NCBI GenBank assembly: GCA_902618385.1 | Contig: CACNAF010000002.1 | Coordinates: forward strand, 30,988 to 94,987 | From: an uncultured Alphaproteobacteria bacterium | Lineage (GTDB): Bacteria > Pseudomonadota > Alphaproteobacteria > HIMB59 > GCA-002718135 | Direction: 5' to 3' | Length of the DNA: 64,000 bases | Shown here: positions 1-64,000 of the stretch, piece by piece | Layout of the letters: each line of letters starts with the position of its first letter | Numbering within the stretch: position 1 is the first letter of the stretch | Program-made: the position numbers and the translations under genes | Notes under the pieces: model-generated | What the model was told of the DNA's origin: nothing | Seen by the model: only the letters and a program-made list of their open reading frames with translations | Database searches by the model: none

Positions 1-427
1 ACTTATTGGACCCAATGCTGAAGAATATGGCCCTCGCTTTCATGACATGAGTGATGGGTATCATAAGTTTTATAGAGATCAGTTAATTAAAGTCGCTAAA
101 AAAATAGATCAAAAAATTTATGAAGGTATTTATTGTATGTACTCAGGACCAAATTTTGAAACACCTGCTGAAATCAATGCCTTAAAAGTAATAGGTGGAA
201 ATGCTGTTGGAATGTCTACGGTACCAGAGGTTTTAGTTGCTAATCATTGCGGACTTCCAATTATTGGTATCAGCGTAATCACCAACTTAGCTGCTGGTAT
301 GAATAAAACAAAATTAAGTCATCAGGAAACTTTAGAGAATGCAAGTTTAGCAGAGAACAATGTCTTAAATTTAATTAAACAATTTATACAAGAAGTTCAA
401 TTCGATGATACCTCAAGAGATAATTAG
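1..427 (+). CDS. purine nucleoside phosphorylase (PNP/MTAP family), 5' end cut by window edge
   Basis: The frame is open from nt 2 (LIGPNAEEYGPRFHDMSDGY). It continues through GMSTVPEVLVANHCGLPIIGISVITNLAAG, typical of trimeric PNPs. The stop overlaps the next gene by 23 nt. Confidence 0.85.
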   Translation, partial: LIGPNAEEYGPRFHDMSDGYHKFYRDQLIKVAKKIDQKIYEGIYCMYSGPNFETPAEINALKVIGGNAVGMSTVPEVLVANHCGLPIIGISVITNLAAGMNKTKLSHQETLENASLAENNVLNLIKQFIQEVQFDDTSRDN

Positions 428-1715
428 AAAAAAAAGAGACAACAAAGATTTGTCAAAAGAAGATATCAACTTTTTTGTTGACGGTTTAACAAATGGATCT
501 TTTTCAGATGCACAAATTGCAGCAATGAGCATGGCAATATTTGCAAATGGAATGACGCCTGAGGAAACTGTTCGTTTAACTGAGGCGATGACGAACTCAG
601 GCGATACACTGAATTGGTCTGAGATTGTAGATTCTGAGTTGGTTTGTGATAAGCACTCAACTGGTGGTGTTGGAGACAAGACGAGTGTTATATTAGCACC
701 AATACTTGCAGCTTGTGGACTGTATGTACCAATGATTTCAGGTAGAGGTTTGGGGCATACGGGCGGTACTCTAGATAAATTTGATTCCATACCTGGGTAC
801 AATACAAAACCTGATTTAGAGACTTTTAAAAAAGTTGTAAAAGACGTTGGTTGTGCAATTATCGGTCAAACATCTAACTTAGCACCAGCTGATAAAAAAT
901 TATATTCTATAAGGGATATTGTAGGTACAGTTGAATCTTTACCCTTAATAACATCATCTATTCTTTCAAAAAAAATTGCAAGCGGTCTTTCATCTTTAGT
1001 ACTTGATGTAAAAGTTGGTAATGGATCTTTTAATAGTACTATTGATATAGCAAGAGATTTATCAAACTCCTTAGTAAGAGTTGCTAAAGGAGCTGGTTTA
1101 CATTGTGAAGCTATATTAACAGATATGAATCAGGTCTTAGGTAAAAGTGCCGGTCATACGCTAGAGATATTAGAATGCATAAAATATATTAAAAATGATT
1201 TTAAAGATCACCGATTAGAGAAGATCACTAATGAATTAATATCTTCGTTATTAGTAAACATTTATAAAATTTCAAAAGAAGAGGCTTATAATAAAATTAA
1301 TACGGTTATTAATAATGGACTAGCTGCAGAAAAATTTGAAATGATGGTTGCTGCCTTGGGTGGACCAAAAAATATTTTAACATCTTATGAAAAAGATTTA
1401 ATAAATACTTCAGTTCGAAAAGATTTATTTTCTGCTGAAGAAGGATGGGTAGAAAAAATTTATACCAGAGAATTAGGCCTTATACTTATTGAACTTGGAG
1501 GTGGAAGAAAACAGGTTACCGATAAAATAGATTATGGAGTTGGATATGATAATGTGCTCAATATTGGTGATGAAGTGAATTCTTCAACTCCTTTATTAAG
1601 TTTATACTCAAATAAAAATATAGATGAAAATTTAATAAATAAAATACAAAGTTGTTTCATCATTTCAGACAAAAAAACTCACAAACTATCCGAAATATTT
1701 GAAACCATAAACTAA
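405..1715 (+). CDS. deoA: thymidine/pyrimidine-nucleoside phosphorylase
   Basis: N-terminus MIPQEIIRKKRD. Motifs HSTGGVGDKTS and SGRGLGHTGGTLDK. 436 aa. Confidence 0.92.
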   Translation: MIPQEIIRKKRDNKDLSKEDINFFVDGLTNGSFSDAQIAAMSMAIFANGMTPEETVRLTEAMTNSGDTLNWSEIVDSELVCDKHSTGGVGDKTSVILAPILAACGLYVPMISGRGLGHTGGTLDKFDSIPGYNTKPDLETFKKVVKDVGCAIIGQTSNLAPADKKLYSIRDIVGTVESLPLITSSILSKKIASGLSSLVLDVKVGNGSFNSTIDIARDLSNSLVRVAKGAGLHCEAILTDMNQVLGKSAGHTLEILECIKYIKNDFKDHRLEKITNELISSLLVNIYKISKEEAYNKINTVINNGLAAEKFEMMVAALGGPKNILTSYEKDLINTSVRKDLFSAEEGWVEKIYTRELGLILIELGGGRKQVTDKIDYGVGYDNVLNIGDEVNSSTPLLSLYSNKNIDENLINKIQSCFIISDKKTHKLSEIFETIN

Positions 1716-2371
1716 TGAGTACCCAAACTGAAATTAATGAAGCACTTGTTCAATATTTACAAACCGTAGGTTACAGAGAAGATAAAATAATTAGTGAACT
1801 AGAAAATGAAACTTTAAAACTCGGCAGTGTTTCACAAATGCAGATTGCAAAAGAACAAGGTCAGTTTTTAGAAATGATAACTAAAATTTCTAATGCAAAA
1901 AACTGTTTAGAAATTGGCAGGTTTACAGGGATGAGCACTTTGTTTTTGGCTAGAGGTATACCTGAATCAGGGAAAATCGTAACTGTTGATAATTCAGATG
2001 AATTTTTATCCTTAGCAAAAAAATATTGGGAATTAGATAATATGAGCTCCAAAATTGAATCGATTATTGGAGATGGTGTTGAGGTAATGCAAAGCATGAT
2101 AGACCGTCAACAGAGTTATGATTTAATTTTTATAGATGCTGATAAAAATAATTACCCAAATTATTACGAACTGTCGCTAAACCTATTAGTTTCTAATGGA
2201 ATAATAATCATTGATAATATGCTTTGGCACGGTGATGTGGCAGATGAAACTAAACAAGACTCTCAAACAAAAACTATACGTGATTTAAATTTAAAAATAC
2301 AAAATGACACAAGGGTGGAATTCTCTCTTCTGCCATTATCTGATGGATTATCGTTTATAAGAAAGAAATAA
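1715..2371 (+). CDS. class I SAM-dependent O-methyltransferase (caffeoyl-CoA OMT-like)
   Basis: LEIGRFTGMSTL SAM motif and FIDADKNNY. 218 aa. The ATG overlaps the deoA stop (TAATG). Confidence 0.8.
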   Translation: MSTQTEINEALVQYLQTVGYREDKIISELENETLKLGSVSQMQIAKEQGQFLEMITKISNAKNCLEIGRFTGMSTLFLARGIPESGKIVTVDNSDEFLSLAKKYWELDNMSSKIESIIGDGVEVMQSMIDRQQSYDLIFIDADKNNYPNYYELSLNLLVSNGIIIIDNMLWHGDVADETKQDSQTKTIRDLNLKIQNDTRVEFSLLPLSDGLSFIRKK

Positions 2372-2377
2372 CAAAGA

Positions 2378-2405
2378 CTTGAATTAAACACATTCATCCC
2401 CACAT
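2378..2405 (+). promoter_or_regulatory. sigma-32 (RpoH)-type heat-shock promoter
   Basis: CTTGAA (2378-2383), a 14-nt spacer, then CCCCACAT (2398-2405). Consensus is CTTGAA-N13-14-CCCCATNT. It lies 64 nt upstream of the Hsp20 ATG. Confidence 0.65.
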
Positions 2406-2444
2406 AATAATTGTCTGTATGCCATTGTGGGTGCGGGCAAAATA

Positions 2445-2471
2445 AACTTGCTTAATAAAGGAGTTATTATG
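2445..2471 (+). promoter_or_regulatory. ROSE-like RNA thermometer hairpin masking the Shine-Dalgarno sequence
   Basis: AACUUGCU-UAAUAA-AGGAGUU. The UUGCU anti-SD pairs with AGGAG, leaving a single unpaired G. The ATG lies 3 nt after the stem. Confidence 0.5.
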
Positions 2472-2906
2472 ACTAGAAACCTATCCGTTTGGAATTCTCT
2501 AAGACCATTCTCTGTTGGATTTGACTCAATTTTTGATGAATTTGATAGAATGTTGGAGTCTACGGAACGATACAATACAAATTATCCACCTTATAATATT
2601 CATAGAGTTGATGAGCATAACTATAAAATTGAAGTTGCTCTCGCTGGATATAGTAAAGAAGATATTGAGATTGAATTAAAAGAAAACAACCTAACTGTTA
2701 GAAATAAACCTAAAGAAAAAGTGGTTAATGAAAATGGTAATGGTGTAATCCATAAAGGAATCTCAACAAGACAGTTTGAAAGATCGTTCACAATTTCAGA
2801 AGACATCAAAGTTAAAGATGCTGAACTGAAGAATGGACTTTTAGCAATTGATTTGGAGAGAATTATTCCAGAAGAAAAAAAAGCTAGACTAATTTCAATA
2901 AAGTAG
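2469..2906 (+). CDS. ibpA: small heat-shock protein, Hsp20/IbpA family
   Basis: Alpha-crystallin domain (YNIHRVDEHNYKIEVALAGYSKEDIEIELKENNLTV...GISTRQFERSF). I chose the start at 2469 because AAGGAG lies 6-11 nt upstream. The track start at 2427 has no RBS. Confidence 0.9.
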   Translation: MTRNLSVWNSLRPFSVGFDSIFDEFDRMLESTERYNTNYPPYNIHRVDEHNYKIEVALAGYSKEDIEIELKENNLTVRNKPKEKVVNENGNGVIHKGISTRQFERSFTISEDIKVKDAELKNGLLAIDLERIIPEEKKARLISIK

Positions 2907-2915
2907 TTTTGGATA

Positions 2916-2942
2916 GGGGCCCAAAGTGGCCCCAACATTTTT
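2916..2942 (+). terminator. rho-independent terminator after ibpA
   Basis: GGGGCC-caaagt-GGCCCC followed by aacaTTTTT. Confidence 0.75.
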
Positions 2943-3063
2943 AACTTTAAATTTAGAATAAATCTAATTTTATGAATTTTAACAACACTTATATTAAAAA
3001 AAAATTCATATAGATCTACATTCGTATTCTGATAATTTTTAATAAGATTCTTAATCATAGAAC

Positions 3064-3086
3064 GTGGAGATATTTATTATCTCCAC
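3064..3086 (+). promoter_or_regulatory. 9-bp perfect inverted repeat just upstream of the iron SBP RBS (operator or leader hairpin)
   Basis: GTGGAGATA-tttat-TATCTCCAC, then an A8 run, GAAGG and the ATG at 3104. Confidence 0.35.
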
Positions 3087-3103
3087 AAAAAAAAGAAGGT
3101 TAT

Positions 3104-4117
3104 ATGAAAATTATTTTTAGATTACTATTGATACTAATTGCATCTACCATTTCACTAAACTTATTTGCCAAAGAGGTTAATGTTTATTCTTACAGGCAGC
3201 CAATTTTAATAGATCCTTTCTTTGAGGAATTTACAAAATTGACTGGCATAAAGGTAAATGTTTTACATGCAAAAAAAGGATTGCTAGAAAGAGTTTTAGC
3301 TGAAGGTGAAGATACACCTGCTGACTTAGTATTAACAGTTGATATAGCAAGGTTAAACCAATTTGTTGAAAAGGATATTTTGCAATCAATTAACTCAGAT
3401 ATTTTGAATATGAATATTCCAAATCATTTAAGAGACAGTAATAATAAATGGTTTGCACTTTCAAAGAGAGCTAGAATTGTTGCAATATCAAAAGAAAGAG
3501 TATCTCCAGACTCAATTAAAAGAATAGAAGATTTATCTGATCCAAAATGGAAAGATAAAATTTGTACAAGACCTGGCAGCCATGACTACAATAGATCACT
3601 TTTAGCTTCAATAATTGCTGCAAATGGAGAAGCTATAGCTGAAGAATGGGCAGCAGGCATCGTTGCAAATTTAGCACGAAAACCTGAAGGTAATGATAGA
3701 GCTCAAGCAAAAGCAATTTATGAAGGTGTTTGTGACATTGCTGTAATGAATACCTATTATTTTGGAAAAATGAAATTTAATGAAAAGAATCCAGAACAAA
3801 AAGAATGGGCTAACTCAATAGAGTTAGTTTTTACTAATCAAGAAGACAGAGGTAATCACATAAATGTTGCTGGTGGAGGTGTAATTAAGTATTCTAAAAA
3901 TAAAGACAACGCGATCGCACTACTTGAATTTTTGACTCAACCAAAAGCTCAAGTCCTCTACAGTTCTATAAACTATGAATATCCGGTTAATCCAGATATG
4001 CAATTAACTGATGAGTTAAAATCATGGGGTGAATTTAAAGAAGATAAACTGCCTGTTGAAAAACTAGCAGAACTTGCTCCCATAGCTCAGAAAATCATTG
4101 ATAGAGTAGGCTGGTAA
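3104..4117 (+). CDS. Fe(3+) ABC transporter substrate-binding protein (FbpA/SfuA/AfuA-like)
   Basis: Signal peptide. Colinear with FbpA as I recall it (TGIKVNV...EGEDTPADL, WFALSKRARIV, DPKWKDKI). The NTYYF motif matches the Tyr-Tyr iron ligands. Confidence 0.85.
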   Translation: MKIIFRLLLILIASTISLNLFAKEVNVYSYRQPILIDPFFEEFTKLTGIKVNVLHAKKGLLERVLAEGEDTPADLVLTVDIARLNQFVEKDILQSINSDILNMNIPNHLRDSNNKWFALSKRARIVAISKERVSPDSIKRIEDLSDPKWKDKICTRPGSHDYNRSLLASIIAANGEAIAEEWAAGIVANLARKPEGNDRAQAKAIYEGVCDIAVMNTYYFGKMKFNEKNPEQKEWANSIELVFTNQEDRGNHINVAGGGVIKYSKNKDNAIALLEFLTQPKAQVLYSSINYEYPVNPDMQLTDELKSWGEFKEDKLPVEKLAELAPIAQKIIDRVGW

Positions 4118-4134
4118 ATTATAGGTTAACTGTT

Positions 4135-5730
4135 TTGATAAATTTTAATTTATGGTCTAATTCTGTGGCGATAATTGCTTTAGTAATTATCGCCCCTATT
4201 TTTTCAATATTTTATTACGCGATCTTAGGTGATACATCACTATGGCCACATCTATTTTCTACTGTATTGCCCAGATATCTTACCAATACAATAATTCTAA
4301 TGTTTGGTGTTGGAGGATTAAGTTTAGTCTTTGGTTTGACTACTGCTTGGATAGTGACAAGATATAATTTTTTTGGGAAAAAATTTTTTGAATGGATGTT
4401 ATTATTACCAGCTGCTGTCCCAGCTTATATTATTGCCTATACTTATACCGACTTTTTTGAATATGCTGGTCCTCTTCAATCATTGCTAAGAGACATATTT
4501 GGTTGGACGAGCTCAAAAGATTATTGGTTTCCAAATGTTCGATCAATGGGAGGTGCAATTTTGGTAATGTCTTCTGTATTGTATCCATACGTATATTTAA
4601 TGACTAGAGCATCATTTATAACGACACCTATATCTTTTTTTCAAACTAGTTCTATTTACGGAAGGAATTCCTTCTTCAATGTCGCTATTCCATTTGGTCG
4701 TCCAGGTATAATTGCTGGCTTGGCCTTAGTACTAATGGAAACAATTTCTGATTTTGGGACAGTTGATTATTTTGCAATTGAAACATTAACCTTAGGCGTA
4801 TTTAATGTTTGGCTAGGGATGAATAGTCTATCTGGCGCATCACAGATTTCTAGTATTTTATTTATGATTGTTATAGTACTTTTAACTTTAGAGTATTTGG
4901 GTAGGCGTAGCAGAAAATTTCATGAAAAATATAGTGGTGCATCTTACACACCAACCCAAACAGTTTCTGGTGTTAAAAATTCTTTATTGTTTTTAATTTG
5001 CCTAATACCTTTAAGTCTTGGCTTTATAATACCTGTTTCAATTTTATTGAATTTTGTAATTAAAGGTTATTCCATAATAAATTTTATTGAAATTTTTCAA
5101 ATAACACTTTCAAGCATATCCTTAGCATTTATTTCTTCATCATTCATTATGTTGCTCTCCTTATTAATGATTATAGTTGGAGCATATAAATCAAATAATT
5201 TCCAAAAAATTTTAATATTTTTTGCTTCTTCTGGTTATGCTTTTCCAGGAACAATACTTGCTGTTGGAATAGTGGTATTTGTTGGGTGGCTTAATGATTT
5301 AATTTATTTTCGTATGAGTTATGCTGTTGGTGGATTTATAATTTTATTATTTGCGTATAGTATAAGATTTTTAGCTGTCGGTAATGGAGCCATTACATCA
5401 GGTATTTCAAGAATTCATCCAAACTTATTAGATGCATCAAGAACAATGGGTGTTAGTTTTTTCAAAAGTATAAGAAAAATTATATTACCCTTGCTGTATA
5501 CAAATTTATTAGTTGGAGGAATATTAGTTTTTGTAGATATCTTAAAAGAACTTCCAATAACACTTTTATTAAGACCATTTAATTTTGAGACATTAGCAAC
5601 CTATGTTTATCAATATGCCTCTGATGAAATGTTGGAAGAGTCAGCATTTGCAGCTCTAATTATCGTTATTGCTGGATTAGGACCGGTAATTTTTCTTAAC
5701 AGAACAATTACTAAATCAATAAAAAACTAA
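4135..5730 (+). CDS. iron ABC transporter permease, fused double-domain (FbpB-like)
   Basis: 531 aa with about 12 TM segments and two MetI-like halves. TTG start at 4135. Confidence 0.85.
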   Translation: MINFNLWSNSVAIIALVIIAPIFSIFYYAILGDTSLWPHLFSTVLPRYLTNTIILMFGVGGLSLVFGLTTAWIVTRYNFFGKKFFEWMLLLPAAVPAYIIAYTYTDFFEYAGPLQSLLRDIFGWTSSKDYWFPNVRSMGGAILVMSSVLYPYVYLMTRASFITTPISFFQTSSIYGRNSFFNVAIPFGRPGIIAGLALVLMETISDFGTVDYFAIETLTLGVFNVWLGMNSLSGASQISSILFMIVIVLLTLEYLGRRSRKFHEKYSGASYTPTQTVSGVKNSLLFLICLIPLSLGFIIPVSILLNFVIKGYSIINFIEIFQITLSSISLAFISSSFIMLLSLLMIIVGAYKSNNFQKILIFFASSGYAFPGTILAVGIVVFVGWLNDLIYFRMSYAVGGFIILLFAYSIRFLAVGNGAITSGISRIHPNLLDASRTMGVSFFKSIRKIILPLLYTNLLVGGILVFVDILKELPITLLLRPFNFETLATYVYQYASDEMLEESAFAALIIVIAGLGPVIFLNRTITKSIKN

Positions 5731-5733
5731 AAC

Positions 5734-6780
5734 TTAATTCTTAAATATGTACGCCTGATCATTATCAATTTCTATCTCTACTGCAGACGATTGTTTTGGA
5801 TTAAAGTCAGCAGGCATGTGGCTATGAACATGAACAATTTCATTATTATTATCTAGCACAGATAAATGGACAAAACTAAATGACCCCATTAATTTTGATG
5901 CCATAACGGTTCCCTTAATTCCATTAACTGGTGTTGGTTGTTTGTTGAGTTTTATACCTTGAGGTCTTATGTGTACTACAACTTTTTCACCTTCTAAATT
6001 TCCAGGTGTTTTAATTTTCCCAACCGGTGTGTATATGTGAGATTCTTTAACAACACCTTCAAATTTATTTGTTTCACCAAAAAAACCTGTAACATATGAA
6101 TTTTTTGGATTGTTATAGAGATCATTCGGAGTTCCTGACTGTACAATCGAACCTGATTTATCAAAAATATTTATATGATTTGAGATAAACATTGCTTCGA
6201 AAGGATCATGAGTGACTATAATTACAGACACATTTGATTTTTGTAATAGATGCAGCGTATCATCTCTCACCTCTTCTCGAAGGCTTAAATCTAAACTTGA
6301 AAAAGGTTCATCTAATAAAAGTAAATCAGGTTGTGAAATTATAGATCGTGCAAGTGCAACTCTTTGTTGTTCACCACCACTTAACTCGTGTGGGTATTTA
6401 TCTAGTGAATTAGGTAATTTTATTAATTCAATAATTTCATCAACATTATTAGATGAATTTTTAGCATTAGTTGGAAATCTCAAATTTTCTTTTACTGTCA
6501 AATGTGGGAATAACGCGTAATCTTGAAATAAAAAACCAATTTTTCTTTTTTCTGTAGGTAAGTGTTTTGCAGTACTACTTACTTCTTCACCATTAATAAT
6601 AATTTTACCTGACTGTACTTTTTCAAGACCTGCTATGAGCTTTAATAAAGTAGTTTTTCCACTACCTGACGGTCCCAAAATACAAGAGATACTATCTTTA
6701 TTGAGATTAAAATTAATATTATTTAAAATTTTTTTATTATTAATCGAATGAGTAAGATCTTTAACTTCAACAGCAATCAT
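5734..6780 (-). CDS. ABC transporter ATP-binding protein (FbpC/PotA-like, C-terminal TOBE-like domain)
   Basis: Walker A GPSGSGKTT, signature LSGGEQQRVALAR, Walker B LLLLDEPFSSLD. Convergent with the SBP-permease pair. Confidence 0.88.
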   Translation of the reverse strand: MIAVEVKDLTHSINNKKILNNINFNLNKDSISCILGPSGSGKTTLLKLIAGLEKVQSGKIIINGEEVSSTAKHLPTEKRKIGFLFQDYALFPHLTVKENLRFPTNAKNSSNNVDEIIELIKLPNSLDKYPHELSGGEQQRVALARSIISQPDLLLLDEPFSSLDLSLREEVRDDTLHLLQKSNVSVIIVTHDPFEAMFISNHINIFDKSGSIVQSGTPNDLYNNPKNSYVTGFFGETNKFEGVVKESHIYTPVGKIKTPGNLEGEKVVVHIRPQGIKLNKQPTPVNGIKGTVMASKLMGSFSFVHLSVLDNNNEIVHVHSHMPADFNPKQSSAVEIEIDNDQAYIFKN

Positions 6781-6801
6781 AAAATACCTATTACACTAAA
6801 A

Positions 6802-7713
6802 TTAAACTTGGGGAAATTTATCTAAAATTTCACTTTCCCATTCAAGAAACTTTTTTGATCTATTATCAGGACTTGGATGTGATCCCATAAATTCAGGCAC
6901 CCTCCCTTCTTGACCTGCCATCATTCTTTGCCATAATTTAGCAGGTTCTTTAATATTAAATCCAGCAAGATTCATAAATCCCATGCCTAAATAATCGGCT
7001 TCACTTTCCATCTTTCTACTAAATGGAAGAAAAATACCATACTTTACAACGGAGTTGTAAACATTACCTCCTACATTTCCTACTCTAAAAGATTTATTTA
7101 AAAGTTCAGCGTATTTACTTCGCGATATTCCAATTGTTGCCATTTGCATCATAGATGCTTGGGTTAATTTTTCAACAGTGTGTCTAGCAAATGCATGCGC
7201 AATTTCATGCCCCATCACTGCAGCAATCCCGTCATCATTTTTACAAACAGGAAGTATACCAGTGTAGAAAGCAATTTTTCCACCAGGCATACACCATGCA
7301 TTTTTTGTTTCAGACTCAATTAAAGCAAATTGCCAATTAAAATTTTCTACAGGATTTTTTTCACGCTTATTAAGATAAAATGTATCTAGAGAGGTATAAA
7401 TTTCTTTTCCAATTTCTTCAATTTTTTTAGATTCATCTGTGTTATCTAATAAAATTTTATCTTCTTTAGCTTTTGATAAAAATTTTGAATATGTTTTCTC
7501 AACTTCTTGATTTAAAGATCTTTCATTGGGATAAATTTTTGGAGTACCAAGAACACCACCTCCCATTAAAATTATAGGTAGATTGCTATCATATAAATTT
7601 AACTGACTTCGATTTGTTAATGGTACTTGTGTACAAGAAGGTAAAATCATCGAACCACATAAAGAGCAACTTGCGCCAAAAACAAAGCTTCTTCTGTTTA
7701 TTCTTGCTTCCAT
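6802..7713 (-). CDS. M48 family metallopeptidase, secreted or lipoprotein
   Basis: HEIAH zinc motif (GHEIAHAFARH) and downstream ESEADYLG. N-terminal RR-containing signal with LPSC. Confidence 0.85.
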   Translation of the reverse strand: MEARINRRSFVFGASCSLCGSMILPSCTQVPLTNRSQLNLYDSNLPIILMGGGVLGTPKIYPNERSLNQEVEKTYSKFLSKAKEDKILLDNTDESKKIEEIGKEIYTSLDTFYLNKREKNPVENFNWQFALIESETKNAWCMPGGKIAFYTGILPVCKNDDGIAAVMGHEIAHAFARHTVEKLTQASMMQMATIGISRSKYAELLNKSFRVGNVGGNVYNSVVKYGIFLPFSRKMESEADYLGMGFMNLAGFNIKEPAKLWQRMMAGQEGRVPEFMGSHPSPDNRSKKFLEWESEILDKFPQV

Positions 7714-7742
7714 ATTATTATTATATAGGTAATTTTATTTAT

Positions 7743-8723
7743 ATGAATATTTTTAATTCAGTTAAAAAAGCAGAAATTCATGTTCATTTAGAGGCAACCA
7801 TTACGCCAGATTTATGTAAGAAATTTGCCAAACGTAATAATTATGAAATACCTGAAGAAATGTTTGGCTCAAAGTACGCATACCAATGGGATGATTTTTA
7901 TGATTTTATAAAAAAATATGACATCGTTACTTCTGTCATACATACGCCAGAAGATTATTTTGAATTAACGTATGAATATTTAAAAGATTGTGCGGCTAAC
8001 AATGTTCTTTATGTCGAAGCAATGATTTCCTCAACTCATGCTAAAGAAAAAGGGATGACCTATCATTCTTTTATTGAAGGAGTCTATGAAGCTTCAAAAA
8101 AAGCTGAAGAAGATTTTGGTATTGTTTCACGTTACATAATGAATGGGATCAGACATTTAGGACCAGAGTCAGTACAAGGAACTGCAGAGGAAGTTTTAAA
8201 TAATCCTCATCCTTGTTTAGTTGGTTTTGGTTTAGCTGGGGATGAATTGCATTTTCCTCCAAACTTATTTGTTGCAACATTTGATATGTTAAAAAAAGAA
8301 AATTTTCCAATTACGGTTCATGCAGGTGAATGGGATGGTCCTGTAAACATAAGAAATGCTATTAACCTTCTGCATCCAACAAGATTAGGTCACGGAGTTC
8401 GATCAATAGAGGATCCTGATTTAGTAAAAGAAATAATTGAGAAAGATATTATTCTAGAAACTTGTCCAACAAGTAATATTGCAACTAAAATTTACAAAGA
8501 TTATGTAGATCATCCTGTGAAAACATTATTTGATCAAGGAGTAAAAGTAACAGTCAATTCGGATGACCCTCCTTTTTTTAATGCTACGATAAACGGTGAA
8601 TACAAAGTTATGGAAGATTTAGGTTTAAATGAAAAAGAACTAACCTCCCTTACTCATAACGCAATTAAATATTCTTTTTGTGATGAAAAAAATAAAAATA
8701 AATTATTAGCTAAATTAAACTAG
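7743..8723 (+). CDS. add: adenosine deaminase family protein
   Basis: KAEIHVHLEAT metal motif, TVHAGE, SVNSDDPPFF. Start moved to MNIFNS (7743). The track start at 7614 would overlap the divergent peptidase gene. Confidence 0.88.
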   Translation: MNIFNSVKKAEIHVHLEATITPDLCKKFAKRNNYEIPEEMFGSKYAYQWDDFYDFIKKYDIVTSVIHTPEDYFELTYEYLKDCAANNVLYVEAMISSTHAKEKGMTYHSFIEGVYEASKKAEEDFGIVSRYIMNGIRHLGPESVQGTAEEVLNNPHPCLVGFGLAGDELHFPPNLFVATFDMLKKENFPITVHAGEWDGPVNIRNAINLLHPTRLGHGVRSIEDPDLVKEIIEKDIILETCPTSNIATKIYKDYVDHPVKTLFDQGVKVTVNSDDPPFFNATINGEYKVMEDLGLNEKELTSLTHNAIKYSFCDEKNKNKLLAKLN

Positions 8724-9684
8724 ATAATTTTACTAAAGGTCTTGCACCATAATGTGAAATAATTTCTGCGGAAGCAATTGATGCGTAATTACCACATTCA
8801 TCCATTGCTTTACCTTTAGAGTAACCAAATAAAAAACCAGCTGCAAATAAATCTCCAGCTCCTGTTGTATCTACAACTTTTTCTACTTTTTTTGCTTCAA
8901 CTTCAGTGATGTTATTACCAGAAACAATAACTGATCCACTACTTCCTTTAGTAATAGCAGCAATTATATTTAATGATTTTGCATATTCTAGACCTTCTTC
9001 AAAACTTTCTGTTTGTGCCATTGCTTTGATTTCATCTTCGTTAGCAAAAAGAATATCAACATTCTCAGTTATTAATTCTTTAAAAGAATCTCTGTGTCTA
9101 TCAACACAAAAAAGATCAGATAAAGTAAATGCAATTTTTTGATTATCAGCTTTGCAAATATCCACCATTTTCTTCATAGCCTTTTTTGCATTCTCATTGT
9201 CCCACAAGTAGCCTTCCAAATATGCTATCTTATGATTTTTAATATCATCCTCTTTTATATCTTCAGGTCCTATTAGTGTACCAGCGCCAAGAAAAGTACA
9301 CATTGTTCTTGTTCCATCTTCTTCAACAAAAATTGTACAACATCCAGTTGAAATATCAGGAGATGTAAATCCCAATGGAAATTTTAATCCTTCCCGGATC
9401 ATATCTTTTTGAAGGTATACTCCAATTTCATCATTTTTAATTTTTCCAATAAAACTTCCATTGCCGCCAAAAGAGGTAATACCAAACATGGAGTTACCAA
9501 GGGAACCTCCGCCTGCCATTTCTCTGATGGAATAACTTTCATGCAAATTATTTTTCAAATTTTCATCAATAAGATTCATAGAATCTCTATTAATTTCATG
9601 TTTTTCAATTTCACTTTGATTGGAAGGAATTATGGCATCTACCATAGCATTTCCAATTCCAACTACATCTAATTTATCACTCAT
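8710..9684 (-). CDS. PfkB-family kinase, probably adenosine kinase
   Basis: GIGNAMVD N-terminal motif and DTTGAGDLFAAGF ATP motif. 324 aa. Located in a nucleoside-salvage neighbourhood. Confidence 0.75.
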   Translation of the reverse strand: MSDKLDVVGIGNAMVDAIIPSNQSEIEKHEINRDSMNLIDENLKNNLHESYSIREMAGGGSLGNSMFGITSFGGNGSFIGKIKNDEIGVYLQKDMIREGLKFPLGFTSPDISTGCCTIFVEEDGTRTMCTFLGAGTLIGPEDIKEDDIKNHKIAYLEGYLWDNENAKKAMKKMVDICKADNQKIAFTLSDLFCVDRHRDSFKELITENVDILFANEDEIKAMAQTESFEEGLEYAKSLNIIAAITKGSSGSVIVSGNNITEVEAKKVEKVVDTTGAGDLFAAGFLFGYSKGKAMDECGNYASIASAEIISHYGARPLVKLSSLI

Positions 9685-10565
9685 TTTTGTTTAATTATTA
9701 TAGGTACTAATTGTACTATAATGACTCCAATAAATATTGCAAGGCATCCAAGTATTTTTTGTGTGTCTAAAATTTGATTTAAAAGTATCCAACCTGCTAT
9801 TGCAGCAAAGACTGACTCCATTGATAAAATGATAGCAGCAGGAGCAGGATTAGCTTTATGTTGAGCAATAATTTGAAGTGTATACCCAATGCCAGCAGAA
9901 AAAATACCTGTATATAAAATTTCAAACCATTCAATTTGCATATTTGACAGCTTTGGTTCTTCCCACATAAAAGCTAGGATCATAGATAAAATAAAAACAA
10001 TAAAGTACTGAATACTTCCAAATAAAAAAGGACTGTTAAGTTCTTTCATAAAAATATCGATACAAATAATATGTAAGGCAAAAAACAACGCAGCAATAAA
10101 TAAGAGTGAATCTGATTGTTGAATTTCAACTGATTGATTAGAGGACAAAAGATATGATCCATACAAACAAAGTAAAATAGCAATCCAGATAATCCAGTGT
10201 ACCTGTTTTTTAATTATGAATCTTGAAATTATACCAACAAAGGGAACGTAAAGAGTGCTAAGAAAAGCAGCATTTGATATTAATGATTTTTGTAAAGCGT
10301 ATTGTTGAAGACCCATACCACCAAAAAGAAAAAAACCTGTAGCTAAACAAAGATAAACTTTTTTTCTATCACTTAATATTTTAACAATATTTTGTTGTTC
10401 TAGATAAATCGCAAATGGAATTACTGTTAAAAAAGCAAAAAGGAATCTTCCAAAGCTAAAAGTAAAAGGACCTATGGCTCCCATTCCAGTAGTTTGGCTG
10501 ACAAAAGCTGTTCCCCATATAAGTGAGGCAATTAACATGAGTATGTTAGCTCTTGTATGACTCAT
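9681..10565 (-). CDS. DMT superfamily (EamA-like) transporter
   Basis: 294 aa with about 10 TM segments and two EamA-like halves. Confidence 0.8.
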   Translation of the reverse strand: MSHTRANILMLIASLIWGTAFVSQTTGMGAIGPFTFSFGRFLFAFLTVIPFAIYLEQQNIVKILSDRKKVYLCLATGFFLFGGMGLQQYALQKSLISNAAFLSTLYVPFVGIISRFIIKKQVHWIIWIAILLCLYGSYLLSSNQSVEIQQSDSLLFIAALFFALHIICIDIFMKELNSPFLFGSIQYFIVFILSMILAFMWEEPKLSNMQIEWFEILYTGIFSAGIGYTLQIIAQHKANPAPAAIILSMESVFAAIAGWILLNQILDTQKILGCLAIFIGVIIVQLVPIIIKQK

Positions 10566-10584
10566 AAAAATATTTGATTATATT

Positions 10585-12375
10585 TTATTGTTTATCTTTA
10601 TTAATCCACCAAGACTCAATTACAATTCCGTAAAGTGGAATTTTGTCTGGGTATTCAAAAAAATCCCAATAAGCAATTCTGTCTTTGTTGCTATGATAAA
10701 GAGGAACAACATAGTGACCCCATAACAATACTCTATCAAGTGCGTGGATCGCCGTTGTTAATTCTTCTCTATTTGTTGCACTAATTAGTTTTTCAATTAA
10801 TGCATCAACTGCTGGACTATTGATACCAGGATAATTTCTGCTTCCATCTTTTTGACCAACTTCTGATCCCCAATAAAATTGTTGCTCATTTCCTGGGCTT
10901 AAACTGACACCCCAATATCTTTTAATCATATCAAAATCATAACTTAACAAACGTTCTTGATACTGTGATGAATCAACAGTTCTTACATCCATTGTAATGC
11001 CAAGTTTTTTTAAATTACTTTGATAGGCTAAGGCAATTTTCTCATCAGATGGACTGACAATCAAGAACTCAAACTTGAATTCTTTTCCATCTTTTACCAG
11101 TTTTCCATTTTCAACAAACCATCCCTCTTTTTCAAGTATTTCTTTTGCTTTCAATAAATTTTTACGGTCATTACCACTTCCATCCGTAATAGGTGGCGTA
11201 AATGATTCCGTAAATACCTCTGCTGGAATTTCATCTTTCCATACATTCAGTAATTCTAACTCATTTTTTGACGGTAAGCCTGAAGAGGCTAATGGTGAAT
11301 TATCAAAATAACTATCTGTTCTCACATAAGCATTTTGATATATTGTTTTATTAATCCATTCATGATCATAGGCATAACTTAAAGCAAGTCTTACATTTCT
11401 ATTATTAAATATGTCACGTCTTGTATTCATCACAAGACCATTCATTCCAACAGGTCTATCGTTATTCATTTCTGTCAGTATTACCTCTCCATTCTGAACA
11501 GCTTTGAAATCATATTCTGATAACCAACGTTTAACATTGTACTCTCTTCTAAAGTCGTATTCACCAACCTTAAATGCTTCAACTAAGACATTTGAGTCTT
11601 TGTAATAATCATAAATAATTGTATCAAAATTATAGAGACCTTTATTTACTGGTAAATCTTTTGCCCAATAATTTTCAACGCGTTTGTATTTTATTTGACG
11701 GCCTGGATCGAGACTATCAACTTGGTATGGACCACTGCCTAGAGGGATATCTAAAAATGTTTTTGTAACATCAAGATTTTCATAAAACTTTTTTGGAATG
11801 ATAGGAAGAAAGCCCGCAATAATAAGAGGCAATTCCTTATCTTCATTATTTTCAAAAATCATTTTTATTCCATCATTTCCAATCAATTCAGTTTCAATAA
11901 CTTTGCCATATGTTTTTTTCTGATTTGGAGTACCTTTTGTTTGAAATGTTTCTAGACTAAACAATACATCATCGCGTGTTATTGGTGAGCCATCATGAAA
12001 GGTTGCATTTGCATTTAAATAAAAAGTTATAGATGATCTATCTTCAGGCAATTCTACTTTTTCAGCTATTAAACCATAGAGAGAGAATGCTTCATCCCAT
12101 ACTCTTCTCATTAACGTATCATTAACATACCCAAGTCCAGCAGCTTTAGAACCTTTAAATGCTACTCTATTAAGATTATCAAAAGAACCATATGATCCAA
12201 ATTTTACCGTTCCACCTTTAGGTGCATTTGGGTTTACATAATCTAGATTTTCAAAATCACTGGCATACTTTGGTGTTCCATGCATTGCAATACCGTGAAC
12301 TTTTTCACTGTATGCATGTTTGTTAAGTGCAATTATTGAAGTTAAAATGGCAAATGCGATTAGAAATTTTTTCAT
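10585..12375 (-). CDS. ABC transporter substrate-binding protein, family 5 (peptide/opine, YejA-like size)
   Basis: 596 aa with a signal peptide and family-5 SBP architecture. No cognate permease genes are adjacent. Confidence 0.75.
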   Translation of the reverse strand: MKKFLIAFAILTSIIALNKHAYSEKVHGIAMHGTPKYASDFENLDYVNPNAPKGGTVKFGSYGSFDNLNRVAFKGSKAAGLGYVNDTLMRRVWDEAFSLYGLIAEKVELPEDRSSITFYLNANATFHDGSPITRDDVLFSLETFQTKGTPNQKKTYGKVIETELIGNDGIKMIFENNEDKELPLIIAGFLPIIPKKFYENLDVTKTFLDIPLGSGPYQVDSLDPGRQIKYKRVENYWAKDLPVNKGLYNFDTIIYDYYKDSNVLVEAFKVGEYDFRREYNVKRWLSEYDFKAVQNGEVILTEMNNDRPVGMNGLVMNTRRDIFNNRNVRLALSYAYDHEWINKTIYQNAYVRTDSYFDNSPLASSGLPSKNELELLNVWKDEIPAEVFTESFTPPITDGSGNDRKNLLKAKEILEKEGWFVENGKLVKDGKEFKFEFLIVSPSDEKIALAYQSNLKKLGITMDVRTVDSSQYQERLLSYDFDMIKRYWGVSLSPGNEQQFYWGSEVGQKDGSRNYPGINSPAVDALIEKLISATNREELTTAIHALDRVLLWGHYVVPLYHSNKDRIAYWDFFEYPDKIPLYGIVIESWWINKDKQ

Positions 12376-12443
12376 AGATATATCCTATCAAAAAAAAGAC
12401 AGATTTGTAATGAAATATAAATTTAAAAAATTATATAAATAGA

Positions 12444-12851
12444 ATGCAAACCCTCAAATTAATTTCGGTACTTATAATATTATGTATTGGACATAGTATT
12501 CATGCAGCAGAAGTTGATATTTTTAAAGGTATGAAACTATATGCTGAAAATTGTGCAGGGTGTCATATGGGTAATTTAGCAGGTCATGAAGAGTGGGATA
12601 AATCGTTAGATGAAGATGGCCATAGAAGAGCACCTCCTCTTAATGGCACTGGGCATACTTGGCACCACTCTCCTGCACAATTATTTCATGTCATTAAATA
12701 TGGTTTTAAAAAATCAAATCCTGATTATGAAGGTAAAATGCTTGGTAATGATGCGTTATCAGATGACGATGTTTGGTCTATTCTTGAATTTATCAAAAGT
12801 ACATGGCCAGAAAAAATACTAAATAAATATAACTCCCATTTTAAAAGCTAA
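12444..12851 (+). CDS. c-type cytochrome, monohaem, periplasmic
   Basis: Signal peptide plus a single CAGCH haem-binding motif. 135 aa. Confidence 0.8.
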   Translation: MQTLKLISVLIILCIGHSIHAAEVDIFKGMKLYAENCAGCHMGNLAGHEEWDKSLDEDGHRRAPPLNGTGHTWHHSPAQLFHVIKYGFKKSNPDYEGKMLGNDALSDDDVWSILEFIKSTWPEKILNKYNSHFKS

Positions 12852-12902
12852 GATTATTGAAGCAAATCTTCAATTTTAATATTTAAGATATATATTATTA
12901 TT

Positions 12903-13820
12903 ATGAAAATTTTAGGATCTGAAATCACACCCTATAAGACATATTTAAATAGACGTAAGTTTATAAAGGGGTCTTTAGCTAGCGCCATACTAGCAACGGT
13001 TACCTCATCAGCATTTGCAAACCACGATAGTGATCTTTCAATTTATACTAAAAATCTAAATGAAAACGAAAAACTTAATTCTTACGAAGAAATCACAACG
13101 TACAATAATTTTTATGAGTTTGGGACTCATAAAAAACATCCCCATTTAAATTCTGGAAATTTTAAACCTAGGCCATGGACAATAAAAATAGATGGTCTTG
13201 TGAAAAAGCCTCAAACATTTGACTTAGAAAAAATTTTATCAAATGTAACAATAGAAGATAGGGTTTATAGATTAAGATGTGTTGAAGCATGGTCCATGGT
13301 TATTCCTTGGCAAGGTTTTCAGTTATCTGAACTTATAAAAATGGCCGAACCTTTAAGTTCAGCAAAGTATGTTCAATTTGTAACTGTCTTCAGACCGGAA
13401 GAAATGCCAGGTCAGCAAAAGAGAACAATTATTTGGCCATATAGAGAAGGGCTTCGAATGGATGAAGCAATGAATCCTCTAACAATATTAGCAACTGGAT
13501 TGTATGGCCATGAAATGCCTAATCAAAATGGTGCACCCATCAGATTAGTAATTCCATGGAAGTATGGTTTCAAATCAATTAAATCAATTGTGGAAATTAG
13601 ATTTTTAGATACTCAACCTGAAACATCTTGGGAAACTTTAGCTCCTTGGGAATATGGTTTTTATGCTAATGTTAATCCTAATGTTAATCATCCAAGATGG
13701 AGTCAAGGAACAGAGAGACGAATTGGAGAGTTTAAAAGAAGAGAAACACTTATGTTTAATGGCTATGAAGAAGAAGTAGCACATCTCTATAAAGATTTAG
13801 ATTTGACTAAATTTTATTAA
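12903..13820 (+). CDS. msrP: protein-methionine-sulfoxide reductase catalytic subunit MsrP (YedY)
   Basis: Tat signal RRKFIKGS. Mo-pterin oxidoreductase core (RCVEAWSMVIPWQG, NGAPIRLVIPWKYGFKSIK). Followed by msrQ. Confidence 0.9.
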   Translation: MKILGSEITPYKTYLNRRKFIKGSLASAILATVTSSAFANHDSDLSIYTKNLNENEKLNSYEEITTYNNFYEFGTHKKHPHLNSGNFKPRPWTIKIDGLVKKPQTFDLEKILSNVTIEDRVYRLRCVEAWSMVIPWQGFQLSELIKMAEPLSSAKYVQFVTVFRPEEMPGQQKRTIIWPYREGLRMDEAMNPLTILATGLYGHEMPNQNGAPIRLVIPWKYGFKSIKSIVEIRFLDTQPETSWETLAPWEYGFYANVNPNVNHPRWSQGTERRIGEFKRRETLMFNGYEEEVAHLYKDLDLTKFY

Positions 13821-13823
13821 TGA

Positions 13824-14429
13824 ATGTTTTCAACAAGAAATTTTAACCGCAGTAAATCTGTCTTATTTATTTTAATTCTATTTCCTAGTCTACTCTGGGC
13901 GTACCAATTTGTTACTGGAAATCTAGGAGTAAATCCAATTGAAAAACTAATGGATGAGTTAGGTCTAATGGCACTCAGATTAATAATATTAACTCTTATG
14001 ATTACTACATTATCAAATATTAAATCTTTAAAATCGATAGTTGTATTACGAAGAATGATTGGACTTTTTGCTTTCTATTATGTCTGTTTGCATTTCTCTA
14101 CTTACATAGTTTTAGATCATTTTTTAGATATGCAATTTATCATACAAGATATAATAAAAAGACCATTTATAACTTTTGGTTTTATAAGTTTTCTTTTTTT
14201 AATCCCGCTTGCTAGCACCTCAACAAACAATATGATTAAACGACTAGGTTTTAAATTATGGAAGAAAATTCATTATTTAATTTACCCGGTAGCCATTCTG
14301 GCTAGTATGCATTTTTATGTTTTAGTTCGCGCTGATAAAACCGAACCAGTCATATATATGGGAATAATTATCCTCTTGTTACTTCACAGAATATTTAAAA
14401 GACTTACTCGTCCTCAGTTGGCTCAGTAA
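13824..14429 (+). CDS. msrQ: protein-methionine-sulfoxide reductase haem-binding subunit MsrQ (YedZ)
   Basis: 201 aa with 5-6 TM segments and conserved His residues. Lies 3 nt after msrP. Confidence 0.88.
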   Translation: MFSTRNFNRSKSVLFILILFPSLLWAYQFVTGNLGVNPIEKLMDELGLMALRLIILTLMITTLSNIKSLKSIVVLRRMIGLFAFYYVCLHFSTYIVLDHFLDMQFIIQDIIKRPFITFGFISFLFLIPLASTSTNNMIKRLGFKLWKKIHYLIYPVAILASMHFYVLVRADKTEPVIYMGIIILLLLHRIFKRLTRPQLAQ

Positions 14430-15642
14430 CGGGGTTCATTTCCATCCCGGCAGGACTAATATTTCGTGGTAAAGGATTATATTGTGATTCAAGATCACGG
14501 GGTTTAGTTCTTTGTGTCATTCTATACAAACCAAATAACCCTAGCAGTCCATGTATTAAAAATAAATAGATGTAAAAACCTAATGCTCCTAAAATTTCCA
14601 TAAATCCAGAAACAAACAAAGGTCCGATAATTGATCCAACACCAATAAGTATACCAAAGGTTGCACTTGCTGATACTATCTCATTAGGTTGTAAGAAGTC
14701 ATTTGTATGAGCAACTGTAAGTGAATACATTGGTAAACATGCAACTGAAAAAAGACCAGTAAAAATTAAGAATAATGTTAGCGGCATAAAGTTTGCAAAA
14801 ACAAAAAATAAACTCAAACCTGAAGCCATAAAAGAAACACCAATAAGAATAACACGTCTATCAATTCTATCCGACAAATATCCAATAGGCCATTGAGATA
14901 GGGCACCAGCTGATGTTATAATCATCATATACAGAGAAATTTCAAATAAGCTTAAATTAATAGATGAAGCATAAATTGCACCGTACCCAAAAACTGCACT
15001 ATGCGATAAACCAGTTGCTAAGGCACCAACAAAACCTAAAGGTGAAACAGCATAAAATTCTCTTAAAGAAAAAAATTTAGGACTTTCTGTATTAGGCTGT
15101 TCTGTTGAAGATAAAAGAATAGGAAGAAGTGCGAATGATAATAAGATTGATACTAAAATAAATAAATCAACTTTAGCAGGATCACCTAAATTTAATAAAA
15201 ATTGTCCTGCTCCAACAAACACAAAAGTAATAATCATGTAAACGGAAAGTAATTGACCGCGAGTTTGATTAGTTGATTTTTCATTCAACCAGCTTTCCAT
15301 AATCACATAAATTCCAGCAAGACTTAAACCAGTTAATATTCGTATAAACATCCATGAATAAGGATGCACAAATACTGAGTGTAATAATATAGCGATAGAA
15401 GCAAGCGAAGCTAAAGCGGCAAAAACTCTTATGTGACCAACACGTTGTAAAAAAATGGGAATTGTTAACGCGCCAGTTAAGTATCCTACGTAATAACCAG
15501 CTATAATAAGTCCTGATGCAAAAAAACTAAAACCTTCTAAAACAGAACGAACACCGATAAGTGTTCCTTGCAAACCATGACCAAGACTAATTAAAGCAAA
15601 GCCAAAAAAAAGGGCCCAAGTGTTTTGTAGTACCTTAAACAT
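14404..15642 (-). CDS. MFS transporter
   Basis: 412 aa with about 12 TM segments. The 3' end overlaps the msrQ 3' end by 26 nt. Confidence 0.8.
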   Translation of the reverse strand: MFKVLQNTWALFFGFALISLGHGLQGTLIGVRSVLEGFSFFASGLIIAGYYVGYLTGALTIPIFLQRVGHIRVFAALASLASIAILLHSVFVHPYSWMFIRILTGLSLAGIYVIMESWLNEKSTNQTRGQLLSVYMIITFVFVGAGQFLLNLGDPAKVDLFILVSILLSFALLPILLSSTEQPNTESPKFFSLREFYAVSPLGFVGALATGLSHSAVFGYGAIYASSINLSLFEISLYMMIITSAGALSQWPIGYLSDRIDRRVILIGVSFMASGLSLFFVFANFMPLTLFLIFTGLFSVACLPMYSLTVAHTNDFLQPNEIVSASATFGILIGVGSIIGPLFVSGFMEILGALGFYIYLFLIHGLLGLFGLYRMTQRTKPRDLESQYNPLPRNISPAGMEMNPVTEPTEDE

Positions 15643-15664
15643 CTTCTAAATTTTTATTGAAATT

Positions 15665-16018
15665 TTAGTATTCTTCTTCGCCGTCTTCTTTAGGTTTAAT
15701 ACCTTCGGCTATTGGATCAATTTCTGTTTCATCTTCTAGTAAAACAGTATCATCCTCAAGATTGTCTTCGTTGTTATCCAAATCCAGGTTCTCGATATCA
15801 AGATCATCATCTTTTTCTTTTGGTTTTGGAGGGATAGGATTAGTTAAAGGAGCAGCATTAGTACTTCCAGGTTTTCTACCACGTCTTGGTCTGGTCATTG
15901 TAGTTACTTCAATTAGTTTACCACACTCAGGACATTCCAGTTCCGTTCTTCCCAGGTCGTAGTATTGCTTACTACACATTGGACAAATTCTTTTTAAACC
16001 CCAAGATTCTTTGTACAT
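15665..16018 (-). CDS. TIGR02300-family zinc-ribbon protein with acidic tail (FYDLN_acid)
   Basis: CPMC...YYDLGR...CPEC zinc ribbon, then a strongly acidic C-terminus. Confidence 0.8.
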   Translation of the reverse strand: MYKESWGLKRICPMCSKQYYDLGRTELECPECGKLIEVTTMTRPRRGRKPGSTNAAPLTNPIPPKPKEKDDDLDIENLDLDNNEDNLEDDTVLLEDETEIDPIAEGIKPKEDGEEEY

Positions 16019-16020
16019 TT

Positions 16021-16191
16021 CTACTCTTCTTTTTTTATAAATATTTTACCGCAATAACCACAAACAATTTTGTTCTCATTATTAAAGGTATAATAAACTG
16101 CGGGATGTCCTAAACCATCTTCACCACCATCGCAAGAGATAGTTTCGGTTTTTGGATCTACTTCTACAATATCTTCAGTCATAAAATTCAT
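16021..16191 (-). CDS. small zinc-finger protein, zf-CHCC / NDUFS6-C-terminal-like (not in ORF track)
   Basis: My minus-strand translation: MNFMTEDIVEVDPKTETISCDGGEDGLGHPAVYYTFNNENKIVCGYCGKIFIKKEE*. The motif C-x8-H ... C-x2-C is typical. An alternative start is at 16182. Confidence 0.7.
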   Translation of the reverse strand: MNFMTEDIVEVDPKTETISCDGGEDGLGHPAVYYTFNNENKIVCGYCGKIFIKKEE

Positions 16192-16226
16192 ATAAAATTT
16201 TCGTGCAAAAAGTCTATATTTTTTCC

Positions 16227-17075
16227 TTATAGAATTTGAAAATAAACAACCGAAATACCACTCACTATTAAAACAGAAGGTATTATTCGAGATTTTGCAT
16301 TCTTCTCAAATAAGAAAAGCATTCCAATAATTGCAGCAAACACAATGCTTATTTCTCTAATACTAGAGACATAAGCTATTTCTATAAATTGCATACTCCA
16401 AACAACAATTGCGTAACTACTTGTTGCAAACACACCAGCAGCAATCCCAGATCTAAAAGTGTATGTTTCTCTTTTTCGTAAACCATCTTTCGAGATCAAA
16501 CCAATAATTAGTAGAGGTATTCCATTAAGTGTGAAGAGCCAGTAAATATAGGAAAAACCATTTTCAGAAAGTCTAACCCCGACCCCGTCAACTAAAGTGT
16601 AAGCAGTAATTAGAATAGCCGTTGATATTGCGAGAGCAAAACCTCTGAAGTTAAAAGATAAATTTTTAGAATAAGAAATTAAAAATAAACCAATACAAAC
16701 AATTAATATTCCAACAAAACCAGCAACACTAATATCAGAACTTAAAAATAAAATACTAATGATCGCTACAAACAAACATGAACTTCCTCTAGAAATTGGA
16801 TATATGTAAGAGAGATCACCGTACCTATATGAGTAGATAACATTTAGTCTGTAGAAGACATGAATGATTACGGTTGCAATTAAAAAATACCAAACCTCTA
16901 AAGTTGGAAATGGAACAGTAAATGTTAAAGGTAAAAAAATAGTAACTTCTAAGACAGACGTTATACCCATTAACGATAAAGGGTTCTTACTTGATTTTAT
17001 TATAGCACTCCAAACTGCATGACATAGAGCAGAAACAAGAATTAAGATAAAAATAAAATTTACTGACAATGTCAT
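16227..17075 (-). CDS. DMT/EamA-like membrane transporter
   Basis: 282 aa with about 10 TM segments. Lies 14 nt downstream of the ABC permease genes on the same strand. Confidence 0.7.
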   Translation of the reverse strand: MTLSVNFIFILILVSALCHAVWSAIIKSSKNPLSLMGITSVLEVTIFLPLTFTVPFPTLEVWYFLIATVIIHVFYRLNVIYSYRYGDLSYIYPISRGSSCLFVAIISILFLSSDISVAGFVGILIVCIGLFLISYSKNLSFNFRGFALAISTAILITAYTLVDGVGVRLSENGFSYIYWLFTLNGIPLLIIGLISKDGLRKRETYTFRSGIAAGVFATSSYAIVVWSMQFIEIAYVSSIREISIVFAAIIGMLFLFEKNAKSRIIPSVLIVSGISVVYFQIL

Positions 17076-17089
17076 CAGTAAATAAGAAT

Positions 17090-17983
17090 TTACTTCATGC
17101 CTGTCAAAGTAATTCCTTCAATAAATCGTTTTTGCGCGATTATAAAAGCAACAATAAGGGGTACTGTTACTGTAACTATCGAAGCCATCATAGGACCAAA
17201 TTCATCACTATCAATTCCACCTCTGAATTCTCTTATACCAAGTGGTGGAGTAAAGAGATCTCTATTTCCTGTTATTACCATACGAGGCCAGAAATAATCA
17301 TTCCAGTGTGCAACAACTGAGAATATTGCAAAAGCAAGTAACGCTGGTATTGCAGTTGGAAGCATTACTTTCCATACGATTGCGTACTCTCCCATGCCGT
17401 CCATCCTGGCGGCATCAATTAATTCATCGGGCACAGTCATAAAAAATTGCCGCATTAAAAAAATTCCAAACACCGATATAGTCCAGGGAAGTATCAAGGC
17501 GGAATAGGTGTCAACTAATCCTGCCTGGGCCAACATAACATATAATGGAAGCGCAATTCCGTGAACTGGTATGAGCAAGCAAAATAAAACCATCGAGAAA
17601 ACAAATTCTCGTCCGTAAAATCGTAACTTGGCAAGTGCATACGCGCACGGTAAGGCGACTAAAACCTGAATGATGAAGATTGATAAAGTAACAATGACAC
17701 CATTCATTAAGTATCTAGGAATAGGAGCTTTTTCAAAAGCAAACCAATAGTTGTATTGATATGGCTTCATTGTACATGTTTCTTCTGAATAGCCAGTTTT
17801 AACACACACGGGAAACGTTTGAGTTTCTTGCGCACCAATAAGACCACCAGAAATTGATTGGATTTCTTGCTGAGATTTTAATGACATTGAAACCATCATA
17901 TAAAAAGGGAGCATCACTACGATTGCACCAATAATTAAGATTGCATGCTTCCAACCTTCTCCAATATATTGTTTAGCTTCCAT
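17090..17983 (-). CDS. CUT1-family ABC permease (UgpE/MalG-like)
   Basis: 297 aa with 6 TM segments and an EAA loop (DAARMDGMGEYAIVWKVMLP). Confidence 0.85.
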   Translation of the reverse strand: MEAKQYIGEGWKHAILIIGAIVVMLPFYMMVSMSLKSQQEIQSISGGLIGAQETQTFPVCVKTGYSEETCTMKPYQYNYWFAFEKAPIPRYLMNGVIVTLSIFIIQVLVALPCAYALAKLRFYGREFVFSMVLFCLLIPVHGIALPLYVMLAQAGLVDTYSALILPWTISVFGIFLMRQFFMTVPDELIDAARMDGMGEYAIVWKVMLPTAIPALLAFAIFSVVAHWNDYFWPRMVITGNRDLFTPPLGIREFRGGIDSDEFGPMMASIVTVTVPLIVAFIIAQKRFIEGITLTGMK

Positions 17984-18939
17984 TAATAATGAACCCTCTT
18001 CTCAATGACATATCTTTGGAAAAACGTTAAAACAAGAATAAATCCAATAAAGACAACAGTGATTGCTGCACCGATACTTGTTAAGTTTTGTTGAATAGCT
18101 TTTTCAAAGATTGCATACATCATGACATACGTTGTTTTTGATGGACCACCTTTGGTCAGTATTTCGATTGTATCAAATACTTGAAACGTTCTAATTGTAG
18201 TAATAGTCACAACAAACAACGTTGTTGGACCAAGCATTGGCCATGTAACAAGTTTAAATTGCTCCCATGTAGATTTAGCCCCATCCATTTCTGCAGCTTG
18301 GTATAACTCCCTTGGTATACTTGTTAAGCCAGCTAAATATAAAACCATATTAAAACCAAAAGCCTGCCAAATTCCTATGAAACATACTGTCCAAATCGCA
18401 GTATTTTTTTGTTTTAACCAATATGGAAAATCCATGTTGTTTGCACATGCTACAGCATACCAGCTTTCTTGTGAGTCTACCCATGGCAACCAATGAAAAC
18501 CAAGAATGAATTCCCTAACTCCTCCACACCCATTCGCTAAAAAACTATTTACAATTCCTAATGTTGGATGAAGAGTAAATTCCCATGCAATTGCCATTGC
18601 AAGAAGAGTTGCCATAACTGGAAGAAAAAAAATTGTTTTATATATATCAGCGCCAAACCTTAGTGAGTTTAAAAGCATAGCAGCACATAATCCAAGTACA
18701 ACAGAAATTGGAACGACAACAATAACATACGTCGCTGTGGCCCAAATCATTTTGACATATGTTTTTCGATTGAACATCTTGTCATAATTTTCTAGTCCAA
18801 CCCACTCGAATGTTTTGTTTCCTAAATTGTAGTCAGTAAAAGAAATACCTCCTGCAAGAAAAAGAGGAAAGATTAAAATAATTATCATCAGTATGATTGC
18901 TGGTGCAATAAACCATATGTGAGCTTTTGAATTATGCAT
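17983..18939 (-). CDS. CUT1-family ABC permease (UgpA/MalF-like)
   Basis: 318 aa with an EAA loop (QAAEMDGAKSTWEQFKLVTWP). Its stop overlaps the start of the next permease. Confidence 0.85.
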   Translation of the reverse strand: MHNSKAHIWFIAPAIILMIIILIFPLFLAGGISFTDYNLGNKTFEWVGLENYDKMFNRKTYVKMIWATATYVIVVVPISVVLGLCAAMLLNSLRFGADIYKTIFFLPVMATLLAMAIAWEFTLHPTLGIVNSFLANGCGGVREFILGFHWLPWVDSQESWYAVACANNMDFPYWLKQKNTAIWTVCFIGIWQAFGFNMVLYLAGLTSIPRELYQAAEMDGAKSTWEQFKLVTWPMLGPTTLFVVTITTIRTFQVFDTIEILTKGGPSKTTYVMMYAIFEKAIQQNLTSIGAAITVVFIGFILVLTFFQRYVIEKRVHY

Positions 18940-20065
18940 TAGTAAATTGAACTCTCATTCCTGCTTGATTAAATAGTAATGCTTTATCTGAAACTCTTTT
19001 AATATTCACACTAGAACCGTTTGAAATTTGGTGTGTAAATTGAGGTAAGCCCCTTACAATTATTTTATTTGAACCGTCTTCAATATTTACATGAAAGAAA
19101 ATATCTGAACCTAAATTTTCTCTATATGCAACTATTCCACTAAATGTATTGTCATTACTTTCATTTGTAATTTCTAAATGTTCTGGTCGAATACCAATAT
19201 GTAAATCTGTATTACTTTCAGAACTTTTTCTTTTTAAATTAACGTTGAGAAAACTTACTGTCCCACTTGAGTCCGAAGTTCCTTCAAATATATTTATTTT
19301 TGGACTTCCAACAAACTGAGCCACACTTAATGAGGAAGGATTGTCATATACTTCTTGAGGTGTATCAAGTTGTAATAAATTTCCATCAATCATAACAGCC
19401 ATTCTAGAAGACATAGTTAATGCTTCTGCTTGATCATGTGTAACGTACACAAAAGTAGTTTTAAGTGAATTATGAAGTTCAGATAGTTCAGAACGCATGT
19501 GAACTCTCAAAGCCGCATCTAAATTTGAAAGAGGCTCATCCATTAAAAAGGCAACAGGCTCTCTTACCATAGCACGACCAAGAGCAACTCTTTGTCTTTG
19601 ACCACCTGACAATTGTCCAGGTTTTCTATCTAATAGTTCTGAAATTTTTAAAGTTTCAGAAGTTTTATTTACTAATTGATTTATAGATTCTGTTTTCTCT
19701 TTTTTGCTTGGAGAAAAATTACCAATCAAGGGTAGTCTTTCAAATGCATTATAATCTCTAAGTCTTAATGGAGTTTCTAAATTTCTTCTTACTGTGAGAT
19801 GAGGATAAAGAGCATATGATTGGAATACCATCGCCAAATCTCTTTCACTGGCTCTAACTCTATTTACATTTTTATTATCTATTAATACATCACCCGAAGT
19901 TTGTTGTTCCAATCCTGCAATTATTCTAAGTAATGTAGATTTACCACAACCAGATGGACCAACTAATGTTAAGAATTCTCCATCGTTTATGTCAACATTC
20001 AAATTATTAAGTACTTGTGTAGACCCAAATGACTTTGAAATATTTTTAAGTGATATAGTCCCCAC
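18932..20065 (-). CDS. CUT1-family ABC ATP-binding protein (UgpC/MalK-like)
   Basis: Walker [10 protein letters not shown], signature LSGGQRQRVALGR, Walker B FLMDEPLSNLD, and a C-terminal regulatory domain. GTG start with GGGGGA 6 nt upstream. Confidence 0.88.
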   Translation of the reverse strand: MGTISLKNISKSFGSTQVLNNLNVDINDGEFLTLVGPSGCGKSTLLRIIAGLEQQTSGDVLIDNKNVNRVRASERDLAMVFQSYALYPHLTVRRNLETPLRLRDYNAFERLPLIGNFSPSKKEKTESINQLVNKTSETLKISELLDRKPGQLSGGQRQRVALGRAMVREPVAFLMDEPLSNLDAALRVHMRSELSELHNSLKTTFVYVTHDQAEALTMSSRMAVMIDGNLLQLDTPQEVYDNPSSLSVAQFVGSPKINIFEGTSDSSGTVSFLNVNLKRKSSESNTDLHIGIRPEHLEITNESNDNTFSGIVAYRENLGSDIFFHVNIEDGSNKIIVRGLPQFTHQISNGSSVNIKRVSDKALLFNQAGMRVQFTNA

Positions 20066-20134
20066 TCATTCCCCCTCTATGTTAACTTTAATCTACAAAA
20101 TTTTATTAAATTTGAGAATATTTTAAATCTATTT

Positions 20135-20164
20135 ATTTCAGTTTTATTTCAATTTTATTAACAA
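20135..20164 (-). promoter_or_regulatory. candidate Pho box (three phased heptamers) facing the ugpC-like operon
   Basis: The minus strand reads TTGTTAA-n5-TTGAAAT-AAAA-CTGAAAT. TAAAAT follows 9 nt downstream. The site is about 70 nt upstream of the GTG start. Confidence 0.45.
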
Positions 20165-20241
20165 ATATTCAAATTATCATTGAGTTTAACTAGCAGATAA
20201 CTATAAATTCTTATTTTTAATAATATATATTAGATGAATTT

Positions 20242-21483
20242 GTGTCCGATAACTTAGAAATTAATAAAAGAGAATATCCAAGTAATTTTTCAAAAACTGC
20301 TATTGTGATTTGCCTTGATGGTAGTCAAAAAGAGTATCTCGAAGAAGCATCAAAATCAAATCTTACACCAAACCTTGATAAATTAATTGCAAGTGGTGAA
20401 AACCTACTAGTACACAGCGCTATTCCAAGTTTTACAAATCCAAATAATATTTCGATTGTAACAGGCCAACCAAGTTCTGTTCACGGTATATGCGGGAACT
20501 TCTTTTATACACCCGAGACCGGTGAAGAAGTAATGATGAATGACCCAAAATATATGCGAGCACCAACTATTTTTGAAAAATTTTATAATTCTGGTTCTAA
20601 AATTGCTCTGGTTACTGCAAAAGATAAGCTGAGAACACTTTTAGGAAATGGATTAAGTTTTGATGATGAGAGAGCTATTTGTTTTTCTGCTGAAAAATCT
20701 GATCAAGCAACAAAAGATCTCAATGGTATAGATAATGTAAACGATTGGTTAGGGATGCCAGTGCCAGAAGTATACTCTGAAGAACTTTCTGAATTTGTAA
20801 TGGCTGCAGGTGTAAAGCTTCTTGAAGAGTTCAAACCAAATATCATGTATTTATCGACTACGGATTATATTCAACACAAATATGCGCCAGGAAATGAAAC
20901 AGCAAATAAATTTTATGCAATGTTTGATAAATATATTGGTCTTTTAAATAAGGAGAATGTTTCTATAATTATCACAGCAGATCACGGTATGAAACCAAAA
21001 TCAAAAGAAGATGGTTCACCTAATGCAATATTTTTACAAGATTATTTAGATAAAAAATTTGAACCAAACATGGCTAAAGTTATTCTACCAATTACAGATC
21101 CATATGTTGTGCATCATGGTTCACTTGGTTCTTTTGCAACAATTTATTTAGAAGACAAAAGTAAGATAGATTCAGTTGTAAATGCTATAAAAGAAATAAA
21201 AGATATAGAAGTTGTTTTAACAAAAGACGAAGGATGCTCTACTTATAATTTACCTCCAGATAGAATGGGGGATATTATATGTATGTCTTCAGAATTTATG
21301 ACTATTGGTTCATCAGAAGATAAACACAATCTTTCTGGATTAAATGAACCTTTACGTTCACACGGTGGACTTCATGAAAGAGAAGTGCCATTCATATCAA
21401 ATTTAAAATTACAAAATTTAGATACTAACAAACAATTATATAACTATGATGCATTTTACTATGCAATTAACGGAGCCCTATGA
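20242..21483 (+). CDS. phnA: phosphonoacetate hydrolase
   Basis: Alkaline-phosphatase/NPP superfamily. Nucleophile motif [14 protein letters not shown], plus TADHGM and SHGGLHE. 413 aa with a GTG start. Overlaps the following ALDH by 4 nt, as in characterised phnA-phnY pairs. Confidence 0.82.
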
Positions 21484-22922
21484 TGCACAAAAAAATGATT
21501 AATGAAGCAATGCGTATTGCTGGAGAAAAAGTTACCTCAGATAAAACAATAAATGTTGAGTACCCTTTTACAGGTGAAGTAATCGGAACGGTTCCAGCCG
21601 GTACTGCAGAGCATGCAAGAAAGGCTTTAGATATTGCTGCAAATTACCAACCTAAACTTACAAGATACGAGAGACAAAAAATTCTTCAAACTGCTGCAGA
21701 AGTACTTGTTAAAAGAAAAGAAGAAATTTCTGATATTATTACTTTAGAACTTGGTATCTCAAAACAAGATTCTTTATACGAAGTAGGAAGAGCTTTTGAT
21801 GTCTTTTCATTAACGGCTCAACTTTGTATTCTTGATGATGGAGAAATATTTTCTTGTGATTTAACTCCGCATGGAAAAGCGAGAAAAATATTTACCATAA
21901 GAGAACCTTTAACGGCAATTTCAGCAATCACTCCATTTAATCATCCTTTGAATATGGTAGCGCATAAAATTGCACCTTCAATTGCAACTAATAATTGTAC
22001 TGTATGTAAACAAACAGAATTAACACCCTTAACAGCAATGGTACTTGCTGATGTTTTATATGAAGCAGGTTTACCACCAGAAATGTTTTCAGTTGTAACT
22101 GGATGGCCTCAAGACATTGGATCAGAAATGATCAAAAATCCAAACATTGATCTCATTACTTTTACAGGCAGTGTAGGTGTAGGAAAATTAATTGCTGAAC
22201 AAGCTGGATACAAAAGAACAGTTCTTGAGCTAGGCGGTAATGATCCTTTAATTGTTTTAAACGACTTAGATGGTGATGATCTTAAAAAAGCTGTTGAGCT
22301 AGCTGTTACTGGAGCAACGAAAAACTCTGGTCAACGTTGTACAGCTGTTAAAAGAATACTGGTTCAAGAATCCATTGCAGATCAATTTGTTGAAATGGCT
22401 CTTGAGCGTGCTAAGAAAATTAAATTTGGTGATCCTATGAATATGGAAACAGACTTAGGTACGGTTGTTAATGCTCAAGCTGCAGAACTTTTTGATAAAA
22501 GAGTTTCTATGGCTGAAGAAGACGGTGCAAAAATTTTATATCACCCTGGAAGAAAGGGTGCTTTGTTACCTCCAATAGTTGTAGATCATGTTGATCCTAA
22601 AAGTGAATTAGTTTTAGAAGAAACATTTGGTCCAGTTATCCCAATCATTCGTGTGCCTAATGACGATGAAGCTGTAATGAAAATATCTAATTCAACCGCA
22701 TTTGGATTATCATCTGGTGTATGTACAAATAACTTCATGCGAGCAAAAAAATATATTCAAGGTTTAAATGTTGGAACTGTAAATATTTGGGAGGTTCCAG
22801 GCTATAGAATTGAAATGTCTCCTTTTGGAGGAATTAAAGATTCAGGTCTTGGTTATAAAGAAGGAGTAATTGAAGCAATGAAAAGCTTTACTAATGTAAA
22901 AACTTTCTCGCTACCTTGGTAA
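21480..22922 (+). CDS. phnY: phosphonoacetaldehyde dehydrogenase (NAD-dependent aldehyde dehydrogenase)
   Basis: ALDH motifs ELGGNDP, catalytic Cys in GQRCTAV, and EETFGPV. The call rests on translational coupling to phnA and on phnW nearby. Confidence 0.78.
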
Positions 22923-22977
22923 AAAAACAAGTTTTTCTCTAATTTTTTTATTTCTGTGGAAAAATAAGCTTATTTTT

Positions 22978-23006
22978 TAGTAATATTTTCGTAATAAAAT
23001 TGTAAC
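22978..23006 (+). promoter_or_regulatory. candidate Pho box (three 11-bp-phased heptamers) upstream of the UgpB-like SBP
   Basis: TAGTAAT-ATTT-TCGTAAT-AAAA-TTGTAAC, 53 nt upstream of the ATG. A strong GGGAGG SD sits at 23048-23053. Confidence 0.5.
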
Positions 23007-23058
23007 CCTTTCTAGCTACATGTTAGATTAAATTATTATATTCAATCGGGAGGATTAA

Positions 23059-24312
23059 ATGAAAAAATTAATTACAGGATTGGCAGCCGTATTAGCTTTC
23101 GGTTTTTATGGTTCTGTTAATTCAGCTAAGTCTATTGAAATAGAAGTAGCTTATCCTTATTCAGGATTATTCGATGTAACGTTTCAAGCTATTATGCCAG
23201 AGTTTGAAAAAGCGCATCCAGATATTCAAGTTAAATTTAGAGCAACTTATGAAAACTATGAAGATGCAACTGCAACAATTTTTAGAGAGTCTACTTCAGG
23301 TAACTTACCAGATGTAACGATGCAAGGTCTTAACAGACAAGCACCTCTAGTAGATAAAGGTATTGCAAAGTCTTTAGAGCCATTTATTGCAAAAGAAGCA
23401 GCTTTTGAAAAAGATGGTTACCATTCCGCTATGTTAAGTCTTTCAACATTCGGTGGTGAAGTTTATGGATTACCATTTTCTGTATCAACGCCAGTTGGAT
23501 ATTACAACATGGATCTATTAGCTGAAGCAGGTGTAGATAGTATTCCAACTAACTGGGACGAAGTTATTGCAGCATGTAATAAATTGGAAGCAGCAGGTAA
23601 AGGAACTCTATACTTTGGTTGGAACATCACAGGTAACTGGTTCCACCAAGCATTAATGCATACTCAGAACGTTCCAATGGTTAAAGATGGAGCTGTAAAT
23701 ATGGGTGGTGATGCAGGACTTGCAACGTTAGAGCAAATGAAAGCAATCATGAGTGGATGTAATATGCCAAACTATTCAATTGCTGATGGTCAAGCTGCGT
23801 TTAACGCAGGTACTATTGGTATGATGTTCTGGTCTACTTCAAGCTTGGGTTCAGTTAATGCTGCAAAGGCAGACTTTGTTTTAAAAACTGCACCATTCCC
23901 TGGAATGGCTGGAGTAAACAATGGAACACCAGCAAGATTACCAGCAGGTGGAAACGCTGCAATGTTAGTGTCTACATCTGATGATCCAGCAAGAGTTGAT
24001 GCTGCATGGACTTTCTTAAAGTTCATTACATCAGGTATCGGTGCTGCATTAGTTGCTGAAACAACTGGATATGTTCCACCAAATAAAGCAGCGAATGATT
24101 TATTAGGTGACTTCTATAGTCAAAACCCTAATAAACTTACTGCTGTTGAACAACTTCCACTTCTTGCTGATTGGTTTGCGTATCCTGGAGAAAATGGATT
24201 AGCTGTTACACAGGTAATCTATGATTTCACGGAAGAAATTGCTACAGGTGACGCTGATGATATGGCAGATCTTCAAGAAGAAATGATGGAAGAAATAAAC
24301 GATCTTATGTAA
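23059..24312 (+). CDS. family-1 extracellular solute-binding protein, UgpB-like (glycerophosphoryl or organophosphorus ligand inferred)
   Basis: Signal peptide. Colinear with E. coli UgpB as I recall it (HPDIQVKF..YENYED, FSVSTPVGYYNMDLLAEAG, TGYVPPNKAA). It has its own strong SD and terminator. Confidence 0.75.
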   Translation: MKKLITGLAAVLAFGFYGSVNSAKSIEIEVAYPYSGLFDVTFQAIMPEFEKAHPDIQVKFRATYENYEDATATIFRESTSGNLPDVTMQGLNRQAPLVDKGIAKSLEPFIAKEAAFEKDGYHSAMLSLSTFGGEVYGLPFSVSTPVGYYNMDLLAEAGVDSIPTNWDEVIAACNKLEAAGKGTLYFGWNITGNWFHQALMHTQNVPMVKDGAVNMGGDAGLATLEQMKAIMSGCNMPNYSIADGQAAFNAGTIGMMFWSTSSLGSVNAAKADFVLKTAPFPGMAGVNNGTPARLPAGGNAAMLVSTSDDPARVDAAWTFLKFITSGIGAALVAETTGYVPPNKAANDLLGDFYSQNPNKLTAVEQLPLLADWFAYPGENGLAVTQVIYDFTEEIATGDADDMADLQEEMMEEINDLM

Positions 24313-24342
24313 TTTGAGATTATTTATTATTAACTTTTTATT

Positions 24343-24375
24343 ACAGCGGCTTTATAAAAGCCGCTGTTTTATTTT
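24343..24375 (+). terminator. rho-independent terminator or attenuator after the SBP gene
   Basis: ACAGCGGCTTT-ata-AAAGCCGCTGT (11-bp stem) followed by TTTATTTT. Confidence 0.8.
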
Positions 24376-24399
24376 AAATTTAAATGGGAGTAAAAATAG

Positions 24400-25479
24400 A
24401 TGCCTCTTACAACAACTACAATAGGTGCTTATCCAAAACCTAAACAAACACCCATTCAAGATTGGTTTTTAGGGACAAAATCAGAAGAAGAGAGAAAAGC
24501 ATCAAAAGGATTATTATCAAATTGGTCACCTGGCGCATATGAAAAAGCATTAGAGTCTGCAGGTGCGGATGCTGAAAAATTATTTTTAGCAGCAATTAAA
24601 GAAGTTATAACTGATCAAGTGAGTGCGGGTATTGATGTTCCAACAGATGGGGAAGTTAGGCGTGAGAGTTATGTATTATATCAATGTCGATTTTTAAATG
24701 GTGTAAGTTTTAAGGAAGTTACACATAAGTCAGTAAGACAGGGTGCGTTCGAAGCTGACCTTCCAACTATTGTTGCACCAATTTCAAGTAAAGAAATACG
24801 TATGCATTTAGACTGGAAGAGTGCACAACAATTTACAAAAAACCCAGTTAAAATTACGCTACCTGGACCAATGACAATTACAGATTCAATTGCCAACAAT
24901 TACTATGATGACATGAAAAAACTTGGTTTTGATTTAGCATTAGCCCTCAATAAAGAAGTTAAAGCACTTGTAGATGCAGGTTGTCAGTATATTCAAATTG
25001 ATGAACCAGTATTTGCTAGAAAGCCCGATGAAGCTCATTCTTACGGTATGGAAAATTTAGAAAGAATGATGCATGGTATTCCTAAAGAAGTGCAACGCGT
25101 TTGCCATATCTGTTGTGGTTATCCTAACTCATTAGATTCAGAAGGGTATAAAAAGGCTGATCTAGATGCTTATGATAGAATTGCATCACTTGTAGATGAT
25201 TCAACTATTGATGAAGTATCTTTAGAAGATTCACATAGGCATAATGATTTAAATCTTTTAGAAAAATTTACTAAAACAAAAGTAATTTTTGGATTTATTG
25301 ATATTGCAAAAAGTAGAATGGAGTCTGTTGAAGAGGTAAGAGTTCGTATCAAAGATTCACTTGAACATATTGATGAACACCGCTTAATAGCTGCACCAGA
25401 TTGTGGTTTAGGTTTCTTTACACGAGAACAAGCAATTGAGAAAATGACAATTTTAACTAAAGCGGCAAAATCAATTTAA
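24400..25479 (+). CDS. core-MetE-like protein: cobalamin-independent methionine synthase catalytic domain only (Zn-dependent thiol alkyltransferase)
   Basis: 359 aa. TTTIGAYPKP, PTDGEVRRE and YIQIDEPVF match the MetE C-terminal domain. Zn ligands are present: H-x-C in VCHICCGY, E in VSLEDS, C in APDCGLGF. There is no N-terminal folate-tail domain. Confidence 0.8.
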   Translation: MPLTTTTIGAYPKPKQTPIQDWFLGTKSEEERKASKGLLSNWSPGAYEKALESAGADAEKLFLAAIKEVITDQVSAGIDVPTDGEVRRESYVLYQCRFLNGVSFKEVTHKSVRQGAFEADLPTIVAPISSKEIRMHLDWKSAQQFTKNPVKITLPGPMTITDSIANNYYDDMKKLGFDLALALNKEVKALVDAGCQYIQIDEPVFARKPDEAHSYGMENLERMMHGIPKEVQRVCHICCGYPNSLDSEGYKKADLDAYDRIASLVDDSTIDEVSLEDSHRHNDLNLLEKFTKTKVIFGFIDIAKSRMESVEEVRVRIKDSLEHIDEHRLIAAPDCGLGFFTREQAIEKMTILTKAAKSI

Positions 25480-25483
25480 TGTA

Positions 25484-26596
25484 ATGTGGAATTATTTTAA
25501 TCCTGTTGAAATTATCTTTGGAGAAAATAGATTTAAAGAAGTACATGATGCTCTTAAAAATAAGAACTACATCATAATCACTCATCCAGAAGAAATTTTT
25601 AAAAAATATAGCGATGAATTAAAATCTTCTTCAAATCCACCACTATCCATTATGACGGATGTTCAGCCTAATCCAGATTATAAGGATATTTTAGAGCTAC
25701 AAAAAAAATTTTCTTCAATCAATGAATCGGTAGATTATATTTTAGCTATAGGTGGTGGCTCTGTTACAGACACAGCTAAAGCAATTGCTGCATTTAAAGA
25801 TAAACAAGAATATCTGACAGATTTCGTTCGCAATAAGAAAAGTCCAAGAGTCGAAAATCCAATCAAGATTATTGCAATACCTACAACTTCAGGAACATCA
25901 AGTGAGCTTACGTGTTGGGCCACAATTTGGGATAAAGAAAAAAACAATAAATTATCTTTGGCGCATAAATCTCTTTATGCAGAAAAAACAATTATCGATC
26001 CATCTATTATGGTTGATAAGCCTTTAGGCTTGACCATTTCAACTGGTTTAGATGCTCTCTCCCATTCAATGGAAAGTATTTGGAATATTAATGCAAATCC
26101 AGTTTCTGCTTCTCATGCAATACAAGCATCAAAATTAGTATTAGAAAATTTACCACTTCTCACTAAAGATTTAAGAAGTGTTGAATTACGCTCAAACATT
26201 GCATTGGCGTGTGTTCATGCTGGTTTAGCGTTTTCCAATACGAAAACTGCTATTGCGCACAATCTATCATACCCTGTGACACTCAATTACGGTATTCAGC
26301 ATGGTATTGCTTGTTCATTTACTTTACCCATGATTACTAAAAGTATGGTTGGAATTGATAGTGTCGCTGAAGAAAGACTAAAGTTAATTTTTAACGATAA
26401 CCTTGAAAATGCCGCAAATCATCTGAGTGAATTTATGCGTTCTTTAGAGGTTCCTCTTAACTTAAATGAAATAAAAGTTCCTGTTCAAGAATGGAATAAT
26501 ATAGTAGATGATGCGTTTTTAGGGGAACGAGGTAAAAACTTTATTGGCAATAAAGAAGCCTTTATCTCTTCTGCTAAATCAATGGGACTTTATTAG
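25484..26596 (+). CDS. iron-containing (group III) alcohol dehydrogenase; candidate phosphonoacetaldehyde / 2-hydroxyethylphosphonate oxidoreductase
   Basis: GGGSVTDTAKAIA, PTTSGTSSELT, and metal His motifs LSHSMES and IAHNLSYPV...HGIAC. 370 aa. The substrate is inferred only from context. Confidence 0.75.
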   Translation: MWNYFNPVEIIFGENRFKEVHDALKNKNYIIITHPEEIFKKYSDELKSSSNPPLSIMTDVQPNPDYKDILELQKKFSSINESVDYILAIGGGSVTDTAKAIAAFKDKQEYLTDFVRNKKSPRVENPIKIIAIPTTSGTSSELTCWATIWDKEKNNKLSLAHKSLYAEKTIIDPSIMVDKPLGLTISTGLDALSHSMESIWNINANPVSASHAIQASKLVLENLPLLTKDLRSVELRSNIALACVHAGLAFSNTKTAIAHNLSYPVTLNYGIQHGIACSFTLPMITKSMVGIDSVAEERLKLIFNDNLENAANHLSEFMRSLEVPLNLNEIKVPVQEWNNIVDDAFLGERGKNFIGNKEAFISSAKSMGLY

Positions 26597-26598
26597 TA

Positions 26599-27705
26599 AT
26601 GAAAAAAAATTTCAGGTTTTATGATAACAGACAAAAATACTTGCTATTTGTCACAACAACAAATGAAAAAAATCAAATTGCTGATGCTATACGCCCTCAC
26701 GTAAATAAAATTAAACCTCAAAAACCTGGCATAAAAATATTTGATGCTGGTATGGGTGATGGTTCCTTACTTATGAATGTTATGCGTCAGTGCCACGAGG
26801 CTGAGCCTAACGTACCTTTATTAGTTTGCACAAAAGAAATAAGCATAGAAGATGTAAGATTAGGTTTAGAAAAGTTACCCGATAGGTTTGTTGAGCATAA
26901 GAATACCGTTTTTGTCATTTCAAATCTACACTACGCGGAAGCCGCAAACCTAAAATCAAAAAATGAAGTTAAACAGAAAAAAATTAATTGGAATATTATT
27001 AAATTAAAAGGAGATACCTCTCTTGAATTTGCCCAACAATTAAGAGAACAAAATGAATTTCTAGAAAAAAAATGGAATATAGAAATTAATAAAAAATCAG
27101 GTAACCATACTTATAAAGAGCCTTCAGTCATGGTTATCTACCGCGAAGATCAAGAATTTAATGTTAATGAATTAATACCTACCAAAAAAAAATCAGATAA
27201 TAAATTTGATCTTATTATTGCTTCACAGCCTTATCGTTCAAGAATTTCAGCAGAAAAGAAATCAAAATACGTCATCGAACCAATGATTCGAGCGTTAAAA
27301 TCAAAAGGGAAATTATTAACTATTCATGCTTCAGGAAAAGATCCTGCTAATGAAATAATTCGTAAAATTTGGCCAAAAGAGAACCCATTTCCTTCTCTTG
27401 GAAATAGTATCATTTCTTATCTTAAGAAAAATTTAGATAAAGATCTATTAAGTAGTTTATCGTTTGGAGAAAAAAGAATTATTAAATGTAAATTGAGAGC
27501 TCTACCAACAGAAATCAGTGGAGGTATAGCGACATCATTAGTTTTTTCTGCTTGGAATGCGTCCATATATGTCAATCAAATGGATGATGATCAAGTAATG
27601 AAGGTAGAAAAAACAAGAAATTATGAAAAAGTAGTCCAGAAAATAGTTTCAAAAAATAAAGGCCTTTATTTTAACAATGAAATATTTGTAATCGAAAAAA
27701 AATAA
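26599..27705 (+). CDS. class I SAM-dependent methyltransferase-like protein with a large internal insertion, function unknown
   Basis: Motif I IKIFDAGMGDGSLL, acidic post-I residue in CTKEIS. After about 120 aa come motif II FDLIIASQPY and motif III LKSKGKLLTI. 368 aa. Confidence 0.55.
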   Translation: MKKNFRFYDNRQKYLLFVTTTNEKNQIADAIRPHVNKIKPQKPGIKIFDAGMGDGSLLMNVMRQCHEAEPNVPLLVCTKEISIEDVRLGLEKLPDRFVEHKNTVFVISNLHYAEAANLKSKNEVKQKKINWNIIKLKGDTSLEFAQQLREQNEFLEKKWNIEINKKSGNHTYKEPSVMVIYREDQEFNVNELIPTKKKSDNKFDLIIASQPYRSRISAEKKSKYVIEPMIRALKSKGKLLTIHASGKDPANEIIRKIWPKENPFPSLGNSIISYLKKNLDKDLLSSLSFGEKRIIKCKLRALPTEISGGIATSLVFSAWNASIYVNQMDDDQVMKVEKTRNYEKVVQKIVSKNKGLYFNNEIFVIEKK

Positions 27706-27709
27706 TTTT

Positions 27710-28498
27710 TTATTTAAACCAATTAACTTCTGTTTTTAAAAAATCCTCTGTATGAATAATTAATGCGTCAGATCGAATTATTGCAACATTATAATTTGTA
27801 TCTGTATTTGCCGTTCCTAAACGATATTCATTTGAAAAGTTAGGTATTAGAGGAGACCAAGTACTTCTTGGGGAGGAAAAAGTAATACCACAATAAGAGC
27901 CAGAACTTGTAATGTGTTGATGACCAAAAAAAATATGTTTTATTATCTTATTATTTTTCGTTAAAATTTGTTGAAACTCTTTTTTTTGTTGTAATCCTAT
28001 TCCATCACTTTCCTCTTTTACTAATGCCAGTGGATTATGATGCATAAAGATGTACGTATCCGTATTAGTCTTACTTAAAATATTATTTAACCATTCTTGC
28101 CTCTCTTCACAATAATGTCCTTGGTGAGTGTTAATCAGATTAGTATCTATAAAAATTAAACGTTTATTATCTATATCCTTAAAGTATTGAATAAATCCAT
28201 TTGGATCGGTTTCAATATTAGGAAAGTTTATTTTAAATTCATCTCTGTTATCATGATTACCTATAATTAGTTGAGGATTTAAATTCTTCGGCAGACCTGC
28301 TTCATCAATTATTTTTAAAAATAACTGATAAGAATCTTTATCACCTAAGTCTGTAATATCACCTGTGATGGCAAATAAATCTGCATCACCATGATTATTT
28401 TTTATATGAGTTAATGCTTTTTTAAATTTACTGACAGGATCTATGCCATGAATCTTATCTATATAAATATGAGGGTCTGAAAGGTGAATAATTTTCAT
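27710..28498 (-). CDS. metallophosphoesterase, GpdQ/CpdA-like phosphodiesterase
   Basis: All calcineurin-like motifs are present: HLSDPH, TGDITDLG, GNHDNR, FMHHNP, GHQH. Colinear with Enterobacter GpdQ as I recall it. 262 aa. Confidence 0.8.
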   Translation of the reverse strand: MKIIHLSDPHIYIDKIHGIDPVSKFKKALTHIKNNHGDADLFAITGDITDLGDKDSYQLFLKIIDEAGLPKNLNPQLIIGNHDNRDEFKINFPNIETDPNGFIQYFKDIDNKRLIFIDTNLINTHQGHYCEERQEWLNNILSKTNTDTYIFMHHNPLALVKEESDGIGLQQKKEFQQILTKNNKIIKHIFFGHQHITSSGSYCGITFSSPRSTWSPLIPNFSNEYRLGTANTDTNYNVAIIRSDALIIHTEDFLKTEVNWFK

Positions 28499-28518
28499 TA
28501 TTAAATATAAATTTATAA

Positions 28519-29151
28519 TTAAATCGCAGTTTTAAAATAAATATACTTATTAAATTCTTCTTTTAAGTCGATGCTAACTCTTGCATGTACTTTACCTTGT
28601 TTTCCTTGAAACGATTGTTTTTCTGTAACTGGAAACACCCCTTCATGCCAAATATTTGGATGAATATACAAACCTTTTGATCCGTCACAATAAAATGCTT
28701 TAAAATGTTCTGGTTCAATGTCGTCTGTAGGTAAGGCTAAAGGACAAATAAATGGTTTATTTTCTGTAGGAAAAAAAAGCTGACCTCCATCAGGATGATA
28801 ATTTGCATGCCATAAAAAAATTTTTGTTGGATCTGAATATTTATCTTTTTGTAATTCTTGATCAGGATTATTGGCATAACCCAGTATATATTTTCCATCT
28901 ACTTCATAATCGCTCTTATGTTGGACAGCATTATTTTGTCCATAAAGCACGTCACCTTGCCACCAGGTATCAAAAGAACCTTCGGTAGTTCCACCTTCAT
29001 TACCAGTTCCCTCTTCTATGTCACGCCATCCTTGTTTTGGCCAAGTAACAATTTCAATATCACTATTTTCAAAACTATCGATTAAATACCCGTATCCTTT
29101 AAGATTTTCATTTGTTGCTTTAACTAAAGGTATTTCAATTTCTTTTGTCAT
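28519..29151 (-). CDS. ureidoglycolate-lyase (AllA)-like beta-barrel protein, function unknown
   Basis: Colinear with E. coli AllA as I recall it: LKGYGYLID vs FSAYGDVIE, ANYHPDGGQLFFP vs ERHPLGTQAFIP, GLYIHPNIWHEGVF vs GVNYHRNVWHHPLF. It carries about 50 extra residues. Confidence 0.6.
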   Translation of the reverse strand: MTKEIEIPLVKATNENLKGYGYLIDSFENSDIEIVTWPKQGWRDIEEGTGNEGGTTEGSFDTWWQGDVLYGQNNAVQHKSDYEVDGKYILGYANNPDQELQKDKYSDPTKIFLWHANYHPDGGQLFFPTENKPFICPLALPTDDIEPEHFKAFYCDGSKGLYIHPNIWHEGVFPVTEKQSFQGKQGKVHARVSIDLKEEFNKYIYFKTAI

Positions 29152-29158
29152 TTTTTTG

Positions 29159-30256
29159 TTAGTTTAATGTTAATCCCAACTCAGTAACAACTTCTTTTAC
29201 AGCTTTTATTGTATCCATCATGTCTTGTTCATTTAAATTACCAATACACCCAATTCTAAAAGTTTCTGCCACTGTTAGTTTTCCTGGATAAATTAAAAAA
29301 TCTTTTTCACTAAGAGCATTATAAAATTTATCAAAGTTAAATTTAGGATCATTAGGATGTTTAAAAGTAATAATAATTGGTGCTTGTAAATTATCAGGAA
29401 GTAGTTGCTCAAATCCCAACTCTTTCATTCCATTACAAATAATTTCACAATTTTTTTTATATCTTTTACCTCTTCCCTCTACACCGCCTTGTTCTTTATG
29501 TTCCTCAATCGCTTGGTTGAATGCAGCCAATACGTGTGTTGGAGGTGTAAATCGCCATTGTTTATTTTTTTCCATTGCTTGCCATTGATCATACAAGTCT
29601 AGACTTAGTGAGTGACTATTGCCTTTTGCATTTTGAATAACTTCATTTTTAACAAGAATGAAACCAACACCTGGCACACCTTCTAAGCATTTGTTTGATG
29701 AAGCGGCTACAGCATCAAAAGTAATTGTTTTAGAACTTAAGGGTAATGCACCAAAGGCACTCATTGCATCGATGAATAACGATAAGTTTTTCCCTTCAAC
29801 CAATTTTGCAATCTCTTCAATAGGATTTAAAATACCCGATGTTGTTTCACAATATACAGCAAAGACGTGTGTTAAGTTGTTGCTATCAATTAACTCTTCA
29901 ATTTTATTGATGTCATGTACTTCATGTTCAGCAACTTCATATTCAATAAAATCTCTCCCTAAATAAGTGCACATTTTTTTCATTCTTTGTCCGTAAGCAC
30001 CATTGATCAGAATCAGAATTTTAGAATCTTTTTGAGTAAGAGAGCTCACCATTGACTCTACAGCAAAAGTTCCACTTCCCTGCATTGGAACACATTGATA
30101 TTTATCTTCACCGTCTATTAATTTAACAAGGGAATCTCTAATTGATGCATTGAGATCAATAAATTTTGTATCTCTCGAACCCCAATCATGAAGCATAGCC
30201 TCTTTTGTTGACATCGATGTCGTGAGAGGACCAGGGGTTAATAATTTTTTATCCAT
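29159..30256 (-). CDS. phnW: 2-aminoethylphosphonate--pyruvate transaminase
   Basis: Class V aminotransferase. LLTPGPLTTS N-terminus and HDWGSRDTKF, as in characterised PhnW. 365 aa. Confidence 0.85.
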   Translation of the reverse strand: MDKKLLTPGPLTTSMSTKEAMLHDWGSRDTKFIDLNASIRDSLVKLIDGEDKYQCVPMQGSGTFAVESMVSSLTQKDSKILILINGAYGQRMKKMCTYLGRDFIEYEVAEHEVHDINKIEELIDSNNLTHVFAVYCETTSGILNPIEEIAKLVEGKNLSLFIDAMSAFGALPLSSKTITFDAVAASSNKCLEGVPGVGFILVKNEVIQNAKGNSHSLSLDLYDQWQAMEKNKQWRFTPPTHVLAAFNQAIEEHKEQGGVEGRGKRYKKNCEIICNGMKELGFEQLLPDNLQAPIIITFKHPNDPKFNFDKFYNALSEKDFLIYPGKLTVAETFRIGCIGNLNEQDMMDTIKAVKEVVTELGLTLN

Positions 30257-30344
30257 TAAATATTTACTTAATAAATATTATTATAAATTTGATCAATCTT
30301 ATTAAAGTTGGAATTGAATTTATTTTCTAATAAGTTAATTATAA

Positions 30345-30920
30345 ATGAGAATGGAAGAAAATATCGTAGATTATCTCTTAGATCTTTTGAAAACAAAAGG
30401 TGCTGATATTCAATATGGTAATGAGGATGTGACTCAGCTTGAGCACGCACTCCAATGTGCTGAACTTGCTGAAAAACATAAATTACCAGGACCAACAATT
30501 GCTGCAGCATTACTGCATGATGTTGGCCACCTTATTTATGAGGACGGCGATCCCATTCATGAAGGGAAAGATGGTCATCATGAAAACTTAGGTGCTGATT
30601 TTTTAAAAAAATATTTTGGTGAAGATGTTATTTTACCAATTAGAGCACATGTTGATTCAAAAAGATATTTATCAAGTGTTGAAGAAGGTTATTATGATAG
30701 TCTATCAGAAGCATCGAAACTTTCGTTAAAAGTTCAAGGCGGTCCTTTCACAAAAGAAGAAGCAGATGCGTTTATCAGCAAACCTTTTATGGATGAGGCA
30801 GTAGAGCTTAGAAGATTTGATGATCTAGCAAAAATTCTAGATAAAAAAACTCCCGATGTTGAACATTTTCGCCCCTATTTAGAAGAAGCAAGACAGTCTT
30901 TTTTAGCTAAACAAGCGTAA
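30345..30920 (+). CDS. phnZ: HD-domain diiron oxygenase PhnZ family (C-P cleaving; 1-hydroxy-2-aminoethylphosphonate dioxygenase-like)
   Basis: QLEHALQCA, AALLHDVGH, HHENLGADFL, AHVDSKRYL and LSEASKLSLKVQGGPF are colinear with characterised PhnZ as I recall it. 191 aa. Confidence 0.8.
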   Translation: MRMEENIVDYLLDLLKTKGADIQYGNEDVTQLEHALQCAELAEKHKLPGPTIAAALLHDVGHLIYEDGDPIHEGKDGHHENLGADFLKKYFGEDVILPIRAHVDSKRYLSSVEEGYYDSLSEASKLSLKVQGGPFTKEEADAFISKPFMDEAVELRRFDDLAKILDKKTPDVEHFRPYLEEARQSFLAKQA

Positions 30921-31445
30921 ATGCAATTTAGCAATTATGATTTTATTGACTCTAAGTCATTTGCAGGAAAAATTATATTAACTTCTTTTCCAGGTCTTAA
31001 CTCTAATGGTTTATTTGAAGAAACAATTTTAGCAAACGAATTAGAAATGTTTAAAAATAATAATTGTAGTTCTATTACTTCTTTTGTTGAAGATAGCGAA
31101 TTTGAAAAATTGTGTGATAAAACTTTGTTTGTCAAAAGTATTTATAAACATAAATTACATTGGTACCATTTACCCATTTATGACATGGGAGCACCAGATA
31201 AAGATTTTAAATATAAATGGGAAACAACAAAAGTTTTATTAAAGAACGAATTGATAGATGGTAAAAATATAGTCTTACATTGTCGTGGAGGAAAAGGAAG
31301 AGCTGGCACTATAGCTGCTATTTTACTTGTTGAATTTAATTATGAAAAACAAGAAGCTATTGATCTTGTACGATCAAGAAGAAAAGGAGCTATTGAATCT
31401 AAAATACAGAAAGATTTTATTTTTTCTTATCGAGCAGTTAATTAA
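30921..31445 (+). CDS. cysteine-dependent (dual-specificity/CDKN3-like) phosphatase
   Basis: P-loop HCRGGKGRAGT (HCX5R-S/T). 174 aa. The ATG directly abuts the phnZ stop. Confidence 0.75.
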   Translation: MQFSNYDFIDSKSFAGKIILTSFPGLNSNGLFEETILANELEMFKNNNCSSITSFVEDSEFEKLCDKTLFVKSIYKHKLHWYHLPIYDMGAPDKDFKYKWETTKVLLKNELIDGKNIVLHCRGGKGRAGTIAAILLVEFNYEKQEAIDLVRSRRKGAIESKIQKDFIFSYRAVN

Positions 31446-32494
31446 AAAGAGACCGTTAAATTAAAAATATTTTCTAGAATAAATAAAACAATTAAAGAAA
31501 TTAAAGCTGCAATTATAGGTAGCGTCATCCAACCCAAAGAAATTCTACCCGCAATTGACCATTGAACCTCTTTTCCTCCTTTTAAAAGACCAATTCCAAT
31601 TACGCCGCCAACAACAGCTTGGGAACTTGATACTGGTACCAAAGGTATAGAGGGAAGATTTATAGATTGTAAAAAAGCACTTATGCCCTGGGATGCAAAT
31701 AAAAATAAAACAATAGAATGCGATATAACAACAATAAATGCTGCCACTGGTGTCATTTTTAAGAGATCATTACCCACGGTAAACATAACTCTTTTCGAGT
31801 AGGTAAAAACACCAACAGCTATGGCTAAACCACCCAGCAGAAATAGTTGTTCTTTTGAGGAAAAGACAAATAAATTTCCAATAGTAACATCAGTAAACGG
31901 TGATATAGGTACGAAGACACCCATTACATTGGCAATATTGTTTGCACCTAAACTATAAGCACCAAAAGCACCGGCTAAAAGTAAAGCTGTTCTTGTATAG
32001 GCATCAAGTCTGAGAATATGTAACTTTCTATTGAGTATAACTCTTTTTGTAAAAGTAAATAAACCCATTGCAATAACTCCTGCAATAATAGGACAGAGTA
32101 TCCATGTTCCTAAAATAGTAATTAAAACTTGAAGATTAGTTGAAGATCCCGTGTATAAATTCCAACCAACAATTGCTCCAACAATCGCTTGCGTTGTAGA
32201 AACAGGCAAGCCAACTTTGGTCATTAAATAAACGGATATGCCTGCAGCCACACATGCTGCAAAGGCACCAGGTAATGCATTAATAGCACCTAACTTACCT
32301 AAAGTTTCTGTTGTTCCTGCTCCACTAATAATTGCACCTAGAATAACAAAGACACTACAAATTATTGCTGCACTTGTGAAACTAACCATTCGCGTCCCAA
32401 CAGCAGTTCCAAAAACATTTGCTGCATCATTGGCGCCAAGTGACCAACCTAAAAAAAGACCACCAAATAAAAAAATCAGAATTGTAATTTCCAT
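31442..32494 (-). CDS. inorganic phosphate transporter, PiT (PHO4) family
   Basis: Duplicated GANDAANVFG and GANNIANVMG signature. About 10 TM segments. 350 aa. Confidence 0.88.
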   Translation of the reverse strand: MEITILIFLFGGLFLGWSLGANDAANVFGTAVGTRMVSFTSAAIICSVFVILGAIISGAGTTETLGKLGAINALPGAFAACVAAGISVYLMTKVGLPVSTTQAIVGAIVGWNLYTGSSTNLQVLITILGTWILCPIIAGVIAMGLFTFTKRVILNRKLHILRLDAYTRTALLLAGAFGAYSLGANNIANVMGVFVPISPFTDVTIGNLFVFSSKEQLFLLGGLAIAVGVFTYSKRVMFTVGNDLLKMTPVAAFIVVISHSIVLFLFASQGISAFLQSINLPSIPLVPVSSSQAVVGGVIGIGLLKGGKEVQWSIAGRISLGWMTLPIIAALISLIVLFILENIFNLTVSF

Positions 32495-32500
32495 TGAAAA

Positions 32501-33163
32501 TTAAACGGAGCGTTTAATAGCGTAAATTTGAACCTCGTCAGCTATGTCTTCTGCTTGATCACAAATACGATCAATCTTCTCTACAAAATATCGAAGATGC
32601 ATTTTTTGATCTAGAGGTAATTCAGAATCAAAAATTCTTCTTGCAAGTGCACTAAATTTTATATCAGATTCTTTTTCATAAAAAGTTACTTTATGAGCAT
32701 TATCTCTAACAGATTTAATATCTCTAAAAAATGATCTTACAGTTAAACATAATGATTCAACACAATTTACAACAGTCTCTGTTAACTCAATAAGATCTTC
32801 ATGAAATTCTTTTGGAAAATTAGGTTTTTGAATAGAGAAGTGATAGCAATTTCCTTGGTACATTCCAATTAATTCGTCGATGTGTTCTAGAAGTCGTAAC
32901 ACATCACTTCTTGCATCTGGGATTAGTGTTTCTTCATAAAGAGTATGCTCAACATCTTTCGTAATTTTGTCGGCCTTACTTTCCATTTCTTTAACTTTTT
33001 CAACCATTTCCTCAAATTTACCATTGGCGGAATGATTGAGATAAGTTGGAACTATCGATTTAAATACTAAGCCCACTTCAGAGACAATATCAACAAACTC
33101 ATCAATTTCTCTTTCAAGCTTTTTGGTATCACCAAATAATGATGCACTTTTTAATCCAAACAT
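32501..33163 (-). CDS. DUF47 / PhoU_div family protein (PiT-associated regulator)
   Basis: 220 aa, helical. Conserved position immediately upstream of pit. Confidence 0.8.
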   Translation of the reverse strand: MFGLKSASLFGDTKKLEREIDEFVDIVSEVGLVFKSIVPTYLNHSANGKFEEMVEKVKEMESKADKITKDVEHTLYEETLIPDARSDVLRLLEHIDELIGMYQGNCYHFSIQKPNFPKEFHEDLIELTETVVNCVESLCLTVRSFFRDIKSVRDNAHKVTFYEKESDIKFSALARRIFDSELPLDQKMHLRYFVEKIDRICDQAEDIADEVQIYAIKRSV

Positions 33164-33200
33164 GGCGTGCTTATAGAACTTTTTAAAAAAAAAGAAAGAA

Positions 33201-33218
33201 ATGTTAAATTTTTGTTAC
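33201..33218 (+). promoter_or_regulatory. candidate Pho box upstream of the small membrane protein and arsC
   Basis: ATGTTAA-ATTT-TTGTTAC, then TAATAT 8 nt downstream. Confidence 0.4.
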
Positions 33219-33286
33219 AATTTGATTAATATCTTTATCTTTAAGTAAAGTGTAATATTCGCAATCTATAGAATTTAGGAGAAGAT

Positions 33287-33514
33287 ATGACAGATTTATC
33301 AATTAATAGAATTAAGTGGTTTAGCACCGCGTTAATTTTATCAGGAATATTATTAACCAATTTAAATGCGTATCCAATTAACATAATTATTCACGGTACA
33401 GGTGCTGTTGGTTGGTCAATTGTTGGTTATATGACAAAAGATAGAGCTCTGCTCACAAACTTTGGTTTACAACTCCCACTATTTATTTTTGGATATATTT
33501 ATTTGCTGACATGA
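33287..33514 (+). CDS. small 3-TM membrane protein, unknown function
   Basis: 75 aa with three hydrophobic helices. AGGAG lies 6 nt upstream. Its stop overlaps the arsC start (ATGA). Confidence 0.55.
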   Translation: MTDLSINRIKWFSTALILSGILLTNLNAYPINIIIHGTGAVGWSIVGYMTKDRALLTNFGLQLPLFIFGYIYLLT

Positions 33515-33930
33515 AAAATAAAAATATTCTTTTTATGTGTGTTGCTAATTCAGCAAGAAGTCAAATGGCTGAAGGAATTGCAAAAAAATTATATCCTAAT
33601 TGTATTATTCAAAGTGCAGGATCAGTGCCCAAAGAAGTTAATCCCAATGCTATCGAGGTTATGGGTGAAATCGATATTGATATATCAAAACATTATTCAA
33701 AAGATTTTGAAAGTTTAGACAAAAAATTTAGAGATGAATTAAATACCGTTTTTACGCTTTGTAAAGAAGAGGTATGTCCAGTTTTAAATTCCAAAGCTCA
33801 GATATTTTCAATACCATTTGATGATCCAGCATCAGATCATTTTAGTTCAAACCAATTAAATAAATTTAGAGAAGTAAGAGACTCAATTTTTATTAAATTG
33901 AAAGAACTAAAAAATTTATTTGAAAACTAA
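33511..33930 (+). CDS. arsC: arsenate reductase, LMW-PTP (thioredoxin-coupled) type
   Basis: CVANSARS (CX5R) P-loop, TLCKEEVCP Cys pair, and FDDPA. Confidence 0.82.
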   Translation: MKNKNILFMCVANSARSQMAEGIAKKLYPNCIIQSAGSVPKEVNPNAIEVMGEIDIDISKHYSKDFESLDKKFRDELNTVFTLCKEEVCPVLNSKAQIFSIPFDDPASDHFSSNQLNKFREVRDSIFIKLKELKNLFEN

Positions 33931-34070
33931 TAAGTTTAAATATTAGTTTAATTTATAAAAATTTAATATTCTATTAATACGTCTGTAAAAAATAAAATTT
34001 AAATACTTTTTACCACTCACAGTATTATTTCTTCCTGCTTATGTCCAATTATTGTGAGTGGGATTAAATT

Positions 34071-36176
34071 CTATTTTCCAATTTTTAAATTAGACTTAGC
34101 TCTAGATTTGAGTTTTGCTGAACCCCTCCCAGACAAGCTTGGATTTTTGATAAAAAAATTGTGAGAGGAAAATTTTTTCTCTTTGCTTGATATTTCTTTT
34201 TTCTGATAATTGCCATTACTTAACATTTGCCAAGAATTTGTATTATCTGTCATACTGGCAATTAAGATCTGATTTAATATTTGTTCATGTACAGTTTCAT
34301 TTTCAATAGGAATAAATGTTTCAACCCGCCTATCTAGATTTCTTTGCATTAAATCGGCAGAAGAAATAAACAAGATATTTTTTCTATGAGGGAATTTATG
34401 ACCGTTATAAAAACAATATATTCTCGTATGTTCTAAAAAACGACCAATTATACTTTTAACAACTATATTTTCCGATAGATTTTCTTTACCAGGTATTAGA
34501 GAGCAAATTCCTCTTATCAACAATTCAATTTTTACATTTTTTTGAGATGCTTTATAAAATTCATCAATAATTTGTTTATCAACAAGAGAATTACACTTAC
34601 ATACTATTCCAGATGGTTTATTTTTTCCAGCATTTGTAATTTCATTTCTAATTAGTTCATTTAATTTGTTTCTTGCAGTTATTGGAGAATATACTATTTT
34701 TTTTATTGTGGTTGGTTCTGAATAACTAGTTAAATAATTAAACATTTTTGCAGCATCATTTGTTAATGTTTTGTCACAGGTGAAGTAAGATAAATCCATA
34801 TAAACTCTTGCATTTCTTGGGTGATAATTACCTGTTCCATAATGTGCGTAATTTACAACAGAATTCATTTGCTTCCTTGTTACAAGTGTAATTTTTGCAT
34901 GAGTTTTCATATCAATATTGCCAAAAACAACTTGCGCTCCAGCTAATTCTAATTCTTTTGCCCATTTTAAGTTACGCTCTTCATCAAAACGTGCTTGCAA
35001 CTCTATAATGACAGTTACTAATTTTCCTTTTTGTGCTGCTCTAACTAAACTTGCTTCTATTGGTGAGTCATCAGTAGTTCGGTATAAAGTATGTTTTATT
35101 GATAAGACTTTTGGGTCATCTGCAGCTTGATCAATAAACTGAGTCACTACTTCAAAAGATTCAAAAGGGTGATGAATAACAATATCTTTATTTGCTATAG
35201 CTTTAAAATAATCATTTTTAAAATCTTTAATTCTTTCAGGAAATCGTACCTTAAATTTTGGAAAAAATAATTTTTTAAAATCTTTCAAAAAAATTGACTC
35301 TATACTCGAAAGATTAACGGGTATTGGCAGTTTATATGTATTTACATCCTTATAGTTAAGTTTTTTATTTATGAATTTAATTAAGTGACTAGATATACTT
35401 TCATCAAAATCAATTCTTATTACCTCTTGTCTTCTTCTCTCAAAAATAGCTTTTTGAAATACTAAAAATAAATCTTCTCCCTCACCACCTAATTCTAATT
35501 CACTATTCCTAATTGGTCTAAAAACACCTTTATCCAAAACCCTATCACACTGGAAAATTTCTTTTAGAGAAATAAGTAGGGCTGTCTCCATAGATACAAA
35601 ACGTGTTTTTTTACCAGGTAATTTAATAAATTTTTCTAATCCCTCTGGCACTCTCAGTATTCCATAAAAAGTTTTTTTATTATTTATTAAACGACATACT
35701 AAGGTTGTTTCTTTATTTGGTATAAAAGGAAATGGGTGAGATGGATCAATAATAATTGGCGTTAAAACTCCCCAATTATTTTCTTCTAAATAATTTTTAA
35801 TAAATGTTTTATCTTTTGTTTTCAGTGTTTTTTCTACATCTATATGGATTTTGTTTTCTGAAAGCTCTCTTAGTAAATCTATCCATATTGATTTTATATT
35901 TGAAATCATCTTCGATGTTTCTTTATCTATCAGCTTGAGTTGTTGTTGTGGTGTTAATCCATCAAAACTTTTATGTCGTGAAAATTTTTGAACATTCAAT
36001 CCTGCTACTCTAACCATAAAAAATTCATCTAAATTAGAGAATGCTATTGATAAAAATCTAACCCTTTCTAAAAGTGGAATTTTACTATCAGATGTCTGAC
36101 TTAAGACTCTTTCATTGAATTTTAGCCAAGACAATTCCCTGTTTGCATAGTTATAAGTGGTATTTTTTTTTAACAT
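34071..36176 (-). CDS. ppk1: polyphosphate kinase 1
   Basis: 701 aa. N-terminus YANRELSWLKFNERVL and autophosphorylation region MKTHAKITLV. Confidence 0.92.
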   Translation of the reverse strand: MLKKNTTYNYANRELSWLKFNERVLSQTSDSKIPLLERVRFLSIAFSNLDEFFMVRVAGLNVQKFSRHKSFDGLTPQQQLKLIDKETSKMISNIKSIWIDLLRELSENKIHIDVEKTLKTKDKTFIKNYLEENNWGVLTPIIIDPSHPFPFIPNKETTLVCRLINNKKTFYGILRVPEGLEKFIKLPGKKTRFVSMETALLISLKEIFQCDRVLDKGVFRPIRNSELELGGEGEDLFLVFQKAIFERRRQEVIRIDFDESISSHLIKFINKKLNYKDVNTYKLPIPVNLSSIESIFLKDFKKLFFPKFKVRFPERIKDFKNDYFKAIANKDIVIHHPFESFEVVTQFIDQAADDPKVLSIKHTLYRTTDDSPIEASLVRAAQKGKLVTVIIELQARFDEERNLKWAKELELAGAQVVFGNIDMKTHAKITLVTRKQMNSVVNYAHYGTGNYHPRNARVYMDLSYFTCDKTLTNDAAKMFNYLTSYSEPTTIKKIVYSPITARNKLNELIRNEITNAGKNKPSGIVCKCNSLVDKQIIDEFYKASQKNVKIELLIRGICSLIPGKENLSENIVVKSIIGRFLEHTRIYCFYNGHKFPHRKNILFISSADLMQRNLDRRVETFIPIENETVHEQILNQILIASMTDNTNSWQMLSNGNYQKKEISSKEKKFSSHNFFIKNPSLSGRGSAKLKSRAKSNLKIGK

Positions 36177-36236
36177 AATTTTTTTTTATATTTTTTAGGT
36201 ATAAAAAAAACATGTTCATAAAAAATTCATATTTCT

Positions 36237-36695
36237 TTAATAATTTTTATTTTTTGGTTTTAAAATTTTATCAATAGTCCAGCTATTTTTAAAGGATATT
36301 ATAGCAAAAGCACAGGTTGGAAAATGTTCAATATTTGAATTACATAAAATATTAATTGATTCTATCAAACTAGGGTTGTGTCCAATGATAAGAGTATTTT
36401 TTTTTAATTTTTTAATTTTTCTTACAAGTATATTTGGTGGGCATTCATAAATATCGTTATCAATTGTAAATTTTACTGAGCGATCAAATGAATTAGAAAT
36501 TATATCATATGTGCTAGTTGTTCTTTTAGAAGGAGAACATATTATCTGATTAATTTGAAATTTTCTTTTATCTAATATTTTAGAAAATTGTTTTGCGTTT
36601 CTCATACCTCTTTTATTCAGCGGCCTATCAATGTCATCAAGTTCTAAATTATCCCAACTAGATTTGGCGTGACGTAATAAATAGACTTGTAGCAT
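36237..36695 (-). CDS. histidine phosphatase family protein (SixA-like)
   Basis: LLRHAKS catalytic motif and IIGHNP. 152 aa. Confidence 0.78.
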   Translation of the reverse strand: MLQVYLLRHAKSSWDNLELDDIDRPLNKRGMRNAKQFSKILDKRKFQINQIICSPSKRTTSTYDIISNSFDRSVKFTIDNDIYECPPNILVRKIKKLKKNTLIIGHNPSLIESINILCNSNIEHFPTCAFAIISFKNSWTIDKILKPKNKNY

Positions 36696-36727
36696 TCGAG
36701 TTTAATACTTTAGATGTATACATTTCC

Positions 36728-37633
36728 ATGGCTAAAAAGAAAAATAAAAATCCCATAACAGTTATTGATCTAGGCTCTAATACATTTAGACTAGTTATAT
36801 ACGCGCAAGCTATTCATCCTTTTCCAATACTTTATCAAAAAAGAGAATTCTTAAAATTAGGTGAAAGTATTAAAATAGGTAAACTCCCATCGATAAAAAT
36901 AAAAGAAGCTATAAAATGCTTAGAAGAATATATTAAGATTGCAAAAGATTATGAGTCCTCAGATATTCATATAATTGCAACGGCCGCAATTCGTGAAACA
37001 ATAAATGGAAAAGAAATTATTGAACCCTTCAAGAAAAAAAAGTCAGTTAGAGTAGAAGTGCTCTCACCAAAAAATGAGGCTAAATGCGGATCCCTAGGTG
37101 TAATTAGTTCAATAAAAAATCCAATTGGTTTAGTTGCTGACTTGGGAGGTGGAAGTTTAGAACTTAGTACCATAAAAAATGAAAACATACTTGAAACTAA
37201 AAGTTTAAAAATTGGCATCTTAAGAAGTGAATCTGATATGTACAAAACTACTAAAATTAAATTTGATAATTTTTTATTTTCTAAATTTAAAAACCAATCT
37301 CTTAAATTTTCTAAAAACGTAGGAAATATTTATGTTATTGGAGGCATGTGGCGCAATCTTGCAAAACTTCATTTGCACCTAAATGGAATCAAGAAAAATA
37401 AATTACATGGGTACATGATACCATTTTCAGAGTTAGAAATATTTTATCACAAATTATACTCTATGGAAAAAAAACAAATTCAAAAATTGAATGTTGTCCA
37501 ACCCAATCGATTAGATAAATTAAAATTATCTACATATATTTTATTTAGCCTTGCTTCATTTTATAACATTAAAAATATTATTTTTGTAAGATATGGAATC
37601 CGTGAAGGCTACTTGTACGATATGTTGAACTAA
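36728..37633 (+). CDS. ppx: Ppx/GppA-family phosphatase, short form (actin-like domains only)
   Basis: VIDLGSNTFRLVIY and DLGGGSLEL. At 301 aa it lacks the C-terminal domains of the long E. coli-type PPX. Confidence 0.8.
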   Translation: MAKKKNKNPITVIDLGSNTFRLVIYAQAIHPFPILYQKREFLKLGESIKIGKLPSIKIKEAIKCLEEYIKIAKDYESSDIHIIATAAIRETINGKEIIEPFKKKKSVRVEVLSPKNEAKCGSLGVISSIKNPIGLVADLGGGSLELSTIKNENILETKSLKIGILRSESDMYKTTKIKFDNFLFSKFKNQSLKFSKNVGNIYVIGGMWRNLAKLHLHLNGIKKNKLHGYMIPFSELEIFYHKLYSMEKKQIQKLNVVQPNRLDKLKLSTYILFSLASFYNIKNIIFVRYGIREGYLYDMLN

Positions 37634-38286
37634 TTTTTAAAAAACAATCTAACAATAATTGTAGCAATAAGAGCACCAATAATCTGAGCTAAAATAAAAC
37701 CTAGAACACTTGATGGACTTATTCCACTAAAACTATCTGTAAACATTCTTCCTATAGTTACTGCTGGATTTGCAAAACTTGTTGATGAAGTAAACCAATA
37801 TCCTGCGGTAATAAATAGAGCTACACCAATAGCTATTCTTTCCTTGTTTACCTCTTTTAATATAAAAATAGTTAATAATAATCCAACAGTTGCAATTATT
37901 TCTGAAAAGAATTTAAATACACCAACTCTTTCATTGAGTGACCATTCAATTATAGGATATTCAAAATACCAATTTGCAGTTAAACAACCAAATATACCAG
38001 CAATAATCTGAGTAAAAATAAAAATTATTCCGTAATTAATAGGAATATTTTTTTGGATAATATCACTTAATACAACAGCAGGATTAAAGTACGCTCCTGA
38101 GATATTAATAAACATAGAAATAATTACATATAAAATGGCACCTGTTGCGATAGTGTTTCCTAGTAATATTATACCAAGGTCATTTGACATTAATTCTCCC
38201 ATAATTCCACTACCTACAACTGTTAGTACAAGAAAATATGTCCCAATAAATTCTGCTAGTATTTTTTGTCTTAAAGAATATGTCAC
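37630..38286 (-). CDS. MIP-family channel (aquaporin/aquaglyceroporin)
   Basis: Two NPA boxes (FNPAV, ANPAV), 6 TM segments, 218 aa. Lies 20 nt downstream of the glycosyltransferase on the same strand. Confidence 0.85.
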   Translation of the reverse strand: MTYSLRQKILAEFIGTYFLVLTVVGSGIMGELMSNDLGIILLGNTIATGAILYVIISMFINISGAYFNPAVVLSDIIQKNIPINYGIIFIFTQIIAGIFGCLTANWYFEYPIIEWSLNERVGVFKFFSEIIATVGLLLTIFILKEVNKERIAIGVALFITAGYWFTSSTSFANPAVTIGRMFTDSFSGISPSSVLGFILAQIIGALIATIIVRLFFKN

Positions 38287-38306
38287 TATAAAATTACCTT
38301 AAATAA

Positions 38307-39308
38307 CTAAACTTTTACCATGAATTCTAAAAATTCATTCACACATTTGTCCCAAGTTAATTTAAGAGTAAAATTTCTACAATCAACTCTTTTTACTTTA
38401 AGTGCCTTCTTAACTGATTGTAACAAGTCATTATCTAAAGTGTTAATCTTTTCATCTGTTAATACATCTATGGGCCCGGTTACTGGATATGCAGCAATTG
38501 GTGTTCCACTAGCCAATGCTTCAAGTATTACATTTCCTAAAGTGTCTGTTTTAGAAGGAAAGACAAATACATCTGCGTTTGCATAATATTTCGCTAGTTC
38601 ATCTCCAGTTTTTACACCGACAAAATTTATTTCAGGATATTTATTAATATATTTTTGTAATTCGGGACCATCACCCACAACAGTTTTATTATAATTTCCT
38701 TTAAGTTTTAAAAATTCTTCAATATTTTTTTCAATTGCTACTCTACCAACATAAGTCAGTTGCCTATCTTTACTGTTTGTGTCTCTTTTATTTGGATTAA
38801 ATAATTCTGTATCAACACCTCTATTCCAAACTACTAAATTTTTAAAATTATATTTTTTTAACTCATTTAGCATTGAAACTGATGGAACAAGAACTCTTTC
38901 TGAATCACTATGTAGTCTTCTTAATATGGAGTATGTAAATCTCTTTGGGATAAAAGCTCTTTGCTTAATGTAGTCAGGAAAACGGGTGTGAAAGGAAGAA
39001 GTGTATTGTAGTTTATTTTTAAGACAGTACTTACGACCAGCAAAACCTACCGGACCTTCAGTCATTATATGAACAATATCTGGATTAAATTCTTTAAAAA
39101 ATTTTTCAGTAACTTTTTTAGTATTGTAAGAAATTTTTATTTCTTTGTACCAAGGATAACTAAAATTATTAAACATCTCAGGATGTAATATTTTAATTTC
39201 AAAACCTTTTTTTTCTAGAATAGGTATAATGCTTTGAAATGTCGTAACAACGCCATTTACCTGAGGAACCCACGCATCACTAATTAACGCGATTTTTTTA
39301 GGCTGCAT
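38307..39308 (-). CDS. agt: GT4 glycosyltransferase; likely diacylglycerol glycosyl/glucuronosyl-transferase of the P-stress lipid-remodelling pair
   Basis: GT-B fold with a C-terminal GNVILEALASGTP motif. It overlaps plcP by 11 nt, the arrangement described for PlcP-Agt in marine heterotrophs. Confidence 0.72.
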   Translation of the reverse strand: MQPKKIALISDAWVPQVNGVVTTFQSIIPILEKKGFEIKILHPEMFNNFSYPWYKEIKISYNTKKVTEKFFKEFNPDIVHIMTEGPVGFAGRKYCLKNKLQYTSSFHTRFPDYIKQRAFIPKRFTYSILRRLHSDSERVLVPSVSMLNELKKYNFKNLVVWNRGVDTELFNPNKRDTNSKDRQLTYVGRVAIEKNIEEFLKLKGNYNKTVVGDGPELQKYINKYPEINFVGVKTGDELAKYYANADVFVFPSKTDTLGNVILEALASGTPIAAYPVTGPIDVLTDEKINTLDNDLLQSVKKALKVKRVDCRNFTLKLTWDKCVNEFLEFMVKV

Positions 39309-40110
39309 CCTCTTTTATTTTTCGTCTTTCTTCAAAAGAAATTAATTTTAATTTTTCTCTTTCTTCGGGCCAATTAAGAATAGATAAATTTCCAATTTCA
39401 TCTTCAACGAGTGCTGTGCAACTTTCAATCCAGTCACCATCATTACAATAGAGAACACCATTTAATTCCTTTATTTCAGGTCTATGTATATGCCCACACA
39501 CAACGACATCGGCATTTTCTCTTCTTGCTCTATCAGATACAGCAAACTCAAAATTACTAATAAAGTTTGTTGCATGCTTTGTTTTCTTTTTTAAATATTG
39601 AGACAGTGACCAGTAAGATAAACCCATCTTTCGTCGAATAAAATTAAATACATTATTTAACTTTAGTAAATATTCATAAAGTGCTGATCCCACTTTGGCT
39701 AACCATCTTGCATTAATGATCACAGCATCAAACTCATCTCCGTGTGTAATCAGTACTTTCCTTCCATCAGCTAATTGATGTGTATCTTCATTTTTGATTG
39801 AAATTTCTCCAAAGGAAAAATTTGTAAAATCTTTTAATACTTCATCATGATTTCCTGGGATAAGCACTACCTTAGTTCCATTTTTCGCTTTTTTTAAAAC
39901 TTTTTGAACCACATCATTATGTTCTTGAGGCCAATACATTTTCTTACGCATGCGCCATCCATCTACAATGTCGCCTACTAAAAATAAATATTCTGAATCT
40001 GTTTCTTCTAAGAATTCTAAAAGCATTTTGCTTTTACAACCACTGGTTCCTAGATGGGTATCCGAAATCCAAATTGTGCGGTAAAATTTTTTATTACTTT
40101 CAAATTTCAT
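39298..40110 (-). CDS. plcP: LpxH-like metallophosphoesterase; likely phospholipase C PlcP (lipid remodelling)
   Basis: WISDTHLG, VGDIVDGW, PGNHDE, THGDEFD, GHIHRP. 270 aa. Paired with the GT4 gene and next to the Pho regulon. Confidence 0.72.
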   Translation of the reverse strand: MKFESNKKFYRTIWISDTHLGTSGCKSKMLLEFLEETDSEYLFLVGDIVDGWRMRKKMYWPQEHNDVVQKVLKKAKNGTKVVLIPGNHDEVLKDFTNFSFGEISIKNEDTHQLADGRKVLITHGDEFDAVIINARWLAKVGSALYEYLLKLNNVFNFIRRKMGLSYWSLSQYLKKKTKHATNFISNFEFAVSDRARRENADVVVCGHIHRPEIKELNGVLYCNDGDWIESCTALVEDEIGNLSILNWPEEREKLKLISFEERRKIKEDAA

Positions 40111-40177
40111 TAATTAAAGATTTGTTCTTATACATAAAAGTATCATTTTATAATACAATTTATTATTATATGTGTGT

Positions 40178-40195
40178 ATTGTATAAAAATAACAG
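40178..40195 (-). promoter_or_regulatory. candidate Pho box plus perfect -10 for plcP
   Basis: The minus strand reads CTGTTAT-TTTT-ATACAAT, then 7 nt, then TATAAT (40165-40170). The site is 68 nt upstream of the plcP ATG. Confidence 0.4.
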
Positions 40196-40196
40196 T

Positions 40197-40697
40197 ATGA
40201 CGCAGAAAATTTGGTTTAAAAAAAAATCACCCCTTCACGGTTCTGGATTATTTGCAAAAACTAATATTAAAAAAGGCCAGAAAATAATCCAATATATTGG
40301 TGATAAAGTTACTAAAAGAGAGGGTGACAAAAGAGCAGATAAACAAATCCGTAAAGCAAAAAAAGATAAAAATAATGGCATGGTCTATGTTTTTGAACTA
40401 AACAAGCGATACGACATTGACGGTGATGTTGATTATAATTTTGCAAAATTTATTAATCACTCATGTAATCCTAATTGTGAAGTAGACATCATAGATAATG
40501 AAATTTGGATTTCTTCCATTAAACGAATAAAAAAAGGTGCCGAACTTTTTTATAACTATGGTTATCCTTTTGATACAGATTTTGTGGATCACATTTGTAA
40601 GTGTGGTTCTAGAAATTGTGTTGGTTATATTTTAAGTGATAATGATTGGCCTAAACTAAAAAAATATGAAAAAAAAACTAAGACTAAGTCTAAGTAA
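40197..40697 (+). CDS. SET-domain protein (putative protein-lysine methyltransferase)
   Basis: GSGLFA, NHSCNPNC, ELFYNYGY, and post-SET CKCGSRNC. Start set at MTQKIWF (40197). The track start at 40074 would overlap plcP. Confidence 0.85.
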   Translation: MTQKIWFKKKSPLHGSGLFAKTNIKKGQKIIQYIGDKVTKREGDKRADKQIRKAKKDKNNGMVYVFELNKRYDIDGDVDYNFAKFINHSCNPNCEVDIIDNEIWISSIKRIKKGAELFYNYGYPFDTDFVDHICKCGSRNCVGYILSDNDWPKLKKYEKKTKTKSK

Positions 40698-41718
40698 GAT
40701 ACCTTCGATTATTATTGCAATTGATACAAATAAGGAAATAATTTTTTACAATAATGCAGCTAAACAAAAATTTTTATTTATCGATGAAGGAAGAGATCTC
40801 AATAATATTATTAGATCAACAGAGTTAAATACTTTTATTGATAAAGCCTTTAGGGAGAAAGAAGATTTTAAGTTTGAATTCACCCCATCTAATTTTAGTG
40901 ATATGTATTTTATTGCTGACTTAATATTTGTTGAAAAAGATTATGAAGAATTATTAATATCACTAAATGATCAAAGTCTTCTTAAAAACTACGAACAAAT
41001 GCGAACAGATTTTGTGGCTAATGTAAGCCATGAATTGAGAACTCCTCTTTCCTCAATTCTAGGCTATGTTGAAACAATTAAAAATTCACTCAATGAAGAT
41101 AAGACCAATGACAAAACGGTTGGTAAATTTTTAGACACAATGGAAGATCAGGCTTGGCGTATGACTAGACTAGTCGAAGATTTATTATTACTAAGTAAAT
41201 ATGAGACTGAAGATAAACCTATAGAATTTCAAGAAGCGAATATAAGGCAATTAATTGAAGGCGTAGTAGATAATTTACAAAACAAGTTAATGGCCAAAAA
41301 AATTGAAGTTCAAATCAAGGATGATTTTGATAAGTCTACAATATCAGCAAACAAAGATGCTTTGATCCAAGTTTTTTTAAATCTAACTGATAATGCAATT
41401 AAATATAGCAGAGAAAATTCTACTATTGAAATTGAGCTTGAGAGTGTAATTGATGACAATACCACCTTTTGCCAAATAAGTTTTATAGATAAGGGAGAAG
41501 GCATATCGAAAGAGCATTTAACTAGACTTACTGAAAGATTTTATAGAGTAGATAAAAATAGATCTCGAAATCAAGGCGGTACGGGTTTGGGTTTATCTAT
41601 TGTTAAACATATAACTAATAGGCATAATGGTAAATTATCGATAAAAAGCAAGGTAGATAAGGGTTCAACATTTACTATTTCTTTACCAGTATTTCAGCAA
41701 ACTGTAATAAATACTTAA
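40666..41718 (+). CDS. phoR: phosphate-regulon sensor histidine kinase PhoR, no transmembrane segment
   Basis: An N-terminal PAS-like region comes first. Then H-box SHELRTPL, N-box DNAIKYS, G1 DKGEGI, G2 GGTGLGLSIV. It overlaps the SET gene by 32 nt. Confidence 0.85.
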   Translation: MKKKLRLSLSKIPSIIIAIDTNKEIIFYNNAAKQKFLFIDEGRDLNNIIRSTELNTFIDKAFREKEDFKFEFTPSNFSDMYFIADLIFVEKDYEELLISLNDQSLLKNYEQMRTDFVANVSHELRTPLSSILGYVETIKNSLNEDKTNDKTVGKFLDTMEDQAWRMTRLVEDLLLLSKYETEDKPIEFQEANIRQLIEGVVDNLQNKLMAKKIEVQIKDDFDKSTISANKDALIQVFLNLTDNAIKYSRENSTIEIELESVIDDNTTFCQISFIDKGEGISKEHLTRLTERFYRVDKNRSRNQGGTGLGLSIVKHITNRHNGKLSIKSKVDKGSTFTISLPVFQQTVINT

Positions 41719-41749
41719 TATATATTCTGTAAGGACAACCTTATTTTAA

Positions 41750-42757
41750 ATGAGGCTTAATATGAAAAATGTAATCAAATTAATTGCTGTCCTTGCTTTA
41801 TTTGGAACTACTTCAGTTTCAGCAAGAGACTATATTTCAATTGTAGGATCTTCTACAGTTTATCCTTTCGCTACTTTAGTTGCTGAAAAAATGGCATCAG
41901 AAGGAATGAAAGCACCCGTAATTGAATCAACTGGTTCTGGTGGAGGACACAAATTATTTTGTGCAGGTGTTGGAGTTGAACATCCAGATATCACTAACTC
42001 TTCAAGAGCACAAAAAGATAAAGAATTCAAACTTTGCCAAGATGGCGGTGTAACTGATATCATCGAAGTTAGAGTTGGTAATGATGGTATAGCTTTTGCA
42101 TACGCTGCAGATTATGAATGGAAATATACTAACGGTGCTACAATGAAAGGTGGCATTGATTTAACTAAAGAAGAAATCTGGCAGGCAATGGCTAGAGATA
42201 ATGCAAATGCTCCAACAACTTGGTATGAAATAGATAAAAGATTACCAAAAGTTGAAATTTCTATCATGGCACCTCCTCCAACTTCTGGAACAAGAGATGC
42301 ATTTGACTCACTTGTAATGAAAAAGGGTTGTGTTAAAGATATGTTAGTTGCTGACGGTGATTGTCAAGCGTATCGTGAAGATGGCCATGTTATTGAAGGT
42401 GGTGAAAATGATGAACTGTATGTTGAGCATATAACTAAAGAACAAGGTGCATTCGGTATCTTTGGTTATAGTTTTGTATCTAATAATTCTGATAAAGTTA
42501 AAGCGTCAATGATTAACGGTGTTGAAATCTCTATGGAAGGTATCCAAGATTATTCATATCCAATAGCAAGACCTTTATTCTTCTACATTAAAAAAGCACA
42601 CATTGGTGTTATTCCTGGTTTAATGGATTATGTTAATGAGTTTGTAAGTGAAGAAGCAACAGAAGGTTACTTACTAGATGCTGGACTTGTTCAACTAAGT
42701 CCTGAGGATAGAGCAACTGTTCTTGATGCTATTTCTAATCAAACAAATTATAAATAA
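41750..42757 (+). CDS. pstS: phosphate ABC transporter substrate-binding protein PstS
   Basis: Signal peptide. GSSTVYPF and TGSGGG motifs. An alternative start is at 41762. Confidence 0.9.
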   Translation: MRLNMKNVIKLIAVLALFGTTSVSARDYISIVGSSTVYPFATLVAEKMASEGMKAPVIESTGSGGGHKLFCAGVGVEHPDITNSSRAQKDKEFKLCQDGGVTDIIEVRVGNDGIAFAYAADYEWKYTNGATMKGGIDLTKEEIWQAMARDNANAPTTWYEIDKRLPKVEISIMAPPPTSGTRDAFDSLVMKKGCVKDMLVADGDCQAYREDGHVIEGGENDELYVEHITKEQGAFGIFGYSFVSNNSDKVKASMINGVEISMEGIQDYSYPIARPLFFYIKKAHIGVIPGLMDYVNEFVSEEATEGYLLDAGLVQLSPEDRATVLDAISNQTNYK

Positions 42758-42779
42758 AAATCTTAAATTTTTATAAAAT

Positions 42780-42805
42780 GGGGGCATACAAGCCCCCTTT
42801 TTTTT
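42780..42805 (+). terminator. rho-independent terminator or attenuator between pstS and pstC
   Basis: GGGGGC-atacaa-GCCCCC followed by T8. Confidence 0.8.
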
Positions 42806-42820
42806 AATACTAAGTTATAA

Positions 42821-44194
42821 ATGTTTTTTTGGTCTTTAGTTTTAATTGCAGTCGGAATTTTCTCATCCTTTATATACGGAAGATCAAGAATTAAATTAAA
42901 TTCTAAAAAACAAGGTACGAAAAGCAAATCTCTTCCCAATTATTACGCACAATACGTTTTAATGTGGTGTTTGTTTCCTGCACTAATTGTTTATTTTTCA
43001 TGGGCTATTTTTCAAGAACAGATTATTCAAAACATAGTTATTAGTAACTTTGAATTTATTGAGGGCGCAGTTTACAACGAAGGATTATTGTTAGCAGAGA
43101 TTAGAAATGTTGCTAATAACCCTTCTTTTGCTGATGGTAAATCTATAGAAATAATTAATGCTGCATCTCATTATTCTTCCTTAAGACAAATAAGTCAAAT
43201 ATCTTTTTATACCTCAATAATCATTATAATGTTACTTGGAGCCTTATACGCTTCACAAAAATTAAAACCAGAATTTCATGCTCAACATACAATTGAAAAA
43301 TATATTCAATATATACTTATATTTTGTTCATCTGTTGCTATTTTCACTACAATAGGAATAGTTTTTTCACTAATATTTGAAAGCCTTCGCTTTTTTGCAG
43401 AAGTATCAATATTTGAATTTTTATTTAGTACTGAGTGGTATCCTTTTATTCCAATTAGAGAAGGTCAAACAGCTGCAGAGGGATCCTTTGGTGCAGTACC
43501 AATATTTGCTGGAACATTTTTAGTAATGGTAGTAGCCATGTGTGTTGCGGTACCTCTTGGATTATTAACAGCAATTTATTTAGCAGAATACGCAAGTCAA
43601 AGAGTTAGAAAAATAGTTAAACCTCTTCTCGAAATTTTGGCAGGAATACCAACAATAGTCTACGGGTTCTTTGCTTTTGTTAGTGTTGCACCTTTCGTTA
43701 AAGCATTTGGACAATCAATTGGAATTGATGCTTCACCAACAAGCGCCCTTGCAGCCGGCATGGTAATGGGGGTTATGATTATTCCTTTTATTTCTTCTTT
43801 ATCTGATGATGTAATAAACTCTGTCCCACAAAGTCTAAGGGAAGCATCTCTTGGTATTGGCGCTAATAAAGCAGAAACTATTAAAAAAGTAATTTTACCA
43901 GCAGCTTTACCTGGAATTGTTGGAGCATTTTTATTAGCAATATCCAGAGCGATAGGGGAGACTATGATTGTTGTAGTTGCAGCAGGCACAGCCCCCAATC
44001 TTACGGGCAATCCTTTTGAAAATGTAACAACAGTTACAGTTCAAATTGTTGTGGCCTTAATAGGTGATCAAGAATTTGATAACCCAAGAACATTATCAGC
44101 ATTTGCTTTAGGATTAGTTTTATTTGTTATTACATTATTTCTTAACATTATAGCTCTACAAATAGTAAAGAGATACAGGGAGCGTTATGAATAA
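42821..44194 (+). CDS. pstC: phosphate ABC transporter permease PstC (long form)
   Basis: 457 aa. EAA-type loop LREASLGIGANKAETIKKVILPAALPG. Confidence 0.9.
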   Translation: MFFWSLVLIAVGIFSSFIYGRSRIKLNSKKQGTKSKSLPNYYAQYVLMWCLFPALIVYFSWAIFQEQIIQNIVISNFEFIEGAVYNEGLLLAEIRNVANNPSFADGKSIEIINAASHYSSLRQISQISFYTSIIIIMLLGALYASQKLKPEFHAQHTIEKYIQYILIFCSSVAIFTTIGIVFSLIFESLRFFAEVSIFEFLFSTEWYPFIPIREGQTAAEGSFGAVPIFAGTFLVMVVAMCVAVPLGLLTAIYLAEYASQRVRKIVKPLLEILAGIPTIVYGFFAFVSVAPFVKAFGQSIGIDASPTSALAAGMVMGVMIIPFISSLSDDVINSVPQSLREASLGIGANKAETIKKVILPAALPGIVGAFLLAISRAIGETMIVVVAAGTAPNLTGNPFENVTTVTVQIVVALIGDQEFDNPRTLSAFALGLVLFVITLFLNIIALQIVKRYRERYE

Positions 44195-45467
44195 CTCTAT
44201 TGCTAAAGAAAAAATTATTTCTTTGAGAAAAAAGAGAAGTTTAGAAGATATGCGATTTAAGTATTACGGCTTCACAGCTATGTGTTTATCTTTAGCAGTT
44301 TTAGTTTTTCTTTTGTATACAATATTTTCTAAAGGATACACTGCTTTTCAAAAAACAATTGTTCTCCTAGAAGTTGATTATAATCAAGAGGTTTTAAAAC
44401 TAACACCTGACTCTTCAGATGAAGATATGGAAAAAGGAAAATTTTTTAGAGTTAAAAAACAGGCTATTGAAAATTTTTTCCCTGATCTCTCAAAATCAGA
44501 TATTAAATTAGTAAAAAAATTATTTTCTATAAATGTAGATAAGGAAATTAAAGACTACTTCTTAGATAATCCTGAAGTTATTAATACTAAGCAACAAATT
44601 TGGGTAACTGCCCATAGTGATGTGGATCAACTATTAAAAGGTAATTCAAGAAGGGATGTGCCAGAAGATAGAAGAAAATTAAATGATATTCAATTAAGTT
44701 ATGTTGATCAATTAGTTGAAGAAAATAGAGTTAAACAAGTTTTTAATAATTTCTTTTTTACTAAAGCAGATTCAAGGCATCCTGAAATTGCTGGTGTAGC
44801 TGGTTCATTTATGGGATCATTATTTACTCTTTTTACTGTTTTTATTTTATCTTTTCCAATAGCTATAGGAGCGTCTGTTTATCTTGAGGAATTTGCTCCA
44901 AAAAATAGAATAACTGAATTAATAGAAGTAAATATTTCAAATCTAGCAGCAGTCCCATCAATAGTTTTTGGACTACTTGGGTTGGGGGTATTGCTTAATG
45001 TTTTTGGTCTTCCAAGGAGTACACCGTTAGTTGGAGGGTCCGTATTAGCCTTAATGACGTTACCAACCATTATCATTGCCTGCCGAGCTTCATTGAAAGC
45101 TGTTCCTCCTTCAATTAAAGAAGGAGCACTCGCAGTTGGAGCAACAAAAACACAAGCGGTATTTCATCATGTCGTACCCCTTGCACTACCAGGGACTTTA
45201 ACAGGGACTATTATTGGATTAGCACAAGCATTAGGAGAAACAGCACCACTAATAATGATTGGCATGATTGCATTTATTCCTAATATTCCAACTGGTTTAA
45301 CAGAACCTTCAGCAGCACTACCTGTTCAAATATATCTTTGGGTGGAAAGTGCAGAAAGAGGTTTTCAAGAAAAATCAGCTGCAGCCATAATGGTAATTTT
45401 AATATTTTTGTTTATGATGAATGCCATTGCAGTGTTCTTAAGAAATAGATTTGAAAGGAAGTGGTAA
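44187..45467 (+). CDS. pstA: phosphate ABC transporter permease PstA (long form)
   Basis: 426 aa. IKEGALAVGATKTQAVFHHVVPLALPG. Overlaps pstC by 8 nt. Confidence 0.9.
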   Translation: MNNSIAKEKIISLRKKRSLEDMRFKYYGFTAMCLSLAVLVFLLYTIFSKGYTAFQKTIVLLEVDYNQEVLKLTPDSSDEDMEKGKFFRVKKQAIENFFPDLSKSDIKLVKKLFSINVDKEIKDYFLDNPEVINTKQQIWVTAHSDVDQLLKGNSRRDVPEDRRKLNDIQLSYVDQLVEENRVKQVFNNFFFTKADSRHPEIAGVAGSFMGSLFTLFTVFILSFPIAIGASVYLEEFAPKNRITELIEVNISNLAAVPSIVFGLLGLGVLLNVFGLPRSTPLVGGSVLALMTLPTIIIACRASLKAVPPSIKEGALAVGATKTQAVFHHVVPLALPGTLTGTIIGLAQALGETAPLIMIGMIAFIPNIPTGLTEPSAALPVQIYLWVESAERGFQEKSAAAIMVILIFLFMMNAIAVFLRNRFERKW

Positions 45468-45470
45468 AAC

Positions 45471-46232
45471 ATGAGTAACTCTAAAATATTGGCAAATGGT
45501 GTAGATGTATATTATGGATCCAAACAAGCCCTTTTTGGAATCTCAATGGATATCAAGGAGAAAGAAGTTACGGCATTAATCGGTCCTTCAGGATGTGGTA
45601 AATCAACTTTCTTAAGATGTATAAACAGAATGAATGATTTAATTGAAATATGTAAAGTATCGGGATCAATAAAAGTAGATAACGAAGAAATTATTAGTGA
45701 AAAAACCGATGTTGTAAGTCTAAGATCTAAAATTGGAATGGTATTTCAAAAACCAAATCCTTTTCCTAAATCTATTTTTGATAATGTTGCTTATGGCCCA
45801 ACTATACATGGTTTAGTTGACTCAAAAAATGAATTAGAAGAAATTGTACATTCATCATTAAAAAAGGCAGGTCTATTTGATGAAGTAAAAGATAGATTAA
45901 ATGAACCTGGAACAAGTTTATCAGGCGGTCAACAACAACGATTATGTATTGCAAGAGCAATTGCTGTTAATCCTGAAATAATCCTAATGGATGAACCTTG
46001 CTCTGCTTTAGATCCAATAGCAACTGCTATTATAGAAGAATTAATTGATGAGTTAAGATTAAACTATACAATTATTATAGTAACTCATTCTATGCAACAG
46101 GCAGCCAGGGTTTCGCAGAAAACATGTTTCTTCCATTTAGGAGAATTAATAGAAACGGGTGAGACAAACAAAATTTTTACAAATCCTGATAATACAAAAA
46201 CACAGGATTACATTACAGGGAGATTTGGATAA
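45471..46232 (+). CDS. pstB: phosphate ABC transporter ATP-binding protein PstB
   Basis: [34 protein letters not shown]. Confidence 0.93.
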
Positions 46233-46942
46233 TGAAACAAGAAGGACACATTGTAAAATCATATGATGAAGAAATTAGAGACATTAAAAATAATATTGTT
46301 GATATGGGCAGTTTAGTTGAAAATCAACTAAAAGACTCACTTCAATGTTTAAAGGATAAAGATACAGAATTTGCCGAAAAAATTATAGAAAACGATAATG
46401 TAATTGATAAAGCATATAATACTCTTGATCAAAGCTTAGTTGAAATACTTGGCAAAAGACAACCGATGGCTGCAGACTTACGAACAATTTTTTCAGCAAT
46501 TAAAATCAATAAAGATCTAGAAAGAATAGGAGATCATGCAACAAATATTGCCAAAAGAGTAGCAGTAGCAGAAATAGTTTTGCCAGAAAAACCTTCGAGA
46601 GATATTATTAATATGGGTGCACAAGTAAATATAATGATTAGTGAAGTAATAAAAGCTTTTTTAGAATTTTCAGATCAAGCCGCAAAAAAAGTTTGGTTAA
46701 TGGATAGACAAATTGATGAAGAATATCTTGGAATATTAAGACAACTATTAACCTACATGATGGAAGAACCAAAAAGAATCACAGCATGTACAAGTCTTTT
46801 ATATATGGTTAAAGACCTAGAGCGAATTGGTGATTATGTACAAAATATAGCTGAAGATATTTATTATGCAGTTTCTGGTGAGCCCCTATTTGATGGTAAT
46901 CCAGACCCAACCTGGGAAGCAATTCTTCCAAAGAAAAAATAA
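46232..46942 (+). CDS. phoU: phosphate signalling complex protein PhoU
   Basis: Two PhoU repeats, each with an E(R)IGD motif (LERIGDHATNIA, LERIGDYVQNIA). Confidence 0.92.
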   Translation: MKQEGHIVKSYDEEIRDIKNNIVDMGSLVENQLKDSLQCLKDKDTEFAEKIIENDNVIDKAYNTLDQSLVEILGKRQPMAADLRTIFSAIKINKDLERIGDHATNIAKRVAVAEIVLPEKPSRDIINMGAQVNIMISEVIKAFLEFSDQAAKKVWLMDRQIDEEYLGILRQLLTYMMEEPKRITACTSLLYMVKDLERIGDYVQNIAEDIYYAVSGEPLFDGNPDPTWEAILPKKK

Positions 46943-46943
46943 A

Positions 46944-46961
46944 TTGTAATAGAATTGTAAC
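46944..46961 (+). promoter_or_regulatory. candidate Pho box upstream of phoB
   Basis: TTGTAAT-AGAA-TTGTAAC, then TAATAG 7 nt downstream. Lies 23 nt before the phoB ATG. Confidence 0.45.
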
Positions 46962-46983
46962 AAAAATTTAATAGTAAAGATCC

Positions 46984-47667
46984 ATGAAACTAAAAATGCT
47001 TATAGTCGAAGATGAAGAAGCATTACTAGATCTTCTTAAATTTAATTTTAATAAAGAAGGATATAAAATAGATACTGCAACGGACGGTGAAACTGCTTTA
47101 GAAAAAATATTATATAAACCACCTGACATAATTATTCTTGATTGGATGTTACCTAAACTATCAGGAATTGAACTTTGTAGAAGAATTAGAAAAAATAAAG
47201 AACATAAGAATATTCCTATCATAATGTTAACAGCAAAAGGTGAAGAAGAAGATAAACTTCGTGGCTTAGAAACTGGAGCAGATGATTACATAACAAAACC
47301 TTTTTCGGTTAACGAATTAGTGGCAAGAGTAAAAGCTGTTCTTCGACGAATTAGACCAATGTTTGTAGATGAAGTTTTAACTTATAAAGGAATAGTAATT
47401 GACCTTGTATCTCACTCAGCATCACGAGATGGAGAAACTCTTCATCTTGGTCCAACAGAATTTAATTTATTAGCTTTCTTCATGGAAAATATTGGTCGTG
47501 TCTTTAGCCGTGAACAATTACTAAATCATGTTTGGAAAAATGATGCCTATGTAGAACCTCGAACAGTTGATGTTCATATAAGAAGACTGCGAAAGGCCAT
47601 TAATAATGACGTAAAAGAAGATTTTATAAGAACCGTGAGATCAGCAGGATATTGTTTTGGCTCGTAA
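46984..47667 (+). CDS. phoB: phosphate-regulon response regulator PhoB (OmpR family)
   Basis: Receiver domain (LIVEDEEAL...DWMLP) plus a winged-helix domain (LGPTEFNLL, VDVHIRRLRKA). Confidence 0.92.
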   Translation: MKLKMLIVEDEEALLDLLKFNFNKEGYKIDTATDGETALEKILYKPPDIIILDWMLPKLSGIELCRRIRKNKEHKNIPIIMLTAKGEEEDKLRGLETGADDYITKPFSVNELVARVKAVLRRIRPMFVDEVLTYKGIVIDLVSHSASRDGETLHLGPTEFNLLAFFMENIGRVFSREQLLNHVWKNDAYVEPRTVDVHIRRLRKAINNDVKEDFIRTVRSAGYCFGS

Positions 47668-47721
47668 TTAAGCCATAAATTTCACTTATACAAATCACTT
47701 ACCAAACTATAAAACCACCAT

Positions 47722-49269
47722 ATGAAGAGTCTTTTTAGATCATTCTTTACCGTCAGCTTTTATACATTTTTAAGTCGAGTATTAGGTTTTATTCGTGACA
47801 TATTAATAGCAAGATACCTTGGATCGACAGTCATTGCAGATGCATTCTTCGTAGCATTTCGTATTCCTAATTTCTTTCGCCGTGTCTTAGCGGAAGGAGC
47901 ATATAGTGCTGCATTAATCCCAGTTTTCTCTGGTGTTGTTCTCAATCCAAAAGATGAACGCGAGGCTTCTGATTTTGTTGAAAATACGACCTCTATGTTA
48001 CTATTTGCTACGGTAATTTTAACGATCATTTTCTTCTTTGGAATGCCTTATATCATTCAAGTTTTAGCACCAGGTTTTACTGACAATAAAGAAGCCTATG
48101 AACTTGCCGTCCATTTTGGAAAAATAATTTTCCCCTATATTATTTTTATTTCTTTAGCTGCACACTTTGCCTCAATTAATAATGTTCATGAACGTTTCGC
48201 TGCTGGTGCATTTGCTCCTGCTATTTTGAATATAAGTTTTATTCTGTCATTATTCTTTTTAACACCTTTTGTGACAACTGCGGGTCACGCATTATCGTAT
48301 GGTGTATTAATAGGAGGAGTTTTACAATTTCTATATTTATACAGAGCGGTTTTAAATTTTTATCGACCACGTATTCGTATCCCAATTTTAAATGAAAAGT
48401 TAAAAAAGTTTTTCAAATTATTTTTTCCAGGTGTTGTTGGTTCAGGAGTCATTCAATTAAATATTGTCATCGGAACTATCATCGCTTCCTTTTTACCCGT
48501 TGGTGCTATTAGTCATATTTATTACGCGGATCGTCTTAACCAATTACCACTTGCTATATTTGGAATAGCACTTGGTATTGTTCTTTTACCAAGTTTATCA
48601 AAGGCTATTAAACAATCAGATCAAGAAACAACAAATAATATTCAAAATAGATCTATTGAATTTTCATTATTAATTTCTTTACCATCAGCTATAGGATTAT
48701 TTATTTTAGCTGAACCCATTATACAAATTTTATTTGAACGAGGTGCATTTGTAGCAGAAGATACTTTTTATACTTCTAAAGTATTAAGCTACTTTGCTTT
48801 AGGTCTACCTGCTTACATTATAATTAAAGTTTTAGTTTCTTGTTTCTTTGCAAGGGAAGATACTAAAACACCACTCTATATATCTATTGTCAGTGTGATT
48901 AGTAATGTTGTGTTATCGCTACTTTTTATTGGATCAATGAGAGAAATGGGAATTGCTGTTGCAACAGCAATTAGTGCATGGGTAAATGCATTATTACTCT
49001 ATTTCTTTTTAGCTATTAGAAATCATATGAAATTTGATGAACTATTAGTAAGGAATTCTATCAAAATTTTACTAAGTTCATTTCTATTATTTGTAGGAAT
49101 CTACGTATTAAATGGACTATTCTTTACAAATATTAGTGGTAATTCAGTGTTATTAAACTCGGCACTTTTACTTCTGATGATCTTTTTAGCTATAATTATT
49201 TATTTTGGATTAGTAATTGTGTTAAAAGTCCTATCGGTTAATCAGTTAAAAGAATATTTTAAAAAATAA
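47722..49269 (+). CDS. murJ: lipid II flippase MurJ (MviN)
   Basis: 515 aa with about 14 TM segments. N-terminus [17 protein letters not shown]. Confidence 0.9.
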
Positions 49270-49270
49270 T

Positions 49271-50279
49271 ATGGAAAAACCATCAAAAAGAATACTGTCC
49301 GGTGTCCAACCATCTGGTGATCTTCATTTAGGCAATTATCTTGGCGCCATAAAAAATTTTGTTAGTCTTCAAAAAGAATACGAATGTTTTTTTTTGTGTT
49401 GTTGATTTACATGCTATTACAGTTTGGCAAGATCCAAAAGTGTTAGCAAATAAAACAAGAGAAGTAACAGCTGCCTTTATTGCTTCTGGTATTGACCCAA
49501 AGAAAAATAATATTTTTGTTCAATCACAAGTTCCTCAACATGCACAGCTTGGATGGTTGTTCAATTGTGTTGCGAGGATGGGATGGTTAAACCGTATGAC
49601 ACAATTTAAAGATAAAGCTGGTAAAAATAGTGAAAATGTTTCTGTTGGTTTATTTTCTTATCCAACACTGATGGCAGCAGATATATTAATTTATTTAGCA
49701 ACGCACGTTCCTGTTGGTGATGATCAAAAACAACATTTAGAATTAACAAGAGATATAGCCCAAAAATTTAATAATGATTTTAAGACAGATTTTTTTCCTA
49801 TTCCTGAACCATTAATTTTAGGAGAGGCGACAAGAGTAATGAGCCTTCGTGATGGGTCAAAGAAAATGAGTAAATCAGATCCATCTGATTATTCGAGAAT
49901 TATGTTAACTGATACTGCAGAAAATATTACACAAAAAATTAAAAAGGCAAAAACAGATCCTGAACCATTACCACAAGATAAAACTGGTTTAGAAAAAAGA
50001 CCAGAAGCAGAAAATTTAATCTCTATATTTGCTTCTTTACAAGATACATCAATTGAAAGTGTTATTAAGGATTATGCAGGGAAAGAATTCTCCACCTTTA
50101 AAAAAGATTTGGCAGATTTATCCGTATCTAAATTAGAGCCAATTACGAGTGAAATGAATAAACTCATGAGTGATGTTTCTTACATCGATTCTATTTTAAA
50201 TAAGGGTAAAGAGAATGCTATAGCAGTAGCAGAACCTGTTTTGCAAAAAACTAAAGAAATTATTGGTTTTTTATCCTAA
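49271..50279 (+). CDS. trpS: tryptophan--tRNA ligase, reading frame broken by one extra T in a T9 run (49387-49395)
   Basis: The N-terminal 44-codon fragment (49271-49405) carries the HIGH-type motif [14 protein letters not shown]. The rest (frame +1) carries [11 protein letters not shown] and KMSKS. Removing one T gives a colinear TrpRS. Confidence 0.85.
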
Positions 50280-50346
50280 AAATTCCCCAAATTTTAAATT
50301 TTTTTTTAGAAAATTCATACTAAAGACATATTAATAACTATATATA

Positions 50347-50916
50347 ATGCATATGTTTATACAAACTGAACAAACTCCCAATCCACAAACATTAAAATTT
50401 CTACCCGGAAAGGTTGTCATGGATGATGGAACAGCCTTTTTCCAAAATATTGGTGAAGCAGCAGACTCACCATTTGCAAAACGCTTATTTGATGTCGATG
50501 GAGTTGAGGGGGTGTTTTTTGGTAGTGATTTTATCACTATTACAAAAAATCAATCTTTAGATTGGCAAGTTATGAAACCATTGATCTTAGGTTCAATAAT
50601 GGATCATTATAACTCTGGCGATAAAACAATTAATAATAGTAAAAAAAGTGATGATAAATCTTTAGAGATTGAAGAAAACGATACCGATATTGTAAAACAA
50701 ATTAAAGAATTACTGGATACACGAGTAAGACCAGCTGTTGCTATGGATGGTGGTGATATTATCTATGATAGTTTTAAGGATGGTGTTGTATATCTTCATA
50801 TGCAAGGTGCTTGTTCAGGTTGTCCAAGTTCAACTGCTACATTAAAAATGGGTATTGAAAATATGTTAAAACACTATGTTCCAGAGGTACAAGAAGTAAG
50901 GCCTATTGATGGATAG
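50347..50916 (+). CDS. NifU/Nfu-family Fe-S cluster protein (Nfu_N + NifU C-terminal domain)
   Basis: FIQTEQTPNPQTLKF N-domain and GACSGCPSS CxxC motif. The start may be at 50353. Confidence 0.88.
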   Translation: MHMFIQTEQTPNPQTLKFLPGKVVMDDGTAFFQNIGEAADSPFAKRLFDVDGVEGVFFGSDFITITKNQSLDWQVMKPLILGSIMDHYNSGDKTINNSKKSDDKSLEIEENDTDIVKQIKELLDTRVRPAVAMDGGDIIYDSFKDGVVYLHMQGACSGCPSSTATLKMGIENMLKHYVPEVQEVRPIDG

Positions 50917-51889
50917 ACTGCATAATTTTTTTTGTTTCCCTTTATTACTTCTTGGATTAATTTTTATAAGCAATGGTTTTGTTGGCTATGTAGAATTTAA
51001 TGCAGTTGATACTAAGAATACCATTCAAACTGCAAATCAAATAAATAAATTATATTCTGAAAAAGAAATTATACCATCTGAAAAAGAAATTACTCTTAAA
51101 GGTCCTCCTATTGCAGAAATAGTGAAGGAAAAATTAATTGTAAAAATAAGAATAAAGCCTATCAATCCTATAATCACCTCAAAGATTGAAGAGCAAAACA
51201 ATCCAAGTATACAGTTAACATTATCAGATAAAGATTTTGATTACCTTGATTCAAATAAAAAAGAATTTGTAAAAACTATTTTACCAATAATTATTAATGA
51301 AAATCAAAATATTTTAATGATTAGAAGTTTCGTTAGTGAACTTAAAGGTAAGTTAGAAACATTTAGAACTCTCAATAATAATGAAATAAGAAAACTTAAT
51401 GATATTGCTAAAAAGTATAATATTAAGTATCAAAACAAACACAAATTAGATTTAGTTGATGAAATACTTTCAAACGTTGATGTAATACCTAATTCAATAG
51501 TATTAGCCCAAGCAGCAATTGAAAGTGGATGGGGTAAGTCTAGATTTGCAAAAGAATACAACGCACTTTTTGGGGAATACACTTATGATGACTCGGAAGG
51601 TGTTATCCCACTTGAAAGAGAAAATGGTGATACTCATCTAATCAAATCATTTAGCTCATATAGTAACAGTGTTGAATCATATTTTGATAATATTAACTCT
51701 CATTATGCATATGAAGATTTTCGTGATATCCGAAATATAATGAGAAAACGAAATAATTTTTCCAATGTTAACTTACTTGTTAATAAATTAAGCACTTACG
51801 CAGAAGATGAGAATTATATTAAGACGATAAGAGAAGTTATTAAAACTAATAACTTTACTATCTTTGATCAAAAAACTATTTCTTATTAA
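50906..51889 (+). CDS. glucosaminidase-domain protein (Bax/FlgJ-like muramidase family)
   Basis: N-terminal TM segment. C-terminal LAQAAIESGWGKSRFA motif of the mannosyl-glycoprotein endo-beta-N-acetylglucosaminidase domain. Confidence 0.75.
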   Translation: MMDRLHNFFCFPLLLLGLIFISNGFVGYVEFNAVDTKNTIQTANQINKLYSEKEIIPSEKEITLKGPPIAEIVKEKLIVKIRIKPINPIITSKIEEQNNPSIQLTLSDKDFDYLDSNKKEFVKTILPIIINENQNILMIRSFVSELKGKLETFRTLNNNEIRKLNDIAKKYNIKYQNKHKLDLVDEILSNVDVIPNSIVLAQAAIESGWGKSRFAKEYNALFGEYTYDDSEGVIPLERENGDTHLIKSFSSYSNSVESYFDNINSHYAYEDFRDIRNIMRKRNNFSNVNLLVNKLSTYAEDENYIKTIREVIKTNNFTIFDQKTISY

Positions 51890-52918
51890 TTAAAAATAAA
51901 ATTGGTGACCAAACCATCTCCAATTTCCTTCACCATCTTTAACAGTACAATTCATTCTCGATCTTCCAGGCGATAATTCTCGTGAAAGTCTTATTTCAAT
52001 TCTTTCGTTAAATTTATAAATTTCTCTATCAACTTGACCTTTGCTATCAAATATAAAACAATCTAGAGATTTAACTTTTTTATCATCTAGAAGAGAGAAA
52101 CCTATGAATGGTGGGTTTTGTTTAATAGTTGGATTTTGAGGTATAAAGTCGTAAACTCCTAATCCTTTAGAAGAAGCAGCAAATTTTACTCTATCTATTT
52201 CACCATATCTTTCATTTAATGAAAATCTTGGTAGATAATACATGTTAGAAGTTTCATTAATTATTCCGGAATGCTGTCCAAAGGCAACTTTAAATTTAAA
52301 TTCTTTTACTAATTCAATTATTTCATCTGTTGTCTCACCATAAGGAAATGCAAATAAAGTTGGTATCTCCCCAAGCTCTTTTAAGAAGATTCTATTGGAT
52401 GTTTCTATTTCATCTCTTACTTCTTCAATACTAATATCTGGCATGTGGGCATGTGTATGAGAGTGTGCACCAATTACTACTCCTTCTTCTTTCAATTTTC
52501 TTATTTGATCCCAGTTAATATATTTTTTATTATTTGAAATCGTTCCTGTTGTTACAAATAAGGTAACAGGAATATTATTTTTTTTAAATAAGGGCCATCC
52601 AACTTCTAAAAAAGACTTATCAGCATCATCTACACTTATACCAATAGTATTTGCTGGAAGATCACCATCATTAATAATTGTATCAATAATAAAATCTAAT
52701 GATTTAATACTATATTTTTCTTTAGTTAGTTCTTCAATATGACTATTAAGTTGGTCAATGGTTACGCTTGTTGAGGGATATTTAGAAACTCCAAATTTGT
52801 GATACATAAATACAGTTGCTGAATTTTTTACTTCATTAGCAAAAGCACTACTTACTAATAAAAAAATTAAAGAAATACTTTTTAAAAATAGCAATAGAAT
52901 GTAGTTATGTAATTTCAT
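51890..52918 (-). CDS. polysaccharide deacetylase (NodB-homology) family protein, secreted
   Basis: Signal peptide. NodB motifs VDDADKS and GAHSHTHAHM. 342 aa. Confidence 0.8.
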   Translation of the reverse strand: MKLHNYILLLFLKSISLIFLLVSSAFANEVKNSATVFMYHKFGVSKYPSTSVTIDQLNSHIEELTKEKYSIKSLDFIIDTIINDGDLPANTIGISVDDADKSFLEVGWPLFKKNNIPVTLFVTTGTISNNKKYINWDQIRKLKEEGVVIGAHSHTHAHMPDISIEEVRDEIETSNRIFLKELGEIPTLFAFPYGETTDEIIELVKEFKFKVAFGQHSGIINETSNMYYLPRFSLNERYGEIDRVKFAASSKGLGVYDFIPQNPTIKQNPPFIGFSLLDDKKVKSLDCFIFDSKGQVDREIYKFNERIEIRLSRELSPGRSRMNCTVKDGEGNWRWFGHQFYF

Positions 52919-53530
52919 ATGTTGTTATTTCTAGATATTATATCACCAATACCAGAATTTTGTGTAATTGATGACAACAAAATAATATTACAACAGAAAA
53001 TTACTAAATCTGAAACAGATAAGTTAAGTGATAATATAATACAATCATATATAGAAATAGATAAACGATTAAATTTAACTAAAAATCTCAAAAAAATTTC
53101 TACAACAATTGGTCCTGGTTCTTACACAAGTTTAAGGGTTGGTTCAGCATTTATTTCTGGTCTTATGATTTCGCGTAATATTCCTTATTGCCCACTAACT
53201 ATTGAGGATATCTTAAACTTTAACGCAATAAAACATACCAAAAAAAATTTGGGAGTTTTTATAACCTCTTCTAATAATCAGAAATTTTTTTGTTATAAAA
53301 TTAAAGATAAAAACATGAAATACTATAAAATTGAAAATAATAAATATTCAATTCCAAAAAATATCGATTTGATTCTTTTTAATAAAAATAAAATAAATGA
53401 AAAAAATGAATTAGAACAAATGAAGTTTTCTTTTTTTGAAGAATTTTACAACAATCACAATAATTTTACGTTTAAAAAAAATATTATTATTGAACCAATA
53501 TATATATCAAATAATCAATTACTAAATTGA
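52919..53530 (+). CDS. tsaB: tRNA t6A37 threonylcarbamoyltransferase complex subunit TsaB
   Basis: GPGSYTSLRVG motif. 203 aa. Followed by rimI, as in many bacteria. Confidence 0.8.
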   Translation: MLLFLDIISPIPEFCVIDDNKIILQQKITKSETDKLSDNIIQSYIEIDKRLNLTKNLKKISTTIGPGSYTSLRVGSAFISGLMISRNIPYCPLTIEDILNFNAIKHTKKNLGVFITSSNNQKFFCYKIKDKNMKYYKIENNKYSIPKNIDLILFNKNKINEKNELEQMKFSFFEEFYNNHNNFTFKKNIIIEPIYISNNQLLN

Positions 53531-54006
53531 ATAGAATTAGCTTAATAAATAAAGAACACTTATTATCAATAATCAATTTTATAAATGATAATAGTGATGA
53601 ATTTAATTATTTTAAAAACATAGGATGGAGTATAAAAAATATTGAAAGTCATTTTAGCAAAAATAATAATTACTCTCTTGGATATTTTAAGGATAATAAT
53701 CTTGTAGGAGTCTTAATTGGTGATACAATTAAAAATAATAAAAAATATGATTTAGAATTGCATATTTTATTTGTATCAAAAAATCAAAGAAGAAAAAAAA
53801 TTGCAACAAAATTATTAAATTATATTGAAACAAATAATATAAATTTTTCAAAGATTTTCATTGAAGTTGCTGAAGATAATGTAGAAGCAATAAATTTTTA
53901 TCAAAAAAACAACTTTGTCTTTTTAAATTTTAGACATAACTATTATAGGTATAATGACAAAAATATTCATGCTAAATGCTTAATAAAAAATATTAATAAT
54001 GAGTGA
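53527..54006 (+). CDS. rimI: GNAT N-acetyltransferase, RimI-like
   Basis: GNAT motif A (VSKNQRRKKIATKLL). Conserved position after tsaB. Confidence 0.75.
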   Translation: MNRISLINKEHLLSIINFINDNSDEFNYFKNIGWSIKNIESHFSKNNNYSLGYFKDNNLVGVLIGDTIKNNKKYDLELHILFVSKNQRRKKIATKLLNYIETNNINFSKIFIEVAEDNVEAINFYQKNNFVFLNFRHNYYRYNDKNIHAKCLIKNINNE

Positions 54007-55300
54007 TAAATATATTTATATAAAATCTTATGGCTGTCAGATGAATGTATATGATAGTAATCGTATTAAAGATTTGTTTTCAAATAAGGGATATAAAATA
54101 ACAAAAGATATTTCTAAAGCAGATTTAACTGTTTTGAATACTTGTCATATTAGAGAAAAGGCAGTTGAAAAAGTTTATTCTGATATTGGCAGAGTAAAAA
54201 AAATTAAAGACAAAAAACAAAATATGAAATTAGTAGTTGCCGGTTGTGTAGCTCAAGCTGAAGGTCTTGAAATAAAAAAAAGATCTCCTTCAGTCGATTA
54301 TGTCGTTGGACCTCAATCTTATCACAAATTACCTGATATGATTGATACAGTTGATGAAATTGAAAATAGTGAGTTTTTACAGAATGAAAAATTTAAAAAC
54401 TTAATTTTCAATTCTTCTAATTTATCTTCTGAATTTTTATCTATTCAAGAAGGGTGTGATAAGTTTTGTTCTTTTTGTGTAGTGCCATATACAAGAGGAC
54501 CTGAATTTTCTAGACCAGTTGATGATATAGTAGAAGAAACAAAAAAATATGTATCAAATGGAATTAAAGAAATAATTTTGCTAGGTCAAAATGTTAATGC
54601 TTACCACGGTGTAGCATCAGATGGAAAATCAAAAGATCTAGCTTACTTAATTAATAAAATCAGTGAAATCGAAGAAATAAAAAGGATTAGATATATGACA
54701 TCCCACCCTATAGATATGAAAGATTCCCTCATAAATGCCCATGCTGATAATTCAAAACTTATGCCTTTTCTTCATCTACCCATTCAATCTGGCTCAGATA
54801 AAATTTTAAAAAAAATGAATAGAAAACATTCAGTTGATGATTATTTAAGAATAGTTGAAAAAATAAGAAATGTTCGCCCTGACATTGCTCTTTCATCAGA
54901 CTTTATTGTCGGTTTCCCAGAAGAAACAGATAATGATTTTGAAGATACAATGAAATTTATTGAAAAAGTAAATTTTGTTATTGCTTACTCATTTATTTAT
55001 AGTCCAAGACCAGGAACACCTGCTCAAAACAAAGATAATATTAGTTTGTTAGATAAAAAAGCACGGTTAAGCGCCTTGCAATCTTTACTTACACAACAAC
55101 AAATAAATTTTAATAAATCATTTGTTAATAAAGGGATGGAAGTATTATTTGAAAAAGTAGGCAGGCATAAAGATCAATTTATAGGTCGTACAATCTACAA
55201 TCAAAGTACATTTATTAACTCAAAAAAAGATCTCTTAAATCAAATTATGAATGTGAAAATTACAAACTCAACTAACTTTGCTCTTGAATGTCAGATATAG
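53999..55300 (+). CDS. miaB: tRNA-2-methylthio-N6-dimethylallyladenosine synthase
   Basis: N-terminal YGCQMN, radical-SAM CDKFCSFCVVP, and a TRAM domain at the C-terminus. Confidence 0.92.
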   Translation: MSDKYIYIKSYGCQMNVYDSNRIKDLFSNKGYKITKDISKADLTVLNTCHIREKAVEKVYSDIGRVKKIKDKKQNMKLVVAGCVAQAEGLEIKKRSPSVDYVVGPQSYHKLPDMIDTVDEIENSEFLQNEKFKNLIFNSSNLSSEFLSIQEGCDKFCSFCVVPYTRGPEFSRPVDDIVEETKKYVSNGIKEIILLGQNVNAYHGVASDGKSKDLAYLINKISEIEEIKRIRYMTSHPIDMKDSLINAHADNSKLMPFLHLPIQSGSDKILKKMNRKHSVDDYLRIVEKIRNVRPDIALSSDFIVGFPEETDNDFEDTMKFIEKVNFVIAYSFIYSPRPGTPAQNKDNISLLDKKARLSALQSLLTQQQINFNKSFVNKGMEVLFEKVGRHKDQFIGRTIYNQSTFINSKKDLLNQIMNVKITNSTNFALECQI

Positions 55301-56247
55301 TAAATAAAAACGAAAATTTAGAATTAGAATTAGAAGATAATACAATTTTAAGTAACTTATTTGGTATCAATGATAGAAACTTATCTCTTATAGAACAAAT
55401 TAATCAAGTTAAAATCCAATACCGTGGAAACAAAATTAAAATATCAGGTAATAAAAAATCAATTTTTGAAACTAAGAAAACTATTCTTAATTTATTTAAA
55501 GAAGCACAAAATGGTGCTGAAATAGATGAGGATAGAATTAGGGATAATAAAAGTTTAATATCTATGAATATTAAGTCAGACAAACAGATGGATTTATTTA
55601 TTCAAACTAAAAAAAGAAAAATTATACCAAGAACTGAAATACAAAATAAGTATCTTCAATTACTAAATACCAAAAATATTATATTTGCTATTGGTCCTGC
55701 TGGGACAGGAAAGACATATCTTGCTGTTGCTAAAGCAGTTTCAGCCCTTCAAGATGGCAAAGTAAATAAAATTATTTTATCCAGACCAGCTGTTGAAGCT
55801 GGAGAAAAATTAGGTTTTCTTCCTGGGGATTTAAAAGAAAAAGTAGATCCTTTTTTGAGACCAATTTACGATGCTTTATATTCAATGTTACCTTATGAAC
55901 AGGTAGAAAAAAAATTACTTAATAACACAATAGAAATAGCACCTATTGCGTTTATGAGAGGAAGAACCCTTGAAGATTGTTTTATAATTTTAGATGAAGC
56001 TCAAAATACAACAAAAACACAAATGAAAATGTTTTTAACAAGGTTAGGTAAAAATAGTCAAATGGTAGTTGTAGGAGATATTACCCAAATCGATCTTGTA
56101 AGTGAAAAAGACTCAGGACTTAAAGATGCATTGAAAAAGTTAAACAAAGTTGATGATATAGGTTTTATAGAATTGTCAGAAAAAGATGTTGTACGTCATG
56201 ATTTAGTTAAAAAAATTATTAATGCATATGAAAAACATAAAAGTTGA
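55288..56247 (+). CDS. ybeZ: PhoH-family ATPase (YbeZ)
   Basis: Walker A GPAGTGKTYLA and Walker B ILDEAQN. Followed by ybeY. Confidence 0.9.
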   Translation: MSDIVNKNENLELELEDNTILSNLFGINDRNLSLIEQINQVKIQYRGNKIKISGNKKSIFETKKTILNLFKEAQNGAEIDEDRIRDNKSLISMNIKSDKQMDLFIQTKKRKIIPRTEIQNKYLQLLNTKNIIFAIGPAGTGKTYLAVAKAVSALQDGKVNKIILSRPAVEAGEKLGFLPGDLKEKVDPFLRPIYDALYSMLPYEQVEKKLLNNTIEIAPIAFMRGRTLEDCFIILDEAQNTTKTQMKMFLTRLGKNSQMVVVGDITQIDLVSEKDSGLKDALKKLNKVDDIGFIELSEKDVVRHDLVKKIINAYEKHKS

Positions 56248-56701
56248 TTTTTTTTCTGAATCAAAAAAATGGCCAAGGCGAATACCTAAAATTAAGACTA
56301 TTACAAAAAAGACTATAAATAAGATGAACTCTTATTTTAAAAGAGATCATAGATTTGAACTAAATATTATTTTAACAGATAAATCAAAAATGATTAAACT
56401 TAATAAAATCTATAAAAATAGTCAATCAGACACAGATGTCCTTACTTTTATTTCTAAGATTTCAAATAAAAATGTTGGAAAAATTTTATATTGTGATATT
56501 TTTTTCTCGATTGATACTATTGAAAAATTTATATGTAGGAATAAAATTAGCATATATGATCATTTTAACCATTTGTTGATTCATAGTTTATTGCATATTA
56601 ACGGATATAATCATAAAAAAAATTTAGAATTTAAAAAAATGAAAAGAGAGGAAATAAAAATTTTAGGATTATTTGGAATCAATAATCCTTACACAATTTA
56701 A
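56222..56701 (+). CDS. ybeY: rRNA maturation endoribonuclease YbeY
   Basis: HSLLHINGYNH zinc motif (HxxxHxxGxxH). Confidence 0.88.
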   Translation: MHMKNIKVDFFSESKKWPRRIPKIKTITKKTINKMNSYFKRDHRFELNIILTDKSKMIKLNKIYKNSQSDTDVLTFISKISNKNVGKILYCDIFFSIDTIEKFICRNKISIYDHFNHLLIHSLLHINGYNHKKNLEFKKMKREEIKILGLFGINNPYTI

Positions 56702-57549
56702 TGAACACAAATAACGCTGATAAATCATCGAGCTGGAAAAATTGGATAATTAAAAAATTATTATCTAATGATTCAACAAAAGAAGACATTTTAAATTTTA
56801 TAGCTAATGACGAAGATAATAAAAATATTGATGATCTAAATGATAATAATGAGAAAAATCTAATTAAGAACATCGTAAATTTGAACGAAAAAAGTGTTGA
56901 AGATTTAATGATACCAAGAAGTGAAATAGTAGCTTTAGAGCATAATAAATCTTACAATGAAATTTTAGAAGTAATTAAGGAAGAAGGACATTCTAGAATT
57001 CCAGTATTCAAAAAAAATATTGATAATGTAATTGGTTTCTTTCACATAAAAGATTTTATTAAATCATCACAAGATACATTTCAAATGAGTGAAATAATAA
57101 GAGATGTATTATATGTTGCTCCCAAATCACCAATTTTAGATTTATTAAAAACGATGAGATCCTCTAGAATTCATATAGGGCTCGTTGTCGATGGAGTTGG
57201 TGGTGTAGATGGATTGGTTACGATAGAAGATTTAGTTGAAGAAATTGTTGGTGAGATTGAAGATGAACATGATGCTGAAGATGATGAAGAATTAGTTTAT
57301 AAAAAATCAGATAATTCAATAACAGTAGATGCTAGTTATAGAGTCGAGGATTTGGAAGAATTTTTTTCAATTAATATTCCAAGAAATGAAGATGATGAAA
57401 CCTCTTCTGTAGGTGGTCTTGTATATGAAAAAATAAATAGGATACCAAAAAATAATGAGGTAATTGATTTTAATGATGAACTTAGGATCAAGATCGTTAA
57501 ATCAAACAATAGAAAAATTGAAATTGTTGAAGTAAATAAAAATAATTGA
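56701..57549 (+). CDS. corC: CBS-pair + CorC_HlyC domain protein (CorC/TlyC family)
   Basis: Tandem CBS domains followed by a CorC/HlyC transporter-associated domain. Conserved ybeZ-ybeY-corC-lnt order. Confidence 0.85.
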   Translation: MNTNNADKSSSWKNWIIKKLLSNDSTKEDILNFIANDEDNKNIDDLNDNNEKNLIKNIVNLNEKSVEDLMIPRSEIVALEHNKSYNEILEVIKEEGHSRIPVFKKNIDNVIGFFHIKDFIKSSQDTFQMSEIIRDVLYVAPKSPILDLLKTMRSSRIHIGLVVDGVGGVDGLVTIEDLVEEIVGEIEDEHDAEDDEELVYKKSDNSITVDASYRVEDLEEFFSINIPRNEDDETSSVGGLVYEKINRIPKNNEVIDFNDELRIKIVKSNNRKIEIVEVNKNN

Positions 57550-58997
57550 ATAATTTAATTTATTTTATCTTAGGACTTTTAACCTCTCTTTTATTTCCTC
57601 CATATTTTTTTTTACCACTAGGTTTTATCATTTTTCCGTCTCTTTGTTTTTTATTAGATTCAAATAAAGAAAATTATACTGACAAAAATATTTTTAATAA
57701 ATTTTCAATATTTGGGCTTGGTTTTTTTATAAGTTATTTATTTTGGATCAAAAACCCTTTTTTTGTTTTTGAAGAAACTAAAAATTTTTTTCTAGTATTT
57801 TTATTACTGATAATATTCTTATCTGTAATTTTAGGTTTAATCTTTACAATAATTTTTAAATTAGGAAAAAAAATTCCAGTAATCTTTCTTGTCCCATTCA
57901 TGTTCACATCTAGTGAATATATAATATCAATATTTTTTTATGGATTTCCTTGGTTTACATTTTCGTTATTACTTTCTAGTAATGAATATTTACTATTTTT
58001 ACTAAAATCATTTGGAACATTATTTTCAAGTTATTTTGTTATTCAGATATTTTGCATACCTTTTATTTTTTTAACTAAAGAAAACTTTAAACAAGAATTG
58101 AAGTATCTTTCATTCTTTTTTGCTTTGCCAATCATTACTTTAATGATCATAAATTTTAATTTAGAAACAAATAATTCTAAAATTAAAACAATTAATTTGG
58201 AAATTTTCCAATTAAATTTTAAAAATAATGACAAATTTTTGACACCTGAGAAAAAACTGCAAAGAATAATCAATCATATAGATGAAAGTAGTGCAGACTT
58301 GCTTATTTTTGGTGAGAATAATTTTCCTTATCTTTTAGATGATCTTGAACTAAAAATTATAAAAGATTCTTTAAAGGAAAATCAAACATTAATTATTGGA
58401 GCTACAAGATATGAAAGTAATAAATATTATAATAGTTTAATAAATATCAATTTAGTAAATGTAACTTACTTTGATAAAAAAATACTTGTTCCCTTTGGAG
58501 AGTTTTTACCATTAAGAGATTCTTTGTCCTTTTTAGAGAGGATTGTAGGTCAAAATGATTATTCAAGTGGTAACGTTGAAAGAATAATTTATCTATCTGA
58601 TAATATAAGTTTTATACCAGTGATTTGTTATGAAATTGTTTTTTATTGGAAGCTTTTAAATAAATTTAATAAAAAAGGTAATTTTATTGTAAATATTACG
58701 AATGATTTTTGGTTTGGTGATTATCTCGGTCCTTATCAACATTTCTATCTCACTAAAATCAGAGCTGCAGAATTTAATAAGCCAATTATTCGTGTTTCTA
58801 ATAATGGTATATCTGCGGTGATAGATAATAATGGTGCTGTGCTAAATAAAACCCAATTTAACAAAACTGAGAATTTTAAACACAAATTATTTTTCAAAGA
58901 AAATAATAATTTTGTAAATTTTCATTTAATATTTAAATTTTATCTCTTTATTTTTTTTACACTAACTACTTTATATTATTTAAGAAAATATGATTAG
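57546..58997 (+). CDS. lnt: apolipoprotein N-acyltransferase
   Basis: N-terminal polytopic region plus a C-terminal nitrilase-like domain (PVICYE catalytic Cys). TTG start. Confidence 0.85.
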   Translation: MNNLIYFILGLLTSLLFPPYFFLPLGFIIFPSLCFLLDSNKENYTDKNIFNKFSIFGLGFFISYLFWIKNPFFVFEETKNFFLVFLLLIIFLSVILGLIFTIIFKLGKKIPVIFLVPFMFTSSEYIISIFFYGFPWFTFSLLLSSNEYLLFLLKSFGTLFSSYFVIQIFCIPFIFLTKENFKQELKYLSFFFALPIITLMIINFNLETNNSKIKTINLEIFQLNFKNNDKFLTPEKKLQRIINHIDESSADLLIFGENNFPYLLDDLELKIIKDSLKENQTLIIGATRYESNKYYNSLININLVNVTYFDKKILVPFGEFLPLRDSLSFLERIVGQNDYSSGNVERIIYLSDNISFIPVICYEIVFYWKLLNKFNKKGNFIVNITNDFWFGDYLGPYQHFYLTKIRAAEFNKPIIRVSNNGISAVIDNNGAVLNKTQFNKTENFKHKLFFKENNNFVNFHLIFKFYLFIFFTLTTLYYLRKYD

Positions 58998-59646
58998 TAA
59001 TAATTATAGCAGCCGCTTATTTGGGAGAACAAGAGGAAGAAGCAAGAAAAAAATTGATTTAAAAAAATATTATCAAAAAATTGACAAATATAAGTTTCAA
59101 AATTGCGATAAAAAAATAAATTATATTTTAGATATTGGCACTGGATATGGTGAAACAAGTTTATTTCTTGCAAATCAATTTTTAGACAAAGTTATTATAT
59201 CTTGTGAAAAATACATTGATGGAAATATAATTTTACTTAAAAATATTGAAAAGAATGAAATAAATAATATTCGATTACATAACGGAAATGTATATGATGT
59301 TTTAGAATGTACGCATAGAGAATGTTTTGATCTTGTATGGATTTTTTTTCCTGATCCATGGCCAAAAAATAGACACGCAAAGCGAAGATTGATAACTAGT
59401 GATTTCTTAAAAAAACTTCACAATACTTTAAAAGAGAATAGTGAAATACATATAGCTACAGATTCAACAATATATGTAAGATTTATTTTAAACTCAATTT
59501 ATAATTGTAAAGATTATTTTGTCTGGTTGAATCAATCTGAAATGAATCTGGATATAAAAGATTATTTCGATATTGAGACAAAATATTATAAAAAAGCAAT
59601 TAATTCTCAAAGAAAACCATCTTTATTCATTTTGAGAAAATTATAG
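58990..59646 (+). CDS. trmB: tRNA (guanine46-N7)-methyltransferase
   Basis: LDIGTGYGE SAM motif and FFPDPWPKNRHAKRR. Confidence 0.88.
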   Translation: MISNNYSSRLFGRTRGRSKKKIDLKKYYQKIDKYKFQNCDKKINYILDIGTGYGETSLFLANQFLDKVIISCEKYIDGNIILLKNIEKNEINNIRLHNGNVYDVLECTHRECFDLVWIFFPDPWPKNRHAKRRLITSDFLKKLHNTLKENSEIHIATDSTIYVRFILNSIYNCKDYFVWLNQSEMNLDIKDYFDIETKYYKKAINSQRKPSLFILRKL

Positions 59647-59686
59647 GCTTGAAATTCTGTAAAATATTAATATACGCAATATTATT

Positions 59687-59712
59687 AAGGTGGGTTATCC
59701 CACCTTTTTTTT
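59687..59712 (+). terminator. rho-independent terminator ending 6 nt before the nusA ATG
   Basis: AAGGTGGG-ttat-CCCACCTT followed by a T run to 59712. Confidence 0.75.
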
Positions 59713-59718
59713 ATAACT

Positions 59719-61257
59719 ATGGCTAAAAAAAAATATAATGTAATTAGAGAAGAGATGCTTCAAGTTGCATCTAATGTAGCACAAGAAAAGAATATTGATC
59801 AAGATTCAGTTTTTTCTGCAATGGAACAAGCATTAGAAAAAGCTGCAAGAGTAAAATATGGCCAAGATATTGATATAAGAATATCTATTGATAGAAGCAC
59901 AGGGGATATTAAACTTAATTCTTATTTGGAAGTTGTAGAAAATATTGAAGAAGAGTTTCAATCTAGGCAAATTCTTTTAGAAGATGCAAAAAAAACTAAT
60001 CCAGATATCAGTTTAGGAGAGTATATTATTAAAGAACTTCCACCAATTGAATTAGGAAGAGTTGCTGCACAAAATGCTAAAGGAGTAATAATTCAAAAAG
60101 TAAGAGAAGCTGATAAATCTAATCAATATGAAGAATATAAAGATAAGGTCGGTGAAATAGCAGTAGGTATAGTTAAAAGAACTGAATTCGGAAATTTAAT
60201 AATAGATTTAGGTAAGAGTGAAGCCATAATTAAAAGGGAGGAACTTATTCCAAGAGAAACATTTAAGAATGGAGATAGAGTTAGAGCTTATATTTACGAA
60301 GTAAAGAACGATGTAAAAGGTTACCAAGTTTTCTTATCAAGAACACATCCTCAATTTTTATCAAAATTATTTTTTCAAGAAGTACCAGAAATATACGAGG
60401 GAGTTATTACCGTTAAAAGTGTTGCAAGAGATCCTGGTTCAAGAGCTAAGATTAGTGTTTTTACAGAAGACTCTACTATCGATCCAGTTGGAGCTTGTGT
60501 TGGTATGAGAGGTTCAAGAGTACAAGCTGTTGTAAATGAATTGCAAGGAGAGAAAATAGATATTGTTACATGGTCTGATAATCAAGCTACTTTTTTAGCC
60601 AATGCCCTTGCTCCTGCAGAAGTTAGTAAAATTTTCTTATATGAAGAAAAAAATAAAGTTGAAGTTGTAATACCTGATGATCAATTAAGTTTAGCAATTG
60701 GAAGAAAAGGTCAAAATGTGAAACTAGCTTCTAATTTAACTAGTTTAGAAATAGATATTTTAACTGAAGATGAAGAATCGGAAAGAAGACAACAAGAATT
60801 TAAAGAAAAAAGTATTTTATTAGCTGAGACACTTGATGTTGAAGACGTTATTGCTCAACTACTTGTTACTGATGGTTATACAACTGTTGAGTCTATAGCT
60901 ACTGAAACTTTAGAGAATTTAGAAAAAATAGAAGGTTTTGATACTGCTTTAGCTCAGGAAATAATTGATAGATCTACAAAATTTGTTAAGGAAAAAGCAG
61001 AGTCGGACAAAAAACTCATAGATGAAAATATTAGTGATGAAAAATTAAAAAATTTGAAGGGTATGAATAATAGTATTTTAGCAAAATTAGCAAAATCAAA
61101 TATTCTCAATGTAAATGATTTTGCTGATTTAGCTACATTCGAACTTATAGACAAAGAAGAAGGTATCTTAAGAGAATTGGATCTTGATGAAGAAATAGCT
61201 AACAATATGATAATGGAAGCAAGAAGTTTCTGGTCTGAAGAACAAAATAAGGATTAA
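59719..61257 (+). CDS. nusA: transcription termination/antitermination factor NusA
   Basis: S1 and two KH domains (GACVGMRGSRVQAV, LAIGRKGQNVKLAS) plus C-terminal acidic repeats. Confidence 0.93.
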   Translation: MAKKKYNVIREEMLQVASNVAQEKNIDQDSVFSAMEQALEKAARVKYGQDIDIRISIDRSTGDIKLNSYLEVVENIEEEFQSRQILLEDAKKTNPDISLGEYIIKELPPIELGRVAAQNAKGVIIQKVREADKSNQYEEYKDKVGEIAVGIVKRTEFGNLIIDLGKSEAIIKREELIPRETFKNGDRVRAYIYEVKNDVKGYQVFLSRTHPQFLSKLFFQEVPEIYEGVITVKSVARDPGSRAKISVFTEDSTIDPVGACVGMRGSRVQAVVNELQGEKIDIVTWSDNQATFLANALAPAEVSKIFLYEEKNKVEVVIPDDQLSLAIGRKGQNVKLASNLTSLEIDILTEDEESERRQQEFKEKSILLAETLDVEDVIAQLLVTDGYTTVESIATETLENLEKIEGFDTALAQEIIDRSTKFVKEKAESDKKLIDENISDEKLKNLKGMNNSILAKLAKSNILNVNDFADLATFELIDKEEGILRELDLDEEIANNMIMEARSFWSEEQNKD

Positions 61258-61259
61258 AA

Positions 61260-63500
61260 TTGGATAAAGATAAAGGTAACAAAAAAAAACCATTAAAACT
61301 ATCTTCATCAGGAAGACTACAAATAAGAAAAAATCTTGGTCCAGCAGGTGATAAGGCAAGAACTAGTGGCAGTAAAAAAACAATACAAATTGTTTTTAAA
61401 AATAAGAATAATCAACAGAAAAGTACATCTACAACTCAATCTAATTTTAGAGGATCATCTAGCTTAAGAACACCTAGGCCAGGAATAAATTCATCACCAC
61501 AACCAAACTTTTCTTCTCCAAATAAAACTAGAAACTTTGATAACAAAAATAAAAAAAATGTAGATAAAAAAACCCAACAAAAAAAATCAACACTTAGACC
61601 ACTTGAAGATGATTTTAGTAAATCTGATGCTAAAAAAATACTAGAACAAGAAGAACAAGAATTTGATAAATTTCCAAGCTTAGCTAAAATAAAAAGAGCT
61701 AGAGAAAAAGAAAAACTAAAATCTGCAAACGAATTAGATGAGAGCAAAATTTCTAGAGAAATTTCCATTCCTGATTTTATTACTGTTCAAGATCTGGCAA
61801 ATAGAATGGCAGAAAAAACTGCTGATGTAGTTAAAGTCTTAATGAAAATGGGTGTCATGGCAAATGCTACTCAATCATTGGAATCTGATACAGCTCAACT
61901 AGTTGCAGAAGAATTAGGTCATAAAGTAACTGTAGTTAAAGATGACGATGTATTAAATGATATTAAAGATATTGAAGACCATGAAGATAGTCTTATTAAA
62001 AGAGCTCCTGTAGTAACAATCATGGGCCATGTTGACCATGGGAAAACTTCTTTACTTGATGCATTTAGAGAAAGTAATGTAGTATCTGGTGAAGCCGGTG
62101 GTATTACTCAACATATTGGTGCTTATCAAATTAATAATAATAATAAAAAAATTACATTTATTGATACTCCAGGTCATGCCGCCTTCTCAAATATGCGTGC
62201 TAGGGGATCTAAGACAACTGATATAGTTATACTTGTTGTTGCAGCTGATGATGGAATTAAACCTCAAACAATTGAATCTATTGCTCATGCAAAATCTGCT
62301 GAGGTTCCAATAATAGTTGCTATTAACAAAATTGATCTTCCAGGAGCAGATCCCGATAAAGTTAGAAATGAATTACTTAGTCATGAGGTAATTGTCGAAA
62401 AGTTAAGTGGTGAGGTTTTAGATATAGAAGTATCTGCAACTAAACGAACAAATCTAGATAAATTAGAGGAAGCAATTCATTTACAAGCAGACCTTCTGAA
62501 TCTTAAAGCTAACCCTGATAGAAAGGCTCGAGGATCCGTAATCGAATCAAAATTAGAAAAAGGTAGAGGCTCAGTTGCTACAGTGTTAGTTCAAAAAGGA
62601 ACATTAAAAGTAAGTGATATTTTTGTATCAGGCTCTGAATGGGGAAAAGTTAAAGCTTTAATTGATGACAAGGGTAAAAATATAAAACAAGCCGAGCCAT
62701 CAGTACCTGTTGAAGTTCTAGGATTTGATTCTAACCCTTTAGCTGGTGATGATTTTATTGTAGTTGAAAATGAGGGTATTGCTCGTAAAATTGCAGAATT
62801 TAGATCAAGTAAAATACAAATCCAAAAAAATACAGTGGCTAAATCAAATGTTGAAGAGATGTTTGCCCAGATTAATAAAGGTGAAGCAACAAGTCTTCCT
62901 GTAGTAATTAAAACTGATGTTCAAGGTTCTGCAGAAGCAATTGAAAATTCAATAACTAAACTTTCAACTGATGAAGTTAAGGTCAATGTTATTTATAAAG
63001 GTGTTGGTGCAATTACTGAGAGTGATGTTACGTTAGCTGGCTCAGGAAAAGGTTTTATAGTTGGCTTTAATGTTAGAGCACTACCTCACGCAAGAGATAT
63101 AGCAAAAAGAGATGGTGTCGATATTAAATATTATTCAATTATTTACGAGCTTATTGATGATGTAAAAAATCTTTTAACTGGTTTATTAAAGCCTGAAATT
63201 TCTGAAAATATCACGGGTAATGTTGAGATTAGAGAGGTCTTCAATATATCAAAAGTTGGGAATATTGCAGGGTGTATGGTTAAGGAGGGTCTTATTTCCA
63301 GAAAATCACAAATAAGAATTCTAAGAGATAATATTGTAATTCATAAAGGACAAATTAGTAGTCTAAAAAGATTTAAGGAAGAGGTATCTGAGGTCAAGTC
63401 TGGTTTTGAATGTGGTGTGATGCTAGACAATTATAGTGATATTAAAGTAGGTGATATTATTGAAACATTTGAAGAAGTTTCTACAAGTAGAAAGTTATAA
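61260..63500 (+). CDS. infB: translation initiation factor IF-2
   Basis: GTPase motifs GHVDHGKTS, DTPGH and NKID. 746 aa. Apparent TTG start 2 nt after the nusA stop. Confidence 0.93.
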   Translation: MDKDKGNKKKPLKLSSSGRLQIRKNLGPAGDKARTSGSKKTIQIVFKNKNNQQKSTSTTQSNFRGSSSLRTPRPGINSSPQPNFSSPNKTRNFDNKNKKNVDKKTQQKKSTLRPLEDDFSKSDAKKILEQEEQEFDKFPSLAKIKRAREKEKLKSANELDESKISREISIPDFITVQDLANRMAEKTADVVKVLMKMGVMANATQSLESDTAQLVAEELGHKVTVVKDDDVLNDIKDIEDHEDSLIKRAPVVTIMGHVDHGKTSLLDAFRESNVVSGEAGGITQHIGAYQINNNNKKITFIDTPGHAAFSNMRARGSKTTDIVILVVAADDGIKPQTIESIAHAKSAEVPIIVAINKIDLPGADPDKVRNELLSHEVIVEKLSGEVLDIEVSATKRTNLDKLEEAIHLQADLLNLKANPDRKARGSVIESKLEKGRGSVATVLVQKGTLKVSDIFVSGSEWGKVKALIDDKGKNIKQAEPSVPVEVLGFDSNPLAGDDFIVVENEGIARKIAEFRSSKIQIQKNTVAKSNVEEMFAQINKGEATSLPVVIKTDVQGSAEAIENSITKLSTDEVKVNVIYKGVGAITESDVTLAGSGKGFIVGFNVRALPHARDIAKRDGVDIKYYSIIYELIDDVKNLLTGLLKPEISENITGNVEIREVFNISKVGNIAGCMVKEGLISRKSQIRILRDNIVIHKGQISSLKRFKEEVSEVKSGFECGVMLDNYSDIKVGDIIETFEEVSTSRKL

Positions 63501-63512
63501 TGTTTTTTTACA

Positions 63513-63878
63513 ATGGATACGCAGAGGCAAATTAGATTTGGTGAACTAATAAGATCATTACTAAGTGATTGTTTATTAAGAGAAGATTTTTTTGACGAAA
63601 ATATTAACTCTTCATCCATCACAATTTCATTTGTCAGAATGTCCAAGGACTTAAAGATAGCAAATGTATATTTCATGCCTCTTGGTGGTAAGAACAAAAT
63701 ACAAATTTTAGAAGTTTTAAAAGATAGAAAATATATTTTTCAAAAATTTCTATCAAAAGCAAAAATAAATTCAAAATTTACACCAAAACTTTCTTTTTAT
63801 TTAGATGATACATTTGATGAAGCAGAAAAAATTGAAAACCTTTTATTAAATAAAAACGTCTTAAGAGATATTAAGTAA
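63513..63878 (+). CDS. rbfA: ribosome-binding factor A
   Basis: 121 aa. Conserved position after infB. KH-like core ([19 protein letters not shown]). Confidence 0.85.
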
Positions 63879-64000
63879 TGATTTCAAAACAAGGTTGGAT
63901 AAACTTATACAAACCCAAAAATATTACATCTTTTAAAGCTATTAATTCAATAAAAAAAAAATTTTCAATTAATAAAATCGGTCATGCAGGTACTTTAGAT
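63878..64000 (+). CDS. truB: tRNA pseudouridine55 synthase TruB, 3' end cut by window edge
   Basis: [19 protein letters not shown]...GHAGTLD (catalytic Asp motif). The ATG overlaps the rbfA stop (TAATG). Confidence 0.85.

Follow-up and report, generated by a model that had tools for sequence, protein, structure and literature searches.

Two classes of dehydrogenase, the PhpC type (PF00465) and the PbfG type (PF00107), oxidise 2-hydroxyethylphosphonate (HEP) to phosphonoacetaldehyde in vitro, and their genes cluster with phnX or with phnY-phnA (Piazza et al., Protein Sci 2026, PMC13576164). PhpC of Paraburkholderia fungorum is HEP-specific in oxidation, showing appreciable activity with HEP alone among seven compounds tested, and phosphate was released from HEP when it was coupled to PhnX, the coupling enzyme of the phosphate-release assay (Piazza et al., PMC13576164). 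Its metal ligands are D191, H195, H260 and H274, its modelled HEP contacts are K157, T256, Y264 and R349, and Tyr264 never varies in PhpC, whereas sulfoacetaldehyde reductase has Phe in its place (Piazza et al., PMC13576164). The phpC gene also occurs inside 2-aminoethylphosphonate (AEP) catabolic operons, marine genomes included, where the proposed direction is the opposite one, from AEP to HEP (Lockwood et al., ISME J 2022, PMC9381506). The literature searched yielded no characterised SAR11 homologue of a PhpC-type enzyme.

The window, a 64 kb stretch of DNA analysed as a whole, encodes a predicted PhpC-type group III (PF00465) alcohol dehydrogenase (ADH) at 25484..26596 (+), an open reading frame of 370 aa with an ATG start. 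Sequence comparison and gene context predict a HEP dehydrogenase/phosphonoacetaldehyde reductase. The group III motifs quoted in an earlier, sequence-only reading of this DNA were all found in the protein, with GGGSVTDTAKAIA at residues 90-102, the dinucleotide-binding motif GGGS at residues 90-93, and PTTSGTSSELT at residues 133-143. Pfam places the ADH in group III (iron-containing), with both PF00465 (residues 7-173, E 9.8e-36, 123.3 bits, cutoff 31.3) and PF25137 (residues 184-345, E 8e-32, 110.9 bits, cutoff 27) exceeding their gathering scores. Its top NCBIfam family, by 205 bits, is TIGR03405 (Phn_Fe-ADH; residues 4-355, E 2.7e-108, 361.9 bits), and the alignment covers profile positions 1-354 of 355; the runner-up family scores 156.6 bits. 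The comparison with this phosphonate-associated model, suggested in the sequence-only reading, therefore gave a divided result: TIGR03405 is the best match by far, but the score lies below the curated equivalog cutoff of 423.7 bits, which counts against a HEP dehydrogenase. Other SAR11 homologues (364-384 bits) and those of Vibrio (401) and Roseibium (410) also fall below the cutoff, and those of Roseovarius (436) and Burkholderia (573) lie above it. The identity of the ADH to proteins that pass, 38-49%, likewise counts against this function. A Pelagibacteraceae protein 97% identical to the ADH carries the NCBI name "phosphonoacetaldehyde reductase". Choline dehydrogenase (GbsB) was considered and rejected because the ADH scores 122 bits for it, against 362 for TIGR03405, and has an anion-suited Lys/Arg clamp in its substrate pocket.

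The active site was compared by alignment, with a Burkholderia arboris PsrA/PhpC-like homologue from a plasmid collection as the proxy for P. fungorum PhpC. The four metal ligands (D190, H194, H259 and H273) and the counterparts of the four HEP contacts (K156, T255, Y263 and R349) are all kept in the ADH, and these eight residues align with those of the Burkholderia proxy (573 bits on TIGR03405) and of the Vibrio, Roseovarius and other SAR11 homologues. With the Burkholderia homologue as proxy, the ADH has the HEP-binding residues of a PhpC-type enzyme. Six of the eight are invariant across the ADH and 115 homologues (46-99% identity), and D190 and R349 have one exception each among these 116 sequences; the metal ligands are thus present in 115-116 of 116. 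In 6jko/6jkp, the closest solved structure to the ADH, Phe occupies the position of Tyr263.

Upstream on the same strand lie phnA (20242..21483, +), for the phosphonoacetate hydrolase that cleaves the C-P bond to give acetate and phosphate (TIGR02335, 470.1 bits, cutoff 407.55), and phnY (21480..22922, +), for the phosphonoacetaldehyde dehydrogenase that would convert the ADH product to phosphonoacetate (TIGR03250, 797.4 bits, cutoff 635.65). The stop codon of phnA overlaps the start of phnY. On the opposite strand, phnW (29159..30256, -) encodes AEP:pyruvate transaminase (NF010006, 510 bits, cutoff 296). With all three above the curated NCBIfam cutoffs, these neighbours, named previously from the sequence, are real. 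A search of genome contigs with the ADH kept 80 matches, representing 77 loci, about 75 of them from SAR11 or SAR11-like genome representatives, and the 68 with enough flank were counted. All 68 carry phnA, phnY and the ADH gene in a single operon-like block, and 62 also carry phnW. Six loci have the plain order phnA-phnY-ADH, with a phnY-ADH gap of 15-100 bp, and a divergent locus (L005, ADH 57% identical) has the phnA-phnY-ADH module with no adjacent phnW. The association with phnY-phnA in every counted locus, with no pepM or ppd detected in the window scans, matches the clustering of PhpC-type genes. For ADH homologues of 46-50% identity (Roseovarius, Vibrio and related), the ADH gene is found with genes for LysR and a PhnD-type ABC transporter, and the MetE-like gene (see below) is missing. 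One homologue of this identity class is located amid transposases.

The block with the ADH, phnA and phnY genes is embedded in a phosphate-stress island comprising pstSCAB, phoU, phoB, phoR, ppk, ppx, phoH and a PHO4 transporter gene, of which pstB, phoU and phoB were assigned by position and sequence start only. The island also has a metallophosphoesterase gene adjoining one for a family 4 glycosyltransferase. An ArsC-type gene is present as well, as confirmed by the SAR11 arsenic paper. No Pho box of the form CTGTCAT-N4-CTGTCAT (up to three mismatches) was found near the island genes, though this consensus may not be that of SAR11. A promoter scan returned 61 sites, compared with 70.5 in shuffled controls, and for that reason gives no information on operon boundaries. 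The sequence-only reading had also stated that the window lacks PEP mutase, phosphonopyruvate decarboxylase and HepD/MpnS, and two approaches agree with it. The PepM motif EDKxxxxxNS does not occur in the six frames of the window, and Pfam and NCBIfam scans detected no PEP mutase, TPP decarboxylase or HepD/MpnS-like protein among the scanned open reading frames, a set that took in almost every frame of 250 aa and above (except 45471-46232, 59719-61257 and 61260-63500) and a minority of the shorter ones.

We conclude that the ADH is probably a PhpC-type, metal-dependent HEP dehydrogenase that feeds PhnY and PhnA oxidatively in SAR11. The earlier suggestion that the ADH runs in reverse, delivering HEP to PhnY and PhnA, is well supported as a functional reading by the active-site residues, the invariant phnA-phnY-ADH linkage, the phosphate-stress context and the lack of biosynthetic genes in the window scans. 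In a phosphate-starved SAR11 cell in the surface ocean, the ADH would oxidise HEP to phosphonoacetaldehyde, and PhnY would oxidise the aldehyde to phosphonoacetate in an irreversible step that draws the unfavourable ADH reaction onward. PhnA would then hydrolyse the C-P bond of phosphonoacetate, giving acetate and phosphate. PhnW would be a second source of phosphonoacetaldehyde, from AEP, and with the aldehyde pool shared, PhnY and PhnA would serve two entry routes. Direct support for this route covers the fold, the family, the active-site residues, the gene linkage and the island context. HEP as substrate, the oxidative direction and phosphate-regulated expression of the module are suggested by P. 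fungorum PhpC and the gene context; on the same basis the enzyme is probably NAD-linked. As its metal it probably uses Zn2+ or a different divalent ion.

Several points count against the HEP route. For P. fungorum PhpC, kcat/KM is 68,000 M-1 s-1 for phosphonoacetaldehyde reduction and 270 M-1 s-1 for HEP oxidation, a difference of about 250-fold, and phpC is rare in clusters that also hold phnW (Piazza et al., PMC13576164). Here the distance to phnW is 2.6 kb, which would let the aldehyde run towards HEP instead. No HEP-specific transporter was identified. The MetE-like and methyltransferase-fold genes, tightly coupled to the ADH gene, have no place in the three-step route.

The first of these genes encodes a core MetE-like (Meth_synt_2), Zn/homocysteine methyltransferase-like protein (24400..25479, +; PF01717, 121.6 bits), and its stop lies 4 bases upstream of the ADH start. 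The protein scores below the cutoff of every NCBIfam methionine-synthase model; its nearest PDB entry is 3RPD (MesD, 154 bits), and it keeps the zinc ligands HxC, E and C and the homocysteine motifs DGE/DEP. The gene is present in 62 of the 68 SAR11 loci and is missing, along with the ABC genes, in the other six. The ABC genes specify a CUT1/UgpB-like importer: a substrate-binding protein (SBP; 23059..24312, +; SBP_bac_1, SBP_bac_8) with weak likeness to UgpB and sugar-binding proteins (62/68 loci), two permeases (17090-17983 and 17983-18939, -; BPD_transp_1) and a MalK-like ATPase (18932-20065, -; ABC_tran, TOBE_2). The permease and ATPase genes (17090..20065, -) are divergent from phnA, occur in 61-62 of 68 loci and are absent from precisely those loci that lack the SBP and MetE-like genes, and the five cassette genes come and go as a unit. 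A terminator-like hairpin with an 11 bp stem, six G-C pairs and a T run (24343..24367, +) separates the SBP and MetE-like genes. An EamA-family permease gene (16227..17075, -; PF00892; 66/68 loci) is directly divergent from phnA where the ABC cassette is absent.

Two bases past the ADH stop codon begins a gene for a 368-aa protein (26599..27705, +; 64/68 loci) to which predicted structure and a motif assign a class I SAM-dependent methyltransferase fold. The protein belongs to no Pfam family, matching Methyltransf_31 below threshold only, and 46 homologues keep its DAGMGDG motif unchanged. Its AF2 model (pLDDT 78, pTM 0.81) has histamine N-methyltransferase 1jqe as the top PDB match (E 1.6e-11), and the next matches are likewise SAM methyltransferases. 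Because the proteins it resembles in fold are N-, O- and S-methyltransferases of small molecules and not ArsM, an ArsM identity was rejected. On the opposite strand, a SpdA/CpdA-like metallophosphoesterase (27710..28498, -; NF050112, 173.9 bits, below cutoff; PF00149), encoded in 63 of 68 loci, is a candidate phosph(on)ate ester hydrolase.

Relatives of these genes also occur together in contigs outside SAR11. There, mostly together with the ABC cassette, the MetE-like gene adjoins a gene for a TIGR03366-type Zn-dependent ADH (L094, L100 and L106; the cassette is present in L094 and L100), PhnY/PhnA genes (L096, L106) or genes homologous to that of the methyltransferase-fold protein (L095, L097, L113). 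In L093 a TIGR03405 Fe-ADH cluster is found 5.5 kb from it. A gene related to that of the metallophosphoesterase lies beside MetE-like genes in L092, L103 and L126. In these unrelated bacteria (GC 37-70%), genes of the set thus pair with either of two non-homologous classes of phosphonate-associated ADH and with PhnY/PhnA. The SAR11 arsenic paper assigns no function to either the MetE-like or the methyltransferase-fold genes, and the Phaeocystis MetE-fusion paper, considered as an explanation of the MetE-like gene, was set aside for its different architecture (PKS/PP-binding/Pyr_redox fusions).

The recurrence of the MetE-like, ABC, phosphoesterase and methyltransferase-fold genes hints at an upstream step not yet described. 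We offer, tentatively and with more doubt than conviction, the proposal that the SAR11 module combines the published three-enzyme HEP route with an undescribed front end, formed by a recurrent four-part set: the MesD-related MetE-like enzyme, the UgpB-like ABC importer, the SpdA/GpdQ-like phosphoesterase and the histamine-N-methyltransferase-like SAM enzyme. The importer would bring in a masked (esterified and/or methylated) HEP derivative from marine organic matter, which would be unmasked in part via alkyl transfer to homocysteine. If so, phosphorus scavenging would be tied to the supply of methionine in an organism reliant on reduced sulfur.

There are also other readings of the ADH itself. 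The ADH might reduce phosphonoacetaldehyde, made by PhnW from imported AEP, to HEP, which the cell would then build into surface phosphonates or methylphosphonate, possibly once the methyltransferase-fold protein encoded downstream has methylated it; this corresponds to the "repurposing" that Lockwood et al. (2022, PMC9381506) proposed for phpC genes located in AEP operons. Reduction is favoured by both the equilibrium and the PhpC kinetics (PMC13576164), phnW is present in most loci, and the methyltransferase-fold gene looks more biosynthetic than catabolic. Even so, we consider such salvage unlikely: the ADH gene belongs to the strand and the block of phnA-phnY, not to those of phnW, PhnA and PhnY would compete for the aldehyde, and L005 keeps the module without phnW. 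Moreover, the window scans revealed no neighbouring genes of the pepM, ppd, mpnS, hepD, nucleotidyltransferase or glycan-attachment kinds, and the entire island is given to phosphorus acquisition.

The close spacing of the MetE-like and methyltransferase-fold genes around the ADH gene, the gain and loss of the five cassette genes as a group, and the companions of the MetE-like gene outside SAR11, including its proximity to a TIGR03405 cluster, would also suit an ADH acting on a related hydroxyalkyl-phosphonate or HEP derivative instead of free HEP. The co-located importer would deliver such a compound, the MetE-like enzyme, the phosphoesterase and the methyltransferase-fold protein would all act on it, and the ADH would catalyse a single reaction in a longer pathway not yet described. 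This is a quite improbable account, since six SAR11 loci keep phnA-phnY-ADH without any cassette, which shows the ADH to be independent of it; the HEP-contact residues are also identical to those of the HEP-specific PhpC, and there is no known candidate compound. A general PsrA/YqhD-type aldehyde reductase that detoxifies lipid-peroxidation products or phosphonoacetaldehyde, with no nutritional role, seems very improbable indeed. TIGR03405 now carries the NCBI name "PsrA", deletion of psrA in B. cenocepacia raises lipid-peroxidation markers and is complemented by E. coli YqhD (Naguib et al. 2022), and the PhnW product is a reactive intermediate. PsrA, however, was assigned with no measurement of enzyme activity, and its close relative PhpC is appreciably active on HEP alone among the compounds tested. 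The YqhD match to the ADH is very distant (47.7 bits), and where psrA is unlinked to phosphonate genes, the SAR11 ADH gene lies beside phnA-phnY in 68/68 loci.

SAR11 is the most abundant heterotroph of the surface ocean, and HEP esters have been reported as a major phosphonate of marine dissolved organic matter. To our knowledge, the only fate of HEP documented before 2026 was cleavage by C-P lyase, yielding ethylene. Given the linkage in all 68 loci, an oxidative role of the ADH would make hydrolytic mineralisation of HEP widespread in phosphate-poor oceans, releasing acetate and phosphate without hydrocarbon gas. The view that this is not an established pathway is now out of date, and the idea of a HEP dehydrogenase feeding PhnY and PhnA is no longer new, because it was demonstrated in other bacteria in 2026 (Piazza et al., PMC13576164). 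The SAR11 locus offers a concrete, testable case of that published pathway rather than a new concept, and its unexplained MetE-like, ABC and methyltransferase partners are a lead to further steps.

Judged by its sequence, the SAR11 ADH is a divergent member of the known PhpC-type class. It shares with P. fungorum PhpC (EC 1.1.1.309 reversed) the PF00465 family, the metal ligands, the HEP contacts and the diagnostic Tyr, as well as clustering with the phosphonoacetaldehyde-degrading genes phnY-phnA; in both, HEP oxidation is proposed to be pulled by an irreversible downstream enzyme. It differs in its distance from the Burkholderia proxy (about 38% identity; 362 versus 573 bits on TIGR03405), in a cluster that also carries phnW, which is uncommon for degradative PhpC according to Piazza et al., and in its MetE-like, ABC, phosphoesterase and methyltransferase-fold flanks, which do not appear in the main text of that paper. 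The Streptomyces enzymes PhpC, FomC, DhpG and AglG (Shao et al. 2008) belong to the same family and catalyse the same reversible reaction. As described, their genes accompany pepM and ppd and serve to make HEP, whereas the window scans detected neither a PEP mutase or decarboxylase nor a dioxygenase that consumes HEP. The PbfG/TIGR03366 Zn-dependent ADHs (PF00107) have the same proposed role and similar neighbours but an unrelated fold, and in L094, L100 and L106 the ADH next to this MetE-like gene is TIGR03366-like in place of an Fe-ADH. The L094 enzyme scores 294.9 bits on TIGR03366 (cutoff 328.1); compared with PbfG by residue number, it matches in part (Cys/Ser/Arg/His at offset -3) and shows no structural-zinc Cys cluster. 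Its Pfam family and similarity to TIGR03366 make the L094-type ADH a candidate PbfG, and we claim no more than the likeness to TIGR03366. The Bifidobacterium kashiwanohense sulfoacetaldehyde reductase (6jko/6jkp, 147 bits) acts on the sulfonate analogues isethionate and sulfoacetaldehyde and has Phe in place of the Tyr found in the ADH and PhpC; the NCBIfam sulfoacetaldehyde reductase model scores 121 bits. Finally, Burkholderia cenocepacia PsrA (Naguib et al. 2022) falls under the same NCBIfam model, TIGR03405, but its stress role comes from genetics only and its gene stands apart from phosphonate genes, whereas the SAR11 ADH gene is always found with phnA-phnY.

The ORF at 25484-26596 (+) encodes a group III alcohol dehydrogenase (ADH) of 370 aa with an ATG start. 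As described in the sequence-only reading, the coordinates, the motifs GGGSVTDTAKAIA (residues 90-102) and PTTSGTSSELT (residues 133-143) and the His-rich metal site were all found, the site being an Asp/His3 set (D190, H194, H259 and H273). Pfam matched both halves of the group III fold (PF00465, 123 bits; PF25137, 111 bits). The TIGRFAMs check proposed earlier gave TIGR03405, [quoted passage not shown] (since renamed PsrA), as the best NCBIfam model (361.9 bits, E 2.7e-108, profile covered end to end; runner-up family 156.6 bits), but this score lies under the curated cutoff of 423.7 bits, and the ADH is not a TIGR03405 member by the NCBIfam equivalog threshold. The cutoff divides clearly related proteins: those at 430-573 bits receive the model name "PsrA", those at 362-410 bits fall below it, and homologues at 401-410 bits bear the name "phosphonoacetaldehyde reductase". 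The name "PsrA" comes from genetics without enzymology and may therefore send the annotation of phosphonate clusters astray. Proteins from Pelagibacteraceae assemblies share 97-99% identity with the ADH, and one of them carries the NCBI name "phosphonoacetaldehyde reductase". A search of species-representative genomes with the ADH retained 80 matches at 77 loci, about 75 of them in genomes from single cells or metagenomes whose records read uncultured Alphaproteobacteria or Pelagibacterales, which we take to be SAR11; at most of these the ADH is 88-99% identical to that of the window.

The degradative PhpC of Paraburkholderia fungorum has been characterised (Piazza et al., Protein Sci 2026, PMC13576164). 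In its AlphaFold3 model the metal ligands are Asp191, His195, His260 and His274, and 2-hydroxyethylphosphonate (HEP) is contacted by Lys157, Arg349, Thr256 and Tyr264, with Lys157 and Arg349 forming a salt-bridge clamp on the phosphonate (PMC13576164). All of these residues are present in the window ADH, offset by one residue or none, and line up with the corresponding positions in a Burkholderia arboris homologue scoring 573 bits on TIGR03405 and in homologues from Vibrio, Roseovarius, Roseibium and, three times, divergent SAR11. Among the window ADH and 115 near-full-length homologues (46-99% identity), six of the eight key residues are invariant, the single exceptions in the 116 sequences being D190, replaced once by His, and R349, which falls once in a gap. 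The HEP-contact residues are kept on both sides of the TIGR03405 cutoff. The nearest solved structure is sulfoacetaldehyde reductase (6jko/6jkp), also the template of Piazza et al. (PMC13576164); it has Phe at the PhpC Tyr position in the printed alignment, whereas the window ADH keeps Tyr. By residue criteria the ADH is a PhpC-type enzyme.

The window has a G+C content of about 31%. Upstream of the ADH lie phnA (20242-21483, +), which overlaps phnY (21480-22922, +), and, after a 137-bp gap, a gene for a UgpB-like substrate-binding protein (SBP; 23059-24312, +). A MetE-like gene (24400-25479, +) ends 4 bases before the ADH, and a gene for a protein of 368 aa without a Pfam family (26599-27705, +) starts 2 bases past its stop codon. 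A strong terminator-like hairpin (24343-24367; 11-bp stem with 6 G-C pairs, and a T run) between the SBP and MetE-like genes precedes this trio; it could favour a higher level of SBP transcript or be the boundary of a distinct transcription unit. Genes for an ABC ATPase and two permeases (17090-20065) and, beyond them, an EamA permease are divergent from phnA. Convergent with the ADH block are a SpdA/CpdA-like metallophosphoesterase (27710-28498, -), a 210-aa ureidoglycolate-lyase-like cupin (28519-29151, -) and phnW (29159-30256, -). These are followed by a PhnZ-like HD oxygenase gene (30345-30920, +; 201 bits, just below the cutoff of 214.6) and immediately by a gene for a 174-aa dual-specificity/PTP-like phosphatase (30921-31445), conserved at that place in 53/68 SAR11 loci.

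The module sits inside a large phosphate-stress island (31442-47667 and 55288-56247). Family scans identified a PHO4 transporter with PhoU_div, a low-molecular-weight phosphatase/ArsC-type gene, ppk, ppx, phoR, pstS, pstC, pstA and phoH; pstB, phoU and phoB were assigned from position and sequence starts only. Next to a metallophosphoesterase gene of the island stands one for a family 4 glycosyltransferase, an arrangement known from the published PlcP lipid-remodelling pair. The context described in the sequence-only reading proved correct, in that PhnA, PhnY and PhnW pass their curated NCBIfam cutoffs and biosynthetic genes are absent by motif and among the scanned ORFs. The PEP mutase motif is absent from all frames of the window, and no PEP mutase, TPP decarboxylase or HepD/MpnS-like protein was found among ORFs scanned with Pfam or NCBIfam. 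These scans covered nearly all ORFs of at least 250 aa (the exceptions being 45471-46232, 59719-61257 and 61260-63500) and a minority of the shorter ones.

Seventeen window proteins were compared with all fetched loci (numbered L001 onward), with counts taken over the 68 SAR11 loci having enough upstream sequence. PhnA, PhnY and the ADH occur in 68/68, EamA in 66, the cupin, which is paired with phnW, in 65, the 368-aa protein in 64, the phosphoesterase in 63, and PhnW in 62, as do the ABC ATPase, SBP and MetE-like protein. The loci follow two architectures, one window-like (62/68) and one consisting of EamA divergent from phnA-phnY-ADH-(368-aa gene) (6/68; L063, L064, L077, L084, L086 and L088). 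In these six, all five genes of the cassette (ABC ATPase, two permeases, SBP and MetE-like) are jointly missing, despite their two separate positions in the window. The six are spread over ADH identities of 95, 92, 76 and 59-61%, and the cassette has therefore come or gone as a whole on more than one occasion. The core that never varies in these SAR11 loci is phnA-phnY-ADH.

In the MetE-like protein the zinc ligands and homocysteine-binding motifs are conserved. Among its solved relatives MesD (3RPD) comes closest, at only 154 bits, and its gene has no MesX/DUF1852 gene in the neighbourhood. Relatives are found on non-SAR11 contigs of 37 to 70% G+C, accompanied by the same ABC importer type in L011, L012, L092, L094-L100 and L103. 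In L094 the ABC cassette stands beside a Zn-ADH followed by the MetE-like gene; among NCBIfam models this Zn-ADH scores best on TIGR03366, [quoted passage not shown] (294.9 bits against a cutoff of 328.1, with 114 for the next family). The order in L100 is Zn-ADH, ALDH, cassette and MetE-like gene. The MetE-like gene is adjoined by a Zn-ADH and PhnA in L106, and, together with the cassette, by PhnY (67% identical) and PhnA (42%) in L096; in L093, 5.5 kb separate it from a TIGR03405 Fe-ADH accompanied by a PhnD-type transporter. Also adjoining it are homologues of the 368-aa protein (L095, L097 and L113; 36-40% identical), a SpdA-like phosphoesterase (L092, L103 and L126) and PHO4 with PhoU_div (L012, L122, L124 and L127). 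Remoter MetE-like proteins (about 50% identical) occur with a different ABC importer, a class III aminotransferase, ALDH and a TPP enzyme. The same MetE-like gene has partners of two unrelated ADH folds, in most cases with the ABC cassette nearby; such non-orthologous replacement usually marks a shared pathway. The 368-aa protein, whose DAGMGDG motif is invariant among homologues, models as a class I SAM-dependent methyltransferase (pTM 0.81; best PDB match histamine N-methyltransferase, E 1.6e-11); it has >5000 database homologues, and none of the best 120 bears a functional name.

Substrate, cofactor and metal of the ADH we infer from the residues it shares with the HEP-specific PhpC, and the oxidative direction from operon membership, the phosphate-stress island and the missing biosynthetic genes. 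The ADH would oxidise HEP to phosphonoacetaldehyde, which PhnY would irreversibly oxidise to phosphonoacetate, from which PhnA would yield acetate and Pi; PhnW would make the same aldehyde out of 2-aminoethylphosphonate (AEP). Curated models establish the identities of PhnY and PhnA. We consider this route probable; residues, linkage, island and missing biosynthetic genes support the earlier proposal that the ADH feeds HEP into PhnY/PhnA. Some reservations apply: PhpC is a far better reductase than dehydrogenase (68,000 vs 270 M-1 s-1), phpC only seldom clusters with phnW (Piazza et al., PMC13576164), and phnW is near the ADH in the window. Flow from AEP to HEP, proposed for phpC inside AEP operons as an inexpensive means of phosphonate synthesis (Lockwood et al., 2022, PMC9381506), gains some colour from the methyltransferase-fold gene downstream of the ADH; it is nevertheless unlikely given the co-orientation of the ADH with phnA-phnY, the phosphate-stress context and the independence of the module from phnW in L005, a divergent SAR11 contig (ADH 57% identical) where no phnW, cupin or phnZ is adjacent. 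The weakest option, a PsrA/YqhD-like detoxifying aldehyde reductase, is very improbable, as the activity of PsrA was never measured and its gene is unlinked to phosphonate genes.

That the ADH acts on a derivative provided by the accessory genes appears quite improbable. The cassette is accessory to ADH function and not required, because six SAR11 loci do without it. As a speculative working idea, the importer might bring in HEP in a masked form, as a phosphonate mono-ester and/or methylated derivative, which phosphoesterase and homocysteine-dependent dealkylation might unmask before the ADH-PhnY-PhnA route takes over. The metallophosphoesterase at 27710-28498 is a candidate phosphonate mono-esterase that would free HEP from esters.

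No PhnY*-type 2-oxoglutarate dioxygenase was found among the window ORFs scanned, though a PhnZ-like gene is present. In L120:4195-5442, on a contig of 57% G+C, homologues of the cupin and of PhnZ are neighbours on the same strand, and the cupin may be the missing PhnZ partner, a pairing for which the literature search found no report. In other SAR11 lineages (L001:14841-21110 and L002:12893-18182), a DAO-family FAD oxidase follows phnW, accompanied in L001 by a short-chain dehydrogenase and an ABC importer whose SBP is of OpuAC type, and in L002 by an importer whose SBP is of SBP_bac_1/6/11 type. These sets, absent from the window, resemble published PbfB/C/D routes for N-methylated aminophosphonates.

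The sequence-only reading did not regard oxidative HEP catabolism through to PhnA as an established pathway, a view superseded by Piazza et al. (2026; PMC13576164), whose main text contains no occurrence of "Pelagibacter", "SAR11", "methionine" or "methyltransferase". The ADH finding itself is of moderate-to-low interest, and the accessory gene set is the part most worth following. The SAR11 ADH is a divergent, uncharacterised member of an already published HEP-oxidising kind, and its phnA-phnY-ADH core has the same composition as the HEP-dedicated clusters of phpC plus phnY-phnA (Piazza et al., PMC13576164).

What the first reader, a model, noticed from the sequence alone, without database searches (positions are those of the whole stretch)
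28519..29151. AllA (ureidoglycolate lyase)-like protein embedded in the phnW operon
The gene sits 7 nt after phnW and 20 nt before the GpdQ-like diesterase, on the same strand. It is therefore almost certainly co-transcribed with both.
Its sequence follows AllA block by block (GYGYLID, YHPDGGQLFFP, YIHPNIWHEGVF). It carries an insertion of about 50 aa rich in G/T/E/W (EEGTGNEGGTTEGSFDTWWQGD).
No ureide or purine-ring catabolic genes are nearby.
AllA chemistry is C-N cleavage of an alpha-hydroxy-amino acid derivative. That has no place in known AEP catabolism.
The island lacks the PhnY*-type hydroxylase that normally feeds PhnZ. This beta-barrel protein is therefore a candidate for an unknown step on a modified AEP, such as release or isomerisation of an N-substituted or hydroxylated AEP.
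Basis: partly seen in the sequence, partly recalled or inferred. Interest (0 to 1): 0.7.

Follow-up and report, generated by a model that had tools for sequence, protein, structure and literature searches.

The report
DsyD/AllA-like cupin in phosphonate operons
This SAR11 gene, labelled "ureidoglycolate lyase" in databases, belongs to a distinct, unstudied enzyme subfamily that recurs as an optional extra gene in phosphonate-degradation operons of several bacterial lineages, so it is probably an unrecognised helper enzyme of marine phosphonate breakdown.

Summary
A 210-aa ORF lies at 28519-29151 (-), 7 nt after phnW and 20 nt before a metallophosphoesterase gene, and carries the quoted motifs.

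It has the AllA fold but is not an AllA orthologue. AllA equivalog models score 22-34 bits against cut-offs of 160-315. AllA aligns over only about 78 columns. AllA's E-x-H-x-L motif is replaced by N-Y-H-P-D.

The "insertion" is a conserved family hallmark. It is shared with DsyD, the dimethylsulfoniohydroxybutyrate decarboxylase domain of DsyGD, which aligns over the full length (177 columns, E 7e-22). DsyD is the closest characterised relative.

The association with phosphonate genes is real and spans lineages:
- phnW lies directly upstream in 30 of 30 SAR11-type loci.
- The gene is the third gene of tmpA-tmpB operons in Rhodobacterales and Hyphomicrobiales, including Leisingera caerulea.
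- It sits between phnW or a phnX-like gene and a TIGR03364 FAD oxidoreductase.
- It overlaps a dimethylglycine-dehydrogenase-like gene beside pbfA-phnW.

It is optional: 11 of 62 tmpB loci carry it. It co-occurs with TmpA, so it does not replace PhnY*.

It is most likely an ancillary metal-dependent cupin acting on hydroxylated or N-methylated aminoethylphosphonates. The exact reaction is unknown, and I found no paper describing it.

The parts
28519..29151 (-). The gene in question ('X'): a 210-aa cupin of the PF04115 superfamily, in a DsyD-like long subfamily. Conserved residues are W37, P38, R43, G48-T49-G50, N117-Y-H119-P-D121-G-G-Q124, W168-H169, Q185..H189 and E199.
29159..30256 (-). phnW, the 2-aminoethylphosphonate:pyruvate transaminase. 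It lies directly upstream and is the conserved operon partner in SAR11.
   Evidence: NF010006 scores 510 bits against a cut-off of 296. phnW is adjacent in 30 of 30 SAR11-type loci.
27710..28498 (-). A metallophosphoesterase (calcineurin-like; SpdA/GpdQ-like) and the third gene of the apparent operon. It is a facultative neighbour.
   Evidence: PF00149 scores 63 bits and NF050112 scores 174 bits, below its cut-off of 400. It lies directly downstream in 25 of 36 SAR11-type loci.
30257..30344 (.). An 88-bp divergent intergenic region between phnW-X and the HD gene, and the presumed shared control region.
   Evidence: Coordinates. The promoter scan was uninformative in this AT-rich DNA, so this is an inference.
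30345..30920 (+). A PhnZ-type HD-domain oxygenase, transcribed divergently. No hydroxylase partner is present in the window.
   Evidence: TIGR03276 scores 201 bits against a cut-off of 214.6; the TmpB model scores 157 bits and the PhnZ1 model 153 bits. No TauD-like ORF was found in the window.
30921..31445 (+). A dual-specificity/PTP-like phosphatase. Its first base directly follows the last base of the HD gene.
   Evidence: PF22784 scores 46.5 bits. The pairing is conserved in SAR11 loci.
20242..22922 (+). phnA (20242-21483) and phnY (21480-22922). Together with phnW they complete the hydrolytic PhnW-PhnY-PhnA route for AEP.
   Evidence: TIGR02335 scores 470 bits against a cut-off of 408. TIGR03250 scores 797 bits against a cut-off of 636.
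23059..27705 (+). A variable cassette of four genes: a UgpB-like binding protein (23059-24312), a MetE-like Meth_synt_2 protein (24400-25479), a PhpC-type Fe-ADH that is probably a hydroxyethylphosphonate dehydrogenase (25484-26596), and a 368-aa protein with no Pfam family above threshold (26599-27705).
   Evidence: PMC13576164 for PhpC-type HEP dehydrogenases. The cassette content varies between SAR11 loci.

Best explanation
X is a cytoplasmic cupin enzyme that is probably metal-dependent. It belongs to a distinct 'long' subfamily (about 210-225 aa) of the PF04115 superfamily. The closest characterised relative of this subfamily is the DsyD decarboxylase domain, not AllA.

X is co-transcribed with phnW. 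It acts as an optional ancillary enzyme of aminoalkylphosphonate catabolism, in the sense of the 'phosphonate breakdown factors'. It is not a ureidoglycolate lyase.

Inferred mechanism:
- Both characterised relatives act on an alpha-hydroxy acid and break a bond at the hydroxyl-bearing carbon to leave a carbonyl there. AllA acts on ureidoglycolate. DsyD acts on 4-dimethylsulfonio-2-hydroxybutyrate, which carries an onium group.
- By analogy, X would bind a 1-hydroxy-2-ammonioethylphosphonate through a metal held by H119, D121 and H169 (perhaps also H189 or E199). Candidate substrates are (R)- or (S)-1-hydroxy-2-AEP and its N-methylated or trimethylated forms.
- X would then break a bond at C1 or the neighbouring C-N bond. 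This would widen the range of hydroxylated or N-methylated AEP derivatives that feed the PhnW-PhnY-PhnA, PhnX or HD-oxygenase routes.

Shown: fold, subfamily, operon position, and recurrent, optional association with phosphonate genes. Inferred: metal dependence, substrate class and bond cleaved.
For: Fold and family:
- The AlphaFold2 model has a mean pLDDT of 89.7. The best PDB matches are AllA structures (E 2e-9 to 5e-8, target-normalised TM-score 0.63-0.72), followed by DUF4867.
- DsyD aligns to the family profile over 177 columns, including the family-specific segment (probability 99.4%, E 6.7e-22). BLASTP of the window protein against DsyD gives E 5e-15.
- AllA aligns over only 78 columns (E 4e-10).
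- The family and DsyD share N-x-H-x-[D/E], where AllA has E-R-H-P-L.

Context:
- phnW lies directly upstream in 30 of 30 SAR11-type loci.
- A tmpB-type HD gene lies directly upstream of X in 12 of the 47 non-SAR11 species-representative loci, with tmpA before it in 11. TmpA scores 590-604 bits against a cut-off of 400, and TmpB 342-352 bits against 300. This includes Leisingera caerulea, where gaps between the three genes are 3 and 11 nt.
- L059 has phnW-X-TIGR03364 FAD oxidoreductase. L052 has PhnX-like-X-TIGR03364.
- In L062 and L069 a dimethylglycine-dehydrogenase-like gene overlaps X, next to phnW and pbfA (PbfA scores 670 bits against a cut-off of 525).
- In all, about 18 of the 47 non-SAR11 loci are linked to phosphonate genes. 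The neighbours in the remaining loci show no recurrent partner.

Optional nature: X lies directly after tmpB in 11 of 62 metagenomic tmpB loci, whereas TmpA lies directly upstream in 62 of 63.

Chemistry of relatives: AllA is a Ni-dependent urea-releasing lyase (PMC3793230). DsyGD converts DMSHB to DMSP in buffer without added cofactors (PMC11306096). DUF4867 is a metal-binding cupin and a non-essential accessory protein (PMC11968277).
Against: - No biochemical data exist for any member of this subfamily.
- Identity to DsyD is only 26-27%. Single-domain PF04115 homologues that are 28-34% identical to DsyD lacked its activity, and the isolated DsyD domain was itself inactive (PMC11306096).
- About 60% of the non-SAR11 loci have no phosphonate gene within about 6 kb.
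- Four Sneathiellales or related loci place X beside an allantoate-amidohydrolase-like M20 enzyme.
- In tmpAB operons every chemical step is already assigned, so no gap calls for X.
- D121 is Cys in a few family members.
Confidence: 0.45

Rival explanations
1. X is a genuine, though divergent, ureidoglycolate lyase (EC 4.3.2.3) that releases urea and glyoxylate, as databases annotate it.
For: - Pfam PF04115 is above its gathering score.
- The fold is that of AllA.
- NCBI names family members 'ureidoglycolate lyase'.
- In four loci (L057, L064, L065, L068) a neighbour matches an allantoate-amidohydrolase subfamily model, with 691 bits for the L057 protein.
Against: - All eight AllA NCBIfam models (seven equivalogs, one subfamily) score 22-34 bits against cut-offs of 160-315.
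- Only about 78 columns align with AllA.
- AllA's E-x-H-x-L is replaced by N-x-H-x-D.
- No allantoinase, allantoicase or ureidoglycine aminohydrolase lies near X in the window or in the 28 non-phosphonate loci.
- The recurrent partners are phosphonate genes.
Confidence: 0.07
2. X is a stand-alone DMSHB decarboxylase, that is, the DDC activity of DMSP synthesis that remains unidentified in many bacteria.
For: - X is homologous to DsyD over its full length.
- PMC11306096 states that the DDC enzymes of several bacteria are unidentified.
- The family is common in marine Alphaproteobacteria.
Against: - No DsyB-, DsyG- or MmtN-type methyltransferase lies next to X. The neighbouring 368-aa ORF is unrelated to DsyG.
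- The gene sits in a phosphorus-acquisition island and in tmpAB and phnW operons.
- Single-domain homologues of similar divergence lacked DDC activity (PMC11306096).
- To my knowledge SAR11 is not a DMSP producer.
Confidence: 0.07
3. X is a mononuclear iron oxygenase. It would either replace PhnY* by hydroxylating AEP for the orphan HD oxygenase in SAR11, or oxidatively demethylate N-methyl-AEPs.
For: - An H-x-D...H pattern (H119, D121, H169 or H189) resembles a 2-His-1-carboxylate triad.
- The SAR11 HD gene has no hydroxylase partner in the window.
- X neighbours enzymes that process N-methyl groups.
- The reaction attributed to DsyD is oxidative (PMC11306096).
Against: - X co-occurs with TmpA in the same operon, so it is not a substitute for the hydroxylase.
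- X occurs in clusters with no HD gene at all (L035, L052, L059, L062).
- No 2-oxoglutarate-binding motif was identified.
- The fold matches to JmjC-type proteins are weak (rank 11, TM-score about 0.2-0.3).
Confidence: 0.15
4. X uses AllA-type chemistry on a carbinolamine or imine. It would speed the breakdown of the HO-C-N intermediates produced by the neighbouring FAD amine oxidoreductases or PLP enzymes, releasing phosphonoacetaldehyde plus an amine.
For: - X lies directly beside a TIGR03364 oxidoreductase, or overlaps a dimethylglycine-dehydrogenase-like oxidoreductase (L052, L059, L062, L069).
- X lies beside phnW in SAR11.
- The proposed mechanisms of AllA, KdgF and DUF4867 all make and break the same type of bonds, turning C(OH)-X into C=O (PMC11968277).
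Against: - The TmpA/TmpB pathway, which is the commonest context outside SAR11, has no such intermediate.
- Such intermediates usually decay spontaneously.
Confidence: 0.15
5. X has no role in phosphonate metabolism. The adjacency would reflect gene hitch-hiking in variable islands.
For: - About 60% of non-SAR11 loci lack phosphonate neighbours.
- X is optional in tmpAB operons.
- The SAR11 island is hypervariable.
Against: - X is adjacent to phosphonate genes in four different cluster architectures across at least five orders.
- Spacing is often tight, with 4-nt overlaps or gaps of 3-11 nt.
- The pairing with phnW holds across SAR11 lineages down to 62% identity (L035).
Confidence: 0.08

Closest known systems
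DsyD, the C-terminal PF04115 domain of the bifunctional DMSP-synthesis enzyme DsyGD (Gynuella sunshinyii and Oscillatoriales; PMC11306096)
   Same: - The architecture matches over the full length, including the WP...GxG...W...NxV segment that AllA lacks.
- Both share the N-x-H-x-[D/E]...G-Q, VWH, Q and E motifs.
- DsyD's substrate is an alpha-hydroxy acid carrying an onium group. That makes it chemically analogous to 1-hydroxy-2-(trimethylammonio)ethylphosphonate, the TmpA product.
   Different: - Identity is only 26-27%.
- X is a single-domain protein and is not fused to a methyltransferase.
- H189 of the family is Asp in DsyD.
- X sits among phosphonate catabolic genes, not DMSP-synthesis genes.
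- The activity of X is untested.
AllA / DAL3 ureidoglycolate lyase (EC 4.3.2.3; PDB 1XSQ, 1YQC, 2BDR)
   Same: - Both have the cupin-type beta-barrel fold (Foldseek E about 1e-8 to 1e-9).
- Both share the N-terminal YG strand.
- Both share the H-P...Q...F-P and VWH blocks in the C-terminal half.
   Different: - X is about 50 aa longer, with a conserved extra segment.
- Equivalog scores are far below the cut-offs.
- E-R-H-P-L becomes N-Y-H-P-D.
- X has additional conserved Q185, H189 and E199.
- X has no ureide-pathway context.
DUF4867 (SftX/SqvB) of sulfoglycolysis clusters (PDB 9GYY; PMC11968277)
   Same: - It is the next-best structural match.
- It is a metal-binding cupin.
- It is a recurrent but non-essential extra gene in pathways whose steps are all assigned, which is the same situation as X in tmpAB operons.
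   Different: - No sequence similarity was detected by HMM search.
- It has a 2His-2Glu metal site.
- It occurs in a sulfosugar context.
Phosphonate breakdown factors PbfA-D, F and G (Peracchi laboratory; PMC8154272, PMC10590968, PMC12366243, PMC13576164)
   Same: - The operational definition fits: a gene of initially unknown function that recurs in AEP-degradation clusters of several taxa and is optional.
- X neighbours pbfA and a TIGR03364 FAD oxidoreductase, possibly PbfD-like, in some loci.
   Different: - The fold is unrelated to the PLP, FAD and NAD enzymes among the Pbf proteins.
- X also occurs in the oxidative tmpAB operon.
- X is not mentioned in any paper I could search.

Membership tests
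AllA-type ureidoglycolate lyase (NCBIfam models NF0029xx and NF009932) | Whole-protein score above the curated model cut-off | tested here: not met
   The best score is 34.1 bits against a cut-off of 230. All eight models score 22-34 bits against cut-offs of 160-315, and all match only aa ~108-181.
AllA-type ureidoglycolate lyase | End-to-end homology with solved AllA proteins of 160-175 aa | tested here: not met
   Only profile positions 104-181 align. hhalign gives 78 columns and E 4e-10.
AllA-type ureidoglycolate lyase | L-E-R-H-P-L-G-[ST]-Q motif, as seen in the E. coli-type and P. putida structures | tested here: not met
   X has A-N-Y-H-P-D-G-G-Q. The His and Gln are kept, Glu becomes Asn and Leu becomes Asp.
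AllA-type ureidoglycolate lyase | Genomic association with allantoin or ureide catabolic genes | tested here: not met
   None lies within +/-10 kb in the window. None recurs in the 28 non-phosphonate loci. Four loci have an M20 'allantoate amidohydrolase' subfamily neighbour.
AllA-type ureidoglycolate lyase | Ni-dependent release of urea and glyoxylate from (S)-ureidoglycolate | not testable with these tools
   This needs an enzyme assay (the reference assay is in PMC3793230).
Pfam PF04115 (Ureidogly_lyase) / AllA-fold cupins | Score above the Pfam gathering score, and an AllA-like fold | tested here: met
   PF04115 scores 41.6 bits against 23. The top Foldseek hits are 2bdr, 1xsq, 1xsr and 1yqc, each with probability 1.00.
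DsyD-like 'long' PF04115 subfamily | Full-length alignment that includes the WP...GxG...W segment, plus the N-x-H-x-[D/E] motif | tested here: met
   hhalign gives 177 columns, probability 99.4% and E 6.7e-22. Motifs were compared.
DsyGD (DMSP synthesis enzyme) | Fusion to, or adjacency with, a DsyG-type S-methyltransferase | tested here: not met
   X is a single domain of 210 aa. The nearby 368-aa ORF shows no similarity to DsyG (E 0.41).
DsyGD (DMSP synthesis enzyme) | DMSHB decarboxylase activity | not testable with these tools
   This needs an assay. Homologues 28-34% identical to DsyD were inactive (PMC11306096).
Ancillary 'phosphonate breakdown factor' type gene (operational class) | Recurs inside AEP or TMAEP degradation clusters of several unrelated taxa | tested here: met
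   Pelagibacterales: 30 of 30 loci beside phnW. Rhodobacterales and Hyphomicrobiales: tmpA-tmpB-X. Also Betaproteobacteria (L059), Cyanobacteria (L052), Rhodospirillaceae (L062, L069) and Arenicellales (L039).
Ancillary 'phosphonate breakdown factor' type gene (operational class) | Converts a phosphonate into an intermediate of a known pathway | not testable with these tools
   No biochemical data exist.
PhnY*/TmpA-type Fe(II)/2-oxoglutarate hydroxylase | TauD- or PhyH-type domain | tested here: not met
   X matches only PF04115. X follows a true TmpA in the same operon.

The most novel reading that the evidence does not exclude
X represents a previously unrecognised enzyme activity of marine phosphonate catabolism. 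It would be a DsyD-like mononuclear-metal cupin that cleaves a 1-hydroxy-2-(methyl)ammonioethylphosphonate, or TMAEP or an N-methyl-AEP itself, by a route independent of both the PLP lyase PbfA and the HD-domain oxygenases. The route would be either oxidative or eliminative C-P or C-N cleavage. This would give SAR11 and roseobacters access to a pool of hydroxylated or N-methylated phosphonates that current pathway maps do not cover.
Probability: 0.22. Interest if true: 0.8.

Novelty: new variant of a known kind. Interest (0 to 1): 0.6.

Why it matters
- **Ecological weight.** Phosphonates are a major part of marine dissolved organic phosphorus, and SAR11 is among the most abundant bacterial groups in the ocean. 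The exact protein sequence is on record in 262 blocks of public assemblies.
- **Gap in pathway maps.** A conserved, tightly operon-linked gene of unknown function sits beside phnW, and as an overlooked third gene in some tmpA-tmpB operons. That includes the operon of Leisingera caerulea, where TmpA and TmpB were characterised and which a review describes as a two-gene operon (PMC10574752). This suggests current pathway maps are incomplete. The missing part may be the fate of hydroxylated or N-methylated AEP derivatives.
- **Annotation error.** The family is systematically named 'ureidoglycolate lyase'. That label would mislead metagenomic inferences about ureide and nitrogen metabolism.
- **Link to DsyD.** The relationship ties this family to the only other functionally studied non-AllA member of PF04115. 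It suggests a common theme of alpha-hydroxy acids carrying an onium group.
- **Testability.** The proteins are small, and the candidate substrates have already been synthesised by groups working on PbfA, PbfF and TmpAB.

Tried and rejected
- **Genome scan with the 25-sequence alignment A1.** It failed because no stretch was conserved enough. It worked with the 8-sequence alignment A2.
- **First neighbour analysis.** Choosing the longest ORFs was spoiled by antisense ORFs in GC-rich genomes. I redid it with a filter on codon-position GC content.
- **Promoter and terminator scan of 27400-31600.** Promoter-like sites were no more frequent than in shuffled sequence, and no terminators were found. 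Co-transcription therefore rests on the gap sizes and on conservation.
- **A DsyG-like partner.** I tested whether the nearby 368-aa methyltransferase-like ORF resembles DsyG. It does not.
- **PbfF-like neighbour.** The 2-hydroxyacid dehydrogenase downstream of X in L054 and L075 matched only generic glyoxylate/hydroxypyruvate reductase models below their cut-offs, so I did not count it as a phosphonate context.
- **Fusion partners among long family members.** The only one found was a glyoxalase/VOC domain, in P0238. A single case is not interpretable.
- **Small neighbouring ORFs.** They gave SnoaL-like, thioesterase, DUF1801 and Cupin_7 matches, with no recurrent theme.
- **Literature.** No searchable paper links PF04115 or ureidoglycolate-lyase-like proteins with AEP or phosphonate catabolism. 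The search for 'PbfE' returned only materials-science papers. The original TmpAB paper (PMC6503667) is not held, so I could not check whether it mentions the third gene.
- **Window annotation.** A look-up for the ORF at 47722-49269 found no record, so Pfam annotation of the window beyond about 39 kb was not obtained.
- **Geometry of the putative metal ligands.** This could not be checked because model coordinates are not exposed.
Full report
**1. Observation**

- The ORF at 28519-29151 on the minus strand encodes 210 aa.
- It starts 7 nt after the phnW stop. phnW (29159-30256) scores 510 bits on NF010006 against a cut-off of 296.
- It ends 20 nt before a calcineurin-type metallophosphoesterase gene at 27710-28498.
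- All quoted motifs are at the stated places: GYGYLID at aa 19-25, the G/T/E/W-rich stretch at aa 46-67, YHPDGGQLFFP at aa 118-128 and YIHPNIWHEGVF at aa 162-173.
- The gene is real. About 4150 homologues were found, and the identical protein is on record in 262 blocks of public assemblies.
- The window comes from a SAR11-type (Pelagibacterales) genome. Single-cell genomes labelled AG-8xx/9xx carry the locus at 99-100% identity.

**2. The island**

The gene lies in a phosphorus-acquisition island.

| Coordinates | Strand | Gene |
|---|---|---|
| 18932-20065 | - | ugpC-like ABC ATPase |
| 20242-21483 | + | phnA |
| 21480-22922 | + | phnY |
| 23059-24312 | + | UgpB-like binding protein |
| 24400-25479 | + | MetE-like protein |
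| 25484-26596 | + | PhpC-type Fe-ADH |
| 26599-27705 | + | 368-aa protein, no Pfam family above threshold |
| 27710-28498 | - | metallophosphoesterase |
| 28519-29151 | - | X |
| 29159-30256 | - | phnW |
| 30345-30920 | + | PhnZ-type HD oxygenase |
| 30921-31445 | + | dual-specificity phosphatase |
| 31442-32494 | - | PHO4-family permease (Pfam PF01384) |
| 32501-33163 | - | PhoU_div |
| 33511-33930 | + | arsenate-reductase-like LMW phosphatase (LMWPc) |
| 34071-36176 | - | ppk1 |

- The Fe-ADH scores 362 bits on TIGR03405, below its cut-off of 424. Such enzymes are hydroxyethylphosphonate dehydrogenases according to PMC13576164.
- The HD oxygenase scores 201 bits on TIGR03276 against a cut-off of 214.6.
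- The hydrolytic AEP route PhnW-PhnY-PhnA is therefore complete.
- No TauD- or PhyH-type hydroxylase and no ureide gene lie within +/-10 kb. No TmpA-like ORF is present anywhere in the window.

**3. What the protein is**

- Pfam PF04115 matches only aa 119-182 (41.6 bits). Every AllA NCBIfam model scores 22-34 bits against cut-offs of 160-315.
- An AlphaFold2 model (pLDDT 89.7) is most similar to AllA structures: E 2e-9 to 5e-8, target-normalised TM-score 0.63-0.72, 13-15% identity. DUF4867 comes next. The fold assignment is sound.
- Sequence homology to AllA covers only about 78 columns.
Across the 25 diverse sequences of A1, the invariant residues include R43, H119, W168, H169 and E199; most of the rest are kept in at least 90%.
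- A search of cluster representatives at 50% identity found 716 related clusters.
- NCBI names members 'ureidoglycolate lyase'.

**4. Closest characterised relative**

- A literature search for PF04115 led to DsyGD (PMC11306096). Its C-terminal DsyD domain converts 4-dimethylsulfonio-2-hydroxybutyrate to DMSP.
- I took the published DsyGD sequence from the paper's supplementary file. DsyD aligns with the family profile over 177 columns, including the family-specific segment (probability 99.4%, E 6.7e-22). BLASTP with the window protein gives E 5e-15.
- The family and DsyD share N-x-H-x-[D/E], where AllA has E-R-H-P-L.
- X therefore belongs to a 'long', DsyD-like branch of PF04115, at 26-27% identity.
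- AllA is a Ni-dependent lyase (PMC3793230). DUF4867 binds metal through 2 His and 2 Glu, and its role is unknown (PMC11968277).
- Metal dependence of X is inferred from the conserved His, Asp and Glu pattern. It has not been shown.

**5. Genomic association**

SAR11-type loci (36):
- phnW lies directly upstream in all 30 loci with enough flanking sequence. This includes a 62%-identical lineage in which the operon is phnA-phnY-phnW-X and no HD gene is nearby (L035).
- The HD gene is present in 27 of 36 loci.
- The esterase lies directly downstream in 25 of 36 loci.

Non-SAR11 species-representative loci (47):
- Twelve have a tmpB-type HD gene directly upstream, often with a 4-nt overlap. Eleven of these also have tmpA. 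TmpA scores 590-604 bits against a cut-off of 400, and TmpB 342-352 bits against 300.
- Leisingera caerulea has tmpA, tmpB and X in one direction, with gaps of 3 and 11 nt. A review describes this as a two-gene operon (PMC10574752).
- L059 has phnW-X-TIGR03364 FAD oxidoreductase. L052 has a PhnX-like hydrolase, X and a TIGR03364 enzyme.
- In L062 and L069 a dimethylglycine-dehydrogenase-like gene overlaps X, beside phnW-pbfA. L039 has phnW, phnY, a DUF72 gene and then X.
- About 18 of 47 loci are thus phosphonate-linked, in four architectures and at least five orders.
- The other loci have heterogeneous neighbours and no ureide set. The exception is an M20 'allantoate amidohydrolase'-subfamily gene in four Sneathiellales-type loci.
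- A neighbour-joining tree shows the contexts interleaved within one compact family.

**6. X is optional**

Among 62 metagenomic tmpB loci with enough downstream sequence, X follows tmpB in 11 (18%). TmpA precedes tmpB in 62 of 63. X is therefore an accessory gene, not a core partner of the HD oxygenase and not a substitute for the hydroxylase.

**7. Mechanism (inference)**

- Both characterised relatives act on an alpha-hydroxy acid and break a bond at the hydroxyl-bearing carbon. AllA expels urea from ureidoglycolate. The DsyD reaction is an oxidative decarboxylation that removes the carboxyl group of an onium-bearing 2-hydroxy acid.
- The TmpA product and natural 1-hydroxy-2-AEP are alpha-hydroxy phosphonic acids with an ammonium group on the next carbon.
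- The immediate neighbours of X are enzymes specialised for N-methylated or hydroxylated AEPs: TmpA, the TIGR03364 oxidoreductase (possibly PbfD-like), the dimethylglycine-dehydrogenase-like enzyme, and PbfA.
- I therefore favour a metal-dependent cupin that binds a 1-hydroxy- and/or N-methyl-aminoethylphosphonate and cleaves at or next to C1, which would widen the substrate range of the resident pathway.
- Which bond is cleaved (C-P, C-N or C-H) and whether O2 is used cannot be decided here.

Rivals and rough weights:

| Rival | Weight |
|---|---|
| Oxygenase that substitutes for PhnY* or demethylates N-methyl-AEPs | 0.15 |
| AllA-type cleavage of carbinolamine or imine intermediates from the neighbouring oxidoreductases | 0.15 |
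| True ureidoglycolate lyase | 0.07 |
| Stand-alone DMSHB decarboxylase | 0.07 |
| No role in phosphonate metabolism | 0.08 |

**8. Novelty**

I found no paper in the searchable library that connects this family with phosphonate metabolism. The named ancillary enzymes to date are PbfA-D, PbfF and PbfG (PMC12366243, PMC13576164). The original TmpAB paper was not available. I rate this as a new variant of a known kind: a mis-annotated, uncharacterised subfamily of a known fold, in a new pathway context.

**9. Verdict**

X is not AllA, and it is genuinely linked to phosphonate genes. It does not replace PhnY*. Its nearest characterised relative is DsyD.
- Interest is 0.6.

Noticed in passing
L084 5262-7666 (Leisingera caerulea); also L038, L043, L046, L053, L063, L071-L073, L080: A review describes the biochemically characterised tmpA-tmpB pair as a two-gene operon. 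In L. caerulea and many other Rhodobacterales and Hyphomicrobiales it has a tightly linked third gene, X, with gaps of 3 and 11 nt or 4-nt overlaps. Only about 18% of metagenomic tmpB loci carry it.
   Followed up: yes
window 30345-31445 (+): The PhnZ-type HD oxygenase scores just below the TIGR03276 cut-off and has no hydroxylase partner in the window. Its last base is directly followed by the first base of a dual-specificity/PTP-like phosphatase gene. This HD-phosphatase pairing is conserved across the SAR11 loci. The substrate of the orphan HD enzyme is unexplained.
   Followed up: partly
window 23059-27705 (+): A cassette lies between phnY and the esterase. It holds a UgpB-like binding protein, a MetE-like Meth_synt_2 protein, a PhpC-type Fe-ADH and a 368-aa protein with no Pfam family above threshold. 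The cassette is present, partial or absent in different SAR11 genomes; for example L024, L027 and L030-L032 lack most of it. The MetE-like protein might be a methyl-transfer enzyme for N-methylated substrates. I did not test this.
   Followed up: partly
L019-L022, L025, L033 (SAR11 loci), between X and the metallophosphoesterase: Some SAR11 genomes have 3-6 kb of extra genes, including another binding protein, inserted between X and the esterase. Others lack the esterase altogether (L029, L031, L032). The X-esterase linkage is therefore facultative.
   Followed up: partly
P0238 (418 aa, representative-library hit): One family member is fused to a C-terminal glyoxalase/bleomycin-resistance/dioxygenase (VOC) domain. 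That superfamily includes the fosfomycin-resistance enzymes, which act on phosphonates. It is a single case of unknown origin.
   Followed up: no
L062 2432-8702 and L069 7524-13783 (Rhodospirillaceae): A dimethylglycine-dehydrogenase-like protein of about 800-865 aa (DAO plus GCV_T domains) overlaps X. It lies beside a SnoaL-like gene, phnW and pbfA. This suggests an undescribed folate-linked N-demethylation step for methylated AEPs.
   Followed up: partly
L085 (Aliamphritea spongicola), 1907-7660 and 12692-14353: Here X has its own LysR-type regulator. It lies near a gamma-butyrobetaine-hydroxylase-like dioxygenase, an MFS transporter and a BCCT betaine/choline transporter, with no HD gene. 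This hints at a wider link to trimethylammonium compounds.
   Followed up: no
window 33511-47000 and L086/L087: The surrounding region holds an arsenate-reductase-like LMW phosphatase, ppk1, ppx and a histidine-phosphatase gene. By homology with L087 it probably also holds a histidine-kinase gene and a phosphate-type ABC transporter (PBP_like_2 binding protein and permease). This fits a phosphate-starvation island whose content differs between otherwise near-identical SAR11 genomes.
   Followed up: partly

Follow-up and report, generated by a model that had tools for sequence, protein, structure and literature searches.

The HD-domain oxygenase gene considered here (positions 30345..30920, + strand, 191 aa) lies in a phosphonate gene island that encodes a complete hydrolytic pathway, and no 2-oxoglutarate-dependent hydroxylase is encoded with it anywhere in the window, that is, the whole 64-kb stretch of DNA that was analyzed. 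Judging from its family profile (TIGR03276), its iron ligands, its YxxE substrate loop and its dN/dS, the gene is a real one and its product probably a functional diiron oxygenase of the PhnZ family (PhnZ/TmpB type), with a presumably mixed-valent iron cofactor. We lean toward the view that this enzyme works alone and forms a side branch of the island through which SAR11 scavenges phosphonates. The loop motif and the gene context suggest that its substrate is most likely (R)-1-hydroxy-2-aminoethylphosphonate (R-HAEP).

The HD-domain oxygenase

The protein matches Pfam HD. Its top NCBIfam model, with 201.4 bits against a curated cutoff of 214.6, is TIGR03276 ('phosphonate degradation HD-domain oxygenase'), which leads the next family by 45 bits; residues 6-180 align to positions 2-176 of the 179 in the model. 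Homologues from clusters that combine a cupin, an HD enzyme and a PhyH protein likewise score just under this cutoff (208 and 182 bits). The equivalog models for TmpB (NF049941, 156.7 bits) and for the PhnZ1 hydroxymethylphosphonate dioxygenase (NF052439, 152.9 bits) both have a cutoff of 300 bits, and the protein falls under each. Among solved structures, the best sequence match is TmpB of Leisingera caerulea (6NPA, 116 bits, E 2e-32), an (R)-1-hydroxy-2-trimethylaminoethylphosphonate oxygenase in which ligands and YxxE loop are the same, followed by PhnZ (4MLM, E 6e-29); both matches are near full length.

These oxygenases are defined by a six-residue diiron motif, H...HD...H...H...D (PMC8177086), and alignment to 4MLM and 6NPA places all six ligands of the SAR11 protein (H34, H58-D59, H79, H102 and D159) in order, which bears out the claim, first made from the letters of the DNA, that the enzyme is PhnZ-like with conserved His/Asp blocks. 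Also present are H62 and Y24-G-N-E27, the latter conserved across SAR11 homologues. It corresponds to a transient substrate loop (Y24/E27 in PhnZ, Y30/E33 in TmpB) whose glutamate hydrogen-bonds the substrate's amino group in both enzymes (PMC8177086). In the homologue at locus L098, which is clustered with a methylphosphonate-hydroxylase-like PhyH protein, a lysine replaces this glutamate; the retention of E27 in the SAR11 enzyme therefore fits an amino-bearing substrate. The gene evolves under strong purifying selection, with a median dN/dS of 0.037 over 72 SAR11 pairs.

Although the SAR11 protein resembles PhnZ of the marine fosmid HF130_AEPn_1 (4MLM/4MLN/4N6W), the (R)-1-hydroxy-2-aminoethylphosphonate dioxygenase, in length (~190 aa), HD fold, ligands, Y24xxE27 and H62 (alignment over residues 8-182), as well as in marine origin and phosphate-scavenging role, the two are only ~38% identical and fall on different branches of the tree; the identity to PhnZ and TmpB together spans 38-39%. 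Furthermore, the characterized PhnZ is encoded beside PhnY* and acts after it, whereas the SAR11 gene lies beside phnW. In a rough neighbor-joining tree (13 sequences, no support values), the SAR11 enzyme groups with homologues that lack a hydroxylase partner and that come from PhnW or DAO contexts or from the C-P lyase operons found in Variovorax and Nostoc; PhnZ, TmpB and PhyH-linked homologues form the other branch. Within the plasmid collection, no annotated homologues are closer (~48% identity) than the HD genes on plasmids of Variovorax sp. SRS16 and Nostoc sp. ATCC 53789, which are sister to the SAR11 clade in this tree. They, too, have no PhnY*, but they are located within phnCDE/phnGHIJKLM operons rather than beside phnW or phnA, and no cupin gene is found nearby.

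Hydroxylase partners

We compared the locus with the canonical two-enzyme oxidative pathways, PhnY*/PhnZ, TmpA/TmpB and GmPhnY*/PhnZ1. No adjoining or co-operonic 2-oxoglutarate/Fe(II) hydroxylase of the PhyH or TauD/BBOX type was found at the locus, and tmpA, the TauD/BBOX-type partner of tmpB, is absent from the window. The region searched for a hydroxylase comprised ~64 kb of this genome and, in 80 related SAR11 genomes, 10 kb on either side of the HD gene. In the window, Pfam scans of essentially all non-nested open reading frames from 90 aa upward, and of a single shorter one (75 aa), detected no 2-oxoglutarate oxygenase family. When three PhnY*-like PhyH proteins from related clusters served as tblastn queries, no match at E<=1 was obtained in the window and the 80 SAR11 loci, 1.6 Mb in all. 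The statement of the sequence-only reading that the 64 kb contain no PhyH, TauD or BBOX gene therefore stands. Where PhyH partners of HD genes do occur in the loci examined (L127, L152, L098, L108 and L111), they are adjacent or within ~2 kb.

A phnZ without its partner is the rule and no oddity: phnZ exceeds phnY* in the ocean, and the arrangement is a described cluster type. In the GOS data, phnZ occurs in 9.4% of genomes and phnY* in 1.6%, an excess known since 2010-2012 (PMC3266647). In a survey of phosphonate gene clusters, phnZ was present in 24 of 75 phnWAY clusters (32%) and in 15 of 1186 phnWX clusters, and phnY*Z clusters numbered only 7 (PMC8154272, Table 1). R-HAEP is not processed by PhnW-PhnX, and the presence of phnZ in phnWAY clusters without PhnY* has been interpreted as direct use of exogenous R-HAEP (PMC8154272).

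The phosphonate island

The HD gene is divergent from phnW (29159..30256, - strand), which encodes 2-aminoethylphosphonate-pyruvate transaminase (NF010006, 510 bits, cutoff 296; TIGR02326, 458 bits, cutoff 401); the AT-rich, 88-bp region between the two genes (30257..30344) presumably contains their promoters. Downstream of phnW, after 7 nt, the operon continues with an AllA-like cupin gene (28519..29151, - strand) and closes with a metallophosphoesterase gene (27710..28498, - strand; Pfam Metallophos). The product of the latter is a GpdQ/Rv0805/SpdA-like phosphodiesterase that scores 174 bits with the SpdA model, under its cutoff, and has its top PDB sequence matches in 2ZO9/2DXL/3D03 and Rv0805. 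The next gene, 26599..27705 (+ strand), encodes a conserved 368-aa protein with no NCBIfam match, a weak Pfam match to Methyltransf_31 and no PDB sequence match. Its AF2 model (pLDDT 77) has a class-I SAM-methyltransferase fold, with histamine N-methyltransferase and other SAM methyltransferases as top Foldseek matches, and for this fold and the lack of a PDB sequence match we rejected the protein as a candidate oxygenase.

Further along the + strand lie genes for a PhpC-type iron-containing alcohol dehydrogenase (25484..26596; TIGR03405, 362 bits, cutoff 424), which is probably a 2-hydroxyethylphosphonate (HEP) dehydrogenase producing phosphonoacetaldehyde (for what PhpC homologues do in degradative clusters, see PMC13576164); for a MetE-like protein with the catalytic domain of cobalamin-independent methionine synthase (24400..25479; Pfam Meth_synt_2, under all NCBIfam cutoffs); for a UgpB-like periplasmic solute-binding protein (23059..24312; Pfam and NCBIfam); for PhnY, phosphonoacetaldehyde dehydrogenase (21480..22922; TIGR03250, 797 bits, cutoff 636); and for PhnA, phosphonoacetate hydrolase (20242..21483; TIGR02335, 470 bits, cutoff 408). 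Divergent from phnA are the ATPase and two permeases of an Ugp-like ABC transporter (17090..20065, - strand; Pfam), for which UgpC, UgpA and UgpE are the best NCBIfam models, all under cutoff, with PhnT2 at 305 bits. From phnA to the HD gene there are ten consecutive genes, and the HD gene is associated with phosphonate catabolism genes, phnY and phnA being less than 10 kb away.

Because the window encodes the complete PhnW-PhnY-PhnA pathway, clustered with a PhnZ homologue, the locus belongs to the known 'phnWAY + phnZ' type as defined in PMC8154272, a context that the sequence-only reading overlooked. The clusters of Zangelmi et al. 2021 (PMC8154272) have the same gene set and no PhnY* or PbfA. 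However, that survey was of complete cultured genomes and the SAR11 island is not described in it; nor does its description include the cupin, methyltransferase-fold, phosphodiesterase and phosphatase genes that are interleaved here.

The arrangement of the island is kept in ~75 of 80 SAR11 genomes, and the cupin gene adjoins phnW in all SAR11 loci of the synteny table. The PhpC-type dehydrogenase, MetE-like and UgpB-like genes form an optional cassette that is present or absent depending on the genome. In variant islands, the HD gene is kept and the upstream genes are swapped, either for a DAO/TIGR03329 amine oxidase and an AEP-type ABC transporter or for a choline-kinase-like gene; the variant islands examined contain no 2-oxoglutarate oxygenase. 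Downstream of the HD gene lies a gene for a 174-aa dual-specificity/PTP-type phosphatase (30921..31445, + strand; Pfam PTP-SAK/DSPc), the start codon of which abuts the HD stop codon; the two are translationally coupled. This phosphatase is found downstream of the HD gene in nearly all SAR11 loci, mostly directly adjacent and ~5 kb away in four. The interpretation that the HD enzyme works alone assigns no role to this coupled gene or to the tightly linked cupin.

The HD gene lies in a phosphate-starvation (Pho) island of SAR11. A search of the sequence for Pho boxes (TGTCA-N6-TGTCA, at most 2 mismatches) gave 38 matches against 68 expected, and a scan of 27600-31600 for sigma-70 promoters and terminators stayed at chance level; Pho regulation is therefore assigned from location only.

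The AllA-like cupin

The 210-aa cupin shares the ureidoglycolate-lyase fold. Pfam Ureidogly_lyase covers the C-terminal half of the protein only, and the sequence match consists of the C-terminal 60 residues, but the AF2 model (pLDDT 83.6) has its best Foldseek matches in the AllA structures 2BDR and 1XSQ (TM 0.66-0.69), and the fold is common to the AllA ureidoglycolate lyases 1XSQ, 1YQC and 2BDR at a Foldseek probability of 1.0 (target TM 0.62-0.69). Both AllA and the cupin have the motif histidines in HP(D/L)G..Q and WH; the identity, however, is 14-16%, and the cupin has ~50 extra residues at or near the N-terminus. Residues W36, H118, G159, W167 and H168 do not vary in the alignment, and H188 hardly does. 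The cupin does not belong to AllA proper: it reaches at most 34 bits with the ureidoglycolate-lyase models of NCBIfam, against equivalog cutoffs of 160-315, and the genes around it are for phosphonates rather than allantoin.

A metagenome scan with a 7-sequence alignment placed the cupin family beside a PhnZ-like HD enzyme, a PhnY*-like PhyH protein, a Rieske protein plus DAO, or PhnW/PhnA at 16 of 75 unrelated loci. All of these are in the subclade of the SAR11 cupin itself (16/52, compared to 0/23 in the other subclade). Most other loci, as well as that of a 52%-identical Paraburkholderia homologue, have no phosphonate context, and a literature search for this cupin or ureidoglycolate in connection with PhnZ or phosphonate produced nothing relevant. 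The recurrence of the cupin beside phosphonate genes is a new lead. We tentatively suggest, while considering it doubtful, that the cupin is an overlooked auxiliary enzyme that recurs in the breakdown of aminophosphonates, in the manner of the Pbf enzymes; under this scenario, it may have been recruited independently in SAR11 and in a number of unrelated lineages. On the model of AllA, a C-N or hemiaminal lyase activity is conceivable, through which the cupin might liberate or transform a modified aminophosphonate for PhnW or the stand-alone PhnZ-type oxygenase. If so, the 'orphan' PhnZ enzymes of the ocean would not act alone.

Proposed role and alternative explanations

Under the model that we favor, the main route would be hydrolytic. 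PhnW would convert 2-aminoethylphosphonate (AEP) to phosphonoacetaldehyde, the aldehyde at which 2-hydroxyethylphosphonate would also join, via the PhpC-type dehydrogenase; PhnY would then oxidize phosphonoacetaldehyde to phosphonoacetate, and PhnA would hydrolyze this to acetate and phosphate. Phosphonates that already bear a 1-hydroxyl would be beyond this route and would be taken directly by the HD enzyme. The 1-hydroxyl and the phosphonate group would bind Fe1 and O2 would be activated at Fe2, and oxidative cleavage of the C-P bond would give a carboxylic acid and phosphate. Imported R-HAEP would accordingly yield glycine and phosphate, and a hydroxylase in the cell would be unnecessary.

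The sequence-only reading had listed environmental supply of the substrate, a hydroxylase encoded elsewhere and a non-canonical neighbor as possibilities, and the first of these, which is already published, provides the best fit. A split version of the canonical pathway, in which a PhnY*- or TmpA-type dioxygenase encoded elsewhere in the genome hydroxylates AEP, methylphosphonate or trimethyl-AEP and the HD enzyme cleaves the product, appears unlikely. PhyH-family genes adjoin related HD genes in other lineages, but those known partners lie within the short distance noted above, and the clade of the SAR11 enzyme is without such neighbors in every context seen. Moreover, phnZ is ~6 times as frequent as phnY* in ocean metagenomes (PMC3266647), and with PhnW, PhnY and PhnA already converting AEP, another route for this compound would be superfluous. 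Less probable still is the supply of substrate by a neighbor, with the cupin acting on an aminophosphonate derivative and handing on what it makes to PhnW or to the HD oxygenase; for this it would have to be an isomerase, an unusual oxygenase or a lyase for C-N bonds or hemiaminals, to name the candidate chemistries. The constant position of the cupin beside phnW in SAR11, the phosphonate contexts at 16 of 75 metagenomic loci and the conserved H118, H168 and H188 speak for such a function. However, the cupin shares its fold with the lyase AllA and not with a 2-oxoglutarate or HEPD-type oxygenase; the Paraburkholderia homologue and most loci are outside phosphonate contexts; the cupin is found together with PhyH plus HD at L127, L152 and L098, and therefore does not replace the hydroxylase; and the SAR11 variants L077, L078 and L160 keep the HD gene without the cupin. 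As the main reading, a role of the cupin as a hidden hydroxylase was rejected for its fold, its coexistence with PhyH and its absence from these islands, and with the methyltransferase fold of the 368-aa protein this leaves the non-canonical neighbor unsupported.

Another substrate or activity seems to us unlikely as well, if slightly less so than either of these. The candidates are hydroxymethylphosphonate (yielding formate), N-methylated 1-hydroxy-AEP and 1,2-dihydroxyethylphosphonate set free from marine organic matter, or else another HD-type activity altogether. In line with this possibility, the TmpB and PhnZ1 scores are nearly equal (157 vs 153 bits) and both under cutoff, the identity to PhnZ and TmpB is only 38-39%, the nearest cultured homologues belong to operons for C-P lyase, a system for alkylphosphonates, and phosphodiesterases and the HEP dehydrogenase are among the neighbors. 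On the other hand, the YxxE loop with its amine-binding glutamate is retained, the recurring neighbors (PhnW, the DAO amine oxidase and the AEP-like ABC transporter) are of the AEP type, and the presence of all six diiron ligands speaks against an ordinary phosphohydrolase (PMC8177086).

Implications

Given that the orphan phnZ pattern and its explanation have both been published, there is nothing conceptually new in the arrangement itself, and the finding is mostly ordinary. Nevertheless, with 45% of marine phnZ sequences belonging to Pelagibacterales (PMC9381506), surveys of '2-AEP oxidation' may count an enzyme that is unable to start from 2-AEP. If the substrates of the SAR11 enzyme are phosphonates that arrive already hydroxylated, for example R-HAEP, the phosphorus cycle of the ocean would have a real currency in them, and estimates of AEP turnover built on phnZ would need to be re-read. 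SAR11 bacteria require exogenous glycine or serine, and under the same model they would gain glycine besides phosphate. The practical gain is a defined, abundant enzyme clade together with a candidate new partner protein, the cupin.

A conserved PhnZ-family oxygenase within the phosphate island

The HD gene (30345..30920, + strand) encodes a 191-aa protein with a Pfam HD match, and the window, with a G+C content of about 30%, has its nearest relatives among single-cell genomes of Pelagibacterales (SAR11). Homologues 73-100% identical to the HD protein are present in 80 species-representative SAR11 genomes, and the median dN/dS of the gene across SAR11 genomes, 0.037, indicates strong purifying selection. 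The top NCBIfam match is TIGR03276, 'phosphonate degradation HD-domain oxygenase' (201.4 bits; curated cutoff 214.6); the scores against the models for TmpB and for the hydroxymethylphosphonate dioxygenase PhnZ1 are 156.7 and 152.9 bits, respectively, each with a cutoff of 300. The protein aligns almost end to end with the solved structures of TmpB (6NPA, E 2e-32) and PhnZ (4MLM, E 6e-29), and these alignments place the ligand set H..HD..H..H..D at H34, H58-D59, H79, H102 and D159, along with H62 and a Y24-x-x-E27 loop. In PhnZ and TmpB, the YxxE loop serves as an O2 access gate, and its glutamate binds the substrate's amino group (PMC8177086). The family scores, structure alignments and ligand set agree with the sequence-only reading, which had described a PhnZ-like HD-domain oxygenase with its ligand blocks in order, and identify a conserved, selected PhnZ-family member with an intact diiron site and an amine-binding loop.

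The gene is located inside a phosphate-acquisition island that includes phoR, pstSCAB, phoU and phoB (40666-47667) as well as ppk, ppx and a PHO4 transporter with a PhoU-like protein. Adjoining it is a complete hydrolytic pathway for 2-aminoethylphosphonate (AEP), consisting of PhnW, encoded divergently 88 bp from the HD gene (510 bits, cutoff 296), the phosphonoacetaldehyde dehydrogenase PhnY (797 bits, cutoff 636) and the phosphonoacetate hydrolase PhnA (470 bits, cutoff 408). A PhpC-type iron alcohol dehydrogenase (25484-26596, +; TIGR03405, 362 bits) belongs to a class that, in degradative clusters, oxidises 2-hydroxyethylphosphonate (HEP) to phosphonoacetaldehyde, according to a 2026 paper (PMC13576164). 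It closes an optional cassette (23059-26596, +) that also encodes a UgpB-like binding protein and a MetE-like Zn alkyltransferase-family protein and is found in most, not all, SAR11 islands. The earlier interpretation of an orphan phnZ is only partly supported, and it missed both the phosphate island and the adjoining hydrolytic AEP pathway.

Absence of a nearby hydroxylase partner

Characterised partners of PhnZ and TmpB, the 2-oxoglutarate dioxygenases PhnY* and TmpA, add the 1-hydroxyl group. A Pfam scan of the 64 kb, which covered practically every non-nested ORF of 90 aa or more and one additional ORF of 75 aa, detected no PhyH, TauD, 2OG-FeII or BBOX-type protein. Three PhnY*-like PhyH proteins adjoining related HD genes on metagenomic contigs, one of them nearest to methylphosphonate hydroxylase in NCBIfam (236 bits), were used as tblastn queries against the window and 80 SAR11 loci (1.6 Mb in total), with zero matches even at E<=1. 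The absence of a PhyH/TauD/BBOX-like gene, first noted from the sequence, is real locally, in the window and in these loci.

Three neighbours were considered as cryptic hydroxylases, and none looks like one by fold or family. The 368-aa protein (26599-27705, +) belongs to no Pfam or NCBIfam family and had no match in a sequence search of the PDB; its predicted fold is of the class-I SAM methyltransferase type and best matches histamine N-methyltransferase, and of its approximately 5100 homologues, the two with a source name come from Pelagibacter or other Alphaproteobacteria. The second is a GpdQ/Rv0805-like metallophosphodiesterase of 262 aa (27710-28498, -). The third, a 210-aa cupin (28519-29151, -) encoded 7 nt downstream of phnW, matches Pfam Ureidogly_lyase over its C-terminal half only; the structures nearest to its AlphaFold model (pLDDT 83.6) are ureidoglycolate lyases of the AllA type (TM 0.62-0.69 on the target), with sugar epimerases and JmjC oxygenases far behind.

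A PhnZ without its partner, which the sequence-only reading regarded as an oddity, is published, common and already explained in phnWAY clusters. In a survey of 19,425 complete genomes, Zangelmi et al. reported phnZ homologues for 24 of 75 phnWAY and 15 of 1186 phnWX clusters, compared with only 7 phnY*Z clusters; they showed that PhnW-PhnX does not properly process (R)-1-hydroxy-2-aminoethylphosphonate (R-HAEP), and proposed that the PhnZ homologues of such clusters handle R-HAEP directly (PMC8154272, Table 1). The architecture of the window, phnWAY with phnZ, is the one they describe. In ocean metagenomes, too, an excess of phnZ over phnY* has long been apparent, in GOS (9.4% vs 1.6% of genomes) and in the data of Martinez et al. 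(10% vs 3%) (PMC3266647). Pelagibacterales contribute 45% of marine phnZ sequences (PMC9381506), and SAR11 is the main marine carrier of the gene; phnZ was reported in the SAR11 isolate HTCC7211 in 2012 (PMC3448164).

A proposed role and its alternatives

The HD gene is found in a phosphate island with hydrolytic AEP and HEP pathways and no hydroxylase nearby. In this setting, we consider it on balance probable that the enzyme cleaves an imported 1-hydroxy-aminophosphonate, most plausibly R-HAEP. The substrate would bind at Fe1, O2 would be activated at Fe2, and cleavage of the C-P bond would yield glycine and phosphate, so that the enzyme would cover a substrate that PhnW, PhnY and PhnA cannot use. 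A different 1-hydroxyphosphonate, or another HD-type activity, is an unlikely alternative. Murphy et al. noted that phnZ divides into subclades, of which only the original one is AEP-specific (PMC8316502). The loop bears on this choice: in L098, a metagenomic locus where the HD gene is linked to a PhyH with likeness to methylphosphonate hydroxylase, lysine replaces the loop glutamate, whereas all partner-less homologues keep the glutamate, a contrast that speaks, weakly, for a SAR11 enzyme whose substrate carries an amino group.

Somewhat less likely still is a hydroxylase encoded elsewhere in the genome. In a rough neighbour-joining tree, PhnZ (4MLM), TmpB and the PhyH-linked HD genes form one branch, and the SAR11 proteins fall in another, together with HD genes from PhnW or amine-oxidase neighbourhoods and with homologues from C-P lyase operons. 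The latter, about 48% identical, are the nearest homologues with an annotation in the plasmid collection; that of Variovorax (L082, 6989-7537) comes after phnCDE, that of Nostoc (L083, 6989-7549) between phnM and phnJ, with no PhnY* beside either. Variant SAR11 islands point the same way. What lies upstream of the HD gene differs among them, but the gene itself remains by those for the phosphatase and PHO4. L075 and L077 have an AEP-type ABC transporter and an FAD amine oxidase of the TIGR03329 type (585 bits) as neighbours, L160-L162 have a choline-kinase-like gene upstream, and none of these islands contains a 2OG oxygenase. The variant islands, the C-P lyase homologues and the tree branches independently support a stand-alone enzyme. 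A neighbour-dependent route through the cupin, which always adjoins phnW in SAR11, seems to us the least probable: the cupin occurs alongside both PhyH and HD proteins in other loci and is thus no substitute for PhnY*.

Variation of the island among SAR11 genomes

The core order in the 80 SAR11 genomes runs from phnA-phnY to the 368-aa gene, then phosphodiesterase-cupin-phnW on the - strand, followed by HD-phosphatase on the + strand and PHO4-PhoU_div. The surroundings of the HD gene are hypervariable (L075, 8495-15452; L077, 3753-9956; L160, 9556-15453): some loci carry EamA and AEP-type ABC transporter genes together with a TIGR03329-type FAD aminophosphonate oxidase, and in others a choline-kinase/APH-like gene replaces phnW-cupin. 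The gene for the dual-specificity/PTP-type phosphatase (30921-31445, +) directly follows the HD stop codon, with no base in between. Nearly all SAR11 loci have it downstream of the HD gene; in four of them (L069, L074, L075 and L078) the two are about 5 kb apart, the gap in L075 being occupied by the EamA gene and the AEP-type transporter.

A Ugp-like ABC transporter (17090-20065, -) and the metallophosphodiesterase flank the phosphonate genes and may serve to import glycerophospho(no)diesters or phosphonate esters and to de-esterify them. The phosphate island also contains an ArsC/LMW-phosphatase-family gene (33511-33930, +), a MIP-family channel (37630-38286, -) and, beside phoR, a SET-domain protein (40074-40697, +) whose gene recurs in the related locus L160.

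Recurrence of the cupin in phosphonate loci

The cupin belongs to a family of moderately large size, with 714 representative clusters at E<=1e-3; one homologue, from Paraburkholderia and 52% identical, is not set among phosphonate genes. Scanning metagenome contigs with a cupin alignment yielded 75 loci, their cupins sharing 35-52% identity with that of SAR11, and in 16 of these unrelated loci phosphonate-type genes lie beside the cupin. The arrangements include cupin-HD-PhyH operons (L127, L152), cupin-HD (L155), HD-cupin-PhnW (L106), Rieske oxygenase-DAO-HD-cupin (L136; DAO, amine oxidase family) and Rieske, DAO and cupin with no visible HD gene (L113, L117, L119). Others comprise TonB receptor-phosphodiesterase-cupin-HAD-PhyH ... 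HD (L098, L108, L111; partial in L116), PhyH-cupin pairs on short contigs (L109, L115, L147) and a cupin with an ABC transporter, PhnW and PhnA (L144).

This association is the only new item of the analysis; in the literature we found no link between PhnZ or phosphonate catabolism and proteins of the cupin or ureidoglycolate-lyase-like kind. The repeated placement beside enzymes with aminophosphonates as first substrates suggests an accessory role, and from the chemistry of AllA one might speculate that the cupin is a C-N or hemiaminal lyase. The phosphonate-linked loci all belong to the subclade of the SAR11 cupin (16 of 52, compared with 0 of 23 in the other subclade), and in the remaining loci the cupin has neighbours of unrelated kinds, among them PQQ beta-propellers, DUF4954 and SUI1.
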